A program made the position numbers and the translations under genes. The notes under the pieces were generated by a model that had not been told where the DNA came from, searched no databases, and saw only the letters and a list, made by a program, of their open reading frames with translations. A stretch of 64,000 nucleotides of DNA. Origin: Ascidiella aspersa (lineage: Eukaryota). This document shows positions 1 through 64,000 of this stretch, piece after piece. Numbering within the stretch: position 1 is the first letter of the stretch; the number at the start of each line of letters is the position of its first letter. The stretch spans positions 6,634,001 through 6,698,000 of the forward strand of contig OZ004613.1 of assembly GCA_963924565.1 (NCBI GenBank). The letters run 5' to 3'.

Positions 1-21
1 CAGTCTCCCAAAAAGACTTAC

Positions 22-48
22 TTGATGTCGGTTTAAGGGGTCGGCCAT
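22..48 (-). CDS. First coding exon (MADPLNRHQ) of a gene continuing off the left edge; possibly an NLR paralog
   Basis: ACGAAATGGCC start context; GTAAGT donor at 21-16 (phase 0); upstream TTTTACAG acceptor at 108-107; a further GTAAGT donor at 267-262 implies a 5'UTR intron. Confidence 0.55.
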
Positions 49-1342
49 TTCGTTGTTGCTGCTTTGCTGGCAATTCGATAAACAGTTATAACAAGCTTTA
101 ACTTTTCTGTAAAATGAAATACACTATCAGGTTAGATGAGAAACGTTACTTAATTAAAAATTTGCTCAAAAACTATTGCTGAAAAGCCATGTTCGCGGCC
201 TAAAGTATAAAGCACGGATAGGTCGAAAAGAACTGTGGACCAAACTCAGGTCAACGTGAGCACTTACTGCCGACCAGAATGACGCTTTATACGGATCGGC
301 GCCAATACTTATATCAGCCATTCATTTAAACTAAAGTTCCGTCGTTATATGAACACGATGACTTTTGTTGTATGTTAATTATGTTCTTTTTAATATTTTT
401 GATATCGTGGACTATTTTTGGCAAGGGCTGAACATCTGGGCACAAAGGCGCCACGTTGTCTCTTTTGCAACCTGAAACGAATCAAAGGTTGCTGCTATGT
501 TACGGGTTACAAAAAGCTCAATCTGTTTTCTTCAGCTTTAATAACATAGGGTTGGTTCGGAAAACGCATGGGCGACTAATTTTGCACTTGGATAAACTGC
601 TATTTGGTTTGTAATACTAGAAATTTATCGAAGTGCATATTGTGGGAAAAAATGAATTTAAACGCCATTAATTGTAAGAACTGGGATATGTTATTTTTTT
701 AAACCATCCAATCCAGTTTTTATTCAAAGCCGTTTTTCCGATGATATGAAGTTTTTTGAGTGAAGTAGCTACCATAAAGCAGTCAGGTTTTTAGGAATAA
801 AGATTTTTTCTTTCGGTGTTTTAAAGAATATAACAGTTTTGTAAAAAATAATAGGATTTTTGACAAAGTTTGGGTATAAGAAACATTGTTAAATTTAAAT
901 TTAGATTTTGTAAACCTCTACAAAAGCTAACCACTAAATACTTATATTTCACAACATGTAAAGGGTAAATTTAATCGATCATTGCTTAAAATGCTTGTTC
1001 CTGTTTTGACCAACACAGTAAACACAGCGACTGTGTTTTTTCAATCAACAACTAGAAAGTGTTGGACAAGGAACGAGCTGGAACGTGACTCTTCACAATG
1101 ACTGGGGCTAAATATACGACACGCTGTCTCGGCGTCCTTGGAACCCGAAACTATTCAACGGCGGTTGTTTTTATTTTGAAGGTTTTTGTTGTTGGATACG
1201 CAACCGTATGTCCCCAGCAGTTCTCTTTATTTTGGCTGAATCGCTATTGAGAAGCTGTTTTAATGCCCTTGCTAAATTTGTGCACCGCAGCCGACGATAT
1301 CGCCCGAAAAAACCGAAATAATTTTTAATTAGGTATAGTAAG

Positions 1343-1449
1343 AATATCAAAGCCCATACAGAAGTAGGTATAATTTTGATGTTAAAATTTAACAACAAAA
1401 TGTTTAAAACATTCAAAATGATACCCACTTCTGTATGGGCTTTGATATT
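1343..1449. repeat. 107-bp inverted repeat (hairpin)
   Basis: Arms 1343-1379 and 1413-1449 are reverse complements at 35/37 positions. Confidence 0.85.
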
Positions 1450-3649
1450 GTTATTACGCTTTACTACAACCTCCAACCAATATGCTCCAAACTTTTGAAT
1501 TACATTATTCACTGTTGTAAACGTTTCAAACACGAAACTGTTGTTAATGAAATCATATTTTTGTTTTTTTAAATGAGCTAAAATTACTTACTGCCTACCT
1601 CCGGACGCGGTTCAGTGTCCCCTTTTGGCATTAGTTGCTGAATATTTAAAAAAACAATGTTCTGAGTTGCTTTTCCCGTAATCCAATCGTAAGACAGGAT
1701 GCTAAGCAGGGCCCAAGATTTTCGGCGTAACAGTCATACGAATTACAAATACACTAATAGATTTCGCGTGAGCAAGGAACATCACAAGCATTTTGCTATT
1801 CGACTACCTTTTCGCATAATGTCGGCCACTATAGTATAAATATATTTAAATAATTCTTAGTTGTCGTAATTGCCGTGTTTTATATTGCGAATAAACAATG
1901 GAAATTGGCTGTACAACAAATTTTTGACAATTGGCTAAATAACAAATTTAGTGTTTTTGTGAGGCTTATGTGCCATTTCTTATTAGGTCACTTGCCACAT
2001 TTGGCACGCGTGCCGCGTGCTAGACAACCCTGGCTTGGTGTTATTATGTAGTGGTGGGCCGCGTGATAGCTGTACATTTCTTACACTTAATTTTAAAAGT
2101 TCGTGTTGCTAATAATTTTTATATGGTCTAGGCATGGTTAAGATCCACGTGCCAAATGTGGTCCTGAGAGCATGTCGAACTAAATATTTTGCCAACTTTA
2201 ATGGTTCGCGTGTATACTTTTCGTTTTGTGATATGTTTTACATTATGGTATGTCAGTGCTTTGGGCATCAAACGTCGTGTAATAATTCACGTCAAAAACA
2301 AATATCTTGAATCCACCAGTTTTTTCGTAGTGGTTTTACATAGCGGGCCTTTAATAGCTTTGAAAAGAGTGCTCGACAAAAAAGTATGGCGATCAATAGT
2401 GTTGTAAATAAACGAGTGGCTGCAAACGTAGCTTACTACCGGCGTATTTCTAATATGCTGCAGCTGTATCACTTCAAACTTAGTCCAACAATCAATTTAC
2501 CATTTAAAAAACAAAAACGATGACTAGATGTTTTATATAACAAGATTTTTGTTAGCAAAACAAGCGTGAATTGTCTTTTTTGGGGGTAGCCAACACGTCG
2601 ATTGCCACATTTCACCTGATTTATCGCGTCGAATATGTTTTACGACTAGCTGTCGCGCAAAAGCGAAACATTAAAATGATCATTTGTTGCCTGGACAAGT
2701 CTAATAAAGCGGTCTTTGACGTAAAGAAATAACCTACATCGATGGCTTGGAATACATTAAACGCTCAAAGTGTTTAATAAGTATTATTGTAGCTTTTTTA
2801 CTGAACCAGTCGATCGCGTGTCTCTACAAAATACTTCAGTTGATTGCAATTAAACATTAGCTAGCTACACCTGGTCTATTAGGCATATTGGTAAACTAAA
2901 ATATAAAATACATTTACAGTATATCTTGGCGTAAACAACTGATTATGCTTTTATTACAACATAAAATTTAGGGTTTTCTAACTATTAAAACGCTAAACAC
3001 AATAAGATTCGTTGAATTTAGGTATAGTTTTCGTGGCCGTTACACCTTCAAAACGGCAGGCCAACTTTTTCTCTTATCAAATAATTCTCAATGTGTGTCG
3101 CGTGACGTCATACCCGTGTCGCTTTAAGTTCAGTTTGTGTCGCGTGTCGCTGCAAAATTTAATTGTCTGAAATAGACATTTAAAATATAGTTAAACCGAT
3201 TTTTAATTACCAAAAATGCCTATAGGTACGCCCCTATTAAACATAACTTACAGTTGGTAAAATGCAACTCTTTAAAACTACAAATTTTAACGATTGTTCA
3301 TCAGTTAAAATTTCACCGCCCTCGGGGACTATTTTAAGCTTGGTTACGACTAAACACGCTTACTCACTCCTGCTCCATATTATTAAAATCTATGTTAAAA
3401 ATCTTATACTTGAGACTACAAAGGATTGAGATAACGTAACGTACGAGTATACTTAAACATGCATTTGCATTTATTCGACCCTGTTGTGTATGTTTAATAC
3501 ATGTCTACTAAAATTGTGACATTCAAAAATAGGCTATAAGTGTTTTAACTCAATGTATTAGTTTGTGGTTAGTTACAACACATATAAAACAGGGTTTGTA
3601 CCAATAAACGGACGCGCTGCCTGTAAACAATCCTTAACATTTGAAACAT

Positions 3650-4403
3650 TTAAGCCATAAAACCACCAGTTAATTCAAGTGTCGCTCCATTGACGTAAGA
3701 GCTTTCATCACTTGCCAGGAACAAACAAGCATTCGCAACTTCGACTGGTTTTCCAAAGCGCCCCATCGGAATCATTTCCTTCAAAAATTCCAGTCGTGAT
3801 TCGTCAGCTTTACGTAGAAGCGGTGTATCAATTAAACCAGGGGAGACAGCTTTGCACCTGACACCGTATTCACCCACTTCAATGCACGTCGTCTTTGTAA
3901 AGGCGACCAGCCCGGCTTTACTAGAAGTGTATTCCGAGCCATTTTCAAATCCCACCTTTGCCGCTGTGCTGGCGATGTTAACTATACTTTTATCCAAGTT
4001 TAAGTCGCCGGAGAAACACCTTCGTAAAATTGAAGACGCCATTTAGGTTGACGTCCATTATTTGGTTGAACAAAGCCGTGGTCGTTTCGACGATCGGAGA
4101 CATACGATCAATACCAGCGCAGTTGACTAAAACGTTGCAATTCAGTCCAAAATGAGAGTTTGTAACTGCCAAGGCCTCTGACACGGAATTCTCTTCAGCT
4201 ACATCGCATTGAATCATCCCAACTATGCCTTGATATTTGGCATTCAACTTCTCGTAGGCAGCTTTGAAAGTTTCAACATTCAAATCCACCATCATGACTT
4301 TGCAACCTTCGGCCAAAAAGCGTTCGCAAATAGCTTCCCCGATGCTCCCTGCGGCTCCAGTGACAATGCCCACTTTGCCGTTTAACCTACCAACTTGTGC
4401 CAT
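3650..4403 (-). pseudogene. HSD17B8-like classical SDR, frameshifted
   Basis: TGAAGSIG, NCAG and YTSSK motifs split over two ORFs; about 20 nt deleted near 3988-3992 relative to paralogs, giving a TAA after RRLKLG. Confidence 0.85.
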
Positions 4404-4409
4404 TATAAC

Positions 4410-4601
4410 CTGAAACGAGAAACCTCTTGACAAACAGCATAGTAAGTCGAAATGTCCGAATTGCTCTCAGGGCTGCCATTCTATATTTTGTTCTGCCTCA
4501 CCACCCATAGCATTTCCTCTACGTTTCCCCGCATTGGCGCGTTGATCTGTATCTGCGAGCCATATTATTACTATATAATGACGGTAAGTAGGATAACTTA
4601 C
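4410..4601 (-). promoter_or_regulatory. Candidate 5'UTR intron of the SDR copy
   Basis: GTAAGT at 4601-4596 and TTTCAG acceptor 6 nt before the ATG; the donor context is conserved in the homologous segment at 57661. Confidence 0.5.
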
Positions 4602-4956
4602 ATAAAGCCAATTGGCGAAAACAGTACAAATCAAACGTGCTAAATTGATCGCTGAAATATAACAGGCATCGCCGAAATGTAAAGTACACCACGAATGAGG
4701 TATTAATGTCAAAAACTGTGGGGTATAAACAACGAAAAAAGATTTGATAGGATGGTAAATTTTATAAAAAAAATTTCTCTTTCTTTACGTTTTTTTCACG
4801 TTGTCGTTTTTGATCCCATTCGCTATAGTTGTTGCTTTTGCATTTGACATCTGCAGGTGTTTTATGATTTTAGACCTATACGCTATCCTACTATTTTTAA
4901 TTTTATATTCTACTTTTTAACTATCAATATTGGCATTTTGACATGTTTGTTTTTTG

Positions 4957-5003
4957 TACAGAAACTGACGATGCCTTATAGGCGTAATATATATATTTCT
5001 GTA
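4957..5003 (+). ncRNA. Degenerate minimal type I hammerhead ribozyme (Penelope-like LTR remnant)
   Basis: Stem I TACAGAAA/TTTCTGTA, core CTGACGA, stem II GCC/GGC, GTAA in place of GAAA, palindromic ATATATAT stem III. Confidence 0.6.
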
Positions 5004-6656
5004 AGATTTTAAGAAAAGGATTTTGTGTTTTATCTGTTTTAATAAATAAACAGTCTTAAGATCTTTGGATACGAAGACAAGAATCTTTCTTTTACACTTT
5101 ATCGTCCGCGGGAGATCCTTACTTTTCTAAAGTGTTTCAGCTTGTCTTAAAACATGTCTTAAATACCATTTTGTACATTTAGTTTCATGCACGACAAAGA
5201 AAAACTAACCGGGGTTGCCAAGACTATTCATATTGCATATCAAATTGAATATAAAAAAGCATTACTAAATCACAGGGAAACAGATGCTTTTCGTGCATTG
5301 CTTGAATTAAAAATTACCGGCATGCGAAATTTAACCCATTTTCGGAATGCTAAACTGTGGGCCGGAAAAAACGCGTGCGCGGAAACTTCGATTGATTGAC
5401 AGAAATGACAATTCAAGCTGTGGCCTATATTTGTGCCTGTTTTAGCTGTTTTTTTTTTATCGCAAGTTTATTGACATACCGGCAGCGCAGAGTAAAAAGG
5501 GTCAGGTTTAAAGTGATTTATAGTTGTAAAGGGTGAACAGCAACTACTGACAAAGAACATTAATGCTGCCTAAACTTCGGCCTGCAACATTTCGTAATTT
5601 TAACGATTCGCTTTTCCAAATACCCAACATTTCACATTTGGTTTGCATTTGAAAACTGTTGCTTTTCAATCAATTATTTGATTTTTTGCAGGTAACGTAT
5701 AAAATATGTTCGTGTTGAGGAATAACAAAAGCAAGTAAGGCGACGAAACTGAACCATTAAAAAGGATGCATTTGGTTTAAAAACGAAAATGAAATATTAA
5801 AATGCCACAATGAAGCTCGTTTTTACTACAACTATAAGCGAAAATAAATTAAATTTGGTAAACAAATAAGCACGCGGGAACTTGTCTATATTGGATTATC
5901 AGCTAAAAAATCAATCGAAACTTCAAGAAATGTTAGCTGATTCAACAAATGTTAGCTGATTTTAGCCACGGTATTTAAGCAGGGCAACCCAAGTTATTGC
6001 AGTCAAAATACTAGCCACTAAAGGAGCTAGAGAGTTGTGCACGTTAACCGCAATCAATCGCTAAATAAACAAACAAGTAAGTTAAACGTTTTAGCAATAC
6101 CAAAACATAGGAAAAAATAAGGATTACTGTATGACATCCTAATTGGTAATAAGAAGTGTACAATGTACAACAAAAGCAAATATAAAACGAATATAACGAG
6201 TAACGACCGTGGAAAATGTAGTTGTACAACTGAATTTGATTTCACCGCTTTAACGAAAGCCTGCAACTCAATTTACGGCTAAGGCGCATACAATTTGATT
6301 CAAATTAGTTTTGACATTGCAACAAGCAACAGTGGTATTCAGTTATACTGCAGTGGTATTCAGTTACACTGTGGTACAGAGGGTCCTAGGGACAACCTTT
6401 AAACTATTTCTTAACCGAAAAATGCCAAACAGGATCTAGAATGATTACAATGTTATTCGCCTTGGTACATAAAACAAAATATTACAAACTAACGTAGAGA
6501 AACTAGTTTTGGTCTTCGCACATAGATTTTTGCAATTCCTAATAATTGCATTTAAACTTTCCTATCTTAAAATATTTAAAATGGAAACAATATGACGCTT
6601 TGCTGCAATCCAACTATTATTGTCGTTAAATTTCAAAGAATTATTGCAAGATGTAT

Positions 6657-9600
6657 TTATTGAAGTTGATCAAAGAATTTCGCCAACTCGGAAACGCTCC
6701 TGCTCTCTATTTGCATTGTGCTTTGTGTTGATCCCTGGAAATGCATAGTTTATCGCGTTGAATTTACTTAATTAACCTGCTATGTTATTTTGGGATTTAA
6801 ATAATGAAAGAGCAAAACCTGTCATAAATATGACGTATAACTGCACCAAAAAATAAAAATATTTACCGCCAAATGGTTTAACTTCATGATATTAACGTGT
6901 ACTAGTTTATGGGCTCCGTGAAGGCCTAATTATAAATTAGTTTAAAACTTTAAAATTGGAATACATTTTTCGAAAGAAAAAAGACTAATAAAACATCGCT
7001 TCTCATTGAATGTATTTAAGACACGATTTCAGTTTCATATCTGCTCTAATTTGAAATAAGCATGTTTTTAGGTCTACTAGTTTATGAAACTAAAACTTTT
7101 TTAGGGGTCCGCGTTAAAAAAATGTTTAAGAACTATTGGTTTAATAAATATTGTTGTGATTAACTCAAAACTTTACCTTAACAATTTCTGTGAAAAATCT
7201 ATCAGTAGGCCTAAAGTGAAAAATCTATCAGTGAATAGACCACTGATTATATATAGGCAATTGGCTTTAAAAATCACAATCAAGTGCTCACTAAATTTCG
7301 CCCGCAACTTTACGCATTACTGAGTTAATTTTGATGGTATTTGTCCACACTATAGGGAAGTGGTTCTCAACCGGGGTGCAGCTGCTGCCTGGGGTGCCAT
7401 TTCTAAATCTCAAGGGTGCCGAGAGATATTTGAGAATCTTCAAATATAATGTTTGGTCCACTCTTTCTGTACATTCTAGTGAATTACCTACTGGAAAATC
7501 TTGTGGGGGTGCCGCAATTTATTTGTTATTTCCGAAGGATGCCGCTAGCCATAAAAGGTTGAGAAACACTGCTATAGGGTATATGTGAACAAGCAAGAGT
7601 TGGTTCGCCCAGGTTAAAGGAATCTTTGCTACTTTAACGTGTATATGTTCTTACATGTTCCGCCCCTTCGTCCAAATCTTGTTCCGTGCCCTTTTCTTGA
7701 CTTTGACTTGCTTCTTGTTCTGGTGTTAGTTTCGCAACTTCAATGGCTCGCCTTTTGCGATATAACTGTTTAACACAAATTTGTCAGTGACGTAAAACCT
7801 GCGTCTCAAGTTGGAGACTGTAAAAAACACATGTGCTCTATTAAAATGTTTGAAACTTTGGCGCCTAAAATGCAGAATTTAGCAGAGAGCGCGGATATAA
7901 ATTTTTAATATTTGTTTCATAAATGCCAGATTTCCATAATATCTAAAAACATGCCAATATTTTATATGTTCCCAAAGCGTCCCGTCCCTTTCTAAGTAAA
8001 AGTATGCAATTTAAATCAATTTTGTTGAGTGTAACATAAGATTCACTTTGCATAAGATTTCACTTGTATTCTAAGATTAGCTGTTTTATGACGTAAGGTT
8101 GTGACGCAACTTTTAGGTAATCTTGTGAAATATTTTTATGACTCCGCCTCTGGATGAAACGACGCCAGTTATGGCAAAAATACCCTAAATAAATGTTTTC
8201 TTATTTCGAGTGCTTACTCTTCGTAAGGTTTCCACACCAGTTTTCTTAATGTCACATTCTTCTAGCACCAGCTCTTCTATGTTGTGGGCACAAGTGTTTA
8301 GCAAATCTGATCCTTGTGGACCCAGCTTGTTGTGACTCAGGTTCAACTTTCTCATCTGTACATAAGCATAATGTAAGAATCAAGCGAGTGTCATTTTGCA
8401 CAATCAACTTTTAAATAAAAACACTTAGTGAACTAAATTTGTTTCGGGAAAGAAACGTCGTATACTTGGACGCTAATCCGCTACTCTTGAGCAACAAAAC
8501 TTTATTTGGAATATTCCATTATTGCCTTTTTATTATATAGCACACAATTAACTGCAACAACACACACTTACAGGTCGATTCATTTTTGATATGGCGTCAG
8601 TTAGAGGCTCTAGATTGCAGCTAGCGATTTTGCAGTTCAGCAACACCAGCTGGTAGATGTTGTGTACACTTGTTGCGAGACAACTCAAAGCATATGACTC
8701 CAGTTCGCTGAAATTCAGTTCAAAAACTTCCATCTACAAAGACAAGAAGCTCGAATCGGTTGGTGTTCACCTTTTAAAGAGTTTTCATAACTTTAGCTGG
8801 TCCCGAGCCATCAACGCTAGTAAGGCCATCCCTATCCCAACACAATCCCTTCCCCAAAACACAGCATCCCTGTCCCAACACAAAAACTATATAGACGATA
8901 ATTCAAGGCTTAGGCTAAAACAGCTTGTTGATTCGTCTACTCTAATCCAAGGTTGAGGTAGTGTACTGTTATTTATAGGTTTAAAATGATCGTGGGTCGT
9001 ATGATATAGATAAATTATACTGCTGAGTGACAACATTTTTACTAAACATTTTGCGTTTAAGTATGACACACATCTGATTTGCTCAGAACATGTCATAAAT
9101 CTTTGTAGAAACAGAAATTGAGTTTGTTTTGTCAAGTGTGCTGGAAAATATTCATCCTTATATATACTGCACTATACAAGCTAAAGAAGAAGAGAATGAC
9201 TGGTAATTAAGTTAAAGAAATTCAACAAACTAAGATAAAGGAATTTATTGAACGAGCGTTAACGTTATGCGCCCAAGTTTGGCAAAAGTACAATACAAAT
9301 GACCAGCCTTGTCTTGAATTGTCACGGTTTGCAATACGACCCATGCATGTGCGGTTTGTACCTAAGGATATAGACTCATAGAAATATGTTGCTGCTACCA
9401 GGTAAGTATATACTGAAAATAAGTTATTTTGGTACTTATTTGTTTGCCATACAGACAGTTGTTAAAATATAACAACAGAGCTGGGTGTCGTTGCTCTTAT
9501 CCCTTTTTATTTTAAACGTTGGTTAGCGCATTATTATTTATTTTTTTGTTTGTTTTACTTTGCGCCGTGTTTGTTAAATTCCCTTATGAAGGCATCTTGA

Positions 9601-12600
9601 ATAAGAAGCCGCAACGTCCATGTAAACAAAAAGTACCGAAAAACTTATTTTCAGTATATACTCATATACTTGAAACTGACTTACAGGTTGATCTCTTTGT
9701 GAGATGACTTCAGTTAGGCGTTCCAGATTTGACCCAGCGATGTCGCAGTTGATCAACAACAGTCTGTTCATTTTGCTTGCACTTGTTGCCAGGCAATTCA
9801 ACTCATCTGATCTCAACATGTTCACTCTGAATTCTTCCATCTACATAAAATATTAGGGCATCGAAAGTTTTAAACTTATCGTCAAACCTGATAAATTAGC
9901 TGAATACGCGTAAAACGAAGTTCTACATCGGTTGGCAATGATAGATTTAGATTTAACTACATAGAGAAATAATATCGTCCCTACTATCAATAAATATAAG
10001 CGTATCATAGCACTTAATCATCCAGCTAAAAGCGTTTCAGTCTGTTTCAAATTTTTAATGGCCATTTTAAGAGCTTGGAAACATGACGTTTAATTGTCAT
10101 TTGTAAAGGCAAAAGTTACGGGGTTAAACCCACAAGCGCAAACGGTGACTATACATTTGTTAAATTGGCTTACTTTGTGCATTACTACTCCAGCTACCCC
10201 CAGTTTGATGGGACTTTCCCATGTAAAATAAGTGACCCACTAAGTTGCCTCTATAGGTTGCTCGCGTCCCCGTTTGGCATCTCAGGCCGTTAGACTCAAT
10301 CAACTTGACTGTGTCAATATTGACCGTTTTGACTAAACCATATCAATTGTTGCCCGTACGATGACTTACAGGTGTTTCTCTGCGTGCGATTGCTGCAGTA
10401 AGAACTTCGAAGCCGGACAGATCGTTCGTGTTGTCCAACCACAGGCGGTTTATCTTATGGACGCAGGTGGACAAGGCAGTGAAGTCATCTAATCCTGTTG
10501 TTCTCACACCTACTTGATCCATCTACAAAATAACAAAAATATATTTTAAATAGAGCGCCGTTCAGATAGATGAGGTGTTCTTAAACTTATGCACCGATAT
10601 GTTCGTGTCACCCGCCACTGCTGGCGTACTTGTGTCACTGTCGCGGCTTAAAAAGAGTAGATTCGCTCACTGAAGGAAATACATTGTAAGTTTTGCTAAA
10701 TAGACTGTTAAGAGATAGGTCGTGCCTTGGTCTAAAATGCGTATCCATGTAAAGAAAATATTTCTCATCCATATGAATCTTACTTTTAAAAACAACAAAA
10801 TAAAAAGCGTGTTTTTTTATCGAAAGAATAATTAGGTGAATTCGTTTTATAGTTGTTTTTACAAATATCTTACCAAGCAATAAAAAATGAGTTTTTAAAT
10901 AAATCCAAGTTAAGCAGTATACAATAGCCTATATACTTCCTATATACGTGCTAAAGTTGTAATTTTCAAGCAGTTGTTAACCTGCATGTGGGTTATTTCA
11001 ACGTGATAAGTGCATGGGTGAAGTAAAAGTTTTCATGGCCGTAATTTACAATGACATATTACGCTTTGTACGCTGTTACGCTTTGTACGATCTTAAAAAA
11101 GTGTTTCGATTTTTCTATGGATCTATGTCCGTTAATGCTTTTCCTTATTATTTCAGGCATGAAACAAATCATTCAGTGGCTAGAAAAGTTTTTGACCTAG
11201 CGGACTCCTTTTGGTGTATATTTTATATTTAAAATATGTTCAACCTTAAAACTTCCGACTGCAACGACGCCACCAGGCTTCGCAGAATTTTTATGACGAA
11301 AACCAACAAAATTGCTGTTTGTAGGGTTACTTACAGGTGTTTCTCTGCGTGCGATGGCTTCAGTAAGCACCTTTAAACCAGATATGTCACCCGTGTTGTT
11401 CAACCAGAGACGTTTTATCTCATGAACGCTGGTTGACAAGGCAGTGAAGTCACGTGTTCCAGTTGTCGTCAGACATACTTCCTCCAGCTACAAAATAACA
11501 ACAAGAGATGTTAGAAAAACCGGGGTCCCACATAAATCAGGTGTTTTCAAAAATGTGGTCGGTTCCCGCTATTGCTTTAAAGCTACCCGGTCTTGAGACA
11601 CATTTTCCAGCTACTTCGGGTTTTAACAGTCCATCAATGAATAAAGACATATTTGAAACGTTTAAAATGTTCCCTATACTTTATGCCTTTATCAAACTTC
11701 TGTCAAGGTTTATATGTTGGGTCTGGTAACGAATTTACTGGTTTTATTGCATTTCAAAGCGACGAATTCCAAAAATGTGTCATTAAACTCGTAAACAAAG
11801 GAAAAAGCAAACGGCAAGATAAGAAAAAAAGAAAACGTTAACAAACCTTGTGTTTGGTTTGCGCCATTGTCTCCAGTAACATTTTTAAACCGTTGCCAGT
11901 AAATGTGACTGAAGAAATAAAAGAGACGTTGCCGATGCTGATGACCAGCTCCCTTTGTGTTGCTCGAAGCACGTGACAGAGACTTGACACTTCACTGGGA
12001 AGGATAGTTCCACCCTCTATACGAAGCTCTTCGGGAAGAAAATCAGCCACTTCGGCATTGATTTCTTTATCGTTTAATTCCTGCGCCAAACTGCAAAGCT
12101 TAAACAAATTGGAGTTAAAGCTTTTGCCAGCGTTTGATAAAAGTTGAGATCCAAGCGAATCAATTAGGCCTTTGAGCATTTTTTTCTTGCTGGCAACATC
12201 ATCAGGCGAAATTTTAAAAATAGGCTTTAGCTTTAGTTGGATTCCCGTGTTAAGCAAACCGAAAAGAAACCGAAGAACCATTTCCCACGTATTACTTTCC
12301 AACTTTTTTAACAGCCCAGAAAATGTGGACAGGTCTGTATCGAACAACAGCTTAATTGATGTAAAAAACTCTTGCCACAGAAGATGAATGAAGAAGAACG
12401 CTTTATCCCCTTCCAGTATACAAAGATTAAGGTCGCTGGAAAAAACTTGCATGTTGAGAAAGTCCTCCAATCCTTCACTATCAAGTTCAACGTCATCGAA
12501 ATCTTTCTTTTCGAACATGATTTTGTCATTGAGCATTCCGTTTAAAGCCAGGTCAGAAAGTTGGCGCAAAATTGTGGGGTGTTCTTTAAATTTAGGTGAG

Positions 12601-15600
12601 CGAATACAATCGGACACAAAAGCCGCAAACACATCTGTGAGCGTAAATGTGCCATATTTAGTGCCATGCTTTAGGATGTAAGGTGCGACGGTTTTCGCAA
12701 ATATAGGAAGAAAGCATAGAGCTTTGGCAGCTGGGTTTTGACCAAGTGATTTTGTGACCTTCTCATAATCTTCTTTCTTCGGGCAAATTCGGCGAAAATA
12801 CATATCTTGAGAGCGTTCGTTGAAGCCGATTACCTTGACTACAAAGTGGGGCTTGCAACTTGGATGCAGCTTGTGCAATGCTCCTGGTCGTGAAGTGATG
12901 AGCTTGTGAGCATTGGGAAGAATGTCGCCACGGAGTAAGTTTTGTAGAATGACAACCGGCGTTGCGCGATCGTACAATCCGATCACTGGAGCATTCTTGT
13001 GAAGATTTTTGAACCTAGGTTCGTCCAAACCATCCAGGAAGATAAACAGCTTGTTGGATTTGGAAAGCCTTTCCAGTATTTGGTCATCTATTTCCTTTGT
13101 GTGTTTCCAGTTTGGGTTGGATGACAGCAATTCCAAAACGCCTATTTCTTTATTAAGATCTAAAGTCTTCAAGTATTTAAAAAGCCAATATCCTTCATCA
13201 TCTGCAGGTAATTTATCTACAAGCTCCTTTAGTGTCTGTATAATAGCTGTAGTTTTTCCAATTCCAGCTATTCCAGTCATACCGACCACGTTGCCATGCC
13301 TCTCCACGTAATCGTCATATGCTACTTGATTGCCAAATTGCTCACTTTGGGCTTTCTTTTTTGCTTCTTCTTTTGCAGCAGCAAATAGTTGATTGAGTTT
13401 AAGCATAGTGGAATTGACTTCGTTCTCCCGGAGTCGAGTCAATCCCAAGACACCAAACTCCTCTAATGCTGCTTGGAACTCCCGAATGATGTCAAGAGTA
13501 ACTGAGTTTCTTATTAGACTTCCGATGACCTTTTCAGCTGCTTTCTGGCATGCTTTTTGCCATAATGCTTCTAGCAATAAAAATGATATTTGAAAGCTTT
13601 CTTTAACGCCAAACAATTAGCTTTGAGAGCACACTTTTCTCACATTTGCTGGTTTTGGGCAAAATGCAGCTCACACAAAATTTTTGTTGTGGCTTTATCT
13701 GGAGAATAATGACCAAATTAATAGGGGTAATACTTTACATTAAAACTGTGTTTTTGTAACTGTATTTCTTCGTGATAAAGTGTGTTGTTTTTCAAAACAC
13801 CTAATTAAGTTAGTTTAGCCACGGCGATGTAACAATGCATTATAATTGCTTTAAATAACCCAAGCAAGATGCATTGCAATGCTTTTAAGAGCAAACTCTG
13901 TAAAAACTTATATTATAACTACCATTTGCAAGTTGCAACTATGTTATTTTCATTGGTAAAGTATTCACTGGGTATAGCCTATAACGTGACATTTTGCCTA
14001 ACTGCGTGATTAACCCAACCCAGCCACTTATCAGTTATTAATAATTAATTAACGCCCTTAAGTCGGTTTTACTTCAACGCGCATTACGAGCGAACGTTAA
14101 GCTAAAAATACGGGCCTGTTTAAGCGTAGGCTAGCCACACATCAGTTATTTTTTTCGGGTTTATGTAAAACCCTTTAAAATACACTTAGTTGATATTTTG
14201 ACATATCATAATAACAAACAGCTAAAAAAGACCCAAGAAAAACGAAACGCTAGGTATTTAGAGCATTGTTGGGTTCAAATCAGATATATACAACTATCTG
14301 AAACAAACACTAAAGTCGAGCTAAACCTAAAGCGATAAAACTTTTTTTAATGAGTTTTATTGCAGAAAAAGCTAAGTAATTTAAATTTTGCTATTTCTTA
14401 GACTGGCGGTCGGCAACCTCTTTCTAGTCACGAGCCTAAACCAAACTCACCCCAGCATGGTGGGCCGTACTGAATTTCTACAAACGATTTTGTAATACAA
14501 ACATGTGGCTTTTGAGCATTTAGTCATAAAAACTCTCATTTGTTGACTCAACCATGATTTTTTTGGCAAGTAAGTCTTATTATATGCGTTAAGTAAGTAC
14601 GTTTTAAATTATACGCGTAGTGCGTTAAGTTATACTGTTATTTAAGTTGAAAACAATTTAATTTGGAAGATGATGTGACGCATTGGGTACATCAAAATAC
14701 ATACTGCCTATACTCTTTTTTGATATGTATATCATAAACCTGAGATGTCCAACCCGCGGCCCGCCTGATATTTACGTGCGGCCCACCACTTATTGTCACT
14801 TTCAGTAGCCTTTAATTAAAACAATTGTTTAGAATATCATCAAAACGTGTAGAACGCTCAGTTTTTGATTTAGGCCTTATTTTATTTTTTCTAAGACTAT
14901 AATCGAGTCTAAAGTCGCATTTCAACATCCATCGAACACTTTTTGCACCCATCATTGCTAAGCAAGGTGGGTGTTTTTCTAAATGTGTGTTTTTGCGGAC
15001 CGCTTCAGGAAAATATATCAGCCCAAATATGTAAACTCAATTCTTCACGCTTTGCAATAATAAAAAAAATAATAATTGTGCTCGAGTTTACTCTCGAAGA
15101 GAGGGTGTTTAGAAGTTAAGTTAAAATATATCTATTTATTTTTTAAGTTGGCGCTAACCATTGTAAGATGAGGTCGCTGTTGAGTCTTGAGCCACTACCG
15201 GTACCTGTTGGTTGACAAGGTAATTAAAGACGTTGCCCACAACGTTGTCAATTGGGCCTCGATGACCGTAAATGTCACCAATGTTTACATTCGTGGCAAC
15301 AATTTGACGGTTGTCTGCTGGTGGAGCCTGAGCTGCATTTCCATTCTGTCCAAAACAAAAGTGTTGAAGTCAAATTCGTTGATTCGTTTATAACTGTTGT
15401 AACATTTTGTTTTATCATCAGCAATTATATAACTTTTAAAACAATGTTTATCTAAGGTAAAAAAAAGTCCACATTGGAATTATTTCTAATAGGTGTTCAA
15501 AACTATCACTTTTAATGAAGAAATCTTTAAAATTATTGCCTACATAACTTTTATCCCAAATAGACATATATTTACAAGTTGTAATCATCGGGAAAATGCT

Positions 15601-15702
15601 AATAGAATTCTATAATGAAATATTTTATCATTGTTGCATTGTAATCACCATATTTGGGTCGGGTTGATTTGCTTCTTCGTTTCCGTTAGGGATATCGGCC
15701 AT
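6657..15702 (-). CDS. NLR (NACHT-LRR) immune-receptor-like gene, 10 coding exons, about 971 aa
   Basis: Exons 15702-15649, 15345-15159, 13570-11847, 11487-11335, 10522-10370, 9840-9685, 8733-8572, 8355-8218, 7765-7655 and 6734-6657. All are GT-AG bounded and phase-compatible, summing to 2916 nt with no internal stop. Confidence 0.8.
7358..7571. mobile_element. hAT-type MITE in the last NLR intron
   Basis: TIR AGTGGTTCTCAACC / GGTTGAGAAACACTG with perfect 8-bp TSD CTATAGGG. Confidence 0.85.
8218..11487 (-). CDS. Five phase-0 LRR exons (153, 153, 156, 162, 138 nt)
   Basis: LxxLxL repeats such as IKRLWLNN, MNRLLLINC and MRKLNLSHNKLG; four exons end CCT|GTAAGT and begin after TGTAG. Confidence 0.88.
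11847..13570 (-). CDS. NACHT NTPase exon of the NLR
   Basis: Walker A GIAGIGKTT, Walker B LFIFLDGLDE, sensor LITSRP, LCFLP, winged-helix FIHLLWQEFF; acceptor TTGCTAG (phase 1), donor AAG|GTTTGT. Confidence 0.93.
15159..15345 (-). CDS. NLR exon 2: N/Q/G/V-rich segment with RHIM-like motif
   Basis: GACAG acceptor; open frame NGNAAQAPPADNRQIVATNVNIGDIYGHRGPIDNVVGNVFNYLVNQQVPVVAQDSTATSSYN; phase-1 donor G|GTTAG matches the NACHT exon phase. Confidence 0.75.
15649..15702 (-). CDS. NLR first coding exon, copy 1 (MADIPNGNEEANQPDPNM)
   Basis: CCAAAATGGCC start context, phase-0 donor GTGATT, upstream acceptor CTTACAG at 15735-15734. Confidence 0.72.
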
Positions 15703-16371
15703 TTTGGTTTTCAGTATAAATCGGTTTTACAAACTGTAAGTCTGTTCGTAAAGTTAAAAGTTTATTATTTATTAATTAATATCTAATGATTGTCTCCGAC
15801 AGATATATTAACATTTATGAAACCTAATTAGTACAAACGGGTATTTTTGTAGTTCAGGGCTGGCTAACCGGTCAGAGACCAAGAGCCGCAATCTTTCTTG
15901 TTTAACAAAAAAGAGACACGCCATACTTATGGCACAACAAAAAAATTACCCCATTTTTTTCTTACTTTTTGCGCAGCTATATATACCGGTAATATTGCAC
16001 ACTATACCACAAAGAGATGACCAAGAATTTTTGTTTTTGGGGGTAAGCATTTAAAAGATGACGCCATAAAGTAGTTATATTGACGTCATAATTTACGTTT
16101 CTGTCCCCTTTTAGACGTTGGCCGCTTTTTATTGTTTTTTGTTTTTGATTGTTTTTTTTACGGCCCGCCTATATTAAAACAATATAAAGAAACTTCGTTT
16201 AGCGCTAGGCATCCGACAGGCCGTTTAGTAGGGATCCTGAAGTTGGTGTACCAGGAAATCACTTCGCGCGAGGCAGGGTTAAGTTTCTAAGCTTTTTACA
16301 GAAAGCATGGCGTATGATTATATAAGTAGGGCAATTATGTTGCACTATATAAGAACAAATTATATTGAATT

Positions 16372-16411
16372 CTCGACAAGCTTTCGCGCAACCATGGTTC
16401 ATCAGGTCAAA
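16372..16411 (-). ncRNA. Hammerhead motif with disrupted stem II (HHR-A, unit 1)
   Basis: Core CTGATGA/GAAA retained, but stem II reads CCAT/GCGC (two mismatches). Confidence 0.45.
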
Positions 16412-18090
16412 GTACAAAAAAAATGTGATTACCCTATTCATAATTAGACAAATATGGCCTTTTACAAAGAATTATTGTATAAGGAGATGATTTTGGCAAA
16501 CCAGTTGTGAGTGATTTACAAATGCTGAATGGTTACAAAAAACATCGTATAAGTTTGATTTAGGGGAAGAAAATCGTAAAAATGTGTTACCGTTTTAAAG
16601 ACTGTGTTTTCCCCATCACACCTGCCACAAAGAAAACAAAATTCGCATTGATCTAGTTTAACTTCAAAATAAATGCCATTTTGCCATTAAGTATTGTATA
16701 CTCCGTTTCTCATGACGTCACTACAGTGGCCAAAAAAGCAATATAAATTAAATTAAAACGTCTAAAATCAACAATAAAATTGCGACAGATTGTTAAATGT
16801 AAAATAAGAAGAGTAAAAAAAACAGTAATTTTGCATGAGCGTAGCCAAGCCTTATTGTACAGCGTTTTAACAAAAATATTGAGACATGAAAAACCTATTT
16901 TACTCTTGAACAGGTTTTTCTTTCAATAAATTTATTTGAACGAGAATGTTTTGTCCTAATTCTGTAGCAACTTTAACATTCCATTTCACTTATTAAGATG
17001 TATTAAAATGATCTTATATGGTATTCGACTACTAGCTTAAAAACAATGCAAAGGCGACAACGTTCAAGATTTCAAGGTTATTTTGTTCAGACCAAACAAA
17101 TGCAATCAATAGGCCTATTTTTTTTTAATATTCACTCAATAAAAGTCACGTAGTCGTATAAAGTCCACCGAATGATTGTTGACACTTGGGTCACGTGGTT
17201 TACCTGGTTTAGGCCAGTGTTGCAACTAACAAAAGATATATTACAACTCGATTTTAGCATAAACACTACAGTACAATCTATTTAAGTTTAGAGAAAGAAA
17301 ATTTATTTTTAAATTTTAAAAATGCAATATTGTTCATTAACAGCAACACGATATTTCAGTCTTGGTAAATTTAATTTTCAATTGTTCAATCCAGGGCTGT
17401 AGAGTCGAAGCCGGACTCCGGACTTGACTACAAGAGTCCCAAGTCCGATGTGCGCATGCGCAGTAGCATGTTCTGAATTAATAAGACACTACACTGTAAA
17501 TGGTCGAATGGCTTCATATATGCTGTTTAAGCGATGAACTAGGTTTACCTTACCGCTTAAATCAGTTACTCTCAAACTTTGTGTATCAAGCCCCACTTAT
17601 CTTTTCAAAAACGTTCGCGGACGACAAGACTAAGATTTTTGTTTAAGGGTGACGTCACACGTTACATTATAACGCAACGTCATCAAACATTTAATTATAA
17701 AAAACCCGCGTTTGGTTGATTCACAATGGCAACACTTTTGATTTAAAAGGATACGTTATGCATTAGGTTAAAAAAAACACTCACATTTTCACCTAATTAA
17801 TGACATTTATTTTGCTTTGCTTAAAACGGACAAAACATAGTACAAACGGTTGGATGCTAGAAATATGTATTTATATAGTGAAGTTGACGAAAATGTTTGA
17901 GGTTAGGCCATCGCCCGGTGTTCTTCCTTCTAGGCCCAGCCCTGAACCCTACATTATAGTTTTTTTACAATTAACATCACCAGTTTTGTTGTGGGTGCAT
18001 TTTAAATAATAAGCGATGTTTCAATGAATACGCTGTTACTTCCTGGCATTGTTTTAATTATAAAATTGCTCTTCCGGCAAATATATGCAT

Positions 18091-18132
18091 TGTCCTGAAG
18101 AAGATTGTCCGAATGTGGTCGAAACGTTGGTA
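18091..18132 (+). ncRNA. Hammerhead-like motif HHR-B at the apex of a long hairpin (copies at 23049-23090 and 28075-28116)
   Basis: CTGAAGA...GAAACGTT with wobble-rich stem II GATTG/TGGTC; flanked by imperfect inverted arms spanning about 18049-18178. Confidence 0.5.
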
Positions 18133-20702
18133 TTTTCATAAAATTTTGCCGGTAGAACAATTTTACAATTAAAACATTTCTTGTGCAATAGTATTTTGAG
18201 AATTTAAACATTTACTATTTTGAATCACTGAATCAATAAAAACAGACTGCTTACTACTGTTAAAAGTACAACATTTTTATTTAATAAAACATATTTTAGA
18301 AAAAATGAAATAAAATTAAAATATGCCAATTTATGTTTTTACTGATTTAAATCGCACGACGGTATTCTAAAATGTTAATAGCACGAACTATACAGAGAAA
18401 AATGCTGTATAAATGCTGCATTTTGAAGAATTAAATCTCACTATGTTGTTCACCAGGTTTGAGTGGGGCGTGTTAACACTTTCAACAGTGGCGCGATATC
18501 CCCTTATTTGGGCACAACAGGTTGGTAGTAGGCAGTTCTTTTGTGTAATCAGCTTATCAGGGCATATAGGGCTAGCTAGCAGGCACCTTTTCGTAATTTT
18601 GCGGAGCCATCTTTTCGTGAATGCGTTATGACGCAAGCGAACATGACTGGCACTAATATATGAAGGCGACGGTTGCAAAAAGAAGCTAGCAAACATAATG
18701 TACTTGTCGCTGGTTATCGCGAAGCCTTGGGGGAGTCAGAAAAAGCACTTCACGTTGTTGTTTGTGGCTCAATTTCAACTCCATCTAATTGCTCGATGGA
18801 CTTTGTGTTGTCGCATTAAAGGGTTCCTGTGCGCTATTGCGAAATCTCTTTGCGTTGCCAATTAGGCCTCCGTGGTTGCTCAAGATAAAATAAGCACAAC
18901 ACATGGTTTAAAAGATGCAGCTTCTTAACGTCTGTCAGTTACATTTAAACTAACAGAGTCGCTCTAGGTATCCGTTAAGATTAGGGAACCCGCAACAGAC
19001 TTTAATTGATTACAAAGCAAAGTATTAATAATATGCAGTTGTAATTGTATAACTATATCGTTTAAAACCTTTTGTTCACTGACACTTTTCCGTTTAATAA
19101 ATTGCAAAGTTTAAAGTTGTGATCTTACCAAACTAATAGAACACATCAATAAACTTTGCAGATCAGCGCTCGCGAAAAATTTCACCCATAAACTCTACTG
19201 ACGTTACACTCAAATCGGCTCTCTACTGCCACAATAGGCCACGTTAGAGCGAAAACATGACAACGTTAAATGATGACGCATATACGTTTATATATGCAAT
19301 TAGTCGTTATACAAATTCCATTACGTACTTAATTCGCCTACGTCATGCTTTTCGTTTATTCGATAGTCTGGAAAACGCGCAAACGAGGGTTCATACAGCT
19401 CCTGAGTTATTTCATGTAACATCATTTCTGATATAAGCTGCTGCTACCAGGCTAAGTAATATAAATAAAAAAAGTCTCCTCTGGTACTTGTAATTCTTTA
19501 GTCACCCAGGCGAATGTGACTTGCATAGGTTGCCGAAACGTTGGTAAAGAATTACAATCATTTCCTACATCTTAGATGGTATTCGTATTTAGGGATGCGA
19601 TGCTCGATAATTTGAGCAAAACTAGCCGGTACACCGATAGCAAATGACGCCATTACTATAAGCTTATAATCAAAACTGTGGGCATTAAAACGTGCAAACG
19701 TAATGAGTCCGACTTGGGCATGTGAATACCAAATTACGAAACTCAAGGTCGTAAACTGATAATTGTAAAGGTGGAATAGCATATATGGCTGAATATTTTT
19801 CAACCATGTATTGTGGGTAAATGAACCTCCCATGGGTGAATTGCTGAATACACACCTTATTTGAATTACGTAAATTGGTGAAATACAGGCTGTAGAGGCG
19901 GAGTCGGACCCAGGTTAATTTTTTTAGCTGAAGTCGGACTCGGGTTATTCTTAACCGACTCTTATTCTTCGCACTTAAAAACAAACAAAAAATTAAGATA
20001 TTCTGTTCTATAAAACATTCAAACCGTTGTCCATACAAACTGCTGACTGTAAGCTATAACACAAGCTGTCAAAATACTTGTTTCAATTATAAAGATAAGG
20101 AGGTAATTCGGCTAATATATGTACTTAAAATATCTTGCGTGAATCCCTGAAAACTCTTTGGTCAACGGGTCTCAGTTTAAAACCGTTCAATTGAAAAGTG
20201 AAACCATTTTGTAGGCTACCATTTAAAGGCAAATATTATTTGGTAAAAGTAAAACTTCCTATATTTTATCAAATGGGGTTTGTTAATGTGACAGCTTGGT
20301 TATCGAATACGAAAACAGTACACAATATTTATCAACAGTGCCACATGACCGTCTTTTTTTACATACTGAAACGTTTGTTTAGTATAAATTTAATCAACTT
20401 TTGTTTGCACTTGGACAATGCTTAAACAATCCAAAAGTTACGTAGCGTAAGACAATGCTAAACACGTGCACTATGGTATAGTCAAAAAGTCCAACATGAA
20501 ACAACGTTTAACCAAGCTGTGTTTACACTGGAATTATTTTTAATAAGTGTTCAAAACTATCACTTTTAATGAAGAAATCTTTAAAATTATTGCCTACATA
20601 ACTTTTGTCCCAAATAGACATATATTTACATGTTGTAATCATCGAAAAAATGCTAATAGAATTCTATAATGAAATAGTTTGTCATTTTTGCATTTTAATT
20701 AC

Positions 20703-20756
20703 CGCATTTGGGTCGGGTTGATTTGCTTCTTCGTTTCTGTTACGGATATCGGCCAT
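20703..20756 (-). CDS. Duplicated NLR first coding exon, copy 2 (MADIRNRNEEANQPDPNA)
   Basis: Homologous exon in repeat unit 2 with intact ATG context, acceptor and GTAATT donor. Confidence 0.5.
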
Positions 20757-21281
20757 TTTGGTTTTCAGTATAAATCGGTTTTACAAACTGTAAGTCTGTT
20801 CGTAAAGTGTAAAAGTTTATTATATATTAATTAATATCTAATGATTGCCTTCGACAGATATATTAACATTTATGAAACCTAGTTAGTACAAACGGGTATT
20901 TTTGTAGTTCGTTAAGCATTTAAAAGATGAAGCCTTAAAGTAGTTATATTGACGTCATAATTTACGTTTCTGTCCTCTTTTAGACGTTGGCCGCTTTTTA
21001 TTGTTTTTTGTTTTTGATTGTTTTTTTTTACAGCCCGCCTATATTAAAACAGTTTAAAGAAACTTCGTGCAGGGCTTGGCATCCGACAGGCCGTTTAGTA
21101 GGGATCCTGAAATTGCTGTACCAGGAAATATGGCCTTATAAACTTATTAAATAGTGTAAATCGTTCGCGCGAGGTAGTCAGGATTAATTTTATAAACTTT
21201 TTACAGAAAGCATGGCGTATGATTATATAGGCTGAATAGGACAATTATGTGGCAATATATAAGAACAAATTGTATTGAATT

Positions 21282-21321
21282 TTCGACAAGCTTTCGCACA
21301 ACCGTGCTTCATCAGGTCAAA
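21282..21321 (-). ncRNA. Minimal type I hammerhead ribozyme, intact core (HHR-A, unit 2)
   Basis: TTTGAC-CTGATGA-A-GCAC(GGTT)GTGC-GAAAGCTT-GTCGAA: stems I and II pair, stem III is the palindrome AGCT. Confidence 0.7.
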
Positions 21322-24300
21322 GTACAAAAAAAATTTGTTTACCCTATTCATAATTAGACAAATATGGCCTTTTACAAAGGATTATTGTTGGCAAACCAGT
21401 TGTGATTTACAAATGCTGAATGGTTACAAAAAAAACATCGTATAAGTTTGATTTAGGGGTAGAAAATCGTAAAAGTGTGTTACCGTTTTGAAGACTGTGT
21501 GTTCCCAATTACACCTGCCACAAAAAACAAAATTCGCTTGATTTAGTTTAACGTGAAAATAAATGCCAGTGTATTGCTGTGGCTTATCAAGAGTCACTCA
21601 TGTCTAGGGTTGTTTAACATTTTGTTCTGATATCCACGGTTTTTGCAATAAGTATTGTATAGTCCGTTTCTCTGATAAATGACGTCACTACTGTGGCCAA
21701 TTCAACAATATAAATAAAATAAAAATGTCTAAAGATCCAAAATAAAATTGGGACAGATTGTTAAATGTAAAGTAAGAAGAGTATTAGACAATAATTTTGC
21801 ATGAGCGTAGCCTTTGTACAGCTTTTCAACAAAAAGAATGAGACATGGAAAACCTATTTTACGCTTAAATAGGTTATTCTTGCAATAAATTTATTTGAAC
21901 GAGAATTTTTGTCCTAATTCTGTAGCAACTTTTACATACCATTTCACTTATTAAGATGTATTTAAATGATCTTATATGGCATTCGTCTACTAGCTTAAAC
22001 ACAATGCAAAGGCGACAACGTTCAAGATTTCAAGGTTATTTCGTTCAGACCAAACAAATGCAATCAATATGCCTATTTGTTTTTAATAATCACTCAATAC
22101 AAGTCACGTAGTCGTATAAAGTCCACCGAATGATTGTTGACACTTAGATCACGTGGTTTACCTGGTTTAGGCCAGTGGTGCAACTAACAAAAGATATATT
22201 ACAACTCGATTTTAGCATAAACACTACAGTACAATCTATTTAAGTTTAGAGAAAGAATATTTATTTTAAAATTTTAAAAGTGCAATATTGTCCATTAACA
22301 GCAACACGGTATTTCAGTCTTGGTAAATTTAATTTTCAATTGTTCAATCCAGTGCTGTAGAGTTGAAGCCGGATTCCGGACTTGACTACAAGAGTCCCAA
22401 GTCCGATGTGCGCATGCGCAGTACCAAGTTCTGAACTAATAAGACACTACACTGTAAATGGTGGAATGGCTTCATATATGCTGTTTAAGCGATGAACTAG
22501 GTTTACTTTACCGCTTAAATCAGTTACTCTCAAACTTTGTGTATCAAGCCCCACTTATCTTTTCAAAAACGTTCGCGGACGACAAGACTAAGATTTTTGT
22601 TTGAGGATGACGTCACACGTTACATCATAACGCAACGTCATCAAACATTTAATTATAAAAAAACCCGCGTTTGGTTGATTCACAATGGCAACACTTTTGA
22701 TATAAAAGGATACGTTATGCATTAGGTTAAAAAAAACACTCACATTTTCACCTAATTAATGACATTTATTTTGCTTTGCTTAAAACGGACAAAACATAGT
22801 ACAAACGGTTGGATGCTAGAAATATGTATTTATATAGTAAAGTTGACGAAAATGTTTGAGGTTAGGCCATCGCCCGGTGTTCTTCCTTCTAGGCCCAGCC
22901 CTGAACCCTACATTATAGTTTTTTACATTTAACATCACCAGTTTTGTTGTGGGTGCATTTTAAATAATAAGCGATGTTTCAATGAATACGCTGTTACTTC
23001 CTGGCATTGTTTTAATTATAAAATTGCTCTTCCGGCAAATATATGCATTGTCCTGAAGAAGATTGTCCGAATGTGGTCGAAACGTTGGTATTTTCATAAA
23101 ATTTTGCCGGTAGAACAATTTTACAATTAAAACATTTCTTGTGCAATATTATTTTGAGAATTTAAACATTTACTATTTTGAATCACTGAATCAATAAAAA
23201 CAGACTGCTTACTACTGTTAAAAGTACAACATTTTTATTTAATAAAACATATTTTAGAAAAAATGAAATAAAATTAAAATATGCCAATTTATGTTTTTAC
23301 TGATTTAAATCGCACGACGGTATTCTAAAATGTTAATAGCACGAACTATACAGAGAAAAATGCTGTATAAATGCTGCATTTTGAAGAATTAAATCTCACT
23401 ATGTTGTTCACCAGGTTTGAGTGGGGCGTGTTAACACTTTCAACAGTGGCGCGATATCCCCTTATTTGGGCACAACAGGTTGGTAGTAGGCAGGTCTTTT
23501 GTGTAATCAGCTTATCAGGGCATATAGGGCTAGCTAGCAGGCACCTTTTCGTAATTTTGCGGAGCCATCTTTTCGTGAATGCGTTATGACGCAAGCGAAC
23601 ATGACTGGCACTAATATATGAAGGCGACGGTTGCAAAAAGAAGCTAGCAAACATAATGTACTTGTCGCTGGTTATCGCGAAGCCTTGGGGAAGTCAGAAA
23701 AAGCACTTCACGTTGTTGTTTGTGGCTCAATTTCAACTCCATCTAATTGCTCGATGGACTTTGTGTTGTCGCATTAAAGGGTTCCTGTGCGCTATTGCGA
23801 AATCTCTTTGCGTTGCCAATTAGGCCTCCGTGGTTGCTCAAGATAAAATAAGCACAACACATGGTTTAAAAGATGCAGCTTCTTAACGTCTGTCAGTTAC
23901 ATTTAAACTAACAGAGTCGCTCTAGGTATCCGTTAAGATTAGGGAACCCGCAACAGACTTTAATTAATTACAAAGCAAAGTATTAACAATATGCAGTTGT
24001 AATTGTATAACTATATCGTTTAAAACCTTTTGTTCACTGACACTTTTCCGTTTAATAAATTGCAAAGATTAAAGTTGTGGTCTTACCAAACTAATAGAAC
24101 ACATCAATAAACTTTGCAGATCAGCGCTCGCGAAAAATTTCACCCATAAACTCTACTGACGTCACACTCAAATCGGCTCTCTACTGCCACAATAGGCCAC
24201 GTTAGAGCGAAAACATGACAACGTTAAATGATGACGCATATACGTTTATATACGCAATTAGTCGTTATACAAATTCCATTACGTACTTAATTCGCCTACG

Positions 24301-24654
24301 TCATGCTTTTCGTTTATTCGATAGTCTGGAAAACGCGCAAACGAGGGTTCATACAGCTCCTGAGTTATTTCATGTAACATCATTTCTGATATAAGCTGTT
24401 GCTACCAGGCTAAGTAATATAAATAAAAAAAAGTCTCCTCTGGTACTTGTAATTCTTTAGTCACCCAGGCGAATGTGACTTGCATAGGTTGCCGAAACGT
24501 TGGTAAAGAATTACAATCATTTCTTACATCTTATGGTAGTCGTATTTAGGGATGCGATGCTCGATAATTTGAGCAAAACTAGCCGGTACACCTATAGCAA
24601 ATGACGTCATTACTATAATCTTATAATCAAAACTGTGGACATTATAACGTGCAA

Positions 24655-24919
24655 ACGACTTGCGCATGTGAGTACCAAATTACGAAAGTCGAGGTCGTAA
24701 ACTGATAATTGTAAAGGTGAAATAGCATATATGGCTGAATATTTTTCAACCATGTATTGTAGGTAGATGAACAGCCTATGGGTGAATTGCTGAATCCACA
24801 CCTTATTTGAATTCGGTAAATTGGTCAAATACAGGCTGTAGAGGCGGAGTCGGACTGAGGTTACTCTTTTTTTGGCTGAAGTCGGACTCCGGCTATTCTT
24901 AAACGACTCCGCAGCCCTG
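24655..24919. mobile_element. GGAGTC-repeat hAT-like MITE fragment; relatives at 17392, 19705, 22350, 27635, 30330 and an inverted copy at about 61405-61810
   Basis: End CGACTCCGCAGCCCTG, GAGTCGGACT repeats, internal sequence matches the reverse complement of 61540-61735. Confidence 0.6.
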
Positions 24920-25793
24920 GTTAAAAATACTACCACTTGACATCATCTATCGGCTAAGATCCGCTGATGTAGGACCTTCCTACTCATATTCATATATGGC
25001 TCAGTGGTCCTCAGACTTCGTGGGCATATTTTACTCCCTTAAAACAATTTACGTTCGAGCATTTACTTACAAACAAAGAAAAAATTAAGATATCCTGTTC
25101 TATAAAACATTCAAAGCGTTGCCCATACAAACTGCTGACTGTAAGCTATAACACAAGCTGTCAAAATACTTCTTTTAATTATAAAGATAAGGAGGTAATT
25201 CGGCTAATATATGTACTTAAAATAACTTGCGTGAATCCATGAAAACTTTTTGGTCCACCGGTCTCAGTTTAAAGCCGTTCAATTGAAAAGTGAAACCATT
25301 TCGTAGGCTACCATTTAAAGGTGAATATTAGTTGGAAAAGTAAAACTTCCTATATTTTATCAAATGGGGTTTGTTAATGTGACAGCTTGGTTATCGAATA
25401 CGAAAACAATACACAATATTTATCAAAAGTGCCGCATGGCCTGCTTTTGTTACATACTTCAACGTTTGTTTAATATAAATTTAATCAACTTTTGTTTGCA
25501 CTTGGACAATGCTTAAACAATCCAAAAGTTACGTAGTGTAAGACAATGCTAAACACGTGCACTATGGTATAGTCAAAAAGTCCAACATGAAACAACGTTT
25601 AACCAAGCTGTGTTTACACTGGAATTATTTCTAATAGGTGTTCAAAACTATCACTTTCAATGAAGAAATCTTTAAAATTATTGCCTAAATAACTTTTGTC
25701 CCAAATAGACATATATTTACATGTTGTAATCATCGAAAAAATACTAATAGAATTCTATAATGAAATATTTTATCATTGTTGCATTGTAATCAC

Positions 25794-25847
25794 CATATTT
25801 GGGTTGGGTTGATTTGCTTCTTCGTTTCTGTTACCGATATCGGCCAT
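25794..25847 (-). CDS. Duplicated NLR first coding exon, copy 3 (MADIGNRNEEANQPNPNM)
   Basis: Homologous exon in repeat unit 3 with intact ATG context, acceptor and GTGATT donor. Confidence 0.5.
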
Positions 25848-26561
25848 TTTGGTTTTCAGTATAAATCGGTTTTACAAACTGTAAGTCTGTTCGTAAAGTG
25901 TAAAAGTTTATTATATATTAATTAATATCTAATGATTGCCTTCGACAGATATATTAACATTTATGAAACCTAATTAGTACAAACGGGTATTTTTGTAGTT
26001 CAGGGCTGGCTAACCGGTGAGAGACCAAGAGCCGCAATCTTTCTTGTTTAACAAAAAAGAGACACGCCATACTTATGGCACAACAAAAAAATTACCCCAT
26101 TTCTTTCTCATTCAAACACTTAGTTTTTGCGCAGCTAAATATACCGGTAATATTGCACACTATACCACAAAGAGATGACCAAGAATTTTAGTTTTTGGGG
26201 GTAAGCATTTAAAAGATGACGCCATAAAGTAGTTATATTGACGTCATAATTTACATTTCTGTCCCCTTTTAGACGTTGGTCGCTTTTTATTGTTTTTTGT
26301 TTTTGATTGTTTTTTTTTACGGCCCGCCTATATTAAAACAGTATAAAGAAACTTCGTTTAGCGCTTGGCATCCGACAGGCCGTTTAGTAGGGATCCTGAA
26401 GTTGGTGTACCAGGAAATCATGTCTTAAGAACCTATTAAATGCAGTAAATCGTTCGCGCGAGGCAAGGTTAAATTTCTAAGCTTTTTACAGAAAGCATGG
26501 CGTATGATTATATAAGTAGGGCAATTATGTGGCACTCTATAAAAACAAATTGTATTGAATT

Positions 26562-26601
26562 CTCGACAAGCTTTCGCACAACCATGCTTCATCAGGTCAA
26601 A
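26562..26601 (-). ncRNA. Minimal type I hammerhead ribozyme, intact core (HHR-A, unit 3)
   Basis: As unit 2, with stem II GCAT/GTGC (one wobble). Confidence 0.65.
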
Positions 26602-29199
26602 GTACAAAAAAAATTTGATTACCCTATTCATAATTAGACAAATATGGCCTTTTACAAAGGATTATTGTTGGCAAACCAGTTGTGAGTGATTTACAAATGC
26701 TGAATGGTTACAAAAAAACATCGTATAAGTTTGATTTAGGGGTAGAAAATCGTAAAAGTGTGTTACCGTTTTGAAGACTGTGTGTTCCCAATTGCACCGG
26801 TCACAAGAAACAAAATTCGCTTGATCTAGTTTAACGTGAAAATAAATGCCAGTGTATTGCTGTGGCTTATCAAGAGTCACTCGAGTCTAGGGTTGTTTAA
26901 CATTTTGTTCTGATATCCACGGTTTTGGCGATAAGTATTGTATAGTCCGTTTCTCTGATAAATGACGTCACTACTGTGGCCAATTCAACAATATAAATAA
27001 AATAAAAATGTCTAAAGATCCAAAATAAAATTGAGACAGATTGTTAAATGTAAAATAAGAAGAGTATTAGACAATAATTTTGCATGAGCGTAGCCTTTGT
27101 ACAGCTTTTTAACAAAAATATTGAGACATGGAAAACCTATTTTACTCTTGAACAGGTTTTTCTTGCAATAAATTAATTTGAACGAGAATGTTTTGTCCTA
27201 ATTCTGTAGCAACTTTTACATACCATTTCACTTATTTAGATGTATTTAAATGATCTTATATGGTATTCGACTACTAGCTTAAACACAATGCAAAGGCGAC
27301 AACGTTCAAGATTTCAAGGTTAATTTGTTCAGACCAAACAAATGCAATCAATAGGCCTACTTTTTTTTAATAATCACTCAATGCAAGTCACGTAGTCGTA
27401 TAAAGTCCACCGAATGATTGTTGACACTTGGATCACGTGGTTTACCTGGTTTAGGCCAGTGGTGCAACTAACAAAAGATATATTACAACTCGATTTTAGC
27501 ATAAACACTACAGTACAATCTATTTAAGTTTAGAGAAAGAATATTTATTTTAAAATTTTAAAAGTGCAATATTGTCCATTAACAGCAACACGGTATTTCA
27601 GTCTTGGTAAATTTAATTTTCAATTGTTCAATCCAGGGCTGTAGAGTTGAAGCCGGACTCCGGACTTGACTACAAGAGTCCCAAGTCCGATGTGCGCATG
27701 CGCAGTAGCAAGTTCTGAACTAATAAGACACTACACTGTAAATGGTCGAATGGCTTCATATATGCTGTTTAAGCGATGAACTAGGTTTACCTTACCGCTT
27801 AAATCAGTTACTCTCAAACTTTGTGTATCAAGCCCCACTTATCTTTTCAAAAACTAAGATTTTTGTTTGAGGGTGACGTCACACGTTACATCATAACGCA
27901 ACGTCATTAAACATTTAATTATAGAAAACCCGCGTTTGGTTGATTCACAATGGCAACACTTTTGATTTAAAAGGATACGTTATGCATTAGGTTAAAAAAA
28001 ACACTCACATTTTGTCCGAATTAATGACATTTATGTTTTAATTATAAAATTGCTCTTCCGGCAAATATATACATTGTGCTGAAGAAGATTGTCCGAATGT
28101 GGTCGAAACGTTGGTACTTTCATAAAATTTTGCCGGTAGAACAATTTTACAATTAAAACATTTCTTGTGCAATAGTATTTTGAGAATTTAAACATTTACT
28201 ATTTTGAATCACTGAATCAATACAAACAGACTGCTTACTACTGTTAAAAGTACAACATTTTTATTTAATAAAACATATTTTAGAAAAAATGAAATAAAAA
28301 TTAAAATATGCCAATTTATGTTTTTACTGATTTAAATCGCACGACGGTATTCTAAAATGTTAATAGCACGAACTATACAGAGAAAAATGCTGCATAAATG
28401 CTGCATTTTGAAGAATTAAATCTCACTATGTTGTTCACCAGGTTGGAGTGGGGCGTGTTAACACTTTCAACAGTGGCGCGATATCCCCTTATTTGGGCAC
28501 AACAGGTTGGTAGTAGGCAGTTCTTTTGTGTAATCAGCTTATCAGGGCATATAGGGCTAGCTAGCAGGCACCTTTTCGTAATTTTGCGGAGCCATCTTTT
28601 CGTGAATGCGTTATGACGCAAGCGAACATGACTGGCACTAATATATGAAGGCGACGGTTGCAAAAAGAAGCTAGCAAACATAATGTACTTGTCGCTGGTT
28701 ATCGCGAAGCCTTGGGGGAGTCAGAAAAAGCACTTCACGTTATTGTTTGTGGCTCAATTTCAACTCCATCTAATTGCTCGATGGACTATGTGTTGTCGCA
28801 TTAAAGGGTTCCTGTGCGCTATTGCGAAATCTCTTTGCGTTGCCAATTAGGCCTCCGTGGTTGCTCAAGATAAAATAAGCACAACACATGGTTTAAAAGA
28901 TGCAGCTTCTTAACGTCTGTCAGTTACATTTAAACTAACAGAGTCGCTCTAGGTATCCGTTAAGATTAGGGAACCCGCAACAGACTTTAATTGATTGCAA
29001 AGCAAAGTATTAACAATATGCAGTTGTAATTGTATAACTATATCGTTTAAAACCTTTTGTTCACTGACACTTTTCCGTTTAATAAATTGCAAAGATGAAA
29101 GTTGTGATCTTACCAAACTAATAGAACACATCAATAAACTTTGCAGATCAGCGCTCGCGAAAAAATTCACCCATAAACTCTACTGACGTCACACTCAAA

Positions 29200-29837
29200 A
29201 ATCTTTCGTACGATCGATAAAACAAGCTTACTTTGAATCCTACCTCGTGTGATCACAACAAACCAAAACCACGTGGTCCAAAAAACATGGTAAAAGCAGC
29301 CTAGCAACCGTCACGCTTAGTCGCTTACGGAACCTTCTCTATCGTGCCTGTATTAGTTGTTTATTTAGTTTTTTGGCTGTTGTATCGTCCCCGCTCCATT
29401 CCGTTGCATTGTTATATTTTTGTTTCTGTTTGTTATACCCTTGTTCGTGTTTTATTGTATTGTTATCATTGTATTGTATTTAGTTATCATTGTAATTATT
29501 GTATTGTATGGCAAAGGTGCCATTCACAAATTGTGCCCCTTCTGTCGCTTATTTTGCACCGTTGCCCTTTTGTTTTTTGCTGTTTGTTTGTACCTCTTTT
29601 TGTTTTGTTTTTCTACAAAGGATGTTCACTGTTATAGCAGCCACTAATGTGGCCAAAATTATGTTGTTTCATTGTATTTAAATTTGTTTTTTAATGATTT
29701 AATTTGCCGTATACCTGTACATGTATTCTGATTATATTGCGGTCAGGGAGCGGCTGACTTTGATGACCTAACGGTCTTTCGCTGCTCCCTGGGAATCTAC
29801 TTCCCTAACAATAAACATATCTATCTATCTATATCTA
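29200..29837 (+). mobile_element. 5'-truncated non-LTR retrotransposon (CR1/L2-group-like), unique to unit 3
   Basis: Absent from units 1 and 2; TCAAA duplicated at both ends; ORF tail KSFVRSIKQAYFESYLV*, T-rich 3'UTR, stem-loop CAGGGAGC..GCTCCCTG, AATAAA then (TATC)n tail. Confidence 0.85.
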
Positions 29838-30117
29838 TCAAATCGGCTCTCTACTGCCACAATAGGCCACGTTAGAGCGAAAACATGACAACGTTAAATA
29901 ATGACGCATATACGTTTATATATGCAATTAGTCGTTATACAAGTTCCATTACGTACTTAATTCGCCTACGTCATGCTTTTCGTTTATGCGATAGTCTGAA
30001 TAACGCGCAAACGAGGGTTCATACAACTCCTAGAGTTCTTTCATGTAACTTCATTTATGATATAAGCTGTTGCTACCAGGCATAGTAATAAAAATAAAAA
30101 ACGATTTCCTCTGGTAC

Positions 30118-30187
30118 TTGTAATTCTTTAGTCACCCTGACGAAGGTGACTTACATAGGTTGCCGAAACGTTGGTAAAGAATTACAA
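30118..30187 (+). ncRNA. Minimal type I hammerhead ribozyme, intact core (HHR-C, unit 3); core-mutated copies at 19488-19557 and 24447-24516
   Basis: CTGACGA-A-GGTGAC(8 nt)GTTGCC-GAAACGTT; extended stem I TTGTAATTCTTTA..CC / GGTAAAGAATTACAA; units 1 and 2 read CAGGCGA. Confidence 0.68.
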
Positions 30188-31226
30188 TCATTTCCTATAT
30201 CTTAGATGGTAGTCGCATTTAGGGATGCGATGCTCGATAATTTGAGCAAAACTAGCCGGTACACCGATAGCAAATGACGCCATTACTATAATCTTATAAT
30301 TAAAACTGTGGGCATTATAACGTGCAAACGACTTGCGCATGTGAGTACCAAATTACGAAACTCAAGGTCGTAAAGTGTAAATTGTAAAGGTGGAATAGCA
30401 TATATGGCTGAATATTTTTCAAACATGTATTGTGGGTAAATGAACCGCCTATGGGTGAATTGCTGAATACACACTTTGTTTGAATTACGTAAATTGGTGA
30501 AATACAGGCTGCAGAGGCGGAGTCGGACTCAGGTTACTCTTTTTTTGGCTGAAGTCGGACTCCGGCTATTCTTAAACGACTCCGCAGCCCGGGTTAAAAA
30601 TACTACCACTTGACATCATCTATCGCCTAAGATCCGATGATGTCGGACCTCCCTACTCATATTCATCTATGCATCAGCGGTCCTCAGACCTTGCGGGCAT
30701 CTTTTACTCTTAATGTACGTCCGAACATTTACTTACAAACAAAGAAAAAAATAAGATATCCTGTTCTATAAACATTCAAACCGTTGCCCATACAAACTGC
30801 TTACTGTAAGCTATAACACAAGCTGTCAAAATACTTGTTTTAATTATAAAGATAAGGAGGTAATTCGGCTAATATATGTACTTAAAATATCTTGCGTGAA
30901 TCCCTGAAAACTCTTTGTCCATCGGTCTCAGTTTAAAACCGTTCAATTCAAAAGTGAAACCATTTAGTAGGCTACCATTGAAAGGCGAATATAATTTGGT
31001 AAAAGTAATACTTCCTATATTTTATCAAATGGGGTTTGTTAATGTGACAGCTTGGTTATCGAATACGAAAACAATACGAAATATTTATCAACAGTGCCAC
31101 ATGACCTGCTTTTGTTACATACTGAAACGTTTGTTTAATATAAATTTAATCAACTTTTGTTTGCACTTGGACAATGCTTAAACAATCCAAAAGTTACGTA
31201 TTGTAAGACAATGCTAAACACGTGCA

Positions 31227-31312
31227 CTATGGTATATCAAACGGTCCAACATGAAACTATGGTATAGTCAAAAAGTCCAACATGAAACTATGGTATAGTC
31301 AAAAAGTCCAAC
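31227..31312. repeat. About 31-bp tandem repeat x3 at the outer end of the triplication
   Basis: CTATGGTATAGTCAAAAAGTCCAACATGAAA units start at 31227, 31257 and 31288. Confidence 0.85.
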
Positions 31313-33570
31313 TTGTTTAACCAATCAGAGTTTAACCTTTCTACATCGGAAAGCACTGCCAACTTAAAATAATTTCATCAACCTGCAACCAAAGTGGAAG
31401 TGAATAGAACCGATATTTGCAATCTTATTGGTAGCCTATATAAATTTATCATTGCCTGGAATACACCACATAATTACTACTTAGGACAAAATTACAACAA
31501 AACGACCATCAAATCAAGTCACGCAGAAAATCCAAGCTTGACCAAGTTTCCTACGAATAACAACAAACCTCGCAAAATCTAAGCTACCTTTCTTAAATAA
31601 GTTAAGCTTTGTACGTCAGTATTAGAGCTGCCAATCAGACAAGCATAAGATTACACTGTTTATTTGTAAATAGTTTTGATTTCGGTAAAAAAGCAACGTT
31701 TAAGTTTGAATAACACTACATTTCTAAATAAAACTTTTGCAATATTAAGAAAACATTTTCAACACTTCTACGAACAACAGTTATGCTTATAATATTACAT
31801 AAAATATTAGTATTACTTCTACTGACAGTTTTCATGCTGAAACACCATCAAGATCCGTCGAATTTGTTCTGGTAAACTCTTTTTTCTCTCTATAGACTCT
31901 AGCAACACAAAGCTTCTTTTGCTCCACCATGTGGCTAACGTTTGGCGGCCGTTATACAGCTTCAAACGGGCCGAGTAAATTTTGTGACGCGAAAAAAACT
32001 TCTGTCTGCCGCGCGACGCTTTACAACGGTCGCGTGATGTTTAGTTTGTGTCGTGTGCCGCTTCAAAAAATTTCGAGGAGGGGGATAATATAGGGCAGTG
32101 TAGTGCTTTTTAATCTTTCAAAAAAACGTTCGAACTTTGTTATTTCGGAAAATTGTCATCCGCACAAAACAGGCACAGTAAGTTTGCAACCTGCAGTTTT
32201 CCCGATTTGTAAAAAACAATGAACGGGTTGTTTATTAAAACTGTGAGCCTTAACCGATATAAAATAGATAGCTTAAGCTGCAAAGAACCACCGAGGGACT
32301 ATATTATTGATTACTGTACTACACATAATTAAAATATTAATATGCACCATTTTTATCCGCACATTTATTCGCACGACGTTTGTCATCCGCATTAGAAAGT
32401 GCATACTATCCCACGGGTTAAACAACACTGATATATGGTATACAAAAATAATATTTTAACGGATTTATTTAGTTAGAATTTCCTCACGTAAAATCTAACT
32501 TAAGTTGCTGATGGTTCTTTGCCTGGTGGTCGGGGCGTGCAACATAATGGGCTATTTATATGACTGCTTCTAAATCGATCGGCTTCATAATTTGGGCCAC
32601 GCTTTGTGCCTTATGTAAGCAGCCGGCCGTTTTGGAAGCGGCCATTGAAACTGGCCGATTCATGTTGAGCAAAACGAATTGAAGCCGCCGAAGCAAACGC
32701 AATCAGTTTGGTGCAGAATAAGCCGTAAGCAATCACACGAGAAAGCATTTGATCATCAGCTGAGCTAGTTGTGTTGTGCTATGCTATGGTTTACCTCTGT
32801 GATGAAGTTTGCTTCTGTTAGAGCTGTAGGTTTACTTTTACAAGGTACAGTATATGTTAAAAATTTTAAAATGCGACAAACACCATTTTTTCCAGTAATT
32901 ATTGGAATAAATGATTATAACGGGCGTTGCACAGGCTAACACAGTGTTAACCATTCCAAATATTAAAGTATAACAAATTTACAGGAAAACACGTGTCTTT
33001 TTGAGCACTGAGTGAGTTGAAAATGACGATAGTTGGCGAAAAACAACAGCAATAACAATTAACAAAGCTATAACAGAGGCTGTGGCCTAAAAATTTTTTG
33101 ACTTGTTGTAAGGTATCATTGCGTGCTTTTTGAGCTGTTCACAGTTTTGAGCTAGATACGAAGCAAGACAATTTTTGTTAAGGTTAGCAAAACGTGTGAG
33201 TTTAATAGGATCGGTATTTATTCTCGATAGTTTTTATATATAAAATGTGTAAAAGTATTAAAAATAAGTTATTAATAGTTATTTCATTTACAATCTCGCG
33301 CCCTTCAAATAGTTTATAGTTTTATTTTAACTGCTGGTGTTCTAATTTGTTGAAGATCACTTTAAAATCCCTTCATTACAGGACCTTTTTACGTGTGTTC
33401 CCTAATGCAGCTTTAATTTTTTTTATCGTGAATCACTGCAAAGTGCTGAGTTATTTAACATGATCAGCCGAAGGTTATTCGGATTCCTTCAGTGCGAGGC
33501 CTCTAAGGTTTATTGCTGTCGATTTGCACACGGGAACAAAAGCTACATGGCTAGAAGGTTTCTAACATAT

Positions 33571-33652
33571 CTGGGTATAGTAGATTTAAAATAGGTTCCA
33601 TATTTCAAGAAATATATGCCAGAGGAACCTATTTTAAATCTACTATGCCTGG
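33571..33652. repeat. 82-nt hairpin with a perfect 23-bp stem
   Basis: ATAGTAGATTTAAAATAGGTTCC (33577-33599) pairs with 33624-33646. Confidence 0.85.
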
Positions 33653-35539
33653 CAGAAACAGCATATTTACTGGGTATAGTACAGTTGTACAAAATTTTAT
33701 TAAAGTGCCAATGTTTCGAACATAGCAATAAACCTGACGTCATATACCACAACATTTCCCAAAGCAATGAAGCTAGTTCGTCGGAACCGACCTATTTAAG
33801 GAGGAAAGTGAGTAAAACGTTTCTCATATAACATAAAGGTGTTTTAAAATAGTTTTAGTTGCTGTTGGTGCATTGCTACCGCTGGGTTTCTTTTCACTTT
33901 TTAATCCCACTTTTGATCATCTATCAACTTTGTTACGTCACATTATGACGTTTCATTTTACTACAAAAGGGGGGTTCGTAATAGGCCTATATTACGGGTG
34001 ACCGGCCAGAAACGTCCCAAAACGCCGTCGTCAAATACTCACAATTCCATGCATTAAGTGGTTCTAATCGACTTTCAACAAGTATAAGTAAGGTCTATTT
34101 ATCGGACATTTTGTTTACAGGAAGAAAAACATGAACGACTTCTGAAATGACTACTTCTGAATGTTGAAAGCCAACAGCATAGGTGAGCTACTTCACAGTA
34201 TTTAAAAAGCTTTTTCTAACGATCAGGCTGGTCGTCAATAGCAAGGAGGGCAAATGCTATAGGTTCTCCAGACGGCCTCGTGAATCCCTGTCAATTATGT
34301 TGACTGTTCATAACAACTCTATGTAATGATAACAACCAATGACTGCAATGTACATACATCGGTGATTGAGATGGCACACGCTGTCAAGTAAACGTGTATA
34401 TTGCAAAGTATAGGTGGTGACATTGTATTCGTGGCGCATGCCACAAAAACTATGTTAGGTGGCAAAAATATATATTAAATTAAACTGGGTATTGCCCGAT
34501 AAAATCCGTTTGGAGCCAATACTCGATTTCCAGTGGTAATGATGGTCCTCGTCCGATACTAGGGTGGTAACGGTGCCGATCGGATATTAAATAATGCAGG
34601 AATTTTGCAATAATTTGCAAATAAACGCAGTGATTTCTACTTTGTAACGTGAACTTTTCCAAAACAATAGTTTAACCCAGTGGTGTCCAACTCAAACAGG
34701 CCGACGTGCCAACTTTTATCTTATAACTGAAAATCGCTTTTTGACAAAAGTAAAAACGTATTTACATATGAAAAACATTTCTTTATTTAATTAAGAAAAC
34801 CAGTCATAATTGCCACATTTGACACGCGTGCCGCATATTGGACCCACTTGGTTTATCACTGGCGGTAACTATAAACAACCTAATTTAAAAGCAAATTTTG
34901 GCGAAAGAAGCTGAAAAAAGTAACCCTTGAAATTTTTAATTTCACCTATTTTTGCTTGTTCGCGAGTAGTGACGTTACTTTGGGTCTGGTTGTTGGAAAA
35001 AGCGTCACATATCGGAATCGGACAAGACTAAAGTAAACAAGACGAATGCGCCTTCGTTGTAGTAGAAACAATATAAGAGGTTTTTGAATTAAGCTCGTCC
35101 ACTCAACACTGACTTGTTGAGTTTACTGACCTTGATAAATTAATCAGAAGGCATTCTATCAAGCTGAAACCCATGACTTAGTTGATTGTGTTACCGTAAA
35201 GCAACACAATAATTGTAATTATGGGACTTTTGCAAAAGTGCCTACACCTGGTCGTAAAATGAGCCTATAAACCACGAACACCACAATGACCAAAAGTGAT
35301 GGAAGATATACTATAAAGGCGTGCATTATACGCACGACAATTGGCTAATACCATGAACACCATGACTTTGTATGAAAGTGATGGAAGTTATATAGACGAT
35401 GTTTAGGCGACGTAAAGTGTGTAGTATTACATAATATACAGTACAATTGTTAAAGCATGTTATCACACTAATCATGCGACATTGGAAAGATTAATAAGGT
35501 CATATTCAAATAGAGGTCGCATTCTTAAAGACAATTTAT

Positions 35540-36313
35540 TTATGCAAACAAACCACCAGATACTTGAAGTACGGCTCCATTAATGTAAGAGCTTTCATCG
35601 CTTGCCAGGAACAAACAAGTATTAGCAACTTCGACCGGCTTTCCAAGGCGACCCAATGGAACTACTGGCTTGATGCCATCAACAGCTGCACTATCAAGAG
35701 CATTCAGCAATGGGGTATCAATTACTCCCGGCATAACCGAATTGCACCTGACACCAAACCTCCCCACCTCAATGCACGTCGTCTTTGTGAAAGCAATCAC
35801 CCCCGCTTTGGAAGCAGCATAAGCAGAGCAATTTCGAAATCCCACCTTTCCTGCAATGCTAGAAACGTTAACGATACTTGCTCCTGTTGCATCCTTGTTC
35901 CCTTCAAGCTCGAGTCGCCGAATAAACTCTCTTGTAAAAGTGAAGACGGCCTTTAGGTTGACGTCCAAAACGTGTTTGCAACTAGACGCGGTTGTTTCGA
36001 CGATTGGAGACATAGGCATGACACCGGCGTTGTTTACTAGAACATTGCAATTCTGCCCGAACTGTTTGCTAACAGCAGTAAGAGCGTCAGAAGCCGAACT
36101 CTCTTCAGTAACATCACATCTAGTCATCGCCACTTGGCCTTCATATTTGGCAACCAGCTTTTCGTAGACACATTGTAGAGTTTCAGCATTCAAATCCACC
36201 ATCATAACCTTTGAACCTTCGGCCAGAAAGCGTTCGCAAATAGCTTCCCCGATGCCCCCTGCGGCTCCAGTGATAATAGCCACTTTACCGTTTAACCTAC
36301 CAACTTGCGCCAT
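35540..36313 (-). CDS. HSD17B8-like classical SDR, intact, 257 aa, NAD-type (MMVDL)
   Basis: TGAAGGIG, NNAG, NVSS, YAASK, RCNSVMPG, C-terminal QVSGGLFA; intronless CDS. Confidence 0.9.
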   Translation of the reverse strand: MAQVGRLNGKVAIITGAAGGIGEAICERFLAEGSKVMMVDLNAETLQCVYEKLVAKYEGQVAMTRCDVTEESSASDALTAVSKQFGQNCNVLVNNAGVMPMSPIVETTASSCKHVLDVNLKAVFTFTREFIRRLELEGNKDATGASIVNVSSIAGKVGFRNCSAYAASKAGVIAFTKTTCIEVGRFGVRCNSVMPGVIDTPLLNALDSAAVDGIKPVVPLGRLGKPVEVANTCLFLASDESSYINGAVLQVSGGLFA

Positions 36314-36664
36314 TCTTAATCTTAGGCACAAAACAGTAGTGCGGATAACCTTAGCAGTCAAAACGACTAAGTTGCTTGTCAGCCTAATTCTAACACAAGT
36401 TCAAAACCGCAGCCAAGCGAGCAAATACCTCATACTTAGCTGATGCTTTTTTTGGTCGGTAACGTAAAGTGCACCCAACCGAATCTAAGAGCCCCTATGC
36501 TTTTGTTTTTATATATTATATATATTTTTTCGTTACTTCGATGTAACAAATGTAAATAAAGCGAGTTTAACATCTTCCTTCTTCAGCTTCCCAAGCAGGA
36601 CGGGAGATAGCAGTGCAATTTATAAAAAATTAGTCACAGTTTAAATATTTATTCGATCAAAAAA

Positions 36665-36900
36665 TGTACTTGAAGTAAAAGCTTTCTTTGCTTGCCAGGA
36701 ACAAACAAGCATTTGTACTTTAAAGGTTTTTTTTCAAACACAGCAATTAAATTGTTTTGATTGCTTCATGTTTTCCCGGGGCGGATATTTTGGAAATGGT
36801 GAATTAATAAAACCAGGTGTAAGCGCGTTGTACCTAAAACCAAATCGTCCCAATGCTCATCATCTTTGTTAACTTATTTTGCCTTTGTCGAGGTGTACAA
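36665..36900 (-). pseudogene. Highly degraded SDR C-terminal remnant
   Basis: GCTTGCCAGGAACAAACAAGCAT (ACLFLAS) and a G-F-R-Y-N-A-L-T-P-G-L-I-like stretch. Confidence 0.65.
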
Positions 36901-36947
36901 AGTGTCTGATATGTTCGACGCAGGTCTTAATTCCGAAAACCCTTTGG

Positions 36948-37262
36948 CAGTGTTGTAAACGAGTTGTTTTAAAATGATCTAAATTCCAAGCCAAGTCATT
37001 TGTAAAATAACTTATAACTTAAGCCCAAGTCAATAGATTTGTGAAATAACTTGAGTCCAAATTAAGTCTGTTTAAACAAATAACAAGTCATGTCCCGGTC
37101 TAGTTATTATTAGAGCAAGTCAAATCCAAGTCAAGGCCTTAAACTATTAAAATGAGTCATTAGTCTAAAACGTTAGTCATTTTGCCGGAAAGACTTATAT
37201 CAAGTCTCGTCAGACTTAAGTGCACTCAATTCAAGTCACTAATTTAAGTCATTACAACAACT
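36948..37262. mobile_element. CAAGT-repeat MITE; relatives at about 41557-41915, 51696-51936, 54268-54683 and ending at 40266
   Basis: CAGTGTTGTAA start, TTACAACA end, dense internal CAAGTC repeats. Confidence 0.65.
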
Positions 37263-38031
37263 CCTTTAATATGTAGTTGGTGTTATGGTGACTATATTCT
37301 AGCTTATGGTGGTTGCATTTAAATGTCTATGCTTTACGTTTATTTATTTTTATATTTAGCCCACTTTAAAAGATATTTTTTTGGTATTTGGTTCTACATA
37401 CTTATTTTTACTTGTTTAAAATGTGTTTAAATAAAAATTAAAAAAGCAATTTAATAAGTAAAAAAATATAAATGATGATGATGATGATGATGAATGATAA
37501 TAATAGTAAAATGAAAAAACATAATTCAGCAAATAAATTAAAATAAAGTGTTAACTTTAACAGGGCAACATAATAAAAACACACACTCCGAAGTTTCGGA
37601 CTAAATCTTTTAGGCAGCCTAAAAAAGATTATTCCGCAAAGTTAAAAATTCCGGTATACGGTCAGTGTGTATTTTTATGTTTCTTATAGTTTACGCACAA
37701 AATAACAATTTTGCCGACCATTGGAATGTGTAATTGTTTTTCAATCTGTTTGCCTGCTTATATATTGCATACGCCACGCTACTGACAGCTGTATAGCGGT
37801 TGTTCCTCCCTAATAAGCAAATTTTAAAAAGGTACCAGTTAAATTGCGGATTAGTTTGTTACTGATTGTTCATTTATCTACGAAATTTTTATATGTTTTC
37901 CTAATGTAAATGCTGCATAAAGTTGCCCATTTTAGATTACCGTGATTACATGCTGTAAAGCAAAGGGCCTAACTTTAACTGTTTGTCAATTAGCGGTCAG
38001 CTTAGTTGTATACGAGTGTCAAATTTGTGAT

Positions 38032-38739
38032 TGTTACGACTTTACTAGTAATTCTAGAAAATTACCTAGGCCTCCTGTAAAGTCGCTGTGAGTTCTTATT
38101 TTCGGGCAATAAATAACCTACCAAAGAGAACTTATATTAAAAACCACAACAAGAAAACCTAATGTACAGATGTATTGGTTGCAAGAGTAGAATATTACCA
38201 CACCACAAACAATAATGACACTTAGACACACACAATTACTTACAAAAGCGACAGACTGAGCATAATGAAACTTAAAGTTTTACTCGCTAATTTCACAAGG
38301 CTACACCCAGACGTCTCTCCCCTGTGTAGGCGGTGAGCCGCTCGTAATATACGCTAAAACAAAACTCCTTTTCACGGGAACCGACGCGCTCCCGGAAACC
38401 CCAGGCCCGCCTTCGGTCGTTTCGTGGAAAGATAACATTGGGCGGACCTTTTAGTAAGAAGTTAAACCGCGCCGGAAAACAAGTGATAAATAATCGTGAG
38501 ATTTGCAGAAATGTTTGGAGACAGGAAAAAACATGTCTAAAGTCCAATTAACGGCGAACACCACAGCGCACAAGAATATTACATTAATATACAATTATAC
38601 ATGTCTCGAAATGCGAAAACCTAATTCCTAGCCCTACATTTAAAAACAAAGGCGCAAAATTAATAACGAATGTTAGAATTTACAGTCGGCGTAATTAGCG
38701 ACCGGTGATAATTTTGTAGTGCTAATTAAGCACGTAACA
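38032..38739. mobile_element. Solo LTR, 708 bp
   Basis: Termini TGTTACG...CGTAACA flanked by perfect 5-bp TSD GTGAT; no internal coding sequence. Confidence 0.85.
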
Positions 38740-39038
38740 GTGATAGTAAGTCTAGTGCAAAATCAATATTACCAGGTTCTGCCATTGCAGAAACAGTCGT
38801 GTTGTCAACCGCCTAACATCGGCCAAAACAGCTTTCTCTTAAATGTCCAACATTTGAAAGGTAACTTTAATAGTTGCATTTTACACAAAGTTTGGTAATA
38901 CTTTTATTTGGCTATGTGGGTATTAGTTTGGCGATATATACTTTATTACAATGAAATATTTATAGCAAGTTAAATATTAGAGTGTCAAAACTAACAAAGG
39001 CAATGCAGCTTTTCAGTACATTTTAATTGGAGAAACAT

Positions 39039-39616
39039 TCAAGCGCTTAAACCACCAGATACTTGAAGTACGGCTCTATTAATGTAAGAACTTTCATCGC
39101 TTGCCAGGAATAAACAAGCATTAGCAACTTCAATCGGCTTTCCAAGGCGCCTCATTGGAATCATCGCCTTTAACGTCTCAAACTGTTCCTTTTGGGTGTC
39201 GCTTATAAAAGCTGTGTTAATTGCACCTGGCGTTAGCGCATTGCACCTGACACCGTATTTTCCCACCTCAATGCACGCCTAAAAGTTGATTGAAGGAAGC
39301 CAGGGTTTTGTCGATGATCGAAGACATAGATGCAATGCCGGCGCAGTTAACTAGGACCTCTCAATTCATTGAGAGATCTCTAAAAAGCCTAAGACGCAGA
39401 ACTTTCTATAGCAACGTCTCATTGAAACTTCGCCACACAGCCTTCATATTTGGCACTCAATTTCTCGTACATATCCTCAAGAGTTTCAGCATTCAAATCC
39501 ACCATCATGACCTTGGAACCTTCGGCCAGAAAGCGTTCGCAAATAGCTTCCCCGATGCCCCCTGCGGCTCCAGTGACAATCGCCACTTTACCGTTTAACC
39601 TACCAACTTGCGTCAT
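39039..39616 (-). pseudogene. HSD17B8-like SDR pseudogene
   Basis: Premature TGA after AKFQ, further stops, and an internal deletion near 39280 removing the catalytic Ser and YxxxK. Confidence 0.88.
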
Positions 39617-40597
39617 TTTAATCCTATAACATAAGCATTGCATAAAAAGAATCACAATCAAAATAGGTGCCTTTAAATTTAGTCTATGAATAATATGTTG
39701 CTGTTCTAATACCGCATTCTAGTAAGCATTAAGTGCAGAGACCCTTGTTGGTCAGAAGTAAATGAATTGTAAATATAAGTTGCGACATTTTTAACCTGCC
39801 CATTAGATCCTGAAATCTAAAAATTTGATTGCCGAAAAACCTTCACAGAGTAACTGCGATTTTGTTGCACTTAGGCCGCCTTGCGTAGTTTAAAAAACAC
39901 CGTCAGCTGAGCAAAACTTGCTGATGACCTTTACTATCATGGACGAGTGGTTTAAGTTAAAATCCTTGTCTTTTCATAGAGTTTGGAGAGAGAATCCGAC
40001 CATTGCAAAAATGTGTTGACGTTCCTATGTTGTTCTGGCGCTTTTTCCAAGATATATTATTTTACGTATTTTTTTTACTAGTATTTGAAGAATGGTAAGC
40101 TTGGCTTGAAAATTTACGTAATGTTTTACGTTTACCAATTTTAAAAGTTTATTGTTTCATTTAAATATATGTGATTTGACTTAATAATGTCCTGGACTCG
40201 ACATGTTTTTAATTTGAATACTTGACTTGGACTAAATTATATCAACAAAACTTGTTTACAACACTGCTGTTTGCTGCACATAAGCCTTATGTATGTTTAA
40301 AAATGTTCTGCCTGCATTGTGCATCACAAAAAAGGGCGCCACTTTGCTAAAGAAAACGCTTTGTTTTTTCTGACTCTTGTTTGTATTACCAAACGAACAG
40401 TGGGACAAAGCACAGGTCAATTTTCACCAATTAACATTAGTGGATAGATAGATGGCAGTTATTTGAGTGAACTGAAGCGTTTAAATACAGCATAATTAAC
40501 CAGGAACAATGTTCAGCTAGTTTTAGCAACTACAATATAATTATTGTGGTTACGCCTGATTTCCTATACAAAAACTGCTTTAGATCGATTTTTAGAT

Positions 40598-41368
40598 TCA
40601 CGCCAGTAAACCACCAGATACTTGAAGCACAGCTCCATTGAAGTATGAGCTTTCATCGCTTGCCAGGAACAAACAAGCATCAGCAACTTCGACGGGTTTT
40701 CCCTTACGCCCCATCGGAATCATTTTGTTTAATTCTTCAAACAAATCCGGGTCGATATTGTTGAGAATCGCTGTGTTAATCAAACCGGGCGCAAGAGCAT
40801 TGCACCTGACACCGAACTTTCCCACCTCCATGCACGTGGTCTTCGTGAAAGCAATCACCCCGGCTTTAGCAGCAGCGTAGCTCGCGCCATATTGGAATCC
40901 TTGGGCCGCTATACTTGCGAGGTTTATGATACTTGCTCCATCTCCGTTGTTGTTCTCTCCAAGCTCGAGGCGCCGAAGAAACTCCTTCGTGAAAAGGAAG
41001 ACGGCATTCAGGTTGACAGCAACTACTTCATTGAACGAAGCCAGGGTTGATTCTTCGATCGAACCTAAATGCAAGATACCAGCACAGTTGACCAGAATAC
41101 TACATTTCTGTTCGAACTGGGATTGTGCGCTTGAAAAAGCTTCGGACGCAGAATTTTCTTCGGTTACGTCGCATTGAAACATCGCCACTTTGCCTTGATA
41201 TTTGGCACTCAACTTTTCGTAGGTATCTTTGAGACTTTTCGGATTCAAATCCACCAACATGACTTTGGCGCCTTCGGCCAGAAAGCGTTCGCAAGTAGCT
41301 TCACCGATGCCCCCTGCGGCTCCATGGACAATGGCCAATTTACCTTGTAACTTACCGACCTGCGTCAT
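40598..41368 (-). CDS. HSD17B8-like SDR, intact, 256 aa, NAD-type (MLVDL), with HG in place of TG
   Basis: HGAAGGIG, NCAG, NLAS, YAAAK; TTTCAG acceptor 7 nt before the ATG. Confidence 0.88.
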   Translation of the reverse strand: MTQVGKLQGKLAIVHGAAGGIGEATCERFLAEGAKVMLVDLNPKSLKDTYEKLSAKYQGKVAMFQCDVTEENSASEAFSSAQSQFEQKCSILVNCAGILHLGSIEESTLASFNEVVAVNLNAVFLFTKEFLRRLELGENNNGDGASIINLASIAAQGFQYGASYAAAKAGVIAFTKTTCMEVGKFGVRCNALAPGLINTAILNNIDPDLFEELNKMIPMGRKGKPVEVADACLFLASDESSYFNGAVLQVSGGLLA

Positions 41369-42692
41369 TTTAGATCTGAAACACATAAACGAGTTAAAAA
41401 AAAGTATCAACACTTCGCTAATTTTATTCTCTAAATAAACCTCTCATTTAAATTCCGACTTATAATTTCAACACAATCTTTTTAATGCTGCCCCAAAATA
41501 AATGTTTGTGTTAACCAAAAAAAGCGCTTAATTTTACAAAATAGAGCGCGAATTGCAAGGTTGCAAACAAGTCAATTTGAAATGACTTAAATCACTGTAA
41601 AGCCATTCATAAAATAACTTCGGTCCAAGTCAAATATTTTCGAATAAGTACCGAGTCAAGTCCAAGTCCAAGTCAAGTTTAAATTAGAGCAAGCTAACTT
41701 CAAGTCAAGTCTCTGTATTAAACTTATTACGTTAACTGACAAACTCCCCTGATTATAAGCAATACCTATAGAGTAACGTAACGTTTGGCAAAGAAATTGT
41801 TTTGTGTGCAACAATTAAGATAAATAACCCAATTCAAAAAAAGCATTTCAACTCAAGTCATTTGTCTTAAAGACTTAAGTCAAGTCAAGTCATACTTAAG
41901 TCATTGCAACACAGGCGAATTGATTGCCAATGTTTCCTAGCAAACCAGATGAAGCAAATGCATTGGACGCAGCTGTGTAAACTAAAATTCGTGAATGATA
42001 CCTCTTTAACAACTTGCCTATTAAGCTAAACCTTGATTGACACGTGTAAAGCAACATGCCTGACAAGAAAAATCGTGAATGTCAAGGGTAAGACATGACG
42101 AGGCTACATGTTTACATACTAAATCATTCAGAATCACGTCCTAAGTTCCGCAACAAAGCGCGTTTGAAGTTTCATTTTAGACCTCGTTTTTACATAGGGA
42201 TAAATCATCAGTGATACGCGCTCATACCCCAAGCCTTAAATTTGCAGAAATTATACCAATATAAGGCTAGGATTACACATTTAATGTTTAGTAAACACTA
42301 TACATAATGTATGCCTCGAGCTTGTAGCGTGTGAAATATGTCCACTCTGTTTTCCAGCGGAAACGTGTCATTTAGCTCAGCCGGACGTTTTGGTTATAAA
42401 TGGTGTGCTTAAAAGTTTCTAAAATTTTTCCGTTACTTCAGAAACAAAGCGAGTGGCAAAAACAAAGCGCAAAAACTCCAAAAAAAACAACACATTTGAA
42501 TTAACGCAATACAATAAATATTCCATTACATGTGATTATTCATTAGTTATTGCTTGTGATGCTGCAGCTTTATATAGTTCATGTCCAATTCGGTAGTCAT
42601 ATCTTAATTATTAGCTATACAGTTTCTTAGTTAGGCTCCCGGTAAAGATGGAATTAAAACAAAAGCGCCGCTAAATAGTTTTGGTATACAGT

Positions 42693-43009
42693 AAGGGGTC
42701 CTTTAACTTTTCTCACCGCGGACCCCGAGAAATTTTTTTGGCTACGCGTGGACCACCATAGGCAAAAAAATTACGATATAAAATGACGTCACAATACAAA
42801 TAAACTTCATAAATCTGTTGATTTTTATCCAAAATATGTGAAAGTAAAATGGAGTCTAAATACAGTCAGTGCAAAACCGTTTTGTTTTTAATTAAACTGT
42901 TTTCTTTGAAAATTTATTACTCAAAAAAAAAAAAAAGCTTTCATGAACCTCCCTAAAACTAGTTCACGGAGCCCCAAGGGGTCCATGGACCCTACTTTAA
43001 GAACCCCTG
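42693..43009. mobile_element. GGACCCC-type MITE; inverted relative at about 49105-49414, remnant at about 6900-7140
   Basis: Ends AGGGGTCCTTTAA / TTAAGAACCCCTG; internal sequence matches the reverse complement of 49110-49410. Confidence 0.65.
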
Positions 43010-43589
43010 CTTTATATGCACGGATTTTATATTGCAATACTGTAAAGTTTTTGAACTGTTTTTCTATTGCGACCCATATCATATTTCGTAGTTAATATAA
43101 TATACGGACCGGCTTCTAGCAAATTCAACTTAAGCAAACGTAGAAACAAACTGCCGAGTCTTAGGTTATTTGACCCTCTAGGCAGATTTATTCAAAACTT
43201 CAGCACGATTTACCCTTTTAAACAGGTTTCGGCATATTTTTAGTGTAAACCATCCAAACCTGTCGAAGACTTAAAAGTAAGAATCGTAATACCGGGTTCT
43301 CAATAGGGTTGTCAAACAGAGTACTGAGCTTTATAAGCAAGTGCAGTATAATATTGCCATGTTGTATAGTAGAACGGTGCGCGTTGCGGATTTTCTCTTT
43401 CCTAGGAAAATATAATATATAGGCTGGCTTACAAATATATTTTGGTATAATAACTTTATTTGGCTATATGTGGTTCTTGGGTTGGCGTTATGTACATTAT
43501 TGTAAAGAAATATTAATAACAATTTAAATATAACTACATCAAAACAAACACAAATGTTGCTTAAAAGTAAATGTTCATTCGAGAAATTT

Positions 43590-44328
43590 TCACGCGCTCA
43601 TACTACCTTGAAGAATAGCCCCATTGATGTAAGAGCTTTCATCGCTTGCCAGGAACAAACAAGTATAAGCAACTTCGACAGGCTTGCCAATGCGACCCAA
43701 TGGAATCAAAGGAATGCATCCCCCGATTATTGCCGGATCTACATCTTGTAGAAGCGGAGCATCAATATATGAGGGTGTGAGTGCATTGCACCTGACACCG
43801 AACCTTCCCACTTCGATGCACGTCGTCTTTGCAAAGAGCAGACGCATTATCCAATCCTGTTTTCGCCGCCAAACTGGCGATGTTAACGATACTTGCTCCT
43901 GTTGCATCCTTGTTCTCACAAAGCTTAAGTCGTTGGAGAAACTCTCTCGTGAGAAGGAAGACGCTAGTCAAGTTGAAGTCAATCGTATGATCGAAGGCAG
44001 ATGAGGTCTCGTCCACGATCGATGACGGAACCCCTATTCCAGCGCAGTTGACTAGAACATTGCAAGTTTGTCCAAACCGAGAATGTGTGCTTGCCAAAGC
44101 ATCGGAAGCTGATTTTTCTTTAGATACATCGCATTGAATAATCGCCACATTTCCTTTGTATTTGGAATCAAGTTTTTGGAAGGCGGCTTCAAGATTTTCT
44201 TGATTGCAATCCACCATCATGACTTTAGAACCTTTGGCCAGAAAGCGTTCACAAATAACTTTCCCGATGCCACCTCCGGCTCCAGTAACAATGGCCACTT
44301 TACCGTTTAATCTACCAACTTGCGACAT
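43590..44328 (-). pseudogene. HSD17B8-like SDR pseudogene
   Basis: Frameshifting deletion near 43832 removes YxxxK-AG; N- and C-terminal halves lie in different frames. Confidence 0.88.
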
Positions 44329-45687
44329 TCTTAACCTGAAAAACAAAAGCACATTGCCGACAAGCTTGCCAAAAAAGTTTTTATGGTGTCGTCGTACTAT
44401 TGCTTACGTTGTGTACTAACTACTCCTGCGCTGCTGCTTTTAAGCCACAAAAGGCCCAAACCGGCCAAAGTAACGGACTCCATCGATTACCGTGACCGGC
44501 TACGCCTTTGTAGCTCTTTATTCCACCCATTCCCGTCACAAACAGGGTGGAAACTGCAATCCACTCATAGGGTTGTAATGCAGCTGAGCCAACATACGGC
44601 CCGCAACCTACTTTACAAACGGGACACGAAGCCATTTCTCATATTTTTTGGCTATTTCAGCTATACTTTTTTTCTAGTGTGAATTGCAATGTACAGTAGT
44701 TCTATCCCTGATTAACAGTCATTGGGGTTGTTATAAGATGCGTAAAGTCTACACAGTTAAAATTTGACCGGCACAGGCATTTCCGAATTACGTTTTGTCC
44801 CGCGACTAGAAAAATGTTGCCCACTCCTGTTTTGCGAGTGTCTTGTTGGTTCAAACGTGCTACGGCATAATCGCACACCGAACATAAGACTCCTAGGATT
44901 CTCACTGCAGTCCCGAGTCCAACTTAAGTGTCCCTTAATCCGGTTTCTAACCCACAACCCCTGTACTTCTATTAAAAGTCTATTATAGTAGACTTGAAAA
45001 ATATTAAATTTGAAAATATATTTCTTAACATTTTTTAGTTTATCGGACAAAGTTTTTGGTCTGTCCTACTTACATGCCTTTAAAAGTCAGGGTATGACGC
45101 ATAGCAGTACATTTCTATTTTCCTGGCTTCTTATACTAACTGCCTATTATTCTCCTTTTTTTTGCATATAGGCCTACTAACAATAGAAACATCACTAAAG
45201 CGATAAATTCCCTTTACAGTCGGTGCAAGTCTGGCATAGAACATGGCTGTGATGTACGTTTACTGAGCAGCACTCTTTGCAAAACAGTTGATATTAATTT
45301 AATGTCTCGTTTACCCGTGCCCTAGTGTCAGGCAATGTGGCATTACCTCCGAAGTATTCAATCGTTAGCAGAGCTATTACTACAACACGGTTGCTCGACC
45401 CTAGTCTAAGGCGAAAATGACAAACACGATTCGCATGTTCGATCACGTTTAGTAATTTAACTGAATAAAAATCTATATCGGCTCGATGATCACATTTATT
45501 GCTAGAACAACAAACAATAATGATTAGGAAAAAAGGTCGAGTAGATCGACATTATGTTGATTAGGAAGAATTTGATATGTTTTCCATATCAAGACTGTAT
45601 ATCCCCGATTTACACGTTGACATCTTCTCAACACTGCACCTGTTCAACACCTGACTGTACTAATTAATGCTCCGGCTATATATCACA

Positions 45688-45727
45688 CTAACTGAAGATC
45701 ATAAAAATTCGTATCGAAACGTCTTAA
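45688..45727 (+). ncRNA. Degenerate hammerhead-like motif
   Basis: CTGAAGA-T-CATA..TATC-GAAACGTC; closing pair of stem II broken. Confidence 0.35.
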
Positions 45728-45752
45728 TCAAGGCGAAAAGCGAGGTTTACGC

Positions 45753-46373
45753 CAGTGGTCGGCAACCGCCGGTCCGCGAGGAGTTCGTTACCGGTCCGTA
45801 GCAATGTTACCAGATTAAAACTTTAATTTAAACCCAAGCCGTACGTAAAATGCTAAAAAACTAAGATATAAGTCAAAAACAGTTAAATGTAGTTTTCTAT
45901 TCAAAACACATTAACTTTCGTTTAAACATAGGCTACTCCATGGTTTTGATAAAAAATCTCAACTATAGTATTAAGCACTCGCGAGGTTAAAAACAAACCA
46001 GTGTGCTGTTGCCATATGCAGGTTTTTTTCTAAGGTTTGGTTTGGGTGACCGCTAAGTAGTTTTAAGAGACCGCAAGTGTTTCATTTAAATACCAAAAAG
46101 TTGCAAGTCTTAAATTTGAGAAACCGCTGGAAAAACTTTTTCAAAACACCTTAAAAAAAACACTGGCCATATGAGATGCATTGCAAAATGATTTGTTATT
46201 TTACTGTTCAGGCAGGAAAGTTTGAGAAACAAACGTATGCATTTTAATAATTTTATTGAAAAAAGGTTGTAATAAATCACCTTTAATGAACATTTGTTGT
46301 TTTTTCAAGCCGTTCCGCGAAAAATTGTTAATTTTAAACCAGTCCGCAGGACCAAAAAGGTTGCCGAACCCTG
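45753..46373. mobile_element. hAT-type MITE, 621 bp
   Basis: TIR CAGTGGTCGGCAACC / GGTTGCCGAACCCTG; flanks GTTTACGC / GTCTACAC (6/8). Confidence 0.75.
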
Positions 46374-46464
46374 GTCTACACTACACCTTTGTCTCTGCAA
46401 TTCATTAATAAGCTAAATTGCAGATCAGTGCGTAGTTAGAATAAGCAAAAATATACGGCCGGAG

Positions 46465-47530
46465 GGTCATGGCGACGTGTGCACTCTCAGTTTGGACAGC
46501 ATTGTAATGTTTTACTAAATTATGCCGCTGTTGTACACGTGTCTCCAATTGTCGAAACAACCTTGGATTTGTTCGAATATAGGTATTGGACGTCAACCTG
46601 TCTGGCTTTTTTAAATTTAGAAGCGAGTTTATTCGTCTACTGGTCAGACTTGGACAACTAGATAACTCCAGGTTTATAATTCATAGAGTTACATCAAAAT
46701 GAGGCTAATTCTTATTCTAATCTAATTTGTGAATTGCCTGTTTGCTCTAATTCTAGTTCTAATCCAATTCGAATTTTACCAAAAATGCTGCTTTGTCTTA
46801 CGGCTATTTTAGTCTCTCAGTTAAAAAACAGAATTTCAATTGAAACTCTTTGGTTTGAACGACTTGTAATGTAATTTTTACAGTCTAAAAAGACGAAAAA
46901 AGCATAAAAATTTGCACACACATCTTTACCATTCACTTTGTTATAAGAATAAATTGCGATTAAATTTAATTAATTGTAAATGATTAAATGTGATTCTATC
47001 TCAAATTCTAGTTTAAATTTTATTTTTTTAGGAATTCGGTAATTCTAATTCTAATCTAATTTAAGAAAACTCATAACGATCTAATTCTAACTCTAATTTA
47101 ATTTGGAGAAACTAAAAATCTCTAATCTAATTTTAAAAGCTAAAATAAATATAGTTGTCCATGTCTGCTGCTGGTGCTTTATGAAAACACGGATGTAAAA
47201 AAAGCAAAAATCGGTATGGCGGGCCGAAGGGGGTTAAAATATGGCTTCACCTATGCTGCTTCGAAAAGTTAAGTTATTGCCTTCACAAAGACGACGTGCA
47301 TTGAGATGGGAGAGCTTGGCGTAAGATGCAATGCGGTTTTGCAAGACCCAACTAATACTTCAATGTTGAATGCTCTTGGAAGTTCGTTTCTAGACGCACT
47401 ATGAAGCCAACTATTATAATGGGGCGCCTTGGAAAGCTTGTCGGAGTCGCAAATGATTGTTTGTCCCTGGCAAGTGATGAAACTCTTACGTCAGTGGGCG
47501 ACACTTCTAGGATCTGGTGGTTTAATGACA
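46465..47530 (+). pseudogene. Degraded SDR pseudogene split by a MITE
   Basis: SQFGQHCNVLLNYAAVVHVSPIVETT before the insertion; YAASK, FTKTTCIEMG and CLSLASDE after it; multiple stops and indels. Confidence 0.82.
46645..47167. mobile_element. hAT-type MITE with TCTAAT internal repeats
   Basis: 16-bp TIR CAGACTTGGACAACTA (1 mismatch), 8-bp TSD CTACTGGT / CTGCTGGT. Confidence 0.85.
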
Positions 47531-47566
47531 TAAAAAAAAAGTCTACACAAAACCAATGAATGCTGA

Positions 47567-48112
47567 ACCGCGCCGTTCTTTAATTTTGCGTTATTACCAA
47601 CTGTTTCGTTGTTTTGAATATTACGAACAAACAAAACATCCCCACTTGAAAGTCGCGAAAGGCTGTACGCCATGTATTTTACCACGTTACTTGTTTTAGA
47701 CATTCAACAGAATGATTTGATTTACTGCTAGAATGGAAGGATGCAGCGAGATTTTTTTGCCGGAATGTAAAGCTGTAAAATGCAATTCAAGTTATGATGG
47801 GCGTTTTTTAAATTTAACACGTAGATCGTGAAAGAATTTATACTGACCGCGCCGTTCTTTAATTTTGCCTTGTTACCAACAGTTCGGTTGTTTGTATTAT
47901 TACAGCACGATGTGCGCCGCAACAAACAAAATATACCCACTGGAAAATTGCTGAAGGCTGTACGCCTTGTATTTTACCACGTTAAGTGATTTAAACATGC
48001 ATAGAACGGAAGGATATAGTATTGTAGTCTTAGCGAGACTATTTTGGTAGAATGTAAAGGTGTGAAATTCAATTCAAGTTATGACAAAAGGCTTTGAAAT
48101 TTAACACGTAGA
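47567..48112. repeat. About 279-bp imperfect tandem duplication
   Basis: ACCGCGCCGTTCTTTAATTTTGC at 47567 and 47846; AAATTTAACACGTAGA at about 47810 and 48097. Confidence 0.8.
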
Positions 48113-50658
48113 GGTAATGTACCCTGTTGCAGTCGTAAACGTAGGTCTACATGGATGGGTAACACTGTAAGTGTATCATTTTGTGCTAATGAGGCTATTG
48201 TTGAAGAAATGTCGATTTAAGTATGGCGAGAATAAGTTGAACATTTGTTTTGCTATCAACTAGTGCGCCTTGGTTCACAACCAATTGCAATTACTTGAAA
48301 ACACTGGAAAAGTGTTTATTTAATGCTTTAAGTTATCATACGTACGTTATCATAGTATAAATTCTGCAAAGATCGACAAGTTGTTTTAATTTGCGAAGTA
48401 ATTTGATGTAAACGTGTTCTAAGCTTGATAAATAAGAGTAATATGGTGAAACTGTTAACATATACACTACGACATTGTGTTTGTAACCATGGCGCACAGG
48501 CATAACTCATTTATTTACGCAAATGGGACAACATTTACTATATAGCACCCATAGCGCAAAAAGATGCACCACAGGCAGGTAATGGGTTCTGGGCCAATCC
48601 AACCCAAAAGATCTCTGTGCAAAATGTCAACAAATTGGGAAAAATTTCATAATTTAAATTAAAAAAAAATGTATTAGAATGTTTAGTATAAAAAATAGTA
48701 CAAAAACAAACAAGTTGGTGACAACGAAATGATGTGACTTACATTTGGCAAATGACTTAAAAAAATTAAAAGTTTGGCAAATTAGAGGTAGCGCTGTTTA
48801 ATGTACACTAATAGTGTAGGGTTATTTGATGTCAGATGGTTAATGCTTTCGCACTTATACGTGAATACGTCTGTGTTATTTGCAAATACTGCGTTGTTGC
48901 AGATTTATTTGTTATACGCATTCCGCGCCGAAGCAACGCTAACTTACACCATAGTGTTACATCTTAATTGGCATTTCGTTTTCGCTTCATAAGCCACTGG
49001 GATTGGACCTCGAACTAGCTCCTTTCGGGACTTTTTAGAGTTACTTACGGACTATTGTATCTTAACGTGGCCCACATAGAACGCCTTCTTAGCTATCGAT
49101 TTGTTTGACCCCTTGGGGGTCCGTGAACTAGTTTTAGGGGGTCCATCAACGCCTAATTGAAATATTAGTGTATATTTTAGAAGTAAATCAATTTATCAAA
49201 GAGAACAATTTAATTAAAAATAGAAAGGTTTTGCACTGACTGTAATAAGACTTCATTTCACTTCCACATTTTTGGACCGAAATCAGCAGATTTAAGTCTA
49301 TTTGTATTGTGAGGTAAATTTATGACGTTATTTTTAAATTTTTTTGGCCTAGCATGGTCCGCGCGAGCTCCAAACAAATTTTAGGGGTCCGTGAAAAAAG
49401 TTTAAGAAACCCTGATCTAATACAATTCTAACACCAGAAAGTCTTGTGGCTGGCATGCCAGTTAGATACGCAACTTGAGATTGGAGTCAGAAAGCGTCAA
49501 TCAGAAGCCCTCCTGTTGAACAAACTATTATAAGTTTCATCAAGTAAACTCGTGCCCCACAATAGCACTGGGACCTTAATTGTATTTATGTTGTTTTCCA
49601 AGTTACTTGACGGACACTTAGCTTATTTCAAAATGACTCGGCGACAACACTAAGCTGTTTACATTTAGCATGTTCGGTTAAAATATTTCAAGTTATATCT
49701 GATTTGCGGTAACAGAGTTATTTTAAAACTCTTTACTTTCTAAATAAGTTTGATCGCGAATGAAACCGTTAACCGACTCTCATGTGTCTCTTTAGATAGT
49801 CTACAATTATAACAAAAACTTAAAAAAACAGAATCGTTTGCTTTTAACCGAATGCCTGAGGTTGTAAATTGTTACACTTCAAACGACTAGCATTTTTATG
49901 TGGTGTCGAATAACTGTTATAGCCCATGCAGACAAATAGACGGGAGGTGATCATTTTTTTAGTTTCATTATGTTTATTGTCTTCAGCTTTTTGGATCTTA
50001 TAGGATGTCTATTCTTTGTATTGTAAAGCATACTATTATACTGCGTAACGCCCACACAACGTTATTGTTGGGGTTTTGTTTTTTTCCAATTGCAGCCTAA
50101 GCTCCAAAATCAATCATTTCGAGTTTAGATTACCTTTGTTTGGTTGTGCCCTAAAAGAATTCTCTTCCAGTACCTTTTTCGATTTTTTTCTGCGGAAATT
50201 TTCAAACCGCCGAGAAACGAGATAAAATGCACTTTTAGTCAACCAGTGACATATAATGTCGATAACCTGTTAAATTGTTATAAAGTGCTAGCTATAGCAG
50301 AGCTTATTACGCTTTTTGTACGCAAAAGCACTTAAAGTTTGCCAAAATTTACCTAAGGTAAAATCTGTACATTGGGTAAGAATTACAAGGTTTTTTTAAT
50401 TTAAAGTTTGCACCAGGGTCCGCACATCATGTATTAACAAACAGCTTGATTTAACGACTGTAAAAACAGTTTATCGCTTTTTGCGCGACCTGGTATACCC
50501 TTGTCAATTATTAACACATGTACGCTTGCCAAAACCAGTAATTAAAGACAGAAAATGGTAGATAGGTGATTGCAAACGGAGCAACTCAAAATGACCAAGG
50601 GTAGCTTGACTTTTTTACCAGTTGTTTGTTAGACAATGTTTTTTATTTCAGTTTTAGG

Positions 50659-51077
50659 ATGTCGCAAGTTGGTAGGTTAAACGGGGGGAGTTTCTCAAGA
50701 GGCTTGAACTTGCTGAAAACACGGATTTAACTGGGGCAAACATCATTAACATCTCTAGTTTAGCTGAAAGGCTAGGATTCGAAAATTGCTCGGCCTACGC
50801 CGCTTCTAAAGCAGGGATGATCGCTTTTACAAAGACGACGTGCATTGAGGTGGCAAGGTTCGGTGTCAGGTGCAATGCTGTTTCTCCTGGTGTAATTGAG
50901 ACTTCAATGCTGAACTCTTACGACAGCGCCTTGCTTGATGCTGTCAGACCAATGGTACCAATGGGTCGCTTTGGAAAGCCTGTCGAAGTTGCTAATGCTT
51001 GTTTGTTTCTGGCAAGCGATGAAAGCTCTTACATTAATGGGGCGACTTTAGAAGTATCAGGTGGTTTTAGGGCATGA
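50659..51077 (+). pseudogene. HSD17B8-like SDR with a large internal deletion
   Basis: MSQVGRLNG is joined out of frame to EFLKRLEL; 419 nt versus 774 nt in intact copies; C-terminal half is clean. Confidence 0.88.
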
Positions 51078-51695
51078 CAGCTTTACCAGACAAATAGTAT
51101 TTGCAAATTATTTTCGCATATACTTGCTACCTCGATAATAATTATGCCGCATTTCCATTGCGTATAGCGTTTTGTAATACATTCCAATATTAAACAAGAT
51201 TAACACTTGTAATTATAATGTTTAATGTTGTATGATGTCCAGTGCTTTTGTTTGGAAGTTTTATGCGACACCATTAAACAAACCAGTCACCCTCCTTGCG
51301 CGGGTTTGCATAATATATGTTATTTAGTCCTGCTTAACCAGATTCTTCTTTTTGAAATTCAATCAATCAGGACACCTGTTTTGCTGTTTTTTAAATATGA
51401 CGCTACAAAACAAACAACTAAAGTAAACCCGCCGTGCTGGTCAGACTTATGCGTGAATGATTAACTAAAACTGAGTTTAAAGTCATTCAAGCTTGTCAAG
51501 GTGGCAAAAAGTCGTTTGTCTGGTTTGAATTGACAAAAGCTTCAATTTAGAAGCGAACATGAAACATTGACGCAAAAATGCAAAGCAGGGCTATTTCACA
51601 TAATATAGGTTGTTTTTAGCATTCATGCATTCAAGTTTCAGTTTGGAAAAAGATACATCTTACAAACTAGATAGAAATATCATCAAACCGACAAC

Positions 51696-51936
51696 CAGTG
51701 TTGTAAGCAGGTCGTTTTGAAATTACTTAAGTCCTATTCATGTAATTTGAGAAATAACCTAAGTTCAAATCAAGTCTTTTTAAAAATACAGTAAGTAATG
51801 TCTCAGTCCAAGTCATCAGTTGCCCAAGTTAAGTCCATAAACAATAAGTCAAGTTAAGTCACTTTATCAAAATGACCTAAGTCAAGTCAATTTATTTGAA
51901 AACGGGGACTTAAAAGCAAGTCATATTACAACACTG
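51696..51936. mobile_element. CAAGT-repeat hAT-type MITE
   Basis: TIR CAGTGTTGTAA / TTACAACACTG, perfect 8-bp TSD CCGACAAC; empty homologous site at about 61162-61200 (reverse strand). Confidence 0.88.
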
Positions 51937-53339
51937 CCGACAACAAACAGTTGTTTATGACAGAACCGGTATATAAGCTGTTTCTTGGCCGATAGGTAAA
52001 CTTTTAAGCACGTATATACAGTAACGTGATATACATTATGTTGTCAGGTTTGTAGATTTATCCCAACCAACCCTCAAACAATATATCAATCGTTGTTCAT
52101 AGTAAAAACTAAATATTGCACGCGTAGCACGAAATTTTACGTTATATGCCAGCGCTGGTGACAATTGAACAGCACGATTCTCCTTTTCAAACGAGGCCAT
52201 TGATCACTTTTTCGGCATATATTGACTGAAACCATCGAACCACGTCAAAGGCCCAAACGCAAGGATAGCAGTAACTGCTTAGTTAGGCTACCGGTCCAGA
52301 TTCTATTTAAAGACAAGTGCGCCGCTAAAGAGTGTTGGAAGAAAGAGTACTGAGCTTTATAAGGAAGTATAATATTGCAATACTGATAAGTAGCATGGTG
52401 TGGGTTGCTACTTTGTCTCGATTCCTAGTGAAATATAATATATGGGCGTTGGGCAGGCTTCTAGCAAATTCTACTTATTTAAAATGGAGACACATGCTGC
52501 CGTGAGACCCAAGTTATTTTTCCTAAGTTTCAAAATATCGTCACGTTATACACACAACCGTTTGCTGTTGCAATCACGATACTTTTAAAATAACCGAAAC
52601 TAAAAATATAACTAAATCAAACAATCTGGCACAGCAAGTGTGTTTGAGTTTCAAAATAGTTAGTCATTGTCTGTTATCCCAATGGCAGTTGGTGGTTGAA
52701 TTTGAGGTTTTAGGTGTTCTCCATTGCCGTTAGATTACTCTTAGATGTAAAGTTGATGACGAGAGCTCTAATTGCGAACCGTTACTCGTTATTAAATTGA
52801 TACAGAAGCCATAATATACAAGTTGCGGCGCAGCAGCTGACATTGTAAGAGCGGTGCGAAACTGAACAAAAATGCAGGGTGTTTGGAAACAAGGCACATT
52901 TGCCAAAAAATATATGAAAGCTGGCGAATTACTGAGCAACAACGTATAAAAGTGCAACGATTCTAAGGTTTCTTATTATACATTATTCTTCTGTGTAACT
53001 GTAAAACATCAGCTTGAACAAACCTTACGCAAAAATATTGGTAAATGTCTCCAAAGACTGCAAAGAACTATTGTAATGTGACTGCGAATTTGGCGGTGCG
53101 GCACCTTTTCAGCTTGGCCTGGGAGAAAGGGAGAAAACAAAGAGATAGAGCAGCTAGTTTGCGTTGGTCAGACGCACCTTACTTAAGTTTCTGACATTGT
53201 TAGAAAGAAATGCATTCTCCGTGACCGAAGGGTGATTTCAGCATTTTAGTACATGAATTGGGTTTGTCATATGAACAGTGACTCAGTGGATTTGGCTGCC
53301 AGGGTTTTTCTAATACGCTGTTTGTTTTTAAGTTTCAGA

Positions 53340-54113
53340 ATGGCGCAAGTTGGAAGGTTAAACGGTAAAGTAGCTATTGTTACTGGAGCCGCAGGGGGCA
53401 TCGGGGAAGCTACTTGCGAACGTTTTCTTGCCGAAGGTGCCAAAGTCATGATGGGGGGACGGAATTTAGAAAATCTACAATCCGTCTACGAAAAGCTTAG
53501 TGCGAAATATAAAGAAAACGTTGCGATGATTCAATGCGATGTAACTGAAGAAAATGCCGCTTCAGATGCTTTTACCGCCGTAGGCAACCAATTTGGACAG
53601 AACTGCAATGTTTTGGTCAACAATGCCGGTGTCTTTCCTATGTCTCCGATCGTCGAAACAACCACGTCTAGTTTTAAACAAGGTTTGGACACAAACCTGG
53701 TTGGCGTCTTCACTTTCACAAGAGAGTTTATTCGGCGACTTGGCCTTGAAGGCAACAAAGATGCCACAGGAGCAAGTATCGTTAACGTTTCTAGCATAGC
53801 AGGAAAGGTGGGATTTCGAAATTGCTCTGCTTATGCTGCTTCTAAAGCTGGTATAAATGCTTTCACAAAGACGACGTGCATTGAGGTGGGAAGGTTCGGC
53901 GTCAGGTGCAATGCGGTGATGCCGGGGATTATTGATACTCCGATGGCAAATGCTCTCGGCACTGCAGCTATTGATGCTGTTACGCAAATGATTCCAATGA
54001 AACGCATTGGCAAGCCTGTCGAAGTTGCTAATGCTTGTTTGTTCCTGGCAAGCGATGAAAGCTCTTACGTCAATGGTGCTGTACTTCAAGTATCCGGTGG
54101 TTTCTTGGCTTGA
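53340..54113 (+). CDS. HSD17B8-like SDR, intact, 257 aa, NADP-type signature (MMGGRN)
   Basis: TGAAGGIG, NNAG, NVSS, YAASK. Confidence 0.9.
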   Translation: MAQVGRLNGKVAIVTGAAGGIGEATCERFLAEGAKVMMGGRNLENLQSVYEKLSAKYKENVAMIQCDVTEENAASDAFTAVGNQFGQNCNVLVNNAGVFPMSPIVETTTSSFKQGLDTNLVGVFTFTREFIRRLGLEGNKDATGASIVNVSSIAGKVGFRNCSAYAASKAGINAFTKTTCIEVGRFGVRCNAVMPGIIDTPMANALGTAAIDAVTQMIPMKRIGKPVEVANACLFLASDESSYVNGAVLQVSGGFLA

Positions 54114-55389
54114 ATATCCTATTCTGCAATTTACAAGCTGCGTGGTTCTTTTTGAAATTGCATTTTAATATTACTAACAGCTGTATTGTATAATGATATG
54201 GTGTGTATAATTGCATATACAAATGTACTACTCTTTTTCAAAGCAATGAAATCAACGCTATTACTCCGTGTAGTAATGACTTTACTTGACTCGAGTGCAC
54301 TTGTGTAGTTACTGTTTTCAAATGATTGATTTGGTTTATGTCTTGGTTAGGAAAATGACTTGACATGGACTTAAGGCATAAGTTCTTTCATTTAACATTT
54401 TATTGTAAAACTAAGCTATTTTATCATAACTTTTTGCAGGCAAACTGATTAGATTGCAACATGTTTTGTTTTATTTTTTACTTTAATTATTGCTCATAAT
54501 CGGAGTTTGTCAATTTTAATGGTTCTTTTAAATTTTATACTATCGGTTTGACATGTAAATGTCTTTCTCTAATACTCTTTTGACTAGGACGTGGGGTACT
54601 GATGATTTGTACTGGGACTTGACTTTTTTTTTTAAACTTTTTCTAATAAAAATGAAATTGTGTGAAACTTATGGTAACACACGACTAAACGTAAAATCTG
54701 TCCACACAAGACGATTACGAAGTACTAGTGCAGGGCTAAAACTGTTGCGAAAGAGTCTATGGTACGGTAGTAACGGTCCGGCATATTAAACTTAATTTGT
54801 TAACGGTAGTTCGAAGTTTATTGAATAACATCAAGACGGCAATCAACTTACAGGAATAGCTTAAGGTCCATGCACACTACTAACGGTCCAGCATAATAAC
54901 TTCTGTCCGTTATATTATTTTAGTTGAATGAGTTGAGCCATTTGTTCATCTGCGTTCAGTTCAGTTACGTTCAGTTGATTAAGTTAAGGTCCAGCTTTGT
55001 TAATCTCGTTTGGCTTTTGTACACATCGCCTGGCCGTAGAATCGTTTAGCAGAGGCGTGTTAACGGAATGCAAATAACATCCTGGTGTTGCTTTACGAGG
55101 TCGATGATTTATGGTGACAGGTCTGCGTTTACGCCAAGCCATTAAGTTGCTAATAACGCTTAGTTTCGAATAGTAAAAACAATTAATAAGACGACCCCTA
55201 CACCAGCAACACTGCGATATGGTTTTAAATTAAACACATTTGGTCAAAATGATATTATATAGATAGGTGAAATACATTTCTATAAGTAGCACATACTGCC
55301 ATATATATGCAATACAACTGTTAACAGTTATAATATTAAAATGCACTTTCGAAACGAACAGCGTAGCTTTTGATTCGCAGAAAATATAA

Positions 55390-56146
55390 TCAGGCCATCA
55401 AACAACCGGATATTTGTAATATGGCCCCATCGATGTAAGAGCTTTCATCGCTTGCCAGAAACAAACAAGCATTAGCAATTTCGATCGGCTTTCCAATGCG
55501 TTTTATTGGATCCATTTGCTTTACGGCCTCAATAGCTGCACTGCCAAAAGCATGTAGCATTGGAGTATTAATAACCCCCGGCATAACTGCATTGCACCTG
55601 ACACCGAACCTTACCAATTTCATGTAGGTCGTCTTTATGAAAGCATTTATGCCACTTTTAGAAGCAGATTAGGCCGAGTAATTTTGAACTCCCACTTTTC
55701 CCGCGATGCTAGAAATGTTAACGATACTTGCTCCTGTTGCATCCTTGTTCCCGAATAAACTCTCTTGTAAAAGTAAAGAAGGAAACCAGGTTAGAGTCCA
55801 AAGTCTGTTTAAAACTAGACGTGGTTGTTTCGACGATCGGAGACATAGGAAAGACACCGGCATTGTTGACCAAAACATTACAATTCTGGCGGAATTGGTT
55901 GCCTATGGCGGTACAAGGATCAGAAGCGGCATTTTCTTCAGTTACATCGCTTTGAATCATTGCCACTGCGTTTTTATATTTGGCAGTAAGCCTTTCGTAG
56001 GCAGCTGCTAAATTATCTTGATTTCGACCCACCATCATGACTTTGGCACCTTCGGCCAGAAAGCGTTCGCAAGTAGCTTCCCCAATGCCCCCTGCGGCTC
56101 CAGTGACAATAGCCACTTTATCGTTTAACCTACCAATTTGCGCCAT
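55390..56146 (-). pseudogene. Inverted duplicate of the 53340 SDR, pseudogenised
   Basis: Close similarity to 53340-54113; deletion near 55752 shifts the frame, the catalytic Tyr codon is TAA (SA*), further indel near 55620. Confidence 0.88.
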
Positions 56147-57443
56147 TCTGAAACTTAAACAGAAAACGTAATACAACAATCCCTGGCAGCCGAAGCCACT
56201 AAGTTGTAAATATGATCAAGCTCATTGCATGTGCAATATTGAACAAACACCATGCATTTTTGTTCAGTTTTGCACCGCTCTTACAATGTCAGTTGCTGCG
56301 CCGCAACATGTACATTAGAGCTACTGTATCAATTTAACAACGTCGAGTAACAGTTCACAATTAAAGCTCTCGTCGTCAACATTTTATCCAAGAGCAATCT
56401 AACGGCAGATGGAGGACACCTACAACCTCAAATTCAACCACCAACTGCCATTGGGATAACAGACGATTGACGAACTATTTTAAAACTAAAACACGCTCGC
56501 TGTATCAGGTTATTTGGTTCGGTTATTTTTTTAGTTTCGGTTATTTTGAAAGCATCGTAATTGCAACAGAATAGGGTTGTGTGTATAATATGACTAGGTT
56601 TCGAAACTTAGGAAAAATAACTTAAGGTCTCAAGATAGTTTGTGTCTAAGTTTTGATTAAGTAGAATTTGCTAGAAGCCTGCCTATATATTTTATTTAAC
56701 TAGCAAACACTACAAAGTCGCAACGCACACCAGGCTACTTTACAGTATTGCAATATTATACTTTCTTATAAAGCTCAGTACTTTTTCTTCCAACACTATT
56801 TAGCGGCACATTCGTTTTTCAATAGCATTTGGACCGGTGGGCTAACTAGATTATTGCTATTCTTACTTTTGAGTCTTCGACAGAGATGAATCGTCAGTTG
56901 AAACAGTAAAAACTGCAAAAACGTGATCGTGTATAAAAAAAGAATCATGCCGTTCAAATGTCGCCAGCGCTAGCATGCGATGGTGATATATCATTTCGTG
57001 ATACGCCTGTCACATAGTTTTTATTTCGAACAACGGTTAATATATTGTTCGAGGGTTGGTAATAAATCCTCTGCAAAACTAAAAAATGTCAAGCAGGCCT
57101 ACGAAGTTTTCATGGAGCACCAGAATTTAAATAAAAATATCTTTGCGCTTAGGAACAAAAAAAAAAAAAAGTTTGATGAATAAGCCTTACTTTTGTAAAA
57201 AAATGACATATGCTTGGCTTACACAATGAGTAATATTTACACAGCCTTTTAAATTCACAAGTTTATGCTAATATTGCAATCTATGATGAATACATATATA
57301 TAGTCCTTTAGCCAAGCAATAACTGAGTTATACCGTGGTTTTCTTGCTCTTTGGAAAGTCCCTGCAACAAATGAATATTTAGTTTTACTTTAAGCATGGA
57401 TTGTTGTTAGTATATTATTATTTTAGAAATATTATGTATATTA

Positions 57444-57810
57444 TTACTTGTTTAGCCTATAAACCACTTGCGTCATTTTAGGACAAGAACGAAAAGCCTC
57501 TTGACAAACAGCTTAGCACTTGAAAGGACTGAATTGCTCTCAGGGCTGCCACTCTTATTTTGTTTTGCCTCACCACACATTTCCTCTACGTTTCCCCGCA
57601 TGGGCGGGTTAGTCTGTATCTGTGGGCCATATAATGACTATATAAGACGGTAGCAGGCTAACTTACATAAAGCCAATTGGCTATAATGGTAGAAACGAGT
57701 CGTCCTAAATTGATGGCCGAAATGTGACGGACGTTCTAAATTGATGGCCGAATATCAGGTAATCCGTCAATAAGGCGTTAATGCCTATAGTAACTGCGGG
57801 CTATAAACCG
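57444..57810 (-). pseudogene. Orphan SDR 5' region (upstream sequence plus about 10 decayed codons)
   Basis: MTQVVYRLNK* from 57476; 57485-57790 aligns with 4415-4730. Confidence 0.75.
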
Positions 57811-59083
57811 CAGAATGACGAATATCCGCCAGACTATATGGTGTTTTAATAGGAGGGTACTTGATACCAAAAAGCATGCAATGACATTAAAGTTGGTTAT
57901 AGTTAGGCTTGATCCCACCAGTTTGACAAATACCCTTTGTGGTGGCTTATCAATGAATTCTTATAAAATAATTTGTATTGGGGATAAAATCTTACAAAAG
58001 TCATGAGTGAGTTTCACATAATAAATTTTAACTTCTGTAGTTTTCGTAATAACTGGTAAATAATACATTTCTGAACCCAAGAATTTTGTTTTTATGAAAA
58101 CCCCCTACTTTTCCCTTAAACAGTACAATTGCTTTTCCCCTATACACCTATACTTTAGGCGAAAAATTCGTACCGTAGGGGATTTCACTTACAAATGGCA
58201 GTGGCAGTTTTGATTGCTCTTCACCTCGACTTGCCTTAAAATTGCAAAATGTTTATGGAGCACCAGGATTTGAAGTAAAATATCTTAGTGATGGGGAAAC
58301 AAAAGGTTGCCCGCCCCTTGCAAACGACCAATTGGTGGTAATTTTCCGCGATAAAACGAATAACAAGCCAGCGAATAACTGTTTTACAATGAACAACAGG
58401 ACGTTTTGCCTGATCATACAACAACGAACCGTGTTAGACAAGAAACAAACCGGGGTTAGCAAAACAATGGAACATTTGTTGGACCGCAATTATCTCACTA
58501 AAATAAATATAGCTCAAGTGTCGTGAAATCACAAATACCAGTACAACATTATGTAGCCTACTGCTGCAACCCCTATATAGATGTGTATTAAAGGTAAATC
58601 TCTATTCCAAAGCATTTTTCCGCAAGCAGTTAACTAGGTTACACTGATATCAGACAAAATGCGTTGGTAAAATTGGCACGGTTTTGCACAAACTAAGAAG
58701 TTTAGATATATTATGTATATTATGATTTTTATAGCCTATGCATAACATTACGGCTTGCTGCGCTGCCACTGTTGGCAATACTGAAAATTTTAAACCTTCT
58801 GCTTACTTTGCCAAATAAAATATACTGCATAAGTGTTTTGCTGTAAGGAATCTCATTAGTTAGGAATACAGTAATAAAACACGGGAAGTGTGCCCTGTTA
58901 CGTAGAAACCTAGGCCTTATTTCCTGCTTTACACAATAGAAATGCATTTAGTAATGAATTTATTTGCATGCTAAATACTGAAATGAATTTATACATGTTA
59001 ACATTCAAATTACAAGTACATGTGATGAAGTTAGTAATACAACATTATAAAGACGGTCAGCTTTATTCACATTGGAGAGCGCT

Positions 59084-59857
59084 TTAAAGCATAAAACCAC
59101 CAGATATTTCCAAGATAGCTCCATTGACGTAGGAGCTTTCATCACTTGCCAGAAACAAACAGCCATTGGCAACTTCGACTGGTTTTCCGAAGCGACCCAT
59201 TGGAATCATTTGCTCAATCATTGCCACTTTTGCTGGGTCTTCATTACGTAGGAGCTTGGTATCAATTGCACCCAGCATAAGTGCATTGCACCTGACACCG
59301 AACCTTGCCACCTCAGTGCACGTCGTCTTTGTGAAAGCATTCACTCCAGCTTTAGAAGCATTGTAGACTGAGCAATTGGCGAATCCTGTCTTCGCCCCTA
59401 GGCTGGAAATATTTATGATACTTGCTCCTGTAGCATTCTTGTTCTCACTAAGGTTAAGTCGTCGTAAGAACTCCCTCGTGAAAGTGAAGACACCCTTTAG
59501 GTTGACGTCCAAGACATTTTGGAATACGGCCGTTGTCGTTTCGACGACGGGAAACGCTGACAAGATAGCAGCATTATTAACCAGAACATTGCAATTCTGT
59601 CCGAATTGCTTTAAAACAGCAGTAAAAGCCACAGAAGCCGAATTCTCTTCAGCTACATCGCATCGAATCATCGCCACATTTTCTTTGTACTTCGCAACTA
59701 ACTTTTCGTAAACATTTTTGAGATTTTCTTGATTTCGTCCTACCATCATTACTTTGGCACCTTCGGCCAGAAAGCGTTCGCAAATAGCTTCCCCGATGCC
59801 CCCTGCGGCTCCAGTGACAATGGCCACTTTACCTTGTAATCTACCAACTTGCGACAT
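59084..59857 (-). CDS. HSD17B8-like SDR, intact, 257 aa, NADP-type signature (MMVGRN)
   Basis: TGAAGGIG, NNAA, NISS, YNASK. Confidence 0.88.
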   Translation of the reverse strand: MSQVGRLQGKVAIVTGAAGGIGEAICERFLAEGAKVMMVGRNQENLKNVYEKLVAKYKENVAMIRCDVAEENSASVAFTAVLKQFGQNCNVLVNNAAILSAFPVVETTTAVFQNVLDVNLKGVFTFTREFLRRLNLSENKNATGASIINISSLGAKTGFANCSVYNASKAGVNAFTKTTCTEVARFGVRCNALMLGAIDTKLLRNEDPAKVAMIEQMIPMGRFGKPVEVANGCLFLASDESSYVNGAILEISGGFML

Positions 59858-61945
59858 TTTATAGTTGAAACACAAAAACGTATTACAAGAACCCTGGCAG
59901 TTAAATCCACTGAGTTATTGTACATATGACCAAGCCCAATGAGTGAACAAAGCCGCACCAAGCGAGCTAAATAATGCTGAATCATCCTATACGGTTACGG
60001 GAGAATGCATTTGTTTTGAAAAAAGGCCAGAGGCTTTAGTAAAATGTATCCCCGCAGTCGCAAACCAGCCGCTTTATCTTTCTTTCCCCCAACCTGATAT
60101 TTTTCCGAGCTGCTAAATTTGCAGCTACATTATAAGAGCTCTTTGCTGTATTTTGAGACGTTTGCATAGTTTCTTTTTTTTTCCACCTAAATTTTTCTTT
60201 GGATTGATGTTTTACACAGAAAAATAATGTATTATACCAGACTTTAGAATCATTATAATGGATATATTTCACGTATGTTTCGGCGCATTTACCTGTGCTT
60301 TGTTGCCAACCACTCCCACTTAGAGCTATCGTCATAGACTTTATATCTAAGTTTAATCTAATGCCTTGCGTTATTTTTGCAGAAATATTTTTTTAATGTA
60401 AGAGCATTCAATAAGGCAAGTGTCGTTATTGCAATAGCATAGCGTTGTACGTATAAGATGACGAGATTTTGAAAACTAGGAAAAATAAATTATGTCTCAC
60501 GGCAGTTTGTCTAAATTTTGATTCAGTTGAATTTGCCAATTAAACTAATATATTATTTTTAACAAGGAAACAAAACAAATTTATAGTGCTGTACCCACGC
60601 CAGGCTACTTTACAGTATTGAAATATTGTATTTTCTTACGAAGCGCAGTACTCTTTCTTCCAACACTATTCAGCGGCGCATTTTTTTTTTCAGCCTAACG
60701 AAGCAGTTGTAAACGTAGTTACTGCTATCGTGACGTTTGAGCCTATATGACAGGGATAAATGGTTTACGTAAAAACGTGACCGTGCTTAAAACGTGCATC
60801 GAGCCGTTTAAATATCGCCAGCGCGGGTACATCACGCAACATTTCATGCTACCTGAGCCTCATATAGTTTTTATTTCGAGCAACGGTTGATGAATTATTC
60901 GAGGGTTGGTTAACCTCCAAAGCTGACAATATAGTGCACTCTACTTTATATACAAGACTGTCAAACTTTTCGGAAATTCTTTAATGTTTTAGATCTGTTT
61001 TTTCAGTCTTAATATCTGATACGAAAGCAAGAATCTATATTTTACATGTTATTGTCTGCAGGAGATTCCGTTCTTTCGACTGTTTTTCAGCTTCTTTATA
61101 TACGTGCTTAAAAGTTACTTACGGGCCGATAAGAGGTTATATATACCATGGTTGCCCCATGCAACTGTTTGTTTCAGTTCGATGATATTTTTCTCTAGTT
61201 GGGTTTACAAACTGAAACTTTAAAGTATGCATGAATGCTAAAAATGATCTATAATGTCAAATAGCTCTTCTTGGCTTTTTTCAATACATTATATGCACTT
61301 CCAAATTAAAGCTGTTGCCATTTCAAATCAGATAAACAACCGTTTCTGTTTGCCAGGTTTAAATCAATTAAACCTCGACTTTAGGTTAATTCACACCTGA
61401 TTAGTATGGTTGCGGAGTCGGTTAAAAATAATATTCGTACCCCCGAGTCCCGAGTCCGACTCCGCCCACACAAATTAACCCGAGTCCGATTCTGGTCAAA
61501 TTTGCCATTTTGTCCAGTCCCGAGTCCGGCCCTGACTCTAGGCCTGTATTCCGCCAAATTACGTAACTAAAACAAAGTAGATATTCAGCAATCCACTCAT
61601 GTTGGTGTCGTATAATTCATTCACTCACAGTACATGGTTGGAAAATATCCACCATATGCTATTTCGCCTTTACAATTTCCAGTTTGCGGCTATATCAGTT
61701 TTAAAATTTGGTACTGAGCATGCGCATGTCGGACCTGGGGCTCGCAGTTTTATGTGGTCTTACTCGAGTCCCGACTCCGACTCGGGAGCGCTCCAGCTGA
61801 GCACACTGGGTTTGCATTAGTTGTTGGTTTTGTAGGGTCATTAGTGTGCTTTGTGATCTCGACGTTTGTATTACCCTTTTACAAAAATACTCCACTATAA
61901 AAGCAAAACAGCCTCCCCTGATTCATTGAATATTAAAAGGAAGAA

Positions 61946-63989
61946 TCCTATCTTTTTACACTGTAATATTTAGTTGCACAACCGACCACATTTTATATTT
62001 CCTTCCATTCATAGGTCGTCTAAAATACACTGATTGTGTTCTTTTATAAACCTTTAATAACAACTCAGACACGGTCTACTTTTATTTGTTAATTGTATTA
62101 ATACCGAAAAACCCTGTTGTATGTAAATGAGGATGTACGATAGTATATAGTAATGTCCTTTATTATTTAATCGTAATGCTATATTCCAGGTGGTGGCATT
62201 ATCTTTCAAAAAGGGTGAAACCGTTGGTAATTCTATTTTATGCTGATATATTCATTTTAACTAGGTTTTTTGACCGATCTCCCTCAGCCTTTCACTTTAA
62301 AAGATAGCTTTCTCCAAGCTAAAATTTAACATTCTAAAGATTCTTAGCTTACTAACCCTAAGCTACAATTGGACAAAATCACCTAAAACGTTACTCTTGC
62401 AAGTTTAAATTTTGTTGGCTTTGCTTATAAATTCGACCATGGTAAAAACGCCATTTGGTACCGAATCGGACTACCGTGCATTTTTGCCTAACTATTTTGA
62501 GTTTTCCTTATCAAAGTTCACAATCAAACCGCATTAAGGGCATAATTTCATGTTACAATCAAACACTTAGAAGATAAAGCAGCGTAATAATTCTACAAAT
62601 CAATTAGCAGGTTTTGGTATTTACAACACAAAACATAAAATACAACGCAGTCTTAGAAGGACAGCGAAAGTTTTATTTTGCCAAACATCCTTCAAGCCTA
62701 ATAACCGCCAGTTACACAAAGTTCTGCCCCATTGACGTAAGGGCTTTCATCGCTTGCCAGGAACAAACAAGCATTAGCAACTTCGACAGGCCTTCCACAG
62801 CGACCCAATGGAACAATTTTCTTAAAACCATCAATGGTCTTACTGTCAGCCAAGTGAAGCATAGGCGTTTCGATTGCGCCTGGTAAGACAACATTGCACC
62901 TGACACCGAACCTTCCCACCTCAATGCACGTCGCTTTTGTGAAAGCAATTATCCCGGCTTTAGAAGCAGCGTACGACGAACAATTTCCCATTCCCTTGAC
63001 TCCCATAATGCTGGCGACGTTAACTACACTTGCTTCTGACACATCCTTGTTTTCGCCAAGCTCAAGTCGCAAAAGAAACTCCTTTGTAAAATTAAAAACG
63101 CCAATCAGGTTGACGTCCAATACGTGACTGAATGAAGCCAGGGTTGTTTCGACGATCGGAGACATGTGTATAACACCGGCATTGTTTACCAGGACATTGC
63201 AATCCTGTCCAAATTGGTTACTAACAGCAGTAAAAGCCTCAGACGCTGAATTCTCTTTGGCCACGTCGCATTGAATCATCGCCACTTTGCTTCGATATTT
63301 AGCACTAAACTTTTCGTAGGCATATTTAAGAGTTTCTTGGTTGTAATCCACCATCATGACTTTGGCACCTTCGGCCAAAAAGCGTTCGCAAATAGCTTCC
63401 CCGATGCCCCCTGCTGCTCCAGTGACAATGGCCACTTTACCGTTTAACCTACCAACTTGCGCCATTTTGAAACACAAAGGTTATTCACAAAACAAATATT
63501 ATAACACGATGTGCACTGTGCAGTTATATAGAAAACAGAAAGCATTTTTTTCTAAATTGTAAGGAAAATAAACTATACTAAAATACCTTGGCCTGGCTAA
63601 AAGCTTCCTTCAATGCTTTTAGTCCTATCTTTCTGCACTGTGATATTTAGTTGCGCAACCGACCACATTTTATATTTCCTTCCATTCATAGGTCGTCTAA
63701 ATCGCCAATTTTGTTGTTTTATAAACGTTTAATAACAACTCGGACACGGTCTTATTTTATTTGTTAATTGTATTAATACCGAAAACCCTGGTGTATGTAA
63801 AAGAGGATGTCGATAGTATAGAGTAATGTCCTTTAGTATTTAATCTCAAGGCGTATGTTATATGCCAGGTGGTGGTATTATCTTTCGAAAAAAGGATGGT
63901 ACAGCCGCATGCTGGTATTTTCATTTGATTAGGTTTTCTAACCCAACTCGGATTTTTCACTTTAAAAGATAGATTTCTCCAAGCTAAAA
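61946..63989. repeat. Direct repeats of about 375 bp (61946-62324, 63623-63989) flanking the last SDR
   Basis: Shared AACCGACCACATTTTATATTTCCTTCCATTCATAGGTCGTCTAAA and collinear downstream sequence. Confidence 0.88.
62698..63465 (-). CDS. HSD17B8-like SDR, intact, 255 aa, NAD-type (MMVDY)
   Basis: TGAAGGIG, NNAG, NVAS, YAASK, RCNVVLPG. Confidence 0.88.
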   Translation of the reverse strand: MAQVGRLNGKVAIVTGAAGGIGEAICERFLAEGAKVMMVDYNQETLKYAYEKFSAKYRSKVAMIQCDVAKENSASEAFTAVSNQFGQDCNVLVNNAGVIHMSPIVETTLASFSHVLDVNLIGVFNFTKEFLLRLELGENKDVSEASVVNVASIMGVKGMGNCSSYAASKAGIIAFTKATCIEVGRFGVRCNVVLPGAIETPMLHLADSKTIDGFKKIVPLGRCGRPVEVANACLFLASDESPYVNGAELCVTGGY

Positions 63990-64000
63990 AGTTAGTATTC

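Follow-up and report, generated by a model that had tools for sequence, protein, structure and literature searches.

The window, the whole 64,000-nt stretch of DNA analysed here, contains an NLR immune-receptor gene on the minus strand, probably of a sea squirt and a member of a large tandem family with at least 111 NACHT matches in the genome. Its gene body comprises the following features.

15159-15345, minus strand: exon 2, a 62-aa N/Q/G-rich peptide with a conserved N-I-G-D...I..v.G core
11847-13570, minus strand: NACHT-WH-HD2 exon (Pfam NACHT, E 1.5e-15; NOD2_WH, E 1.6e-7)
7806-11487, minus strand: five LRR-like exons, labelled LRR by eye, and a short last exon
11487-11335, 10522-10370, 9840-9685, 8733-8572 and 8355-8218, minus strand: the LRR-like exons as predicted
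from 7817, minus strand: the short last exon as predicted

The predicted open frame, read from the proximal ATG exon (exon A), is intact and 912 aa long. The NACHT and NOD2_WH matches lie above the Pfam cut-off and the HD2 match (E 8.6e-7) below it. The five LRR-like exons are Leu-rich and mostly similar to each other, and a Pfam scan of one of them alone gave no match. No death-fold domain was found; a low-complexity peptide of 80 residues makes up the N-terminus. Excerpts of a report on lineage-specific invertebrate NLR expansions (PMC8662601) likewise describe large tandem families with NACHT, LRR-like repeats and N-termini outside the vertebrate classes, although the low-complexity N-terminus sets the present gene apart from those described there.

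The three upstream units

Upstream of the single intact gene body, self-BLAST reveals three direct tandem units of ~5 kb with 94-96% identity. Each carries upstream DNA and an ATG exon, confirming the arrangement proposed in the sequence-only reading.

15471-20524, minus strand: unit A, proximal and at the original position (self-BLAST; contig bridge to the gene body)
20525-25615, minus strand: unit B (self-BLAST)
25616-~31334, minus strand: unit C, distal, terminating at a 31-bp minisatellite (self-BLAST)
29200-29837, strand unassigned: young dispersed mobile element of 638 bp, in unit C only, with 47 genome matches

The duplication breakpoint falls in the intron that separates the ATG exon from exon 2 (acceptor 15345). 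It had been placed in intron 1; the position stands, but the ATG exon carries an acceptor of its own, and the intron is not truly the first. In the assembly, the A/B and B/C junctions are identical in sequence at the join. A-, B- and C-specific sites account for 107, 87 and 84 of the 282 variable columns and are arranged in runs, and the sharing of sites among the units forms a mosaic compatible with no single tree. We count the common junction and these runs in favor of unequal crossing-over. Unit B lacks 171 bp that are present in unit A at 15856-16026, leaving a gap ~150 nt upstream of the B ATG; many of the genome matches of the mobile element in unit C are full-length with 96-99% identity. 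We read the deletion in B and the insertion in C as marks of decay. The block 18050-19214 is less variable among the units (19 variable columns in 1165, versus 263 in 3393); constraint was rejected as the cause because a contig of a second sample is ~6% different there, and recent homogenisation is likelier. Rfam gives no match within 15400-33500, and the window as a whole contains no tRNA.

Copy number was checked against the contigs of a matching DNA run (X1). The run possibly derives from the very sample that was assembled, and therefore bears on copy number and not on independence. The X1 contig 15013-15504 connects the gene body to unit A with 0 differences. The contigs have a depth of 21-33 where the sequence is single-copy, of 54 over a stretch that includes the part shared by A and B only, and of 78 in the block present three times, a pattern compatible with three real copies. 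It is very doubtful that haplotypes were joined head-to-tail in the assembly. The between-unit divergence of 4-6% does resemble the ~6% separating second-sample contigs from unit A, and the units are supported by contig depth rather than by reads across all of them; against this, depth rises in steps of ~1:2:3, the X1 gene-body contigs show 0 differences, allelic or otherwise, over 7.9 kb, and three distinct units are more than two haplotypes can supply. The contigs of another run, X3, which is apparently exon-biased, come mostly from paralogs and carry no information on this allele.

ATG exons and upstream elements

The three ATG exons are similar, in tandem, in one phase and upstream of shared constant exons.

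15649-15741, minus strand: ATG exon A, acceptor 15741, ATG 15702, 18 codons, phase-0 donor; boundaries predicted
20703-20795, minus strand: ATG exon B, ATG 20756; boundaries predicted
25794-25886, minus strand: ATG exon C, ATG 25847; boundaries predicted

The peptides previously quoted for the three exons were recovered at these ATGs, and the claim that acceptor and donor are retained also held: ATG, acceptor, donor and open frame are kept in all three. The acceptor lies 39 nt 5' of the ATG and is identical in A, B and C, the 39-nt leader is free of variable sites, and the donors read ATG/GTGATT, GCG/GTAATT and ATG/GTGATT. Because this acceptor is conserved across the NLR family, the ATG exon is not a true first exon; if the acceptor serves trans-splicing, however, the mature mRNA could begin with this exon after the leader. 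In paralogs, the exon encodes 4, 9 or 18 residues, a short peptide rather than a specificity domain. When copies are joined in series, a stop is predicted after 22 codons with the acceptor at -39 and after 33 with the one at -31.

The exons differ at six nucleotides in codons 5, 7, 15 and 18, all of them amino-acid-changing as previously noted, including the change R5P unique to exon A. Their variability (6/54) is comparable to that elsewhere in the units (276/4504; p 0.15). Six nonsynonymous changes out of six have p 0.16-0.28 under drift, and we agree with the earlier caution that they are too few to prove selection. Under the family constraint (pN/pS 0.28), the same outcome has p 0.025, or 0.086 when counted as four codon events. 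The pattern thus appears ordinary for drift and atypical for a constrained exon of this family (p ~0.03-0.09), a departure that fits relaxation and also diversifying selection.

The ATG exon is single in 43 of the 44 genes where our models detected one, with 0 repeats among the 43 paralogs. Direct repeats of at least 1 kb occur in 7/59 NLR flanks and 5/40 control stretches; at 500 bp or more the counts are 17/59 and 6/40 (p 0.15), and NLR flanks were not shown to be richer in 5' duplications than the background. Two kinds of non-coding element accompany the exons.

31800-32070, minus strand: p1, candidate promoter, single-copy, family-conserved, CpG-rich, outside the units
18660-19310, minus strand: module p2-p3 copy A, family-specific and non-coding, one base altered in a site that we take to be CRE-like
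23618-24268, minus strand: module p2-p3 copy B, intact
28645-29938, minus strand: module p2-p3 copy C, split by the mobile-element insertion

Element p1 occurs once in 26/60 genes and never twice, at a distance of 3-17 kb on the 5' side of the ATG exon, with 0 matches in 40 control stretches of the genome. Its CpG observed/expected ratio is 1.48, versus 1.02 for the window, and no conserved splice donor is evident in it. The best promoter candidate of the locus, it is single and stands outside all three units. Matches of p2-p3 are confined to NLR 5' flanks (24/24). Six paralogs carry 1, 2, 2, 2, 2 and 4 copies with one ATG exon each, so that the module is repeated in 5/6 of them. The copy in each unit is a candidate regulatory element and could even hold a promoter of its own. 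The proposal of a promoter-dosage amplification is accordingly plausible for this non-coding module, present per unit and tandemly repeated in paralogs. Two other patches were set aside as elements: 16090-16231, considered as a proximal promoter, is a dispersed repeat, and 32097-32260 is present in control stretches too.

Origin and possible use of the duplicated exons

On balance, we think it probable, by a modest degree, that the tandem triplication of this 5-kb 5' segment of one NLR gene is a recent product of unequal crossing-over in which the ATG exon was carried along as a passenger. Transcription would start upstream at the single p1, and the productive mRNA would contain exon A, joined to a leader exon in cis or to a spliced leader in trans, the latter as happens in many ascidian genes. 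Exons B and C would be redundant and drifting. Any effect would fall on the expression level, via extra p2-p3 copies or upstream short frames, and not on receptor specificity. Several observations count against the passenger reading: the splice signals and open frames kept in A, B and C with an invariant leader, the all-nonsynonymous changes in a constrained family, one of which is unique to exon A itself, the p2-p3 module in every unit, and the lack of an evident conserved donor in p1, whose promoter role is itself putative. Read as a passenger duplication, the locus is an ordinary structural variant within a fast-turning immune gene cluster.

The closest precedent is the partial tandem duplication of PEP1 in Arabis alpina, in which, by the excerpted account (PMC3527215), a coding 5' exon was likewise duplicated together with the DNA upstream of it and part of the intron that follows, all in front of a single gene body, and which varies in copy number among accessions. 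In PEP1, exons 1a and 1b are genuine first exons, proven by cDNA and with their start sites mapped, whereas the NLR locus has three copies with an acceptor on the exon, and is known here from genomic sequence alone. Working alternative starts of the PEP1 kind are an unlikely but serious alternative. As one joint proposal, every unit would be transcribed, from its own p2-p3 or proximal site or with a spliced leader at its own acceptor, some transcripts would be spliced directly onto exon 2, and the three N-termini would be alike in function, with an effect on the amount or tissue of expression. The intact splice signals and the restriction of p2-p3 to NLR 5' flanks agree with it, as do the joining of both PEP1 exon-1 copies to one exon 2 (PMC3527215, in part) and SL trans-splicing in about half of Ciona genes (PMC4691747). 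However, transcripts from B and C would be expected to include the intervening acceptor-bearing exons and stop early; a donor upstream of a trans-splice acceptor leads to cis-splicing in C. elegans (cited in excerpts of PMC3074122); and the module of C is split while B has lost its 171 bp near its exon. A further reading, an array of trans-splice acceptors that serve as variable first coding exons, in which a spliced leader is added at any of the three ATG exons and each is joined directly to exon 2, is decidedly improbable; if true, it would give alternative N-termini without separate promoters, adjoining an amyloid-like motif, in a large ascidian NLR clade of a lineage reported to be RHIM-less.

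The early stops could also mean a weakened allele, which we regard as rather improbable: p1 read-through would be spliced C-B-A-exon 2, with two short upstream frames preceding the productive ATG and the protein lowered or abolished. The position of p1 upstream of all units and the predicted serial splicing suit this proposal, but the gene body is an intact frame, and the upstream exons would be bypassed if transcripts were trans-spliced at exon A or began there. The sequence-only reading had suggested variable first exons like those of clustered protocadherins or UGT1A. A selected array of that kind, with three peptides of different signalling properties, is highly unlikely. Like UGT1, GCNT2 and the clustered protocadherins, the locus has tandem similar 5' coding exons of the same phase and shared exons downstream; in those systems, as excerpted (PMC1885805), each variable exon is exceptionally large, codes for a recognition domain, is served by a promoter of its own and has been conserved between species, whereas the NLR exon has 18 codons, bears an acceptor, and is repeated in one gene, probably as a polymorphism. 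The excess of nonsynonymous changes and the adjoining candidate amyloid motif speak for the array. It is opposed by substitutions indistinguishable from drift, a tiny exon of 4-18 residues across paralogs that is repeated in none of the other genes among the 44, the conserved acceptor with early stops on serial inclusion, and promoters that are candidates at most for each exon, the best of them single and outside the units. The triplicated locus is a natural test of how a duplicated acceptor-bearing ATG exon is spliced in a trans-splicing chordate; use of the distal exons, if it occurred, would make the locus a variable-exon array of very recent origin, arisen otherwise than through promoter choice.

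The exon-2 peptide

The peptide of exon 2 resembles an amyloid motif and is a candidate for fibril formation. A conserved N-terminal exon of this appearance is found in 60/60 main-clade NLRs. The core is V-N-I-G-D, or M-Q-I-G-D in 2/17 aligned. Excerpted accounts of RHIM, PP and BASS3 (PMC4262963, 10.1101/2020.01.06.895854) describe a similarly short G/N/Q-rich NLR N-terminal motif replacing a folded effector domain, but the G-phi-Q-phi-G signature of those motifs is absent from exon 2. No RHIM match for exon 2 was found in Pfam or PDB, and tunicates apparently lack RHIMs, according to part of one report (PMC4262963). Atlas, PDB and representative searches with exon 2 returned nothing credible (best atlas score 0.83); a match to a designed TPR (E 0.0015) and matches to 12 long proteins, through multiple weak stretches, were rejected. 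A RHIM-like string upstream of one second-clade gene was attributed to chance, with no counterpart at other loci. A single-protein search of limited reach gave 62 genome matches to the peptide, among which no effector partner with the motif was found; 61 lie beside NACHT genes, and the remaining one is ~6 kb upstream of another NACHT-like frame. This side lead may matter more than the triplication.

Three tandem 5' units and one gene body

Self-comparison of the window divides the 5' region of the focal NLR gene into three units in direct orientation, with 94-96% identity across the long matches:

15471-20524, minus strand, unit A, proximal to the gene body
20525-25615, minus strand, unit B
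25616-about 31334, minus strand, unit C

In every unit the minus strand encodes an ATG exon of 18 codons, whose ATG falls at 15702 in A, 20756 in B and 25847 in C; the tandem arrangement and the three encoded peptides are as the sequence-only reading had described them. The join sequence is identical at the A/B and B/C junctions. Unit B has lost 171 bp close to its ATG exon, and unit C has gained a 638-bp element, near-identical copies of which occur across the genome. By the predicted exon joins, the reading frame of exon A stays open through exon 2 (15345-15159), the NACHT exon and the LRR-like exons, for a predicted protein of 912 aa.

Copy number was assessed from assembled run contigs with depth rather than from reads, contig depth being a crude measure. 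We took the two runs, X1 and X2, to be DNA runs from their size and coverage rather than from a record, and X1 is possibly the assembly's own sample. Four X1 contigs totalling 7.9 kb, at a depth of 26-33, match the gene body with 0 differences, and an X1 contig runs from the gene body into unit A. The X1 depth is 54 across a stretch containing the part found only in A and B, and 78 in the block common to all three units. These depths and the match to the body are consistent with three genuine copies and with the absence of another, divergent haplotype for the gene body; none of the contigs listed bridges a unit junction. The contigs of X2, another sample, differ from unit A by about 6%. One of them matches unit A over 650 bases, ending at 20517; beyond that point its sequence is dissimilar where the junction would be, which weakly hints at a single unit in X2.

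Splicing and variability of the ATG exon

In the paralogs where an ATG exon was found, it encodes 4, 9 or 18 residues, and its ATG is preceded by an acceptor at a distance of roughly 40-65 nt. Because of this acceptor, the ATG exon should not be a first exon: either a non-coding exon would precede it, or the acceptor would take a spliced leader. Protocadherin variable exons are skipped since they are without acceptors. The acceptor retained in the three units counts against the proposal that they form a nascent variable-first-exon array, because two ATG-exon copies joined in series are computed to reach a stop after 22 codons, or after 33 with a second possible acceptor. Trans-spliced genes are put at about half of the total in Ciona (PMC4691747), and in C. 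elegans cis-splicing results when a donor is put in front of a trans-splice acceptor (as cited in PMC3074122). UGT1-type clusters are described as having large domain-coding exons, each with a distinct promoter (PMC1885805); two features of such clusters fail at the focal locus, the large domain-coding exon and the first-exon position. The closest known case is PEP1 of Arabis alpina, a partial tandem 5' duplication of the promoter, exon 1 and intron 1 in which both exons are reported to be spliced to one exon 2 (PMC3527215). The focal locus is a partial 5' tandem amplification, real but ordinary, and a variable-first-exon role of its ATG exons appears unlikely.

All the variable codons (5, 7, 15 and 18) do change the amino acid, as had been noted, and the six variable nucleotides are all nonsynonymous. 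Nonsynonymous sites make up ~81% of the exon, and the chance of six in six is 0.28 (0.16-0.20 with transition bias), or 0.29-0.43 when four codon events are counted. Variability in the exon does not exceed that in the remainder of the unit (6/54 against 276/4504 variable columns, p 0.15), and at least five variable columns are seen in 29% of windows of 54 columns. One comparison weighs against the ordinary reading: in the five 18-codon paralog exons that are intact, leaving out that of locus L034 with its stop, pN/pS is 0.28; under this family pattern the p value is 0.025 for six of six and 0.086 for four of four. Since six of six is unlikely under that pattern, constraint seems to be lifted among the units, which would be consistent with redundancy and also with diversifying selection. 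D15 is common to A and B, R7 is common to B and C, and the unit-specific sites cluster in runs, which points to recombination or conversion among the copies.

The 18-codon ATG exons of L034 and L035 (G000:C7, about 2921700 and 4194350) have an in-frame stop at codon 7, and the two loci match each other closely despite their 1.27 Mb separation. The next NLR gene, on the minus strand, has a family-type ATG exon at window position 48. A second, unrelated ATG at 321 on the same strand is followed after 18 codons by a phase-0 GTAAGT donor, which may be chance.

Repeated modules in the NLR family

The genome (308.6 Mb, 75 contigs) contains at least 111 matches to the NACHT exon, 59 of them, the focal one included, at 77% identity or more: a large NLR expansion. 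The matches lie mainly at 0.3-6.65 Mb of contig C7, also on C3-C6 and C8, and the 59 closer ones are mostly 20-60 kb apart. We found no published account of this family or locus in the mostly open-access literature on ascidian NLR expansions, including PMC8662601.

The 5' flanks of 60 main-clade genes, one with a broken NACHT and outside the match list, were compared together with those of 11 genes from other clades; main-clade flanks extend 8-27 kb upstream, ended by neighbours in the local cluster. Direct repeats of at least 500 bp occur in 17/59 NLR flanks versus 6/40 control stretches chosen at round-number positions (p 0.15, with paralogs not independent), and repeats of at least 1 kb in 7/59 versus 5/40. 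Direct-repeat duplications of these lengths are common in this genome.

A family-specific non-coding module, p2-p3, is present in each unit, and its genomic matches are all at NLR 5' flanks (24/24). Six paralogs hold 1, 2, 2, 2, 2 and 4 copies (those of two paralogs are identical and not independent), with one ATG exon apiece. The ATG exon is single in 43 genes, threefold in the focal gene and undetected in 16, possibly because the models overlook another type of exon there. Because p2-p3 is repeated in paralogs while the ATG exon stays single in those 43 genes, the recurrent repeat in the family is the non-coding module, not the ATG exon. The focal p2-p3 copies cluster as their own clade; the focal amplification is therefore separate from those of the paralogs. 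A further CpG-rich element, p1 (31800-32070), lies outside the focal units. It occurs once, never twice, in 26/60 genes, where the ATG exon follows it at a distance of 3-17 kb, and 0/40 control stretches contain it; no conserved splice donor is evident in it, and p1 may be a promoter.

At L044 and L091 (G000:C7:4035400-4040700), four tandem p2-p3 copies precede a paralog whose ATG exon is single, and other NLR subclades have different NLR-specific upstream modules repeated. L075 and L076 (G000:C7:5142000-5152400) form a tandem duplicate of 7.4 kb that takes in the ATG exon, exon 2 and NACHT, 99.96% alike across the 2.5 kb compared; a stop interrupts the NACHT match in one of the copies. SDR dehydrogenase copies without introns, about a dozen and in either orientation, occupy 3653-4403 and 35543-63465 of the window, five full-length and uninterrupted and the remainder frameshifted or partial. 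The best named relatives of a neighbouring SDR gene are from the ascidians Clavelina, Ciona and Styela. Together with a cellulose synthase match in the genome that passes the Pfam cut-off, CesA being a tunicate marker, this makes an ascidian host likely.

The exon 2 motif

Exon 2 was found in 60/60 main-clade genes, and in 17 aligned peptides (alignment A1) certain N, G-D, G, I and G positions do not vary. It is N/Q/G-rich, its G-D-[IV]..G core is pseudo-repeated, and it sits at the NLR N-terminus where a death-fold domain would be expected. In fungal and bacterial NLRs this is the place of amyloid signalling motifs, and exon 2 may be a candidate motif of this kind, as a lead only. It lacks the G-phi-Q-phi-G (RHIM) signature of amyloid motifs (10.1101/2020.01.06.895854), and has no RHIM match in Pfam or PDB; tunicates are described as apparently without RHIMs (PMC4262963). 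No non-NLR partner with the motif was present among 62 genomic matches. At L113 (G000:C6:31280324-31288000), the motif is followed after ~6 kb by a divergent NACHT-like frame, and the interval contains retroelement-like fragments.

Follow-up and report, generated by a model that had tools for sequence, protein, structure and literature searches.

Animal NLRs are thought to signal via death-fold domains. A gene on the minus strand of a 64,000-nucleotide stretch of Ascidiella aspersa DNA (contig OZ004613.1, positions 6,634,001 to 6,698,000; hereafter the window) raises the question of what an NLR may carry at its N-terminus in place of such a domain. An earlier note on this DNA had proposed a small N-terminal exon encoding a RHIM-like, putative amyloid motif. 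Our analysis indicates that this exon (exon 2) is very probably a real coding exon, which gives a lineage-specific, ascidian-type NACHT-LRR subfamily its N-terminal signalling end: an N/Q/P/A-rich disordered tail with an island of ~22 residues, in which three Gly-spaced heptads follow Phi-(N/Q)-Phi-G. The most likely role of this lineage-specific tail is to self-associate, or to recruit a partner, upon oligomerisation of the NACHT domains.

Gene model and NACHT-LRR module

The predicted gene comprises a short ATG exon, the motif exon, a long NACHT exon and five LRR-type exons downstream of it (Table 1). The predicted splicing of a small exon in frame to the NACHT exon, entering in phase 0 and leaving in phase 1, had been claimed before and is supported by AG/GT sites read in the sequence and by the presence of 62 copies of the exon in the genome. 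The conserved core occupies residues 38–60 of the predicted protein (18 residues from exon 1 plus exon-2 residues 20–42), N-terminal to the NACHT exon. Exon 1 is kept upstream of the paralogues L004, L026 and L036, and two more tandem copies of it lie inside the window, in which the motif exon is found once only. Independent DNA contigs (run X1) matched 15013–15504 with zero differences; as they continue through introns, this run represents genomic DNA. For the 3′ end of the gene, the sequence is compatible with either of the two options in Table 1. No exon for a polybasic CaaX (prenylation) tail was found between 4400 and 8400 of the window.

Table 1. Features of the NLR gene and related exons, in window coordinates. 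A slash marks an exon boundary.
Feature	Position	Strand	Details
Exon 1	15649..15702	(-)	ATG start, 18 codons (MADI...NM); donor ATG/gtgatt, phase 0
Exon 2, motif exon	15159..15345	(-)	187 nt = 62 codons + 1 nt; acceptor ...ggacag/, donor /gttagc; phase 0 in (from exon 1), phase 1 out (to exon 3)
Peptide quoted in the earlier note	15220..15306	(-)	Exon-2 residues 14–42 (translation of 15160..15345)
Conserved core	15220..15288	(-)	Exon-2 residues 20–42; heptads start at G23, G30 and G37
Exon 3, NACHT exon	11847..13570	(-)	Pre-NACHT helical region, NACHT, winged helix and HD2; acceptor ttgctag/ at 13570, donor AAG/gtttgt, phase 0; boundaries from sequence
LRR exon 1	11335..11487	(-)	51 codons; gtag/.../gtaagt, read off sequence
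LRR exon 2	10370..10522	(-)	51 codons
LRR exon 3	9685..9840	(-)	52 codons
LRR exon 4	8572..8733	(-)	54 codons
Last LRR-type exon seen	8185..8355	(-)	Stop at 8185, or possible donor AGA/gtaagc at ~8218
Further exon 1 copy	20706..20756		Tandem copy
Further exon 1 copy	25794..25847		Tandem copy

The NACHT exon matched the Pfam models NACHT (1.5e-15), NOD2_WH (1.6e-7) and NLRC4_HD2 (8.8e-7; 29.9 bits, under the 33.1-bit cut-off). Its AF2 model (pLDDT 84.6) was matched best by Foldseek to PYD-deleted NLRP3 and to NOD2, with E values of ~1e-22. With NACHT, winged-helix, helical-domain and LRR elements all recognised, the gene is, as judged from sequence and predicted fold, an animal-type NLR (NACHT-LRR), in agreement with the initial assignment. 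Database relatives of the NACHT exon (P0001–P0009) are bare single-exon ORF calls that lack N-termini. The closest relatives of the NACHT-WH-HD2 unit in fold and sequence are the vertebrate receptors NLRP3, NLRP12 and NOD2, in which LRR repeat units likewise take one exon each. These receptors signal via PYD or CARD, whereas the ascidian gene has a 62-codon, predicted-disordered exon at that place.

The 92 residues before the NACHT domain were modelled by AF2 as a helix, a strand and three helices packed on NACHT, and appear to correspond in position to the part that PYD-deleted NLRP3 retains. Neither this model nor the Pfam search showed a six-helix death-fold bundle ahead of NACHT. Neither exon 2 nor the NACHT exon matched the CARD, PYD, DD or TIR models at E ≤ 10, in line with the first reading, which had recognised none of these domains. 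In genome-wide searches, which covered the Death and CARD models, these two gave matches elsewhere and none on contig 7 at 2.4–6.7 Mb, where the NLR array lies. A published survey described ascidian NLRs of the same architecture as NACHT-LRR proteins without CARD, their N-terminal domain being absent (PMC11508797); in contrast, the family described here keeps a constrained motif of ~22 residues at that position in 62 exons.

The motif exon family and its conserved core

Fifty-eight of the 62 motif exons lie in one array on the window's own contig. Thirty-six copies were read in sequence, and all of these had an open frame and an AG acceptor (gag in L035); a donor GT could be placed by script in 35. 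The exons of L034 and L036 are shorter at the 5′ end. A NACHT exon of the same family followed 1.0–2.3 kb downstream in each of the 14 loci (among the 36) with long enough sequence. At L039 the NACHT exon with which the motif exon is compatible in frame is far more divergent, an arrangement suggesting that the motif exon may be a portable module. The genome also has an NLR subfamily of 61% identity, on contig 7 at 0.32–1.68 Mb.

The majority of copies are recent duplicates of near-identical sequence, and the flanks of the core evolve almost neutrally (dN/dS ~0.85). Both features would suit an exon that is absent from the mature functional protein, whether skipped, used as a 5′ leader or left as a decaying relic whose conservation simply reflects a young array. 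We regard this as quite improbable. Even where the NACHT exons are only 50–77% identical (L034–L038), at a synonymous divergence of 0.4–1.0, the motif exon has preserved its reading frame, phases and splice sites, and the invariant residues persist across this divergence. An internal stop was present in just one of the 62 copies. Moreover, if exons 1 and 2 are removed, the NACHT exon is left without a start codon in a conserved position. The core itself is under stronger constraint, with a dN/dS of ~0.45 compared to the nearly neutral flanks. Exon 2 is real beyond chance because it has 62 genomic copies, because frame and acceptor are kept in those read, and because its core is constrained.

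Alignment of the family gave the consensus Phi-(N/Q)-Phi-G-D-Phi-x-x-H-x-G-x-I-x-x-Phi-x-G-(D/N)-Phi (alignment A1). This can be described as three successive heptads of the form G-[D/P/N]-[I/V]-x4, with the tetrad Phi-(N/Q)-Phi-G in front. The earlier note had seen a second pseudo-repeat; repetition is present, and is better described by the three Gly-spaced heptads. Across 17 variants G23, H28, G30, I32 and G37 are invariant and D24 is kept in at least 90%, so the expected conservation among paralogous NLRs was found. The tetrad reads V-N-I-G in the window and mostly V-N-I-G or A-N-F-G in the paralogues, with M-Q-I-G in L035 and L036 and L-L-V-G in L034. Hydrophobic or His residues occupy heptad positions 3 and 6 (I/V25, H28; I32, L/V35; V39, Y42). 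The 22-residue core holds five Gly and one Pro, the latter located in heptad 2 of most copies.

A distant counterpart was found on a metagenome contig (L040) whose NACHT sequence is 30% identical. Its NACHT exon is preceded, at a distance of 1.1 kb, by an exon of the same phases that encodes Phi-x-x-G-D-I-H-x-H within a His/Tyr-rich stretch. This upstream exon keeps the first heptad only, the second and third glycines being missing, and gave no match when searched against the Ascidiella aspersa genome. Extra His residues occur in L034, L035, L036 and L040, and the window copy has H28 alone.

AF2 prediction of exon 2 with the family alignment gave a disordered chain (pLDDT 51) with no helix, which fits the disordered-looking, N/Q/P/A-rich N-terminus originally described. 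Prediction of a complex of four exon-2 copies scored 0.01, a value that counts neither for nor against assembly.

Searches for RHIM and other relatives

The V-N-I-G-D of the window resembles a RHIM core, and the M-Q-I-G-D of L035 and L036 does so too. RHIM-NACHT-repeat architecture also exists in amphioxus (PMC4262963). The motif might thus be a true, divergent RHIM, homologous to those of RIPK1/RIPK3 and amphioxus; this reading is disfavoured as highly improbable, and RHIM likeness in the sense of homology, as first put forward, did not hold up. With the Pfam RHIM model PF12721, neither the window exon nor any of the 17 family variants reached E ≤ 10. A six-frame search of the genome with this model returned 14 places, none of which was among the 62 motif exons. 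The best of these scored 20.3 bits (curated cut-off 20 bits; E 0.24) in an open frame of 27 residues, and by this search the genome appears to hold neither a convincing RHIM nor a RHIM-bearing partner of RIPK-like or adaptor type. This agrees with reports in which RHIMs (PMC4262963) and RIPK1 (PMC12119088) appear to be missing from tunicates. Two profile searches of PDB sequences retrieved no RIPK1, RIPK3, HET-s or HELLF chain. The core tetrad of RHIMs, (I/V)-Q-(I/V/L)-G, is replaced by V-N-I-G in the window, and H28, G30, I32 and G37 are not RHIM features.

Other relatives were equally scarce. Exon 2 and the 17 variants matched no Pfam family at E ≤ 10, the HET-s model included. Among 1.84 billion proteins, profile searching gave no relative and only three weakly matching bacterial repeat proteins, comprising autotransporter stalk heptads, a G-D-I-D-A-F-Y heptad array on an S8 peptidase, and a Listeria-Bacteroides repeat. 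The sole match at E < 1e-5 was to the G-[D/N]-V-x-x-L-x heptads of the trimeric autotransporter stalk, which fall in Pfam coiled-coil families. We rejected the bacterial proteins as relatives and consider them look-alikes in periodicity and composition. Look-alikes from Protein Atlas all scored below 0.9, contained Rossmann-type glycine motifs and were judged meaningless.

A search for effectors sharing the motif had also been suggested. The search for motif-sharing genes yielded 62 paralogous exons and zero effectors: protein, profile and pattern searches of the genome returned the NLR exons and no second motif-bearing protein. Outside the family, a degenerate DNA pattern found 17 matches (including contig 3:28222690 and contig 4:5413164/5424211) compared to 31 for the reversed control. 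Because the motif is confined to NLR exons and the pattern matches do not exceed the control, receptor-to-effector templating has no visible partner here.

Possible modes of signalling by the N-terminal tail

To our knowledge, short amyloid motifs at the NLR N-terminus are established in fungi and bacteria only, and in animals there is one sequence-based report, from amphioxus. The fungal motif sits at the extreme N-terminus before the NOD module, at residues 3–23 of NWD2 (PMC5485727). Like the fungal NWD2 R0/HET-S, HRAM, PP and sigma motifs (PMC5485727, PMC9815663), the ascidian motif is ~21 residues long, flanked by disorder, rich in G, N and hydrophobic residues, and placed at the extreme N-terminus of a NACHT receptor; for the NWD2 R0/HET-S type, activation by proximity upon oligomerisation has been proposed, and could apply here too. 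The fungal systems differ in being defined by a matching C-terminal motif in an adjacent effector gene, of which we found none for the ascidian motif. They also show no profile similarity to it and carry WD, TPR or ANK repeats, whereas the ascidian gene has LRRs. The bacterial BASS motifs (bioRxiv 10.1101/2020.01.06.895854), compared by description, are likewise short, N-terminal on STAND/NLR receptors and found in multi-gene families. They too are defined by receptor/effector gene pairs, none of which was seen here. In amphioxus, BF82280 is a RHIM-NACHT-repeat protein described together with other Branchiostoma RHIM proteins (Kajava et al. 2014, PMC4262963). It resembles the ascidian gene as an animal NLR-type protein, known from sequence only, with a short non-globular motif in place of a CARD-like six-helix domain. 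Its motif, however, matches the RHIM profile, whereas the invariant H and G-G-G heptad spacing belong to the ascidian motif.

Of the ways in which such a tail could act, we tentatively favour self-association upon NACHT oligomerisation into an ordered, beta-rich signalling stack that would replace the CARD/PYD filament, while rating this at well below an even chance. The tail would be unstructured in the resting monomer. Ligand-driven oligomerisation of the NACHT domains would gather several tails, and the gathered motifs would self-associate into an ordered, beta-rich stack, either amyloid-like or built from single 21-residue rungs, one for each subunit, on the model of the NWD2 R0 unit. This stack would then nucleate downstream signalling instead of a CARD or PYD filament. 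The motif would in that event be no RHIM but a functional analogue of RHIM/HET-s type motifs, without detectable homology. An amyloid-like mode is plausible as a prediction, at appreciably less than even confidence.

Several results support the self-association of the tail. Among the 62 family members, the 36 that were read agree in exon structure, phases and splice sites; a same-family NACHT exon lies downstream in all 14 with long enough sequence; and the core is constrained, with invariant residues at heptad spacing. The array is without Death or CARD exons, and the monomer is predicted to be disordered, as for signalling amyloid motifs. The position ahead of the NOD module, with some 21–25 residues at the extreme N-terminus, parallels that of fungal NLR amyloid motifs and of the amphioxus RHIM-NACHT protein. 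The portability suggested at L039 and the similarly phased Phi-x-x-G-D-I-H-x-H exon of L040 also appear to point this way. Counting against self-association are the apparent confinement of the motif to NLR exons, the lack of any profile likeness to RHIM, HET-s or a solved amyloid motif, and the loss of the second and third glycines in L040. In addition, the i/i+3/i+4 hydrophobic spacing and the autotransporter look-alike would suit a helical heptad equally with a beta rung. Nor would one usually expect an in-register cross-beta core to contain residues such as the invariant His, the near-invariant Asp and the Pro found in heptad 2 of most copies.

The motif may also have a non-amyloid role. 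It could act as a short linear motif by which the tail docks onto a folded domain in some adaptor or enzyme, possibly in a metal- or pH-dependent manner via Asp/His, with oligomerisation raising the local valency. Such docking is a possibility to be taken seriously, if on balance an unlikely one. The invariant H28, the near-invariant D24 and the extra His residues in L034, L035, L036 and L040 suggest chemistry over packing. The lack of a second motif-bearing protein is what a motif-to-domain interaction predicts, the tail is disordered in the AF2 model, and the distant L040 retains the first heptad only. However, a typical docking motif is shorter and less regular than a stretch of 22 constrained residues in which three invariant glycines recur at even spacing. 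The window copy is without any His but H28, and no candidate partner is known.

Alternatively, the three heptads could form a short helix in the oligomer only, as a coiled-coil bundle or a membrane-active amphipathic helix, by analogy with the N-terminal helices of other oligomerising immune receptors. Hydrophobic residues at heptad positions 3 and 6 and the coiled-coil nature of the autotransporter match are in keeping with such a helix, which we nonetheless consider improbable. A helix is unlikely in a 22-residue stretch that includes five Gly and one Pro, and the AF2 prediction contains none. The hydrophobic moment of the 17 variants peaked at ~150 degrees on the Eisenberg scale and ~110 degrees on the Fauchere-Pliska scale (z ≤ 2.6), a scale dependence that favours neither helix nor strand; at helical periodicity it did not exceed the values of shuffled sequence (z ≤ 2, scale-dependent). 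A membrane-directing CaaX exon was likewise not found for the window gene in 4400–8400.

Whichever mode applies, the motif opens the question of death-fold-independent NLR signalling in non-vertebrate chordates. If it polymerises, it would found a new animal signalling-amyloid family; if not, it would mark an unknown adaptor interface. A bolder and rather doubtful extension of the self-association reading is that the Gly-heptad island represents a new animal family of amyloid (or single-rung beta-solenoid) motifs, unrelated in sequence to RHIM, by which ~60 chordate NLRs signal through prion-like nucleation without a death-fold. Polymerisation might then be gated by His protonation or metal. 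Were this so, prion-like NLR signalling would operate in animals whose lineage is believed to be one that lost RHIM signalling. As an aside on which we base no claim, there may be a resemblance to the His-rich ascidian peptides of the clavanin type.

Gene structure and surroundings

In the minus-strand NLR gene, exon 2 (the motif exon) would join in phase 0 to the ATG exon and in phase 1 to the NACHT exon. The peptide quoted in the earlier note, at 15220-15306, corresponds exactly to residues 14-42 of exon 2, and the observation was confirmed. Genomic DNA contigs from the one public run that holds the region matched 15013-15504 without any difference. Exons were compared with the databases separately, one at a time. 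The NACHT exon matched the Pfam families NACHT (1.5e-15) and NOD2_WH, with NLRC4_HD2 just under the cut-off. Its AF2 model (pLDDT 84.6, pTM 0.83) was closest to the structures of PYD-deleted NLRP3 and NOD2 (E ~1e-22). Five LRR-type exons of 46-54 codons lie 3' of the NACHT exon, four of them flanked by gtag/ and /gtaagt. A further 3' exon may exist, since a possible donor precedes the stop codon in the last of these. No polybasic CaaX exon was found at 4400-8400.

The ATG exon is present as three tandem copies ~5.05 kb apart, with peptides 83-88% identical, and a 102-codon ORF recurs in every 5-kb unit. The window has one copy each of exon 2 and the NACHT exon. The repeats may provide alternative first exons or promoters. 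Several ORFs resembling short-chain dehydrogenases/reductases (SDR) lie on either side of the NLR gene, placing the window at the edge of an NLR array beside an SDR gene cluster.

Features of the NLR gene, its surroundings and two related loci (exon boundaries marked by a slash)
Feature	Position	Strand	Detail
Exon 1, ATG	15649-15702	minus	18 codons, donor ATG/gt
Second ATG-exon copy	20706-20756	minus	
Third ATG-exon copy	25794-25847	minus	
Exon 2, motif	15159-15345	minus	187 nt, bounded by cag/ and /gttagc
Exon 3, NACHT	11847-13570	minus	1.7 kb
Last LRR-type exon	8185-8355	minus	possible donor AGA/gtaagc at ~8218
102-codon ORFs	18388-18696, 23346-23654, 28373-28681		
SDR-like ORFs	3650-4433, 35540-36361, 39039-39661	minus	
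L039 (contig 6:31280000-31289999), motif exon	325-493		in phase with NACHT exon
L039, NACHT exon	6600-7981		22% identical to that of window
L039, reverse-transcriptase fragment	2031-3266		strand opposite to exons
L040 (JGI24158J21664_10025425), upstream exon	3271-3376		same phases as exon 2
L040, NACHT exon	4484-6322		NACHT 30% identical

Copies and anatomy of the motif exon

The 308.6-Mb genome (75 contigs) contained 62 copies of exon 2, of which 58 fall on contig 7 (2.40-6.65 Mb); contig 6 has three and contig 5 has one. The window spans contig 7:6634001-6698000, and its NLR gene is the end member of the contig 7 array. Exon 2 of this gene is the most divergent, sharing ~45-60% identity with most copies and 38% with that of the paralogous locus L034, despite 75-84% identity of its NACHT exon to other members. 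An internal stop was seen in only one of the 62 copies. The open frame and AG acceptor were kept in all 36 copies read and a phase-1 GT donor could be placed in 35; the exon starts later in L034 and the paralogue L036. A same-family NACHT exon lay 1.0-2.3 kb downstream in 14 of the 36 loci, which were all those with enough downstream sequence. Exon 1 was also conserved upstream of several paralogues.

A second NLR subfamily, with NACHT exons 59-62% identical to that of the window, is found at 0.32-1.68 Mb on contig 7 and at 30.97 Mb on contig 6, with at least 18 members among 76 scored of 293 first-look candidates. None matched the motif exon, and this subfamily may therefore have a different N-terminus.

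Conservation was concentrated in the core of exon 2 (residues 20-42). Pooled across pairwise comparisons of ten diverse copies, pN/pS was 0.56 (dN/dS ~0.45) for the 22-codon core and 0.89 (~0.85) for the rest of the exon, figures that are indicative only because pairs are not independent. Both flanks are N/Q/P/A-rich and evolve near-neutrally. In a 17-variant alignment G23, H28, G30, I32 and G37 were invariant and D24 nearly so, giving the pattern Phi-(N/Q)-Phi-G-D-Phi-x-x-H-x-G-x-I-x-x-Phi-x-G-(D/N)-Phi. This comprises three heptads, each opening G-[D/P/N]-[I/V], which form an almost perfect tandem repeat in L034, likewise classed as most divergent. The "second pseudo-repeat" described previously corresponds to the third of these heptads. 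Many variants are His-rich (L034, L036 and the paralogue L035); the window copy retains H28 as its sole His. The tetrad is V-N-I-G, with M-Q-I-G only in L035 and L036.

RHIM and death-fold searches

The description of the exon as RHIM-like was not supported as a statement of family membership. The Pfam RHIM model matched neither the window exon, nor the 17 variants, nor any of the 62 motif exons in a six-frame genome search; its top match anywhere in the genome (20.3 bits) fell in a 27-residue open frame. No match to HET-s or another motif family was obtained. Against all PDB sequences, profile searches returned only Cas1 (E 0.8) for the whole exon and nothing for the core. RIPK1/RIPK3 and HET-s fibril chains, which the PDB should hold, were not retrieved. 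Neither these null results nor the V-N-I-G tetrad support assignment to RHIM or another known amyloid motif. Kajava et al. (PMC4262963) described amphioxus immune proteins, one of them with a RHIM-NACHT-repeat architecture, in which a RHIM stands in for a CARD-like domain, and noted that tunicates seem to lack RHIMs. RIPK1 was not found in tunicates (PMC12119088), and ascidian NLRs are listed as having no N-terminal domain (PMC11508797).

The claim that a death-fold is absent was upheld. CARD, PYD, DD, DED and TIR models gave no match at E<=10 on exon 2 or the NACHT exon. Genome-wide six-frame searches placed ~18 Death and three CARD matches over cut-off, none inside the NLR array. The 92 residues ahead of the P-loop were modelled by AF2 as a helix, a strand and three helices packed on NACHT, and align within PYD-deleted NLRP3. 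No long ORF separates exon 1 from the neighbouring SDR gene at 35.5 kb. A conserved short N-terminal motif without a death-fold is supported.

Readings of the motif and its relatives

AF2 with the family alignment predicted exon 2 to be disordered (pLDDT 51, no secondary structure), and the hydrophobic-moment outcome varied with the scale used. The Phi-x-Phi-G start looks strand-like. A helical later part would fit its i/i+3/i+4 spacing and the coiled-coil look-alike described below, but the five Gly and one Pro among 22 residues speak against a helix. The three heptads, at 21 residues, equal an NWD2 R0/HET-s rung in length (PMC5485727), an analogy rather than evidence. The motif may nucleate amyloid, a tentative hypothesis that we consider plausible but less likely than not. 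Nearly as likely is a non-amyloid docking motif, possibly His/Asp-dependent.

In fungal and bacterial amyloid signalling the defining second half is an effector with a matching motif (PMC5485727); here none was found. Looking for sharers of the motif, as the earlier note proposed, yielded the 62 NLR exons as paralogues, but protein, profile and degenerate-pattern searches of the genome returned only NLR exons and hence no effector. The degenerate pattern gave 17 matches outside the family, versus 31 for a reversed control. Those at contig 3:28222690-28222719 (minus) and contig 4:5413164-5413193 and 5424211-5424240 (plus) would encode G-D-I-Y-T-H-A-G-T-I and G-N-I-H-R-H-P-G-N-I; such matches are no more numerous than expected by chance.

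When 1.84 billion representative proteins were searched with the profile, three weak matches emerged, all bacterial repeat proteins: heptads from the coiled-coil stalk of a trimeric autotransporter (G-[D/N]-V-T-T-L-Q), a G-D-I-D-A-F-Y heptad array that lacks annotation in the S8 peptidase P0122, and a Listeria-Bacteroides repeat. We read these as periodicity look-alikes and not as kin. The P0122 array (residues ~40-430) comprises about fifty tandem heptads, G-[D/T]-I-D-[A/P]-F-[Y/W], covered by no Pfam family and resembling the L034 variant.

One distant outside relative was read, the NLR of metagenome contig L040. Its upstream exon, 1.1 kb before the NACHT exon, opens G-N-x-P-P like the family; a His/Tyr-rich stretch within it reads Phi-x-x-G-D-I-H-x-H, with no counterpart of the second and third glycines. 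These features are suggestive of homology to the motif exon but do not prove it. At the paralogous locus L039, a 6.1-kb intron carrying a reverse-transcriptase fragment separates the motif exon from a divergent NACHT exon with an acceptor of matching phase. This hints at a portable module, and shuffling of the N-terminal exon is possible.

Follow-up and report, generated by a model that had tools for sequence, protein, structure and literature searches.

Minimal type I hammerhead ribozymes of metazoan Penelope-like elements (PLEs) are reportedly treated by Lunse et al. in a paper of 2017. The minimal hammerheads (min-HHRs) of these elements were described as minimal type I hammerheads by Cervera & De la Pena (2014, PMC4209133): a single motif is inactive, dimers and trimers have low activity, and native PLE pLTRs lie ~3 kb apart. 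According to the literature, the motif probably acts in its parent element by processing PLE RNA once two pLTRs form a dimer. The PLE protein may assist this processing; the hammerhead of an Anolis PLE needs it, and no RNA-seq ends occur at its cut site (PMC11167929).

The window analysed here, a stretch of 64,000 nucleotides from Ascidiella aspersa, contains three 40-nt minimal type I hammerheads, all of them real matches to the motif and all on the minus strand, which is the strand of an NLR gene: unit 1 at 16372..16411, unit 2 at 21282..21321, its central 36 nt being the young PLE family sequence, and unit 3 at 26562..26601. Cleavage is predicted after 16378, 21288 and 26568, respectively. 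All three units retain the conserved positions C3-U4-G5-A6-N7-G8-A9, G12-A13-A14-A15.1 and U16.1-H17, arranged as CTGATGA, an extra A, stem II and GAA, with U at H17; stem I (TTGAC/GTCGA, 5-6 bp) falls in the 4-6 bp range of the class, and the loopless stem III is the palindrome AGCT. As in the described min-HHRs (PMC4209133), the core follows CUGANGA...GAAA with a nucleotide left unpaired between A9 and G10.1 and a G10.1-C11.1 pair, and the palindromic 15.1-16.1 has no loop. The pair and the unpaired base are present in units 2 and 3 and absent from unit 1, which has C-C at 10.1-11.1. Unlike the Schistosoma families (PMC4209133), stem II has 4 bp rather than 7-8 bp, and H17 is U. The original prediction had stem II perfect in unit 2, with one wobble in unit 3 and disrupted in unit 1, and so it is: GCAC/GTGC gives four Watson-Crick pairs, GCAT/GTGC one G-U wobble and CCAT/GCGC two mismatches. 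Motif scans divided: a hammerhead descriptor found 4 matches in the window against a mean of 0.01 across 100 Markov controls (units 2 and 3 plus two from a second family, with unit 1 failing it), whereas the Rfam covariance models returned no hammerhead family at E<=5 over the window or E<=10 over 200 nt.

The minus-strand gene is an NLR with NACHT, NOD2_WH and HD2 domains. A motif had been proposed upstream of each NLR ATG exon; there are indeed three such exons, but they are duplicates belonging to one NLR body, not to three NLRs. The body comprises the NACHT/WH/HD2 exon (11847..13570) and the single-copy coding exon 2 (15159..15345, its ends matching those of paralogs), and the three-exon model stays open over 655 aa, through the last codon of the NACHT exon. 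On the same strand, the coding part of the unit 1 ATG exon (15649..15702, ATG 15702) has 18 codons and a GT donor, and the copies in unit 2 (20703..20756, ATG 20756) and unit 3 (25794..25847, ATG 25847) are likewise open with a GT donor. A homolog search with the NACHT exon gave one match at 30%, comparison with an atlas pointed to chordate NLR clusters, and Pfam found no RHIM-like motif in exon 2.

The motifs lie 670, 526 and 715 nt upstream of the ATG in units 1, 2 and 3, as the expected range of roughly 530-720 nt had it. Unit 1 has a candidate splice acceptor 31-39 nt before the ATG, and two conserved non-coding blocks, candidate cis-elements with matches limited to the C7 NLR cluster, sit 2.3-2.9 kb further 5' of the motif on the minus strand: block A (19151..19290), copied in unit 2 and split by a ~640-nt insertion in unit 3, and block B (18680..18856), copied in units 2 and 3. 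The acceptor and the position of the blocks make transcription across the motif plausible; the motif probably sits in an intron or outron and so may be transcribed. SL trans-splicing is a guess that would go with a tunicate-like host. We do not adopt the blocks as promoters, since paralogs have them at several places with no ATG exon; they could be enhancer-like elements or belong to a local repeat. A further block at 16090-16231 was ruled out as an NLR element, being a dispersed repeat.

The motif is present three times because a stretch of ~5 kb before the NLR gene was tripled. Self-BLAST, with a three-way alignment for unit 1, delimits unit 1 at 15471..20510 and unit 2 at 20525..25600 (ends approximate in both), and unit 3 at 25616..31257, which includes the ~640-nt insertion at 29199-29838; the units are 84-99% identical. 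The 5-kb unit is host sequence carrying the ATG exon and several unrelated repeats. Every unit holds, identically placed, a ~150-nt 5'-truncated PLE made up of a ~96-nt sense arm from the pLTR end and a ~46-nt inverted tail. The sense arms, remnants of the 3' pLTR on the minus strand, occupy 16323..16418, 21232..21328 and 26513..26608 and are 83%, 86% and 89% identical to a young copy; the inverted tails of the same insertion lie on the plus strand at 16426..16470, 21336..21384 and 26616..26664. Judged by this shared placement, the three motifs are one PLE insertion copied by a ~5-kb tandem triplication, not three events.

The parent family is abundant. A 36-mer of the motif has 238 exact matches in the genome, its reversed control having none, and 1,030 near-exact matches with at most 3 mismatches (526 plus, 504 minus), a search yielding counts only, with no mutation spectrum for individual near-exact copies. 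The longest family copy found (L172), itself 5'-truncated, encodes 488 aa in one frame, in which RVT_1 (E 3e-10) and GIY-YIG (E 2e-7) both score above Pfam cut-offs; a hammerhead stands ~180 nt beyond the stop codon, and the 5' side is adjoined by an inverted copy. The order of RT and C-terminal GIY-YIG in one ORF is thus seen in related copies, while the window copy itself has no ORF. A Cys cluster, CGKSRCELC, precedes the GIY-YIG domain in the L172 frame and, read by eye, forms a CX4CxxC linker of the CX2-5CxxC kind. A hammerhead in the pLTR, an inverted 5'-truncated copy and a tail at one end are all found. The resemblance is to the EN+ PLEs with a Zn-finger-like linker, the Neptune and Nematis types (Craig et al. 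2021, PMC8557442), which share the C-terminal GIY-YIG and preceding Cys cluster, the 5' truncation, the adjoining inverted 5'-truncated copy and a 30-40-nt tail at one end only; linker and organisation suggest a parent element of either the Neptune or the Nematis type. Tied in this way to a parent with RT and GIY-YIG, and with AGCT in all three units, the window motifs are identified as PLE-type minimal type I hammerheads with a palindromic stem III, as originally predicted. On the same comparison they add one further PLE family with a minimal hammerhead, a kind of motif already known. Long family copies are 97-99% similar to each other, so the family was recently active. One family locus (L087) has a natural tandem hammerhead array with a 46-nt period. 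Microhomology priming of PLE 3' ends was dropped as an idea: PMC11167929 does not use the term and states in its abstract that the start sites lack homology to the target.

What could be the role of these motifs in front of an NLR gene? We favour, with a probability of about 0.88, the view that they are copies of one truncated PLE end, tripled, and likely neutral passengers that rarely if ever cut a host transcript. A truncated PLE end would have inserted upstream of the ATG exon, the ~5-kb segment with the insertion would then have been triplicated in tandem, and drift would by chance have struck stem II in unit 1. The lack of function is suggested by a window copy without ORF, without close partner and without sign of constraint, and the motif RNA, if transcribed, would most likely lie within a discarded 5' intron or outron.

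The tempo of change agrees with this neutral view. Variable sites among the three units number 4/40 in the motif and 278/4542 overall (p 0.31), and changes private to unit 1 number 2/40 in the motif and 17/575 locally (p 0.35). The motif has thus changed no slower than its unit since duplication, and the gradient from intact distal to broken proximal copies fits drift, such an order of 2 private substitutions having a 1-in-3 chance; the proposal that a broken unit 1 spares proximal transcripts finds no support in it. Two of the three unit 1 motif changes also occur at an unrelated locus (L171). In 20 older dispersed copies, motif and flank decay alike (83/800 and 40/340 changes). Against a passenger, both changes private to unit 1 fall within the 8 paired positions of stem II (post hoc p 0.02), most older copies are worse preserved than units 2 and 3, and the core is intact in all three units; among 30 older copies chosen by an anchor outside the motif, 2 have it intact, as units 2 and 3 do. 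Before the duplication, the motif had accumulated 0-1 changes per 40 nt and the arms 6/77 to 9/90 (hand counts; one-sided p 0.24 and 0.13), a weak trend from one event ascertained through being intact.

The same origin is shared by an alternative that differs from the passenger reading solely in whether cuts happen: read-through RNA might occasionally be cleaved in cis, in trans with abundant PLE-family RNA or via the PLE protein, with no selection and little effect on the NLR. The young-family sequence of unit 2, the recent activity of the family and published protein-assisted cutting (PMC11167929) speak for such incidental cleavage, but in vitro rates are low (PMC4209133), and we regard it as unlikely.

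Far less probable is the regulatory reading, in which a transcript over units 3 and 2 would dimerise via AGCU and be cut at 26568 and 21288, silencing or processing RNA from a distal promoter, with unit 1 selectively broken. The motifs of units 2 and 3 are intact and in sense orientation, each unit retains its open ATG exon with a GT donor, and co-opted intronic or UTR hammerheads are reported from amniotes (PMC6155905). A double hammerhead of units 3 and 2 can also be drawn, at a predicted -15.9 kcal/mol, but the two monomers (-18.4) and a stem-II-swapped duplex (-24.5) are predicted to be more stable, even before an extrapolated loop cost of ~13 kcal/mol is charged to the dimer. The young-family dimer is disfavoured in the same energy model too (-17.9 vs -20.4), which therefore discriminates poorly, and given the native pLTR spacing, 5.3 kb is not far beyond the natural range. 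As isolated 40-mers, units 2 and 3 are predicted to form stem II (probability ~1.0 and 0.86-0.97) and stem I (0.88-1.0), and unit 1 neither (0.0 and <0.1); for unit 3 in 240-nt context, the prediction is a misfolded RNA with a stem II probability of 0.02. The cuts would land in intron or outron sequence, and unit 3 has an interrupted block A. A lone unit 1 motif, being a monomer, would not be active in any case, so breaking it is unnecessary for sparing proximal transcripts.

Comparison with paralogs weighs further against regulation. The family occurs in 3 of the 58 regions taken upstream of NLR paralogs, all of 9 kb save one of 6.9 kb, with 1.7 expected from genome density; two of these copies are antisense and one is sense, ~6.2 kb above exon 2. 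In the 19 paralogs whose ATG exon was located, no sense copy was found in the 4.9-7.3 kb above it. The hammerhead thus appears not to be common even to the closest paralogs at the equivalent position. The predicted silencing or processing of distal-promoter transcripts is left unsupported by a single insertion of a ~1,000-copy family, absent in paralogs and unconstrained after duplication. We consider regulatory co-option of this ordinary PLE fossil very improbable. The same low credence goes to a duplication sensor, in which a dimer-dependent PLE hammerhead, silent in a single unit, would cut only transcripts reading through two; expression in a fast-evolving NLR cluster would then be buffered or re-routed after tandem amplification.

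Action of the remnant at the DNA level, as a pLTR promoter or enhancer or through chromatin, with the hammerhead irrelevant, is scarcely more than conceivable: pLTRs typically bear promoters (PMC6765202), and the remnant is 0.5-0.7 kb away from the ATG exon, but no more than the final ~100 nt of the pLTR are present, 58 paralogs manage without it at the equivalent place, and the arms have diverged from young copies (80-89%). Least credible is an assembly artefact with haplotypes set in tandem as units 2 and 3, since, although none of the run X1 contigs listed bridges a unit junction, there are three versions rather than two, and near-identical unit-core contigs have a depth of 54-84 vs 21-33 for single-copy gene parts (a rough comparison, run X1 being possibly the same sample).

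Set beside known systems, the locus is close to the described PLE min-HHRs (PMC4209133), which likewise lie in the pLTR just past the ORF, are mostly dispersed single motifs of truncated copies and also come as opposite-strand pairs. Their direct repetition here is a host segmental duplication, not PLE tandem structure. The domesticated amniote hammerheads (RECK and DTNB introns, the Clec2 3' UTR), described in PMC6155905, share the sense strand, the non-coding part of a host gene and retroelement ancestry, but they show conservation between species and are of canonical or discontinuous form, whereas the window motif is minimal, young and one of ~1,000. Among the papers listed by a search on exapted retrotransposon hammerheads in host genes, none deals with a co-opted minimal PLE hammerhead. 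The monomer of a retrozyme is short. Animal non-LTR retrozymes are reported to repeat type I hammerheads head to tail as well (PMC7229834), but the 5-kb unit of the window is host sequence, not a short monomer. In vivo cleavage of the window pair, if true, would matter, and the 46-nt array at L087 is a better substrate for dimer cleavage than the 5.3-kb pair. The locus shows that host duplication can set PLE hammerheads in direct repeat, and is otherwise an ordinary member of its kind.

The 40-nt motifs in the three tandem units are real minimal type I hammerheads (min-HHRs) of a Penelope-like element (PLE), and with a probability of roughly 0.88 they are a neutral PLE remnant multiplied by segmental triplication. 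They lie on the minus strand at 16372-16411 (unit 1, proximal), 21282-21321 (unit 2) and 26562-26601 (unit 3, distal), with the ATGs 670, 526 and 715 nt downstream, respectively. Each begins with the 5' strand of stem I, followed by CTGATGA, one additional A, stem II (4-nt loop), GAA, AGCT and T, and ends with the 3' strand of stem I. As originally noted, stem II pairs perfectly in unit 2, contains a single wobble in unit 3 and is disrupted in unit 1, where it carries two mismatches; its predicted probability for motifs folded in isolation is ~1.0, 0.86-0.97 and 0. The window contains four matches to a structure descriptor, two of them in units 2 and 3 and two in copies of another family, versus 0.01 in 100 Markov controls, and a hammerhead match was absent from the Rfam scan. 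Position H17 is U, which gives a slower cleavage triplet and was left out of the scores. A second min-HHR-like motif, CTGAAGA...GAAACGTT, occurs on the plus strand, antisense to the NLR gene (core starts 18095, 23053 and 28079), within a long inverted repeat that is likewise tripled. It has only four genomic matches at ≤2 mismatches, but the high contig depth nearby points to a diverged repeat family.

Triplication is confined to the ATG exon and the ~5 kb above it (approximate unit ends 15471-20510, 20525-25600 and 25616-31257); the rest of the NLR gene is single. The ATG exons of all three units are open and have GT donors. The gene model joins exons 15702-15649 and 15345-15159 to one from 13570, leaving 655 aa open with splice sites as in the paralogs, and the frame at 11841-13616 (-) holds NACHT, NOD2_WH and NLRC4_HD2 domains. 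Contig depth in one DNA run (54-84 in the shared unit core vs 21-33 in single-copy exons) roughly supports a real multiplication of the segment; none among the contigs listed for that run bridges the unit junctions. Exon 2 (15159-15345, -) encodes a G/N/V-rich low-complexity stretch ahead of NACHT that by eye resembles an amyloid-signalling (RHIM-like) motif; a Pfam search of the exon matched nothing. Short exon-like repeats 3' of the NACHT exon (9690-11490, -; 10345-10585 resembles 11310-11551 at 76%) are probably LRR exons of the gene. A cluster of about 12 short-chain dehydrogenase/reductase genes and fragments occupies both strands at 3650-4470 and 35500-63500.

Is the gradient from intact distal to broken proximal motifs a product of selection? 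Across the three-unit alignment, 278 of 4,542 columns are variable (107, 87 and 80 private to units 1, 2 and 3; 4 all different), and the motif, with 4/40, does not stand out (p 0.31 vs the whole alignment). Changes private to unit 1 number 2/40 in the motif vs 17/575 nearby (p 0.35), both hitting the eight paired positions of stem II (post hoc p 0.02). Dispersed copies were chosen through a 16-nt anchor on the 3' side of the motif (the first 30 of 206; some come as pairs from a single insertion, and one or more are chance matches), and 2 of these 30 loci have an intact motif. Among the 20 that can be aligned on either side of the motif, differences are alike in motif (83/800) and flank (40/340), and dispersed copies thus decay neutrally. 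The main result against neutrality is that units 2 and 3 are better kept than this dispersed norm: by hand counts, the pre-duplication motif differs at 0-1/40 vs 6/77-9/90 in the arms of the remnant (p 0.24 and 0.13), a single, non-significant event noticed for its intactness. We consider co-option of the motif as a sensor of read-through or duplication very improbable. Breaking unit 1 would not be needed to spare proximal transcripts, since a proximal transcript would carry one motif, and a single min-HHR is inactive as a monomer according to PMC4209133.

The same paper ascribes low activity to dimers and trimers, and PMC6765202 gives very low min-HHR rates even for dimers. For an Anolis PLE hammerhead, PMC11167929 describes cleavage only with PLE protein, and RNA-seq ends were not found at the cut site. 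Excluding a rough loop cost of 13 kcal/mol, the double hammerhead of units 3 and 2 has a computed energy of -15.9 kcal/mol, where two separate monomers reach -18.4 and a duplex with swapped stems -24.5, and the unit 3 motif is predicted to misfold in a 240-nt context. The model disfavours the PLE family's own dimer as well, and this test therefore discriminates weakly. Unit spacing by itself is no bar to dimerization, since native PLE terminal repeats (pLTRs) lie ~3 kb apart (PMC4209133).

The NLR family has 138 genomic matches, the close ones mostly on C7. Very large tandem NLR clusters with nearly all NACHT frames open extend over ~0.3-6.65 Mb of G000:C7 and ~0.3-1.75 Mb of C8, and on its side of the C7 array no close member lies beyond the window gene. 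We examined the upstream regions of 58 paralogs, that is, all close matches (≥73% identity) minus the window gene and one partial match. The hammerhead family occurs in 3 of the 58, with 1.7 expected at genome density: antisense at L084 and at L121 (near a weak ATG-exon match), and in sense only at L087, ~6.2 kb above exon 2. Above the ATG exon, locatable in 19 of the 58, no sense copy was found within the 4.9-7.3 kb examined. The L087 copies (G000:C7:6560100-6569100, reverse-complement ~495-850) form a head-to-tail array of five 46-nt hammerheads 5' of the NLR paralog, some with core or stem changes, and constitute a natural substrate for a close-range dimer. Other 46-nt pairs occur at C2:28621535/28621581 and C2:28629597/28629643.

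What the paralogs have in common is two non-coding, NLR-associated blocks, A (19151-19290) and B (18680-18856), both matched in the C7 cluster only; a pyrimidine-rich acceptor is also frequent among them, 40-60 nt 5' of the ATG. Given these shared features, another transcribed segment probably precedes the ATG exon, and a 5' intron or outron may contain the motif; the mean putative outron in Ciona is 438 nt (PMC4691747). The blocks are candidate enhancers. Block A is interrupted in unit 3 by a ~640-nt insertion, and above several paralogs (L136, L138-L141) the blocks recur locally, 2-4 times and unaccompanied by ATG exons.

The central 36-mer of the motif has 238 exact genomic matches and 1,030 at ≤3 mismatches on both strands, vs 0 for the reversed control. 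A genome search with 21150-21450 gave 1,753 candidates; among the 40 that were scored, matches outside the window span only ~90-160 nt around the motif. The insertion itself has two arms, one in sense (~96 nt) and an inverted tail (~46 nt), at an identical position in all three units, from which we infer a single PLE insertion, triplicated afterwards. A further Penelope-like RT/GIY-YIG frame, unrelated and 558 aa long, was identified by eye at L073 (3-2494), together with a partial copy in inverted orientation; ~6 kb separate it from an element of the parent type. Of 30 loci with the exact 36-mer, many are back-to-back inverted pairs, and several continue on the 5' side into a GIY-YIG frame. 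At one of the genomic loci, L172, a 488-aa frame contains RVT_1 and GIY-YIG as well as a CX4CxxC linker; here the motif follows ~180 nt past the stop codon, and an inverted motif lies at the 5' side. PLEs with the GIY-YIG endonuclease (EN+) show 5' truncation, a neighbouring inverted copy and a 30-40-nt tail at one end (PMC8557442), and min-HHRs sit in their pLTRs (PMC4209133). The copies found here agree with this published layout.
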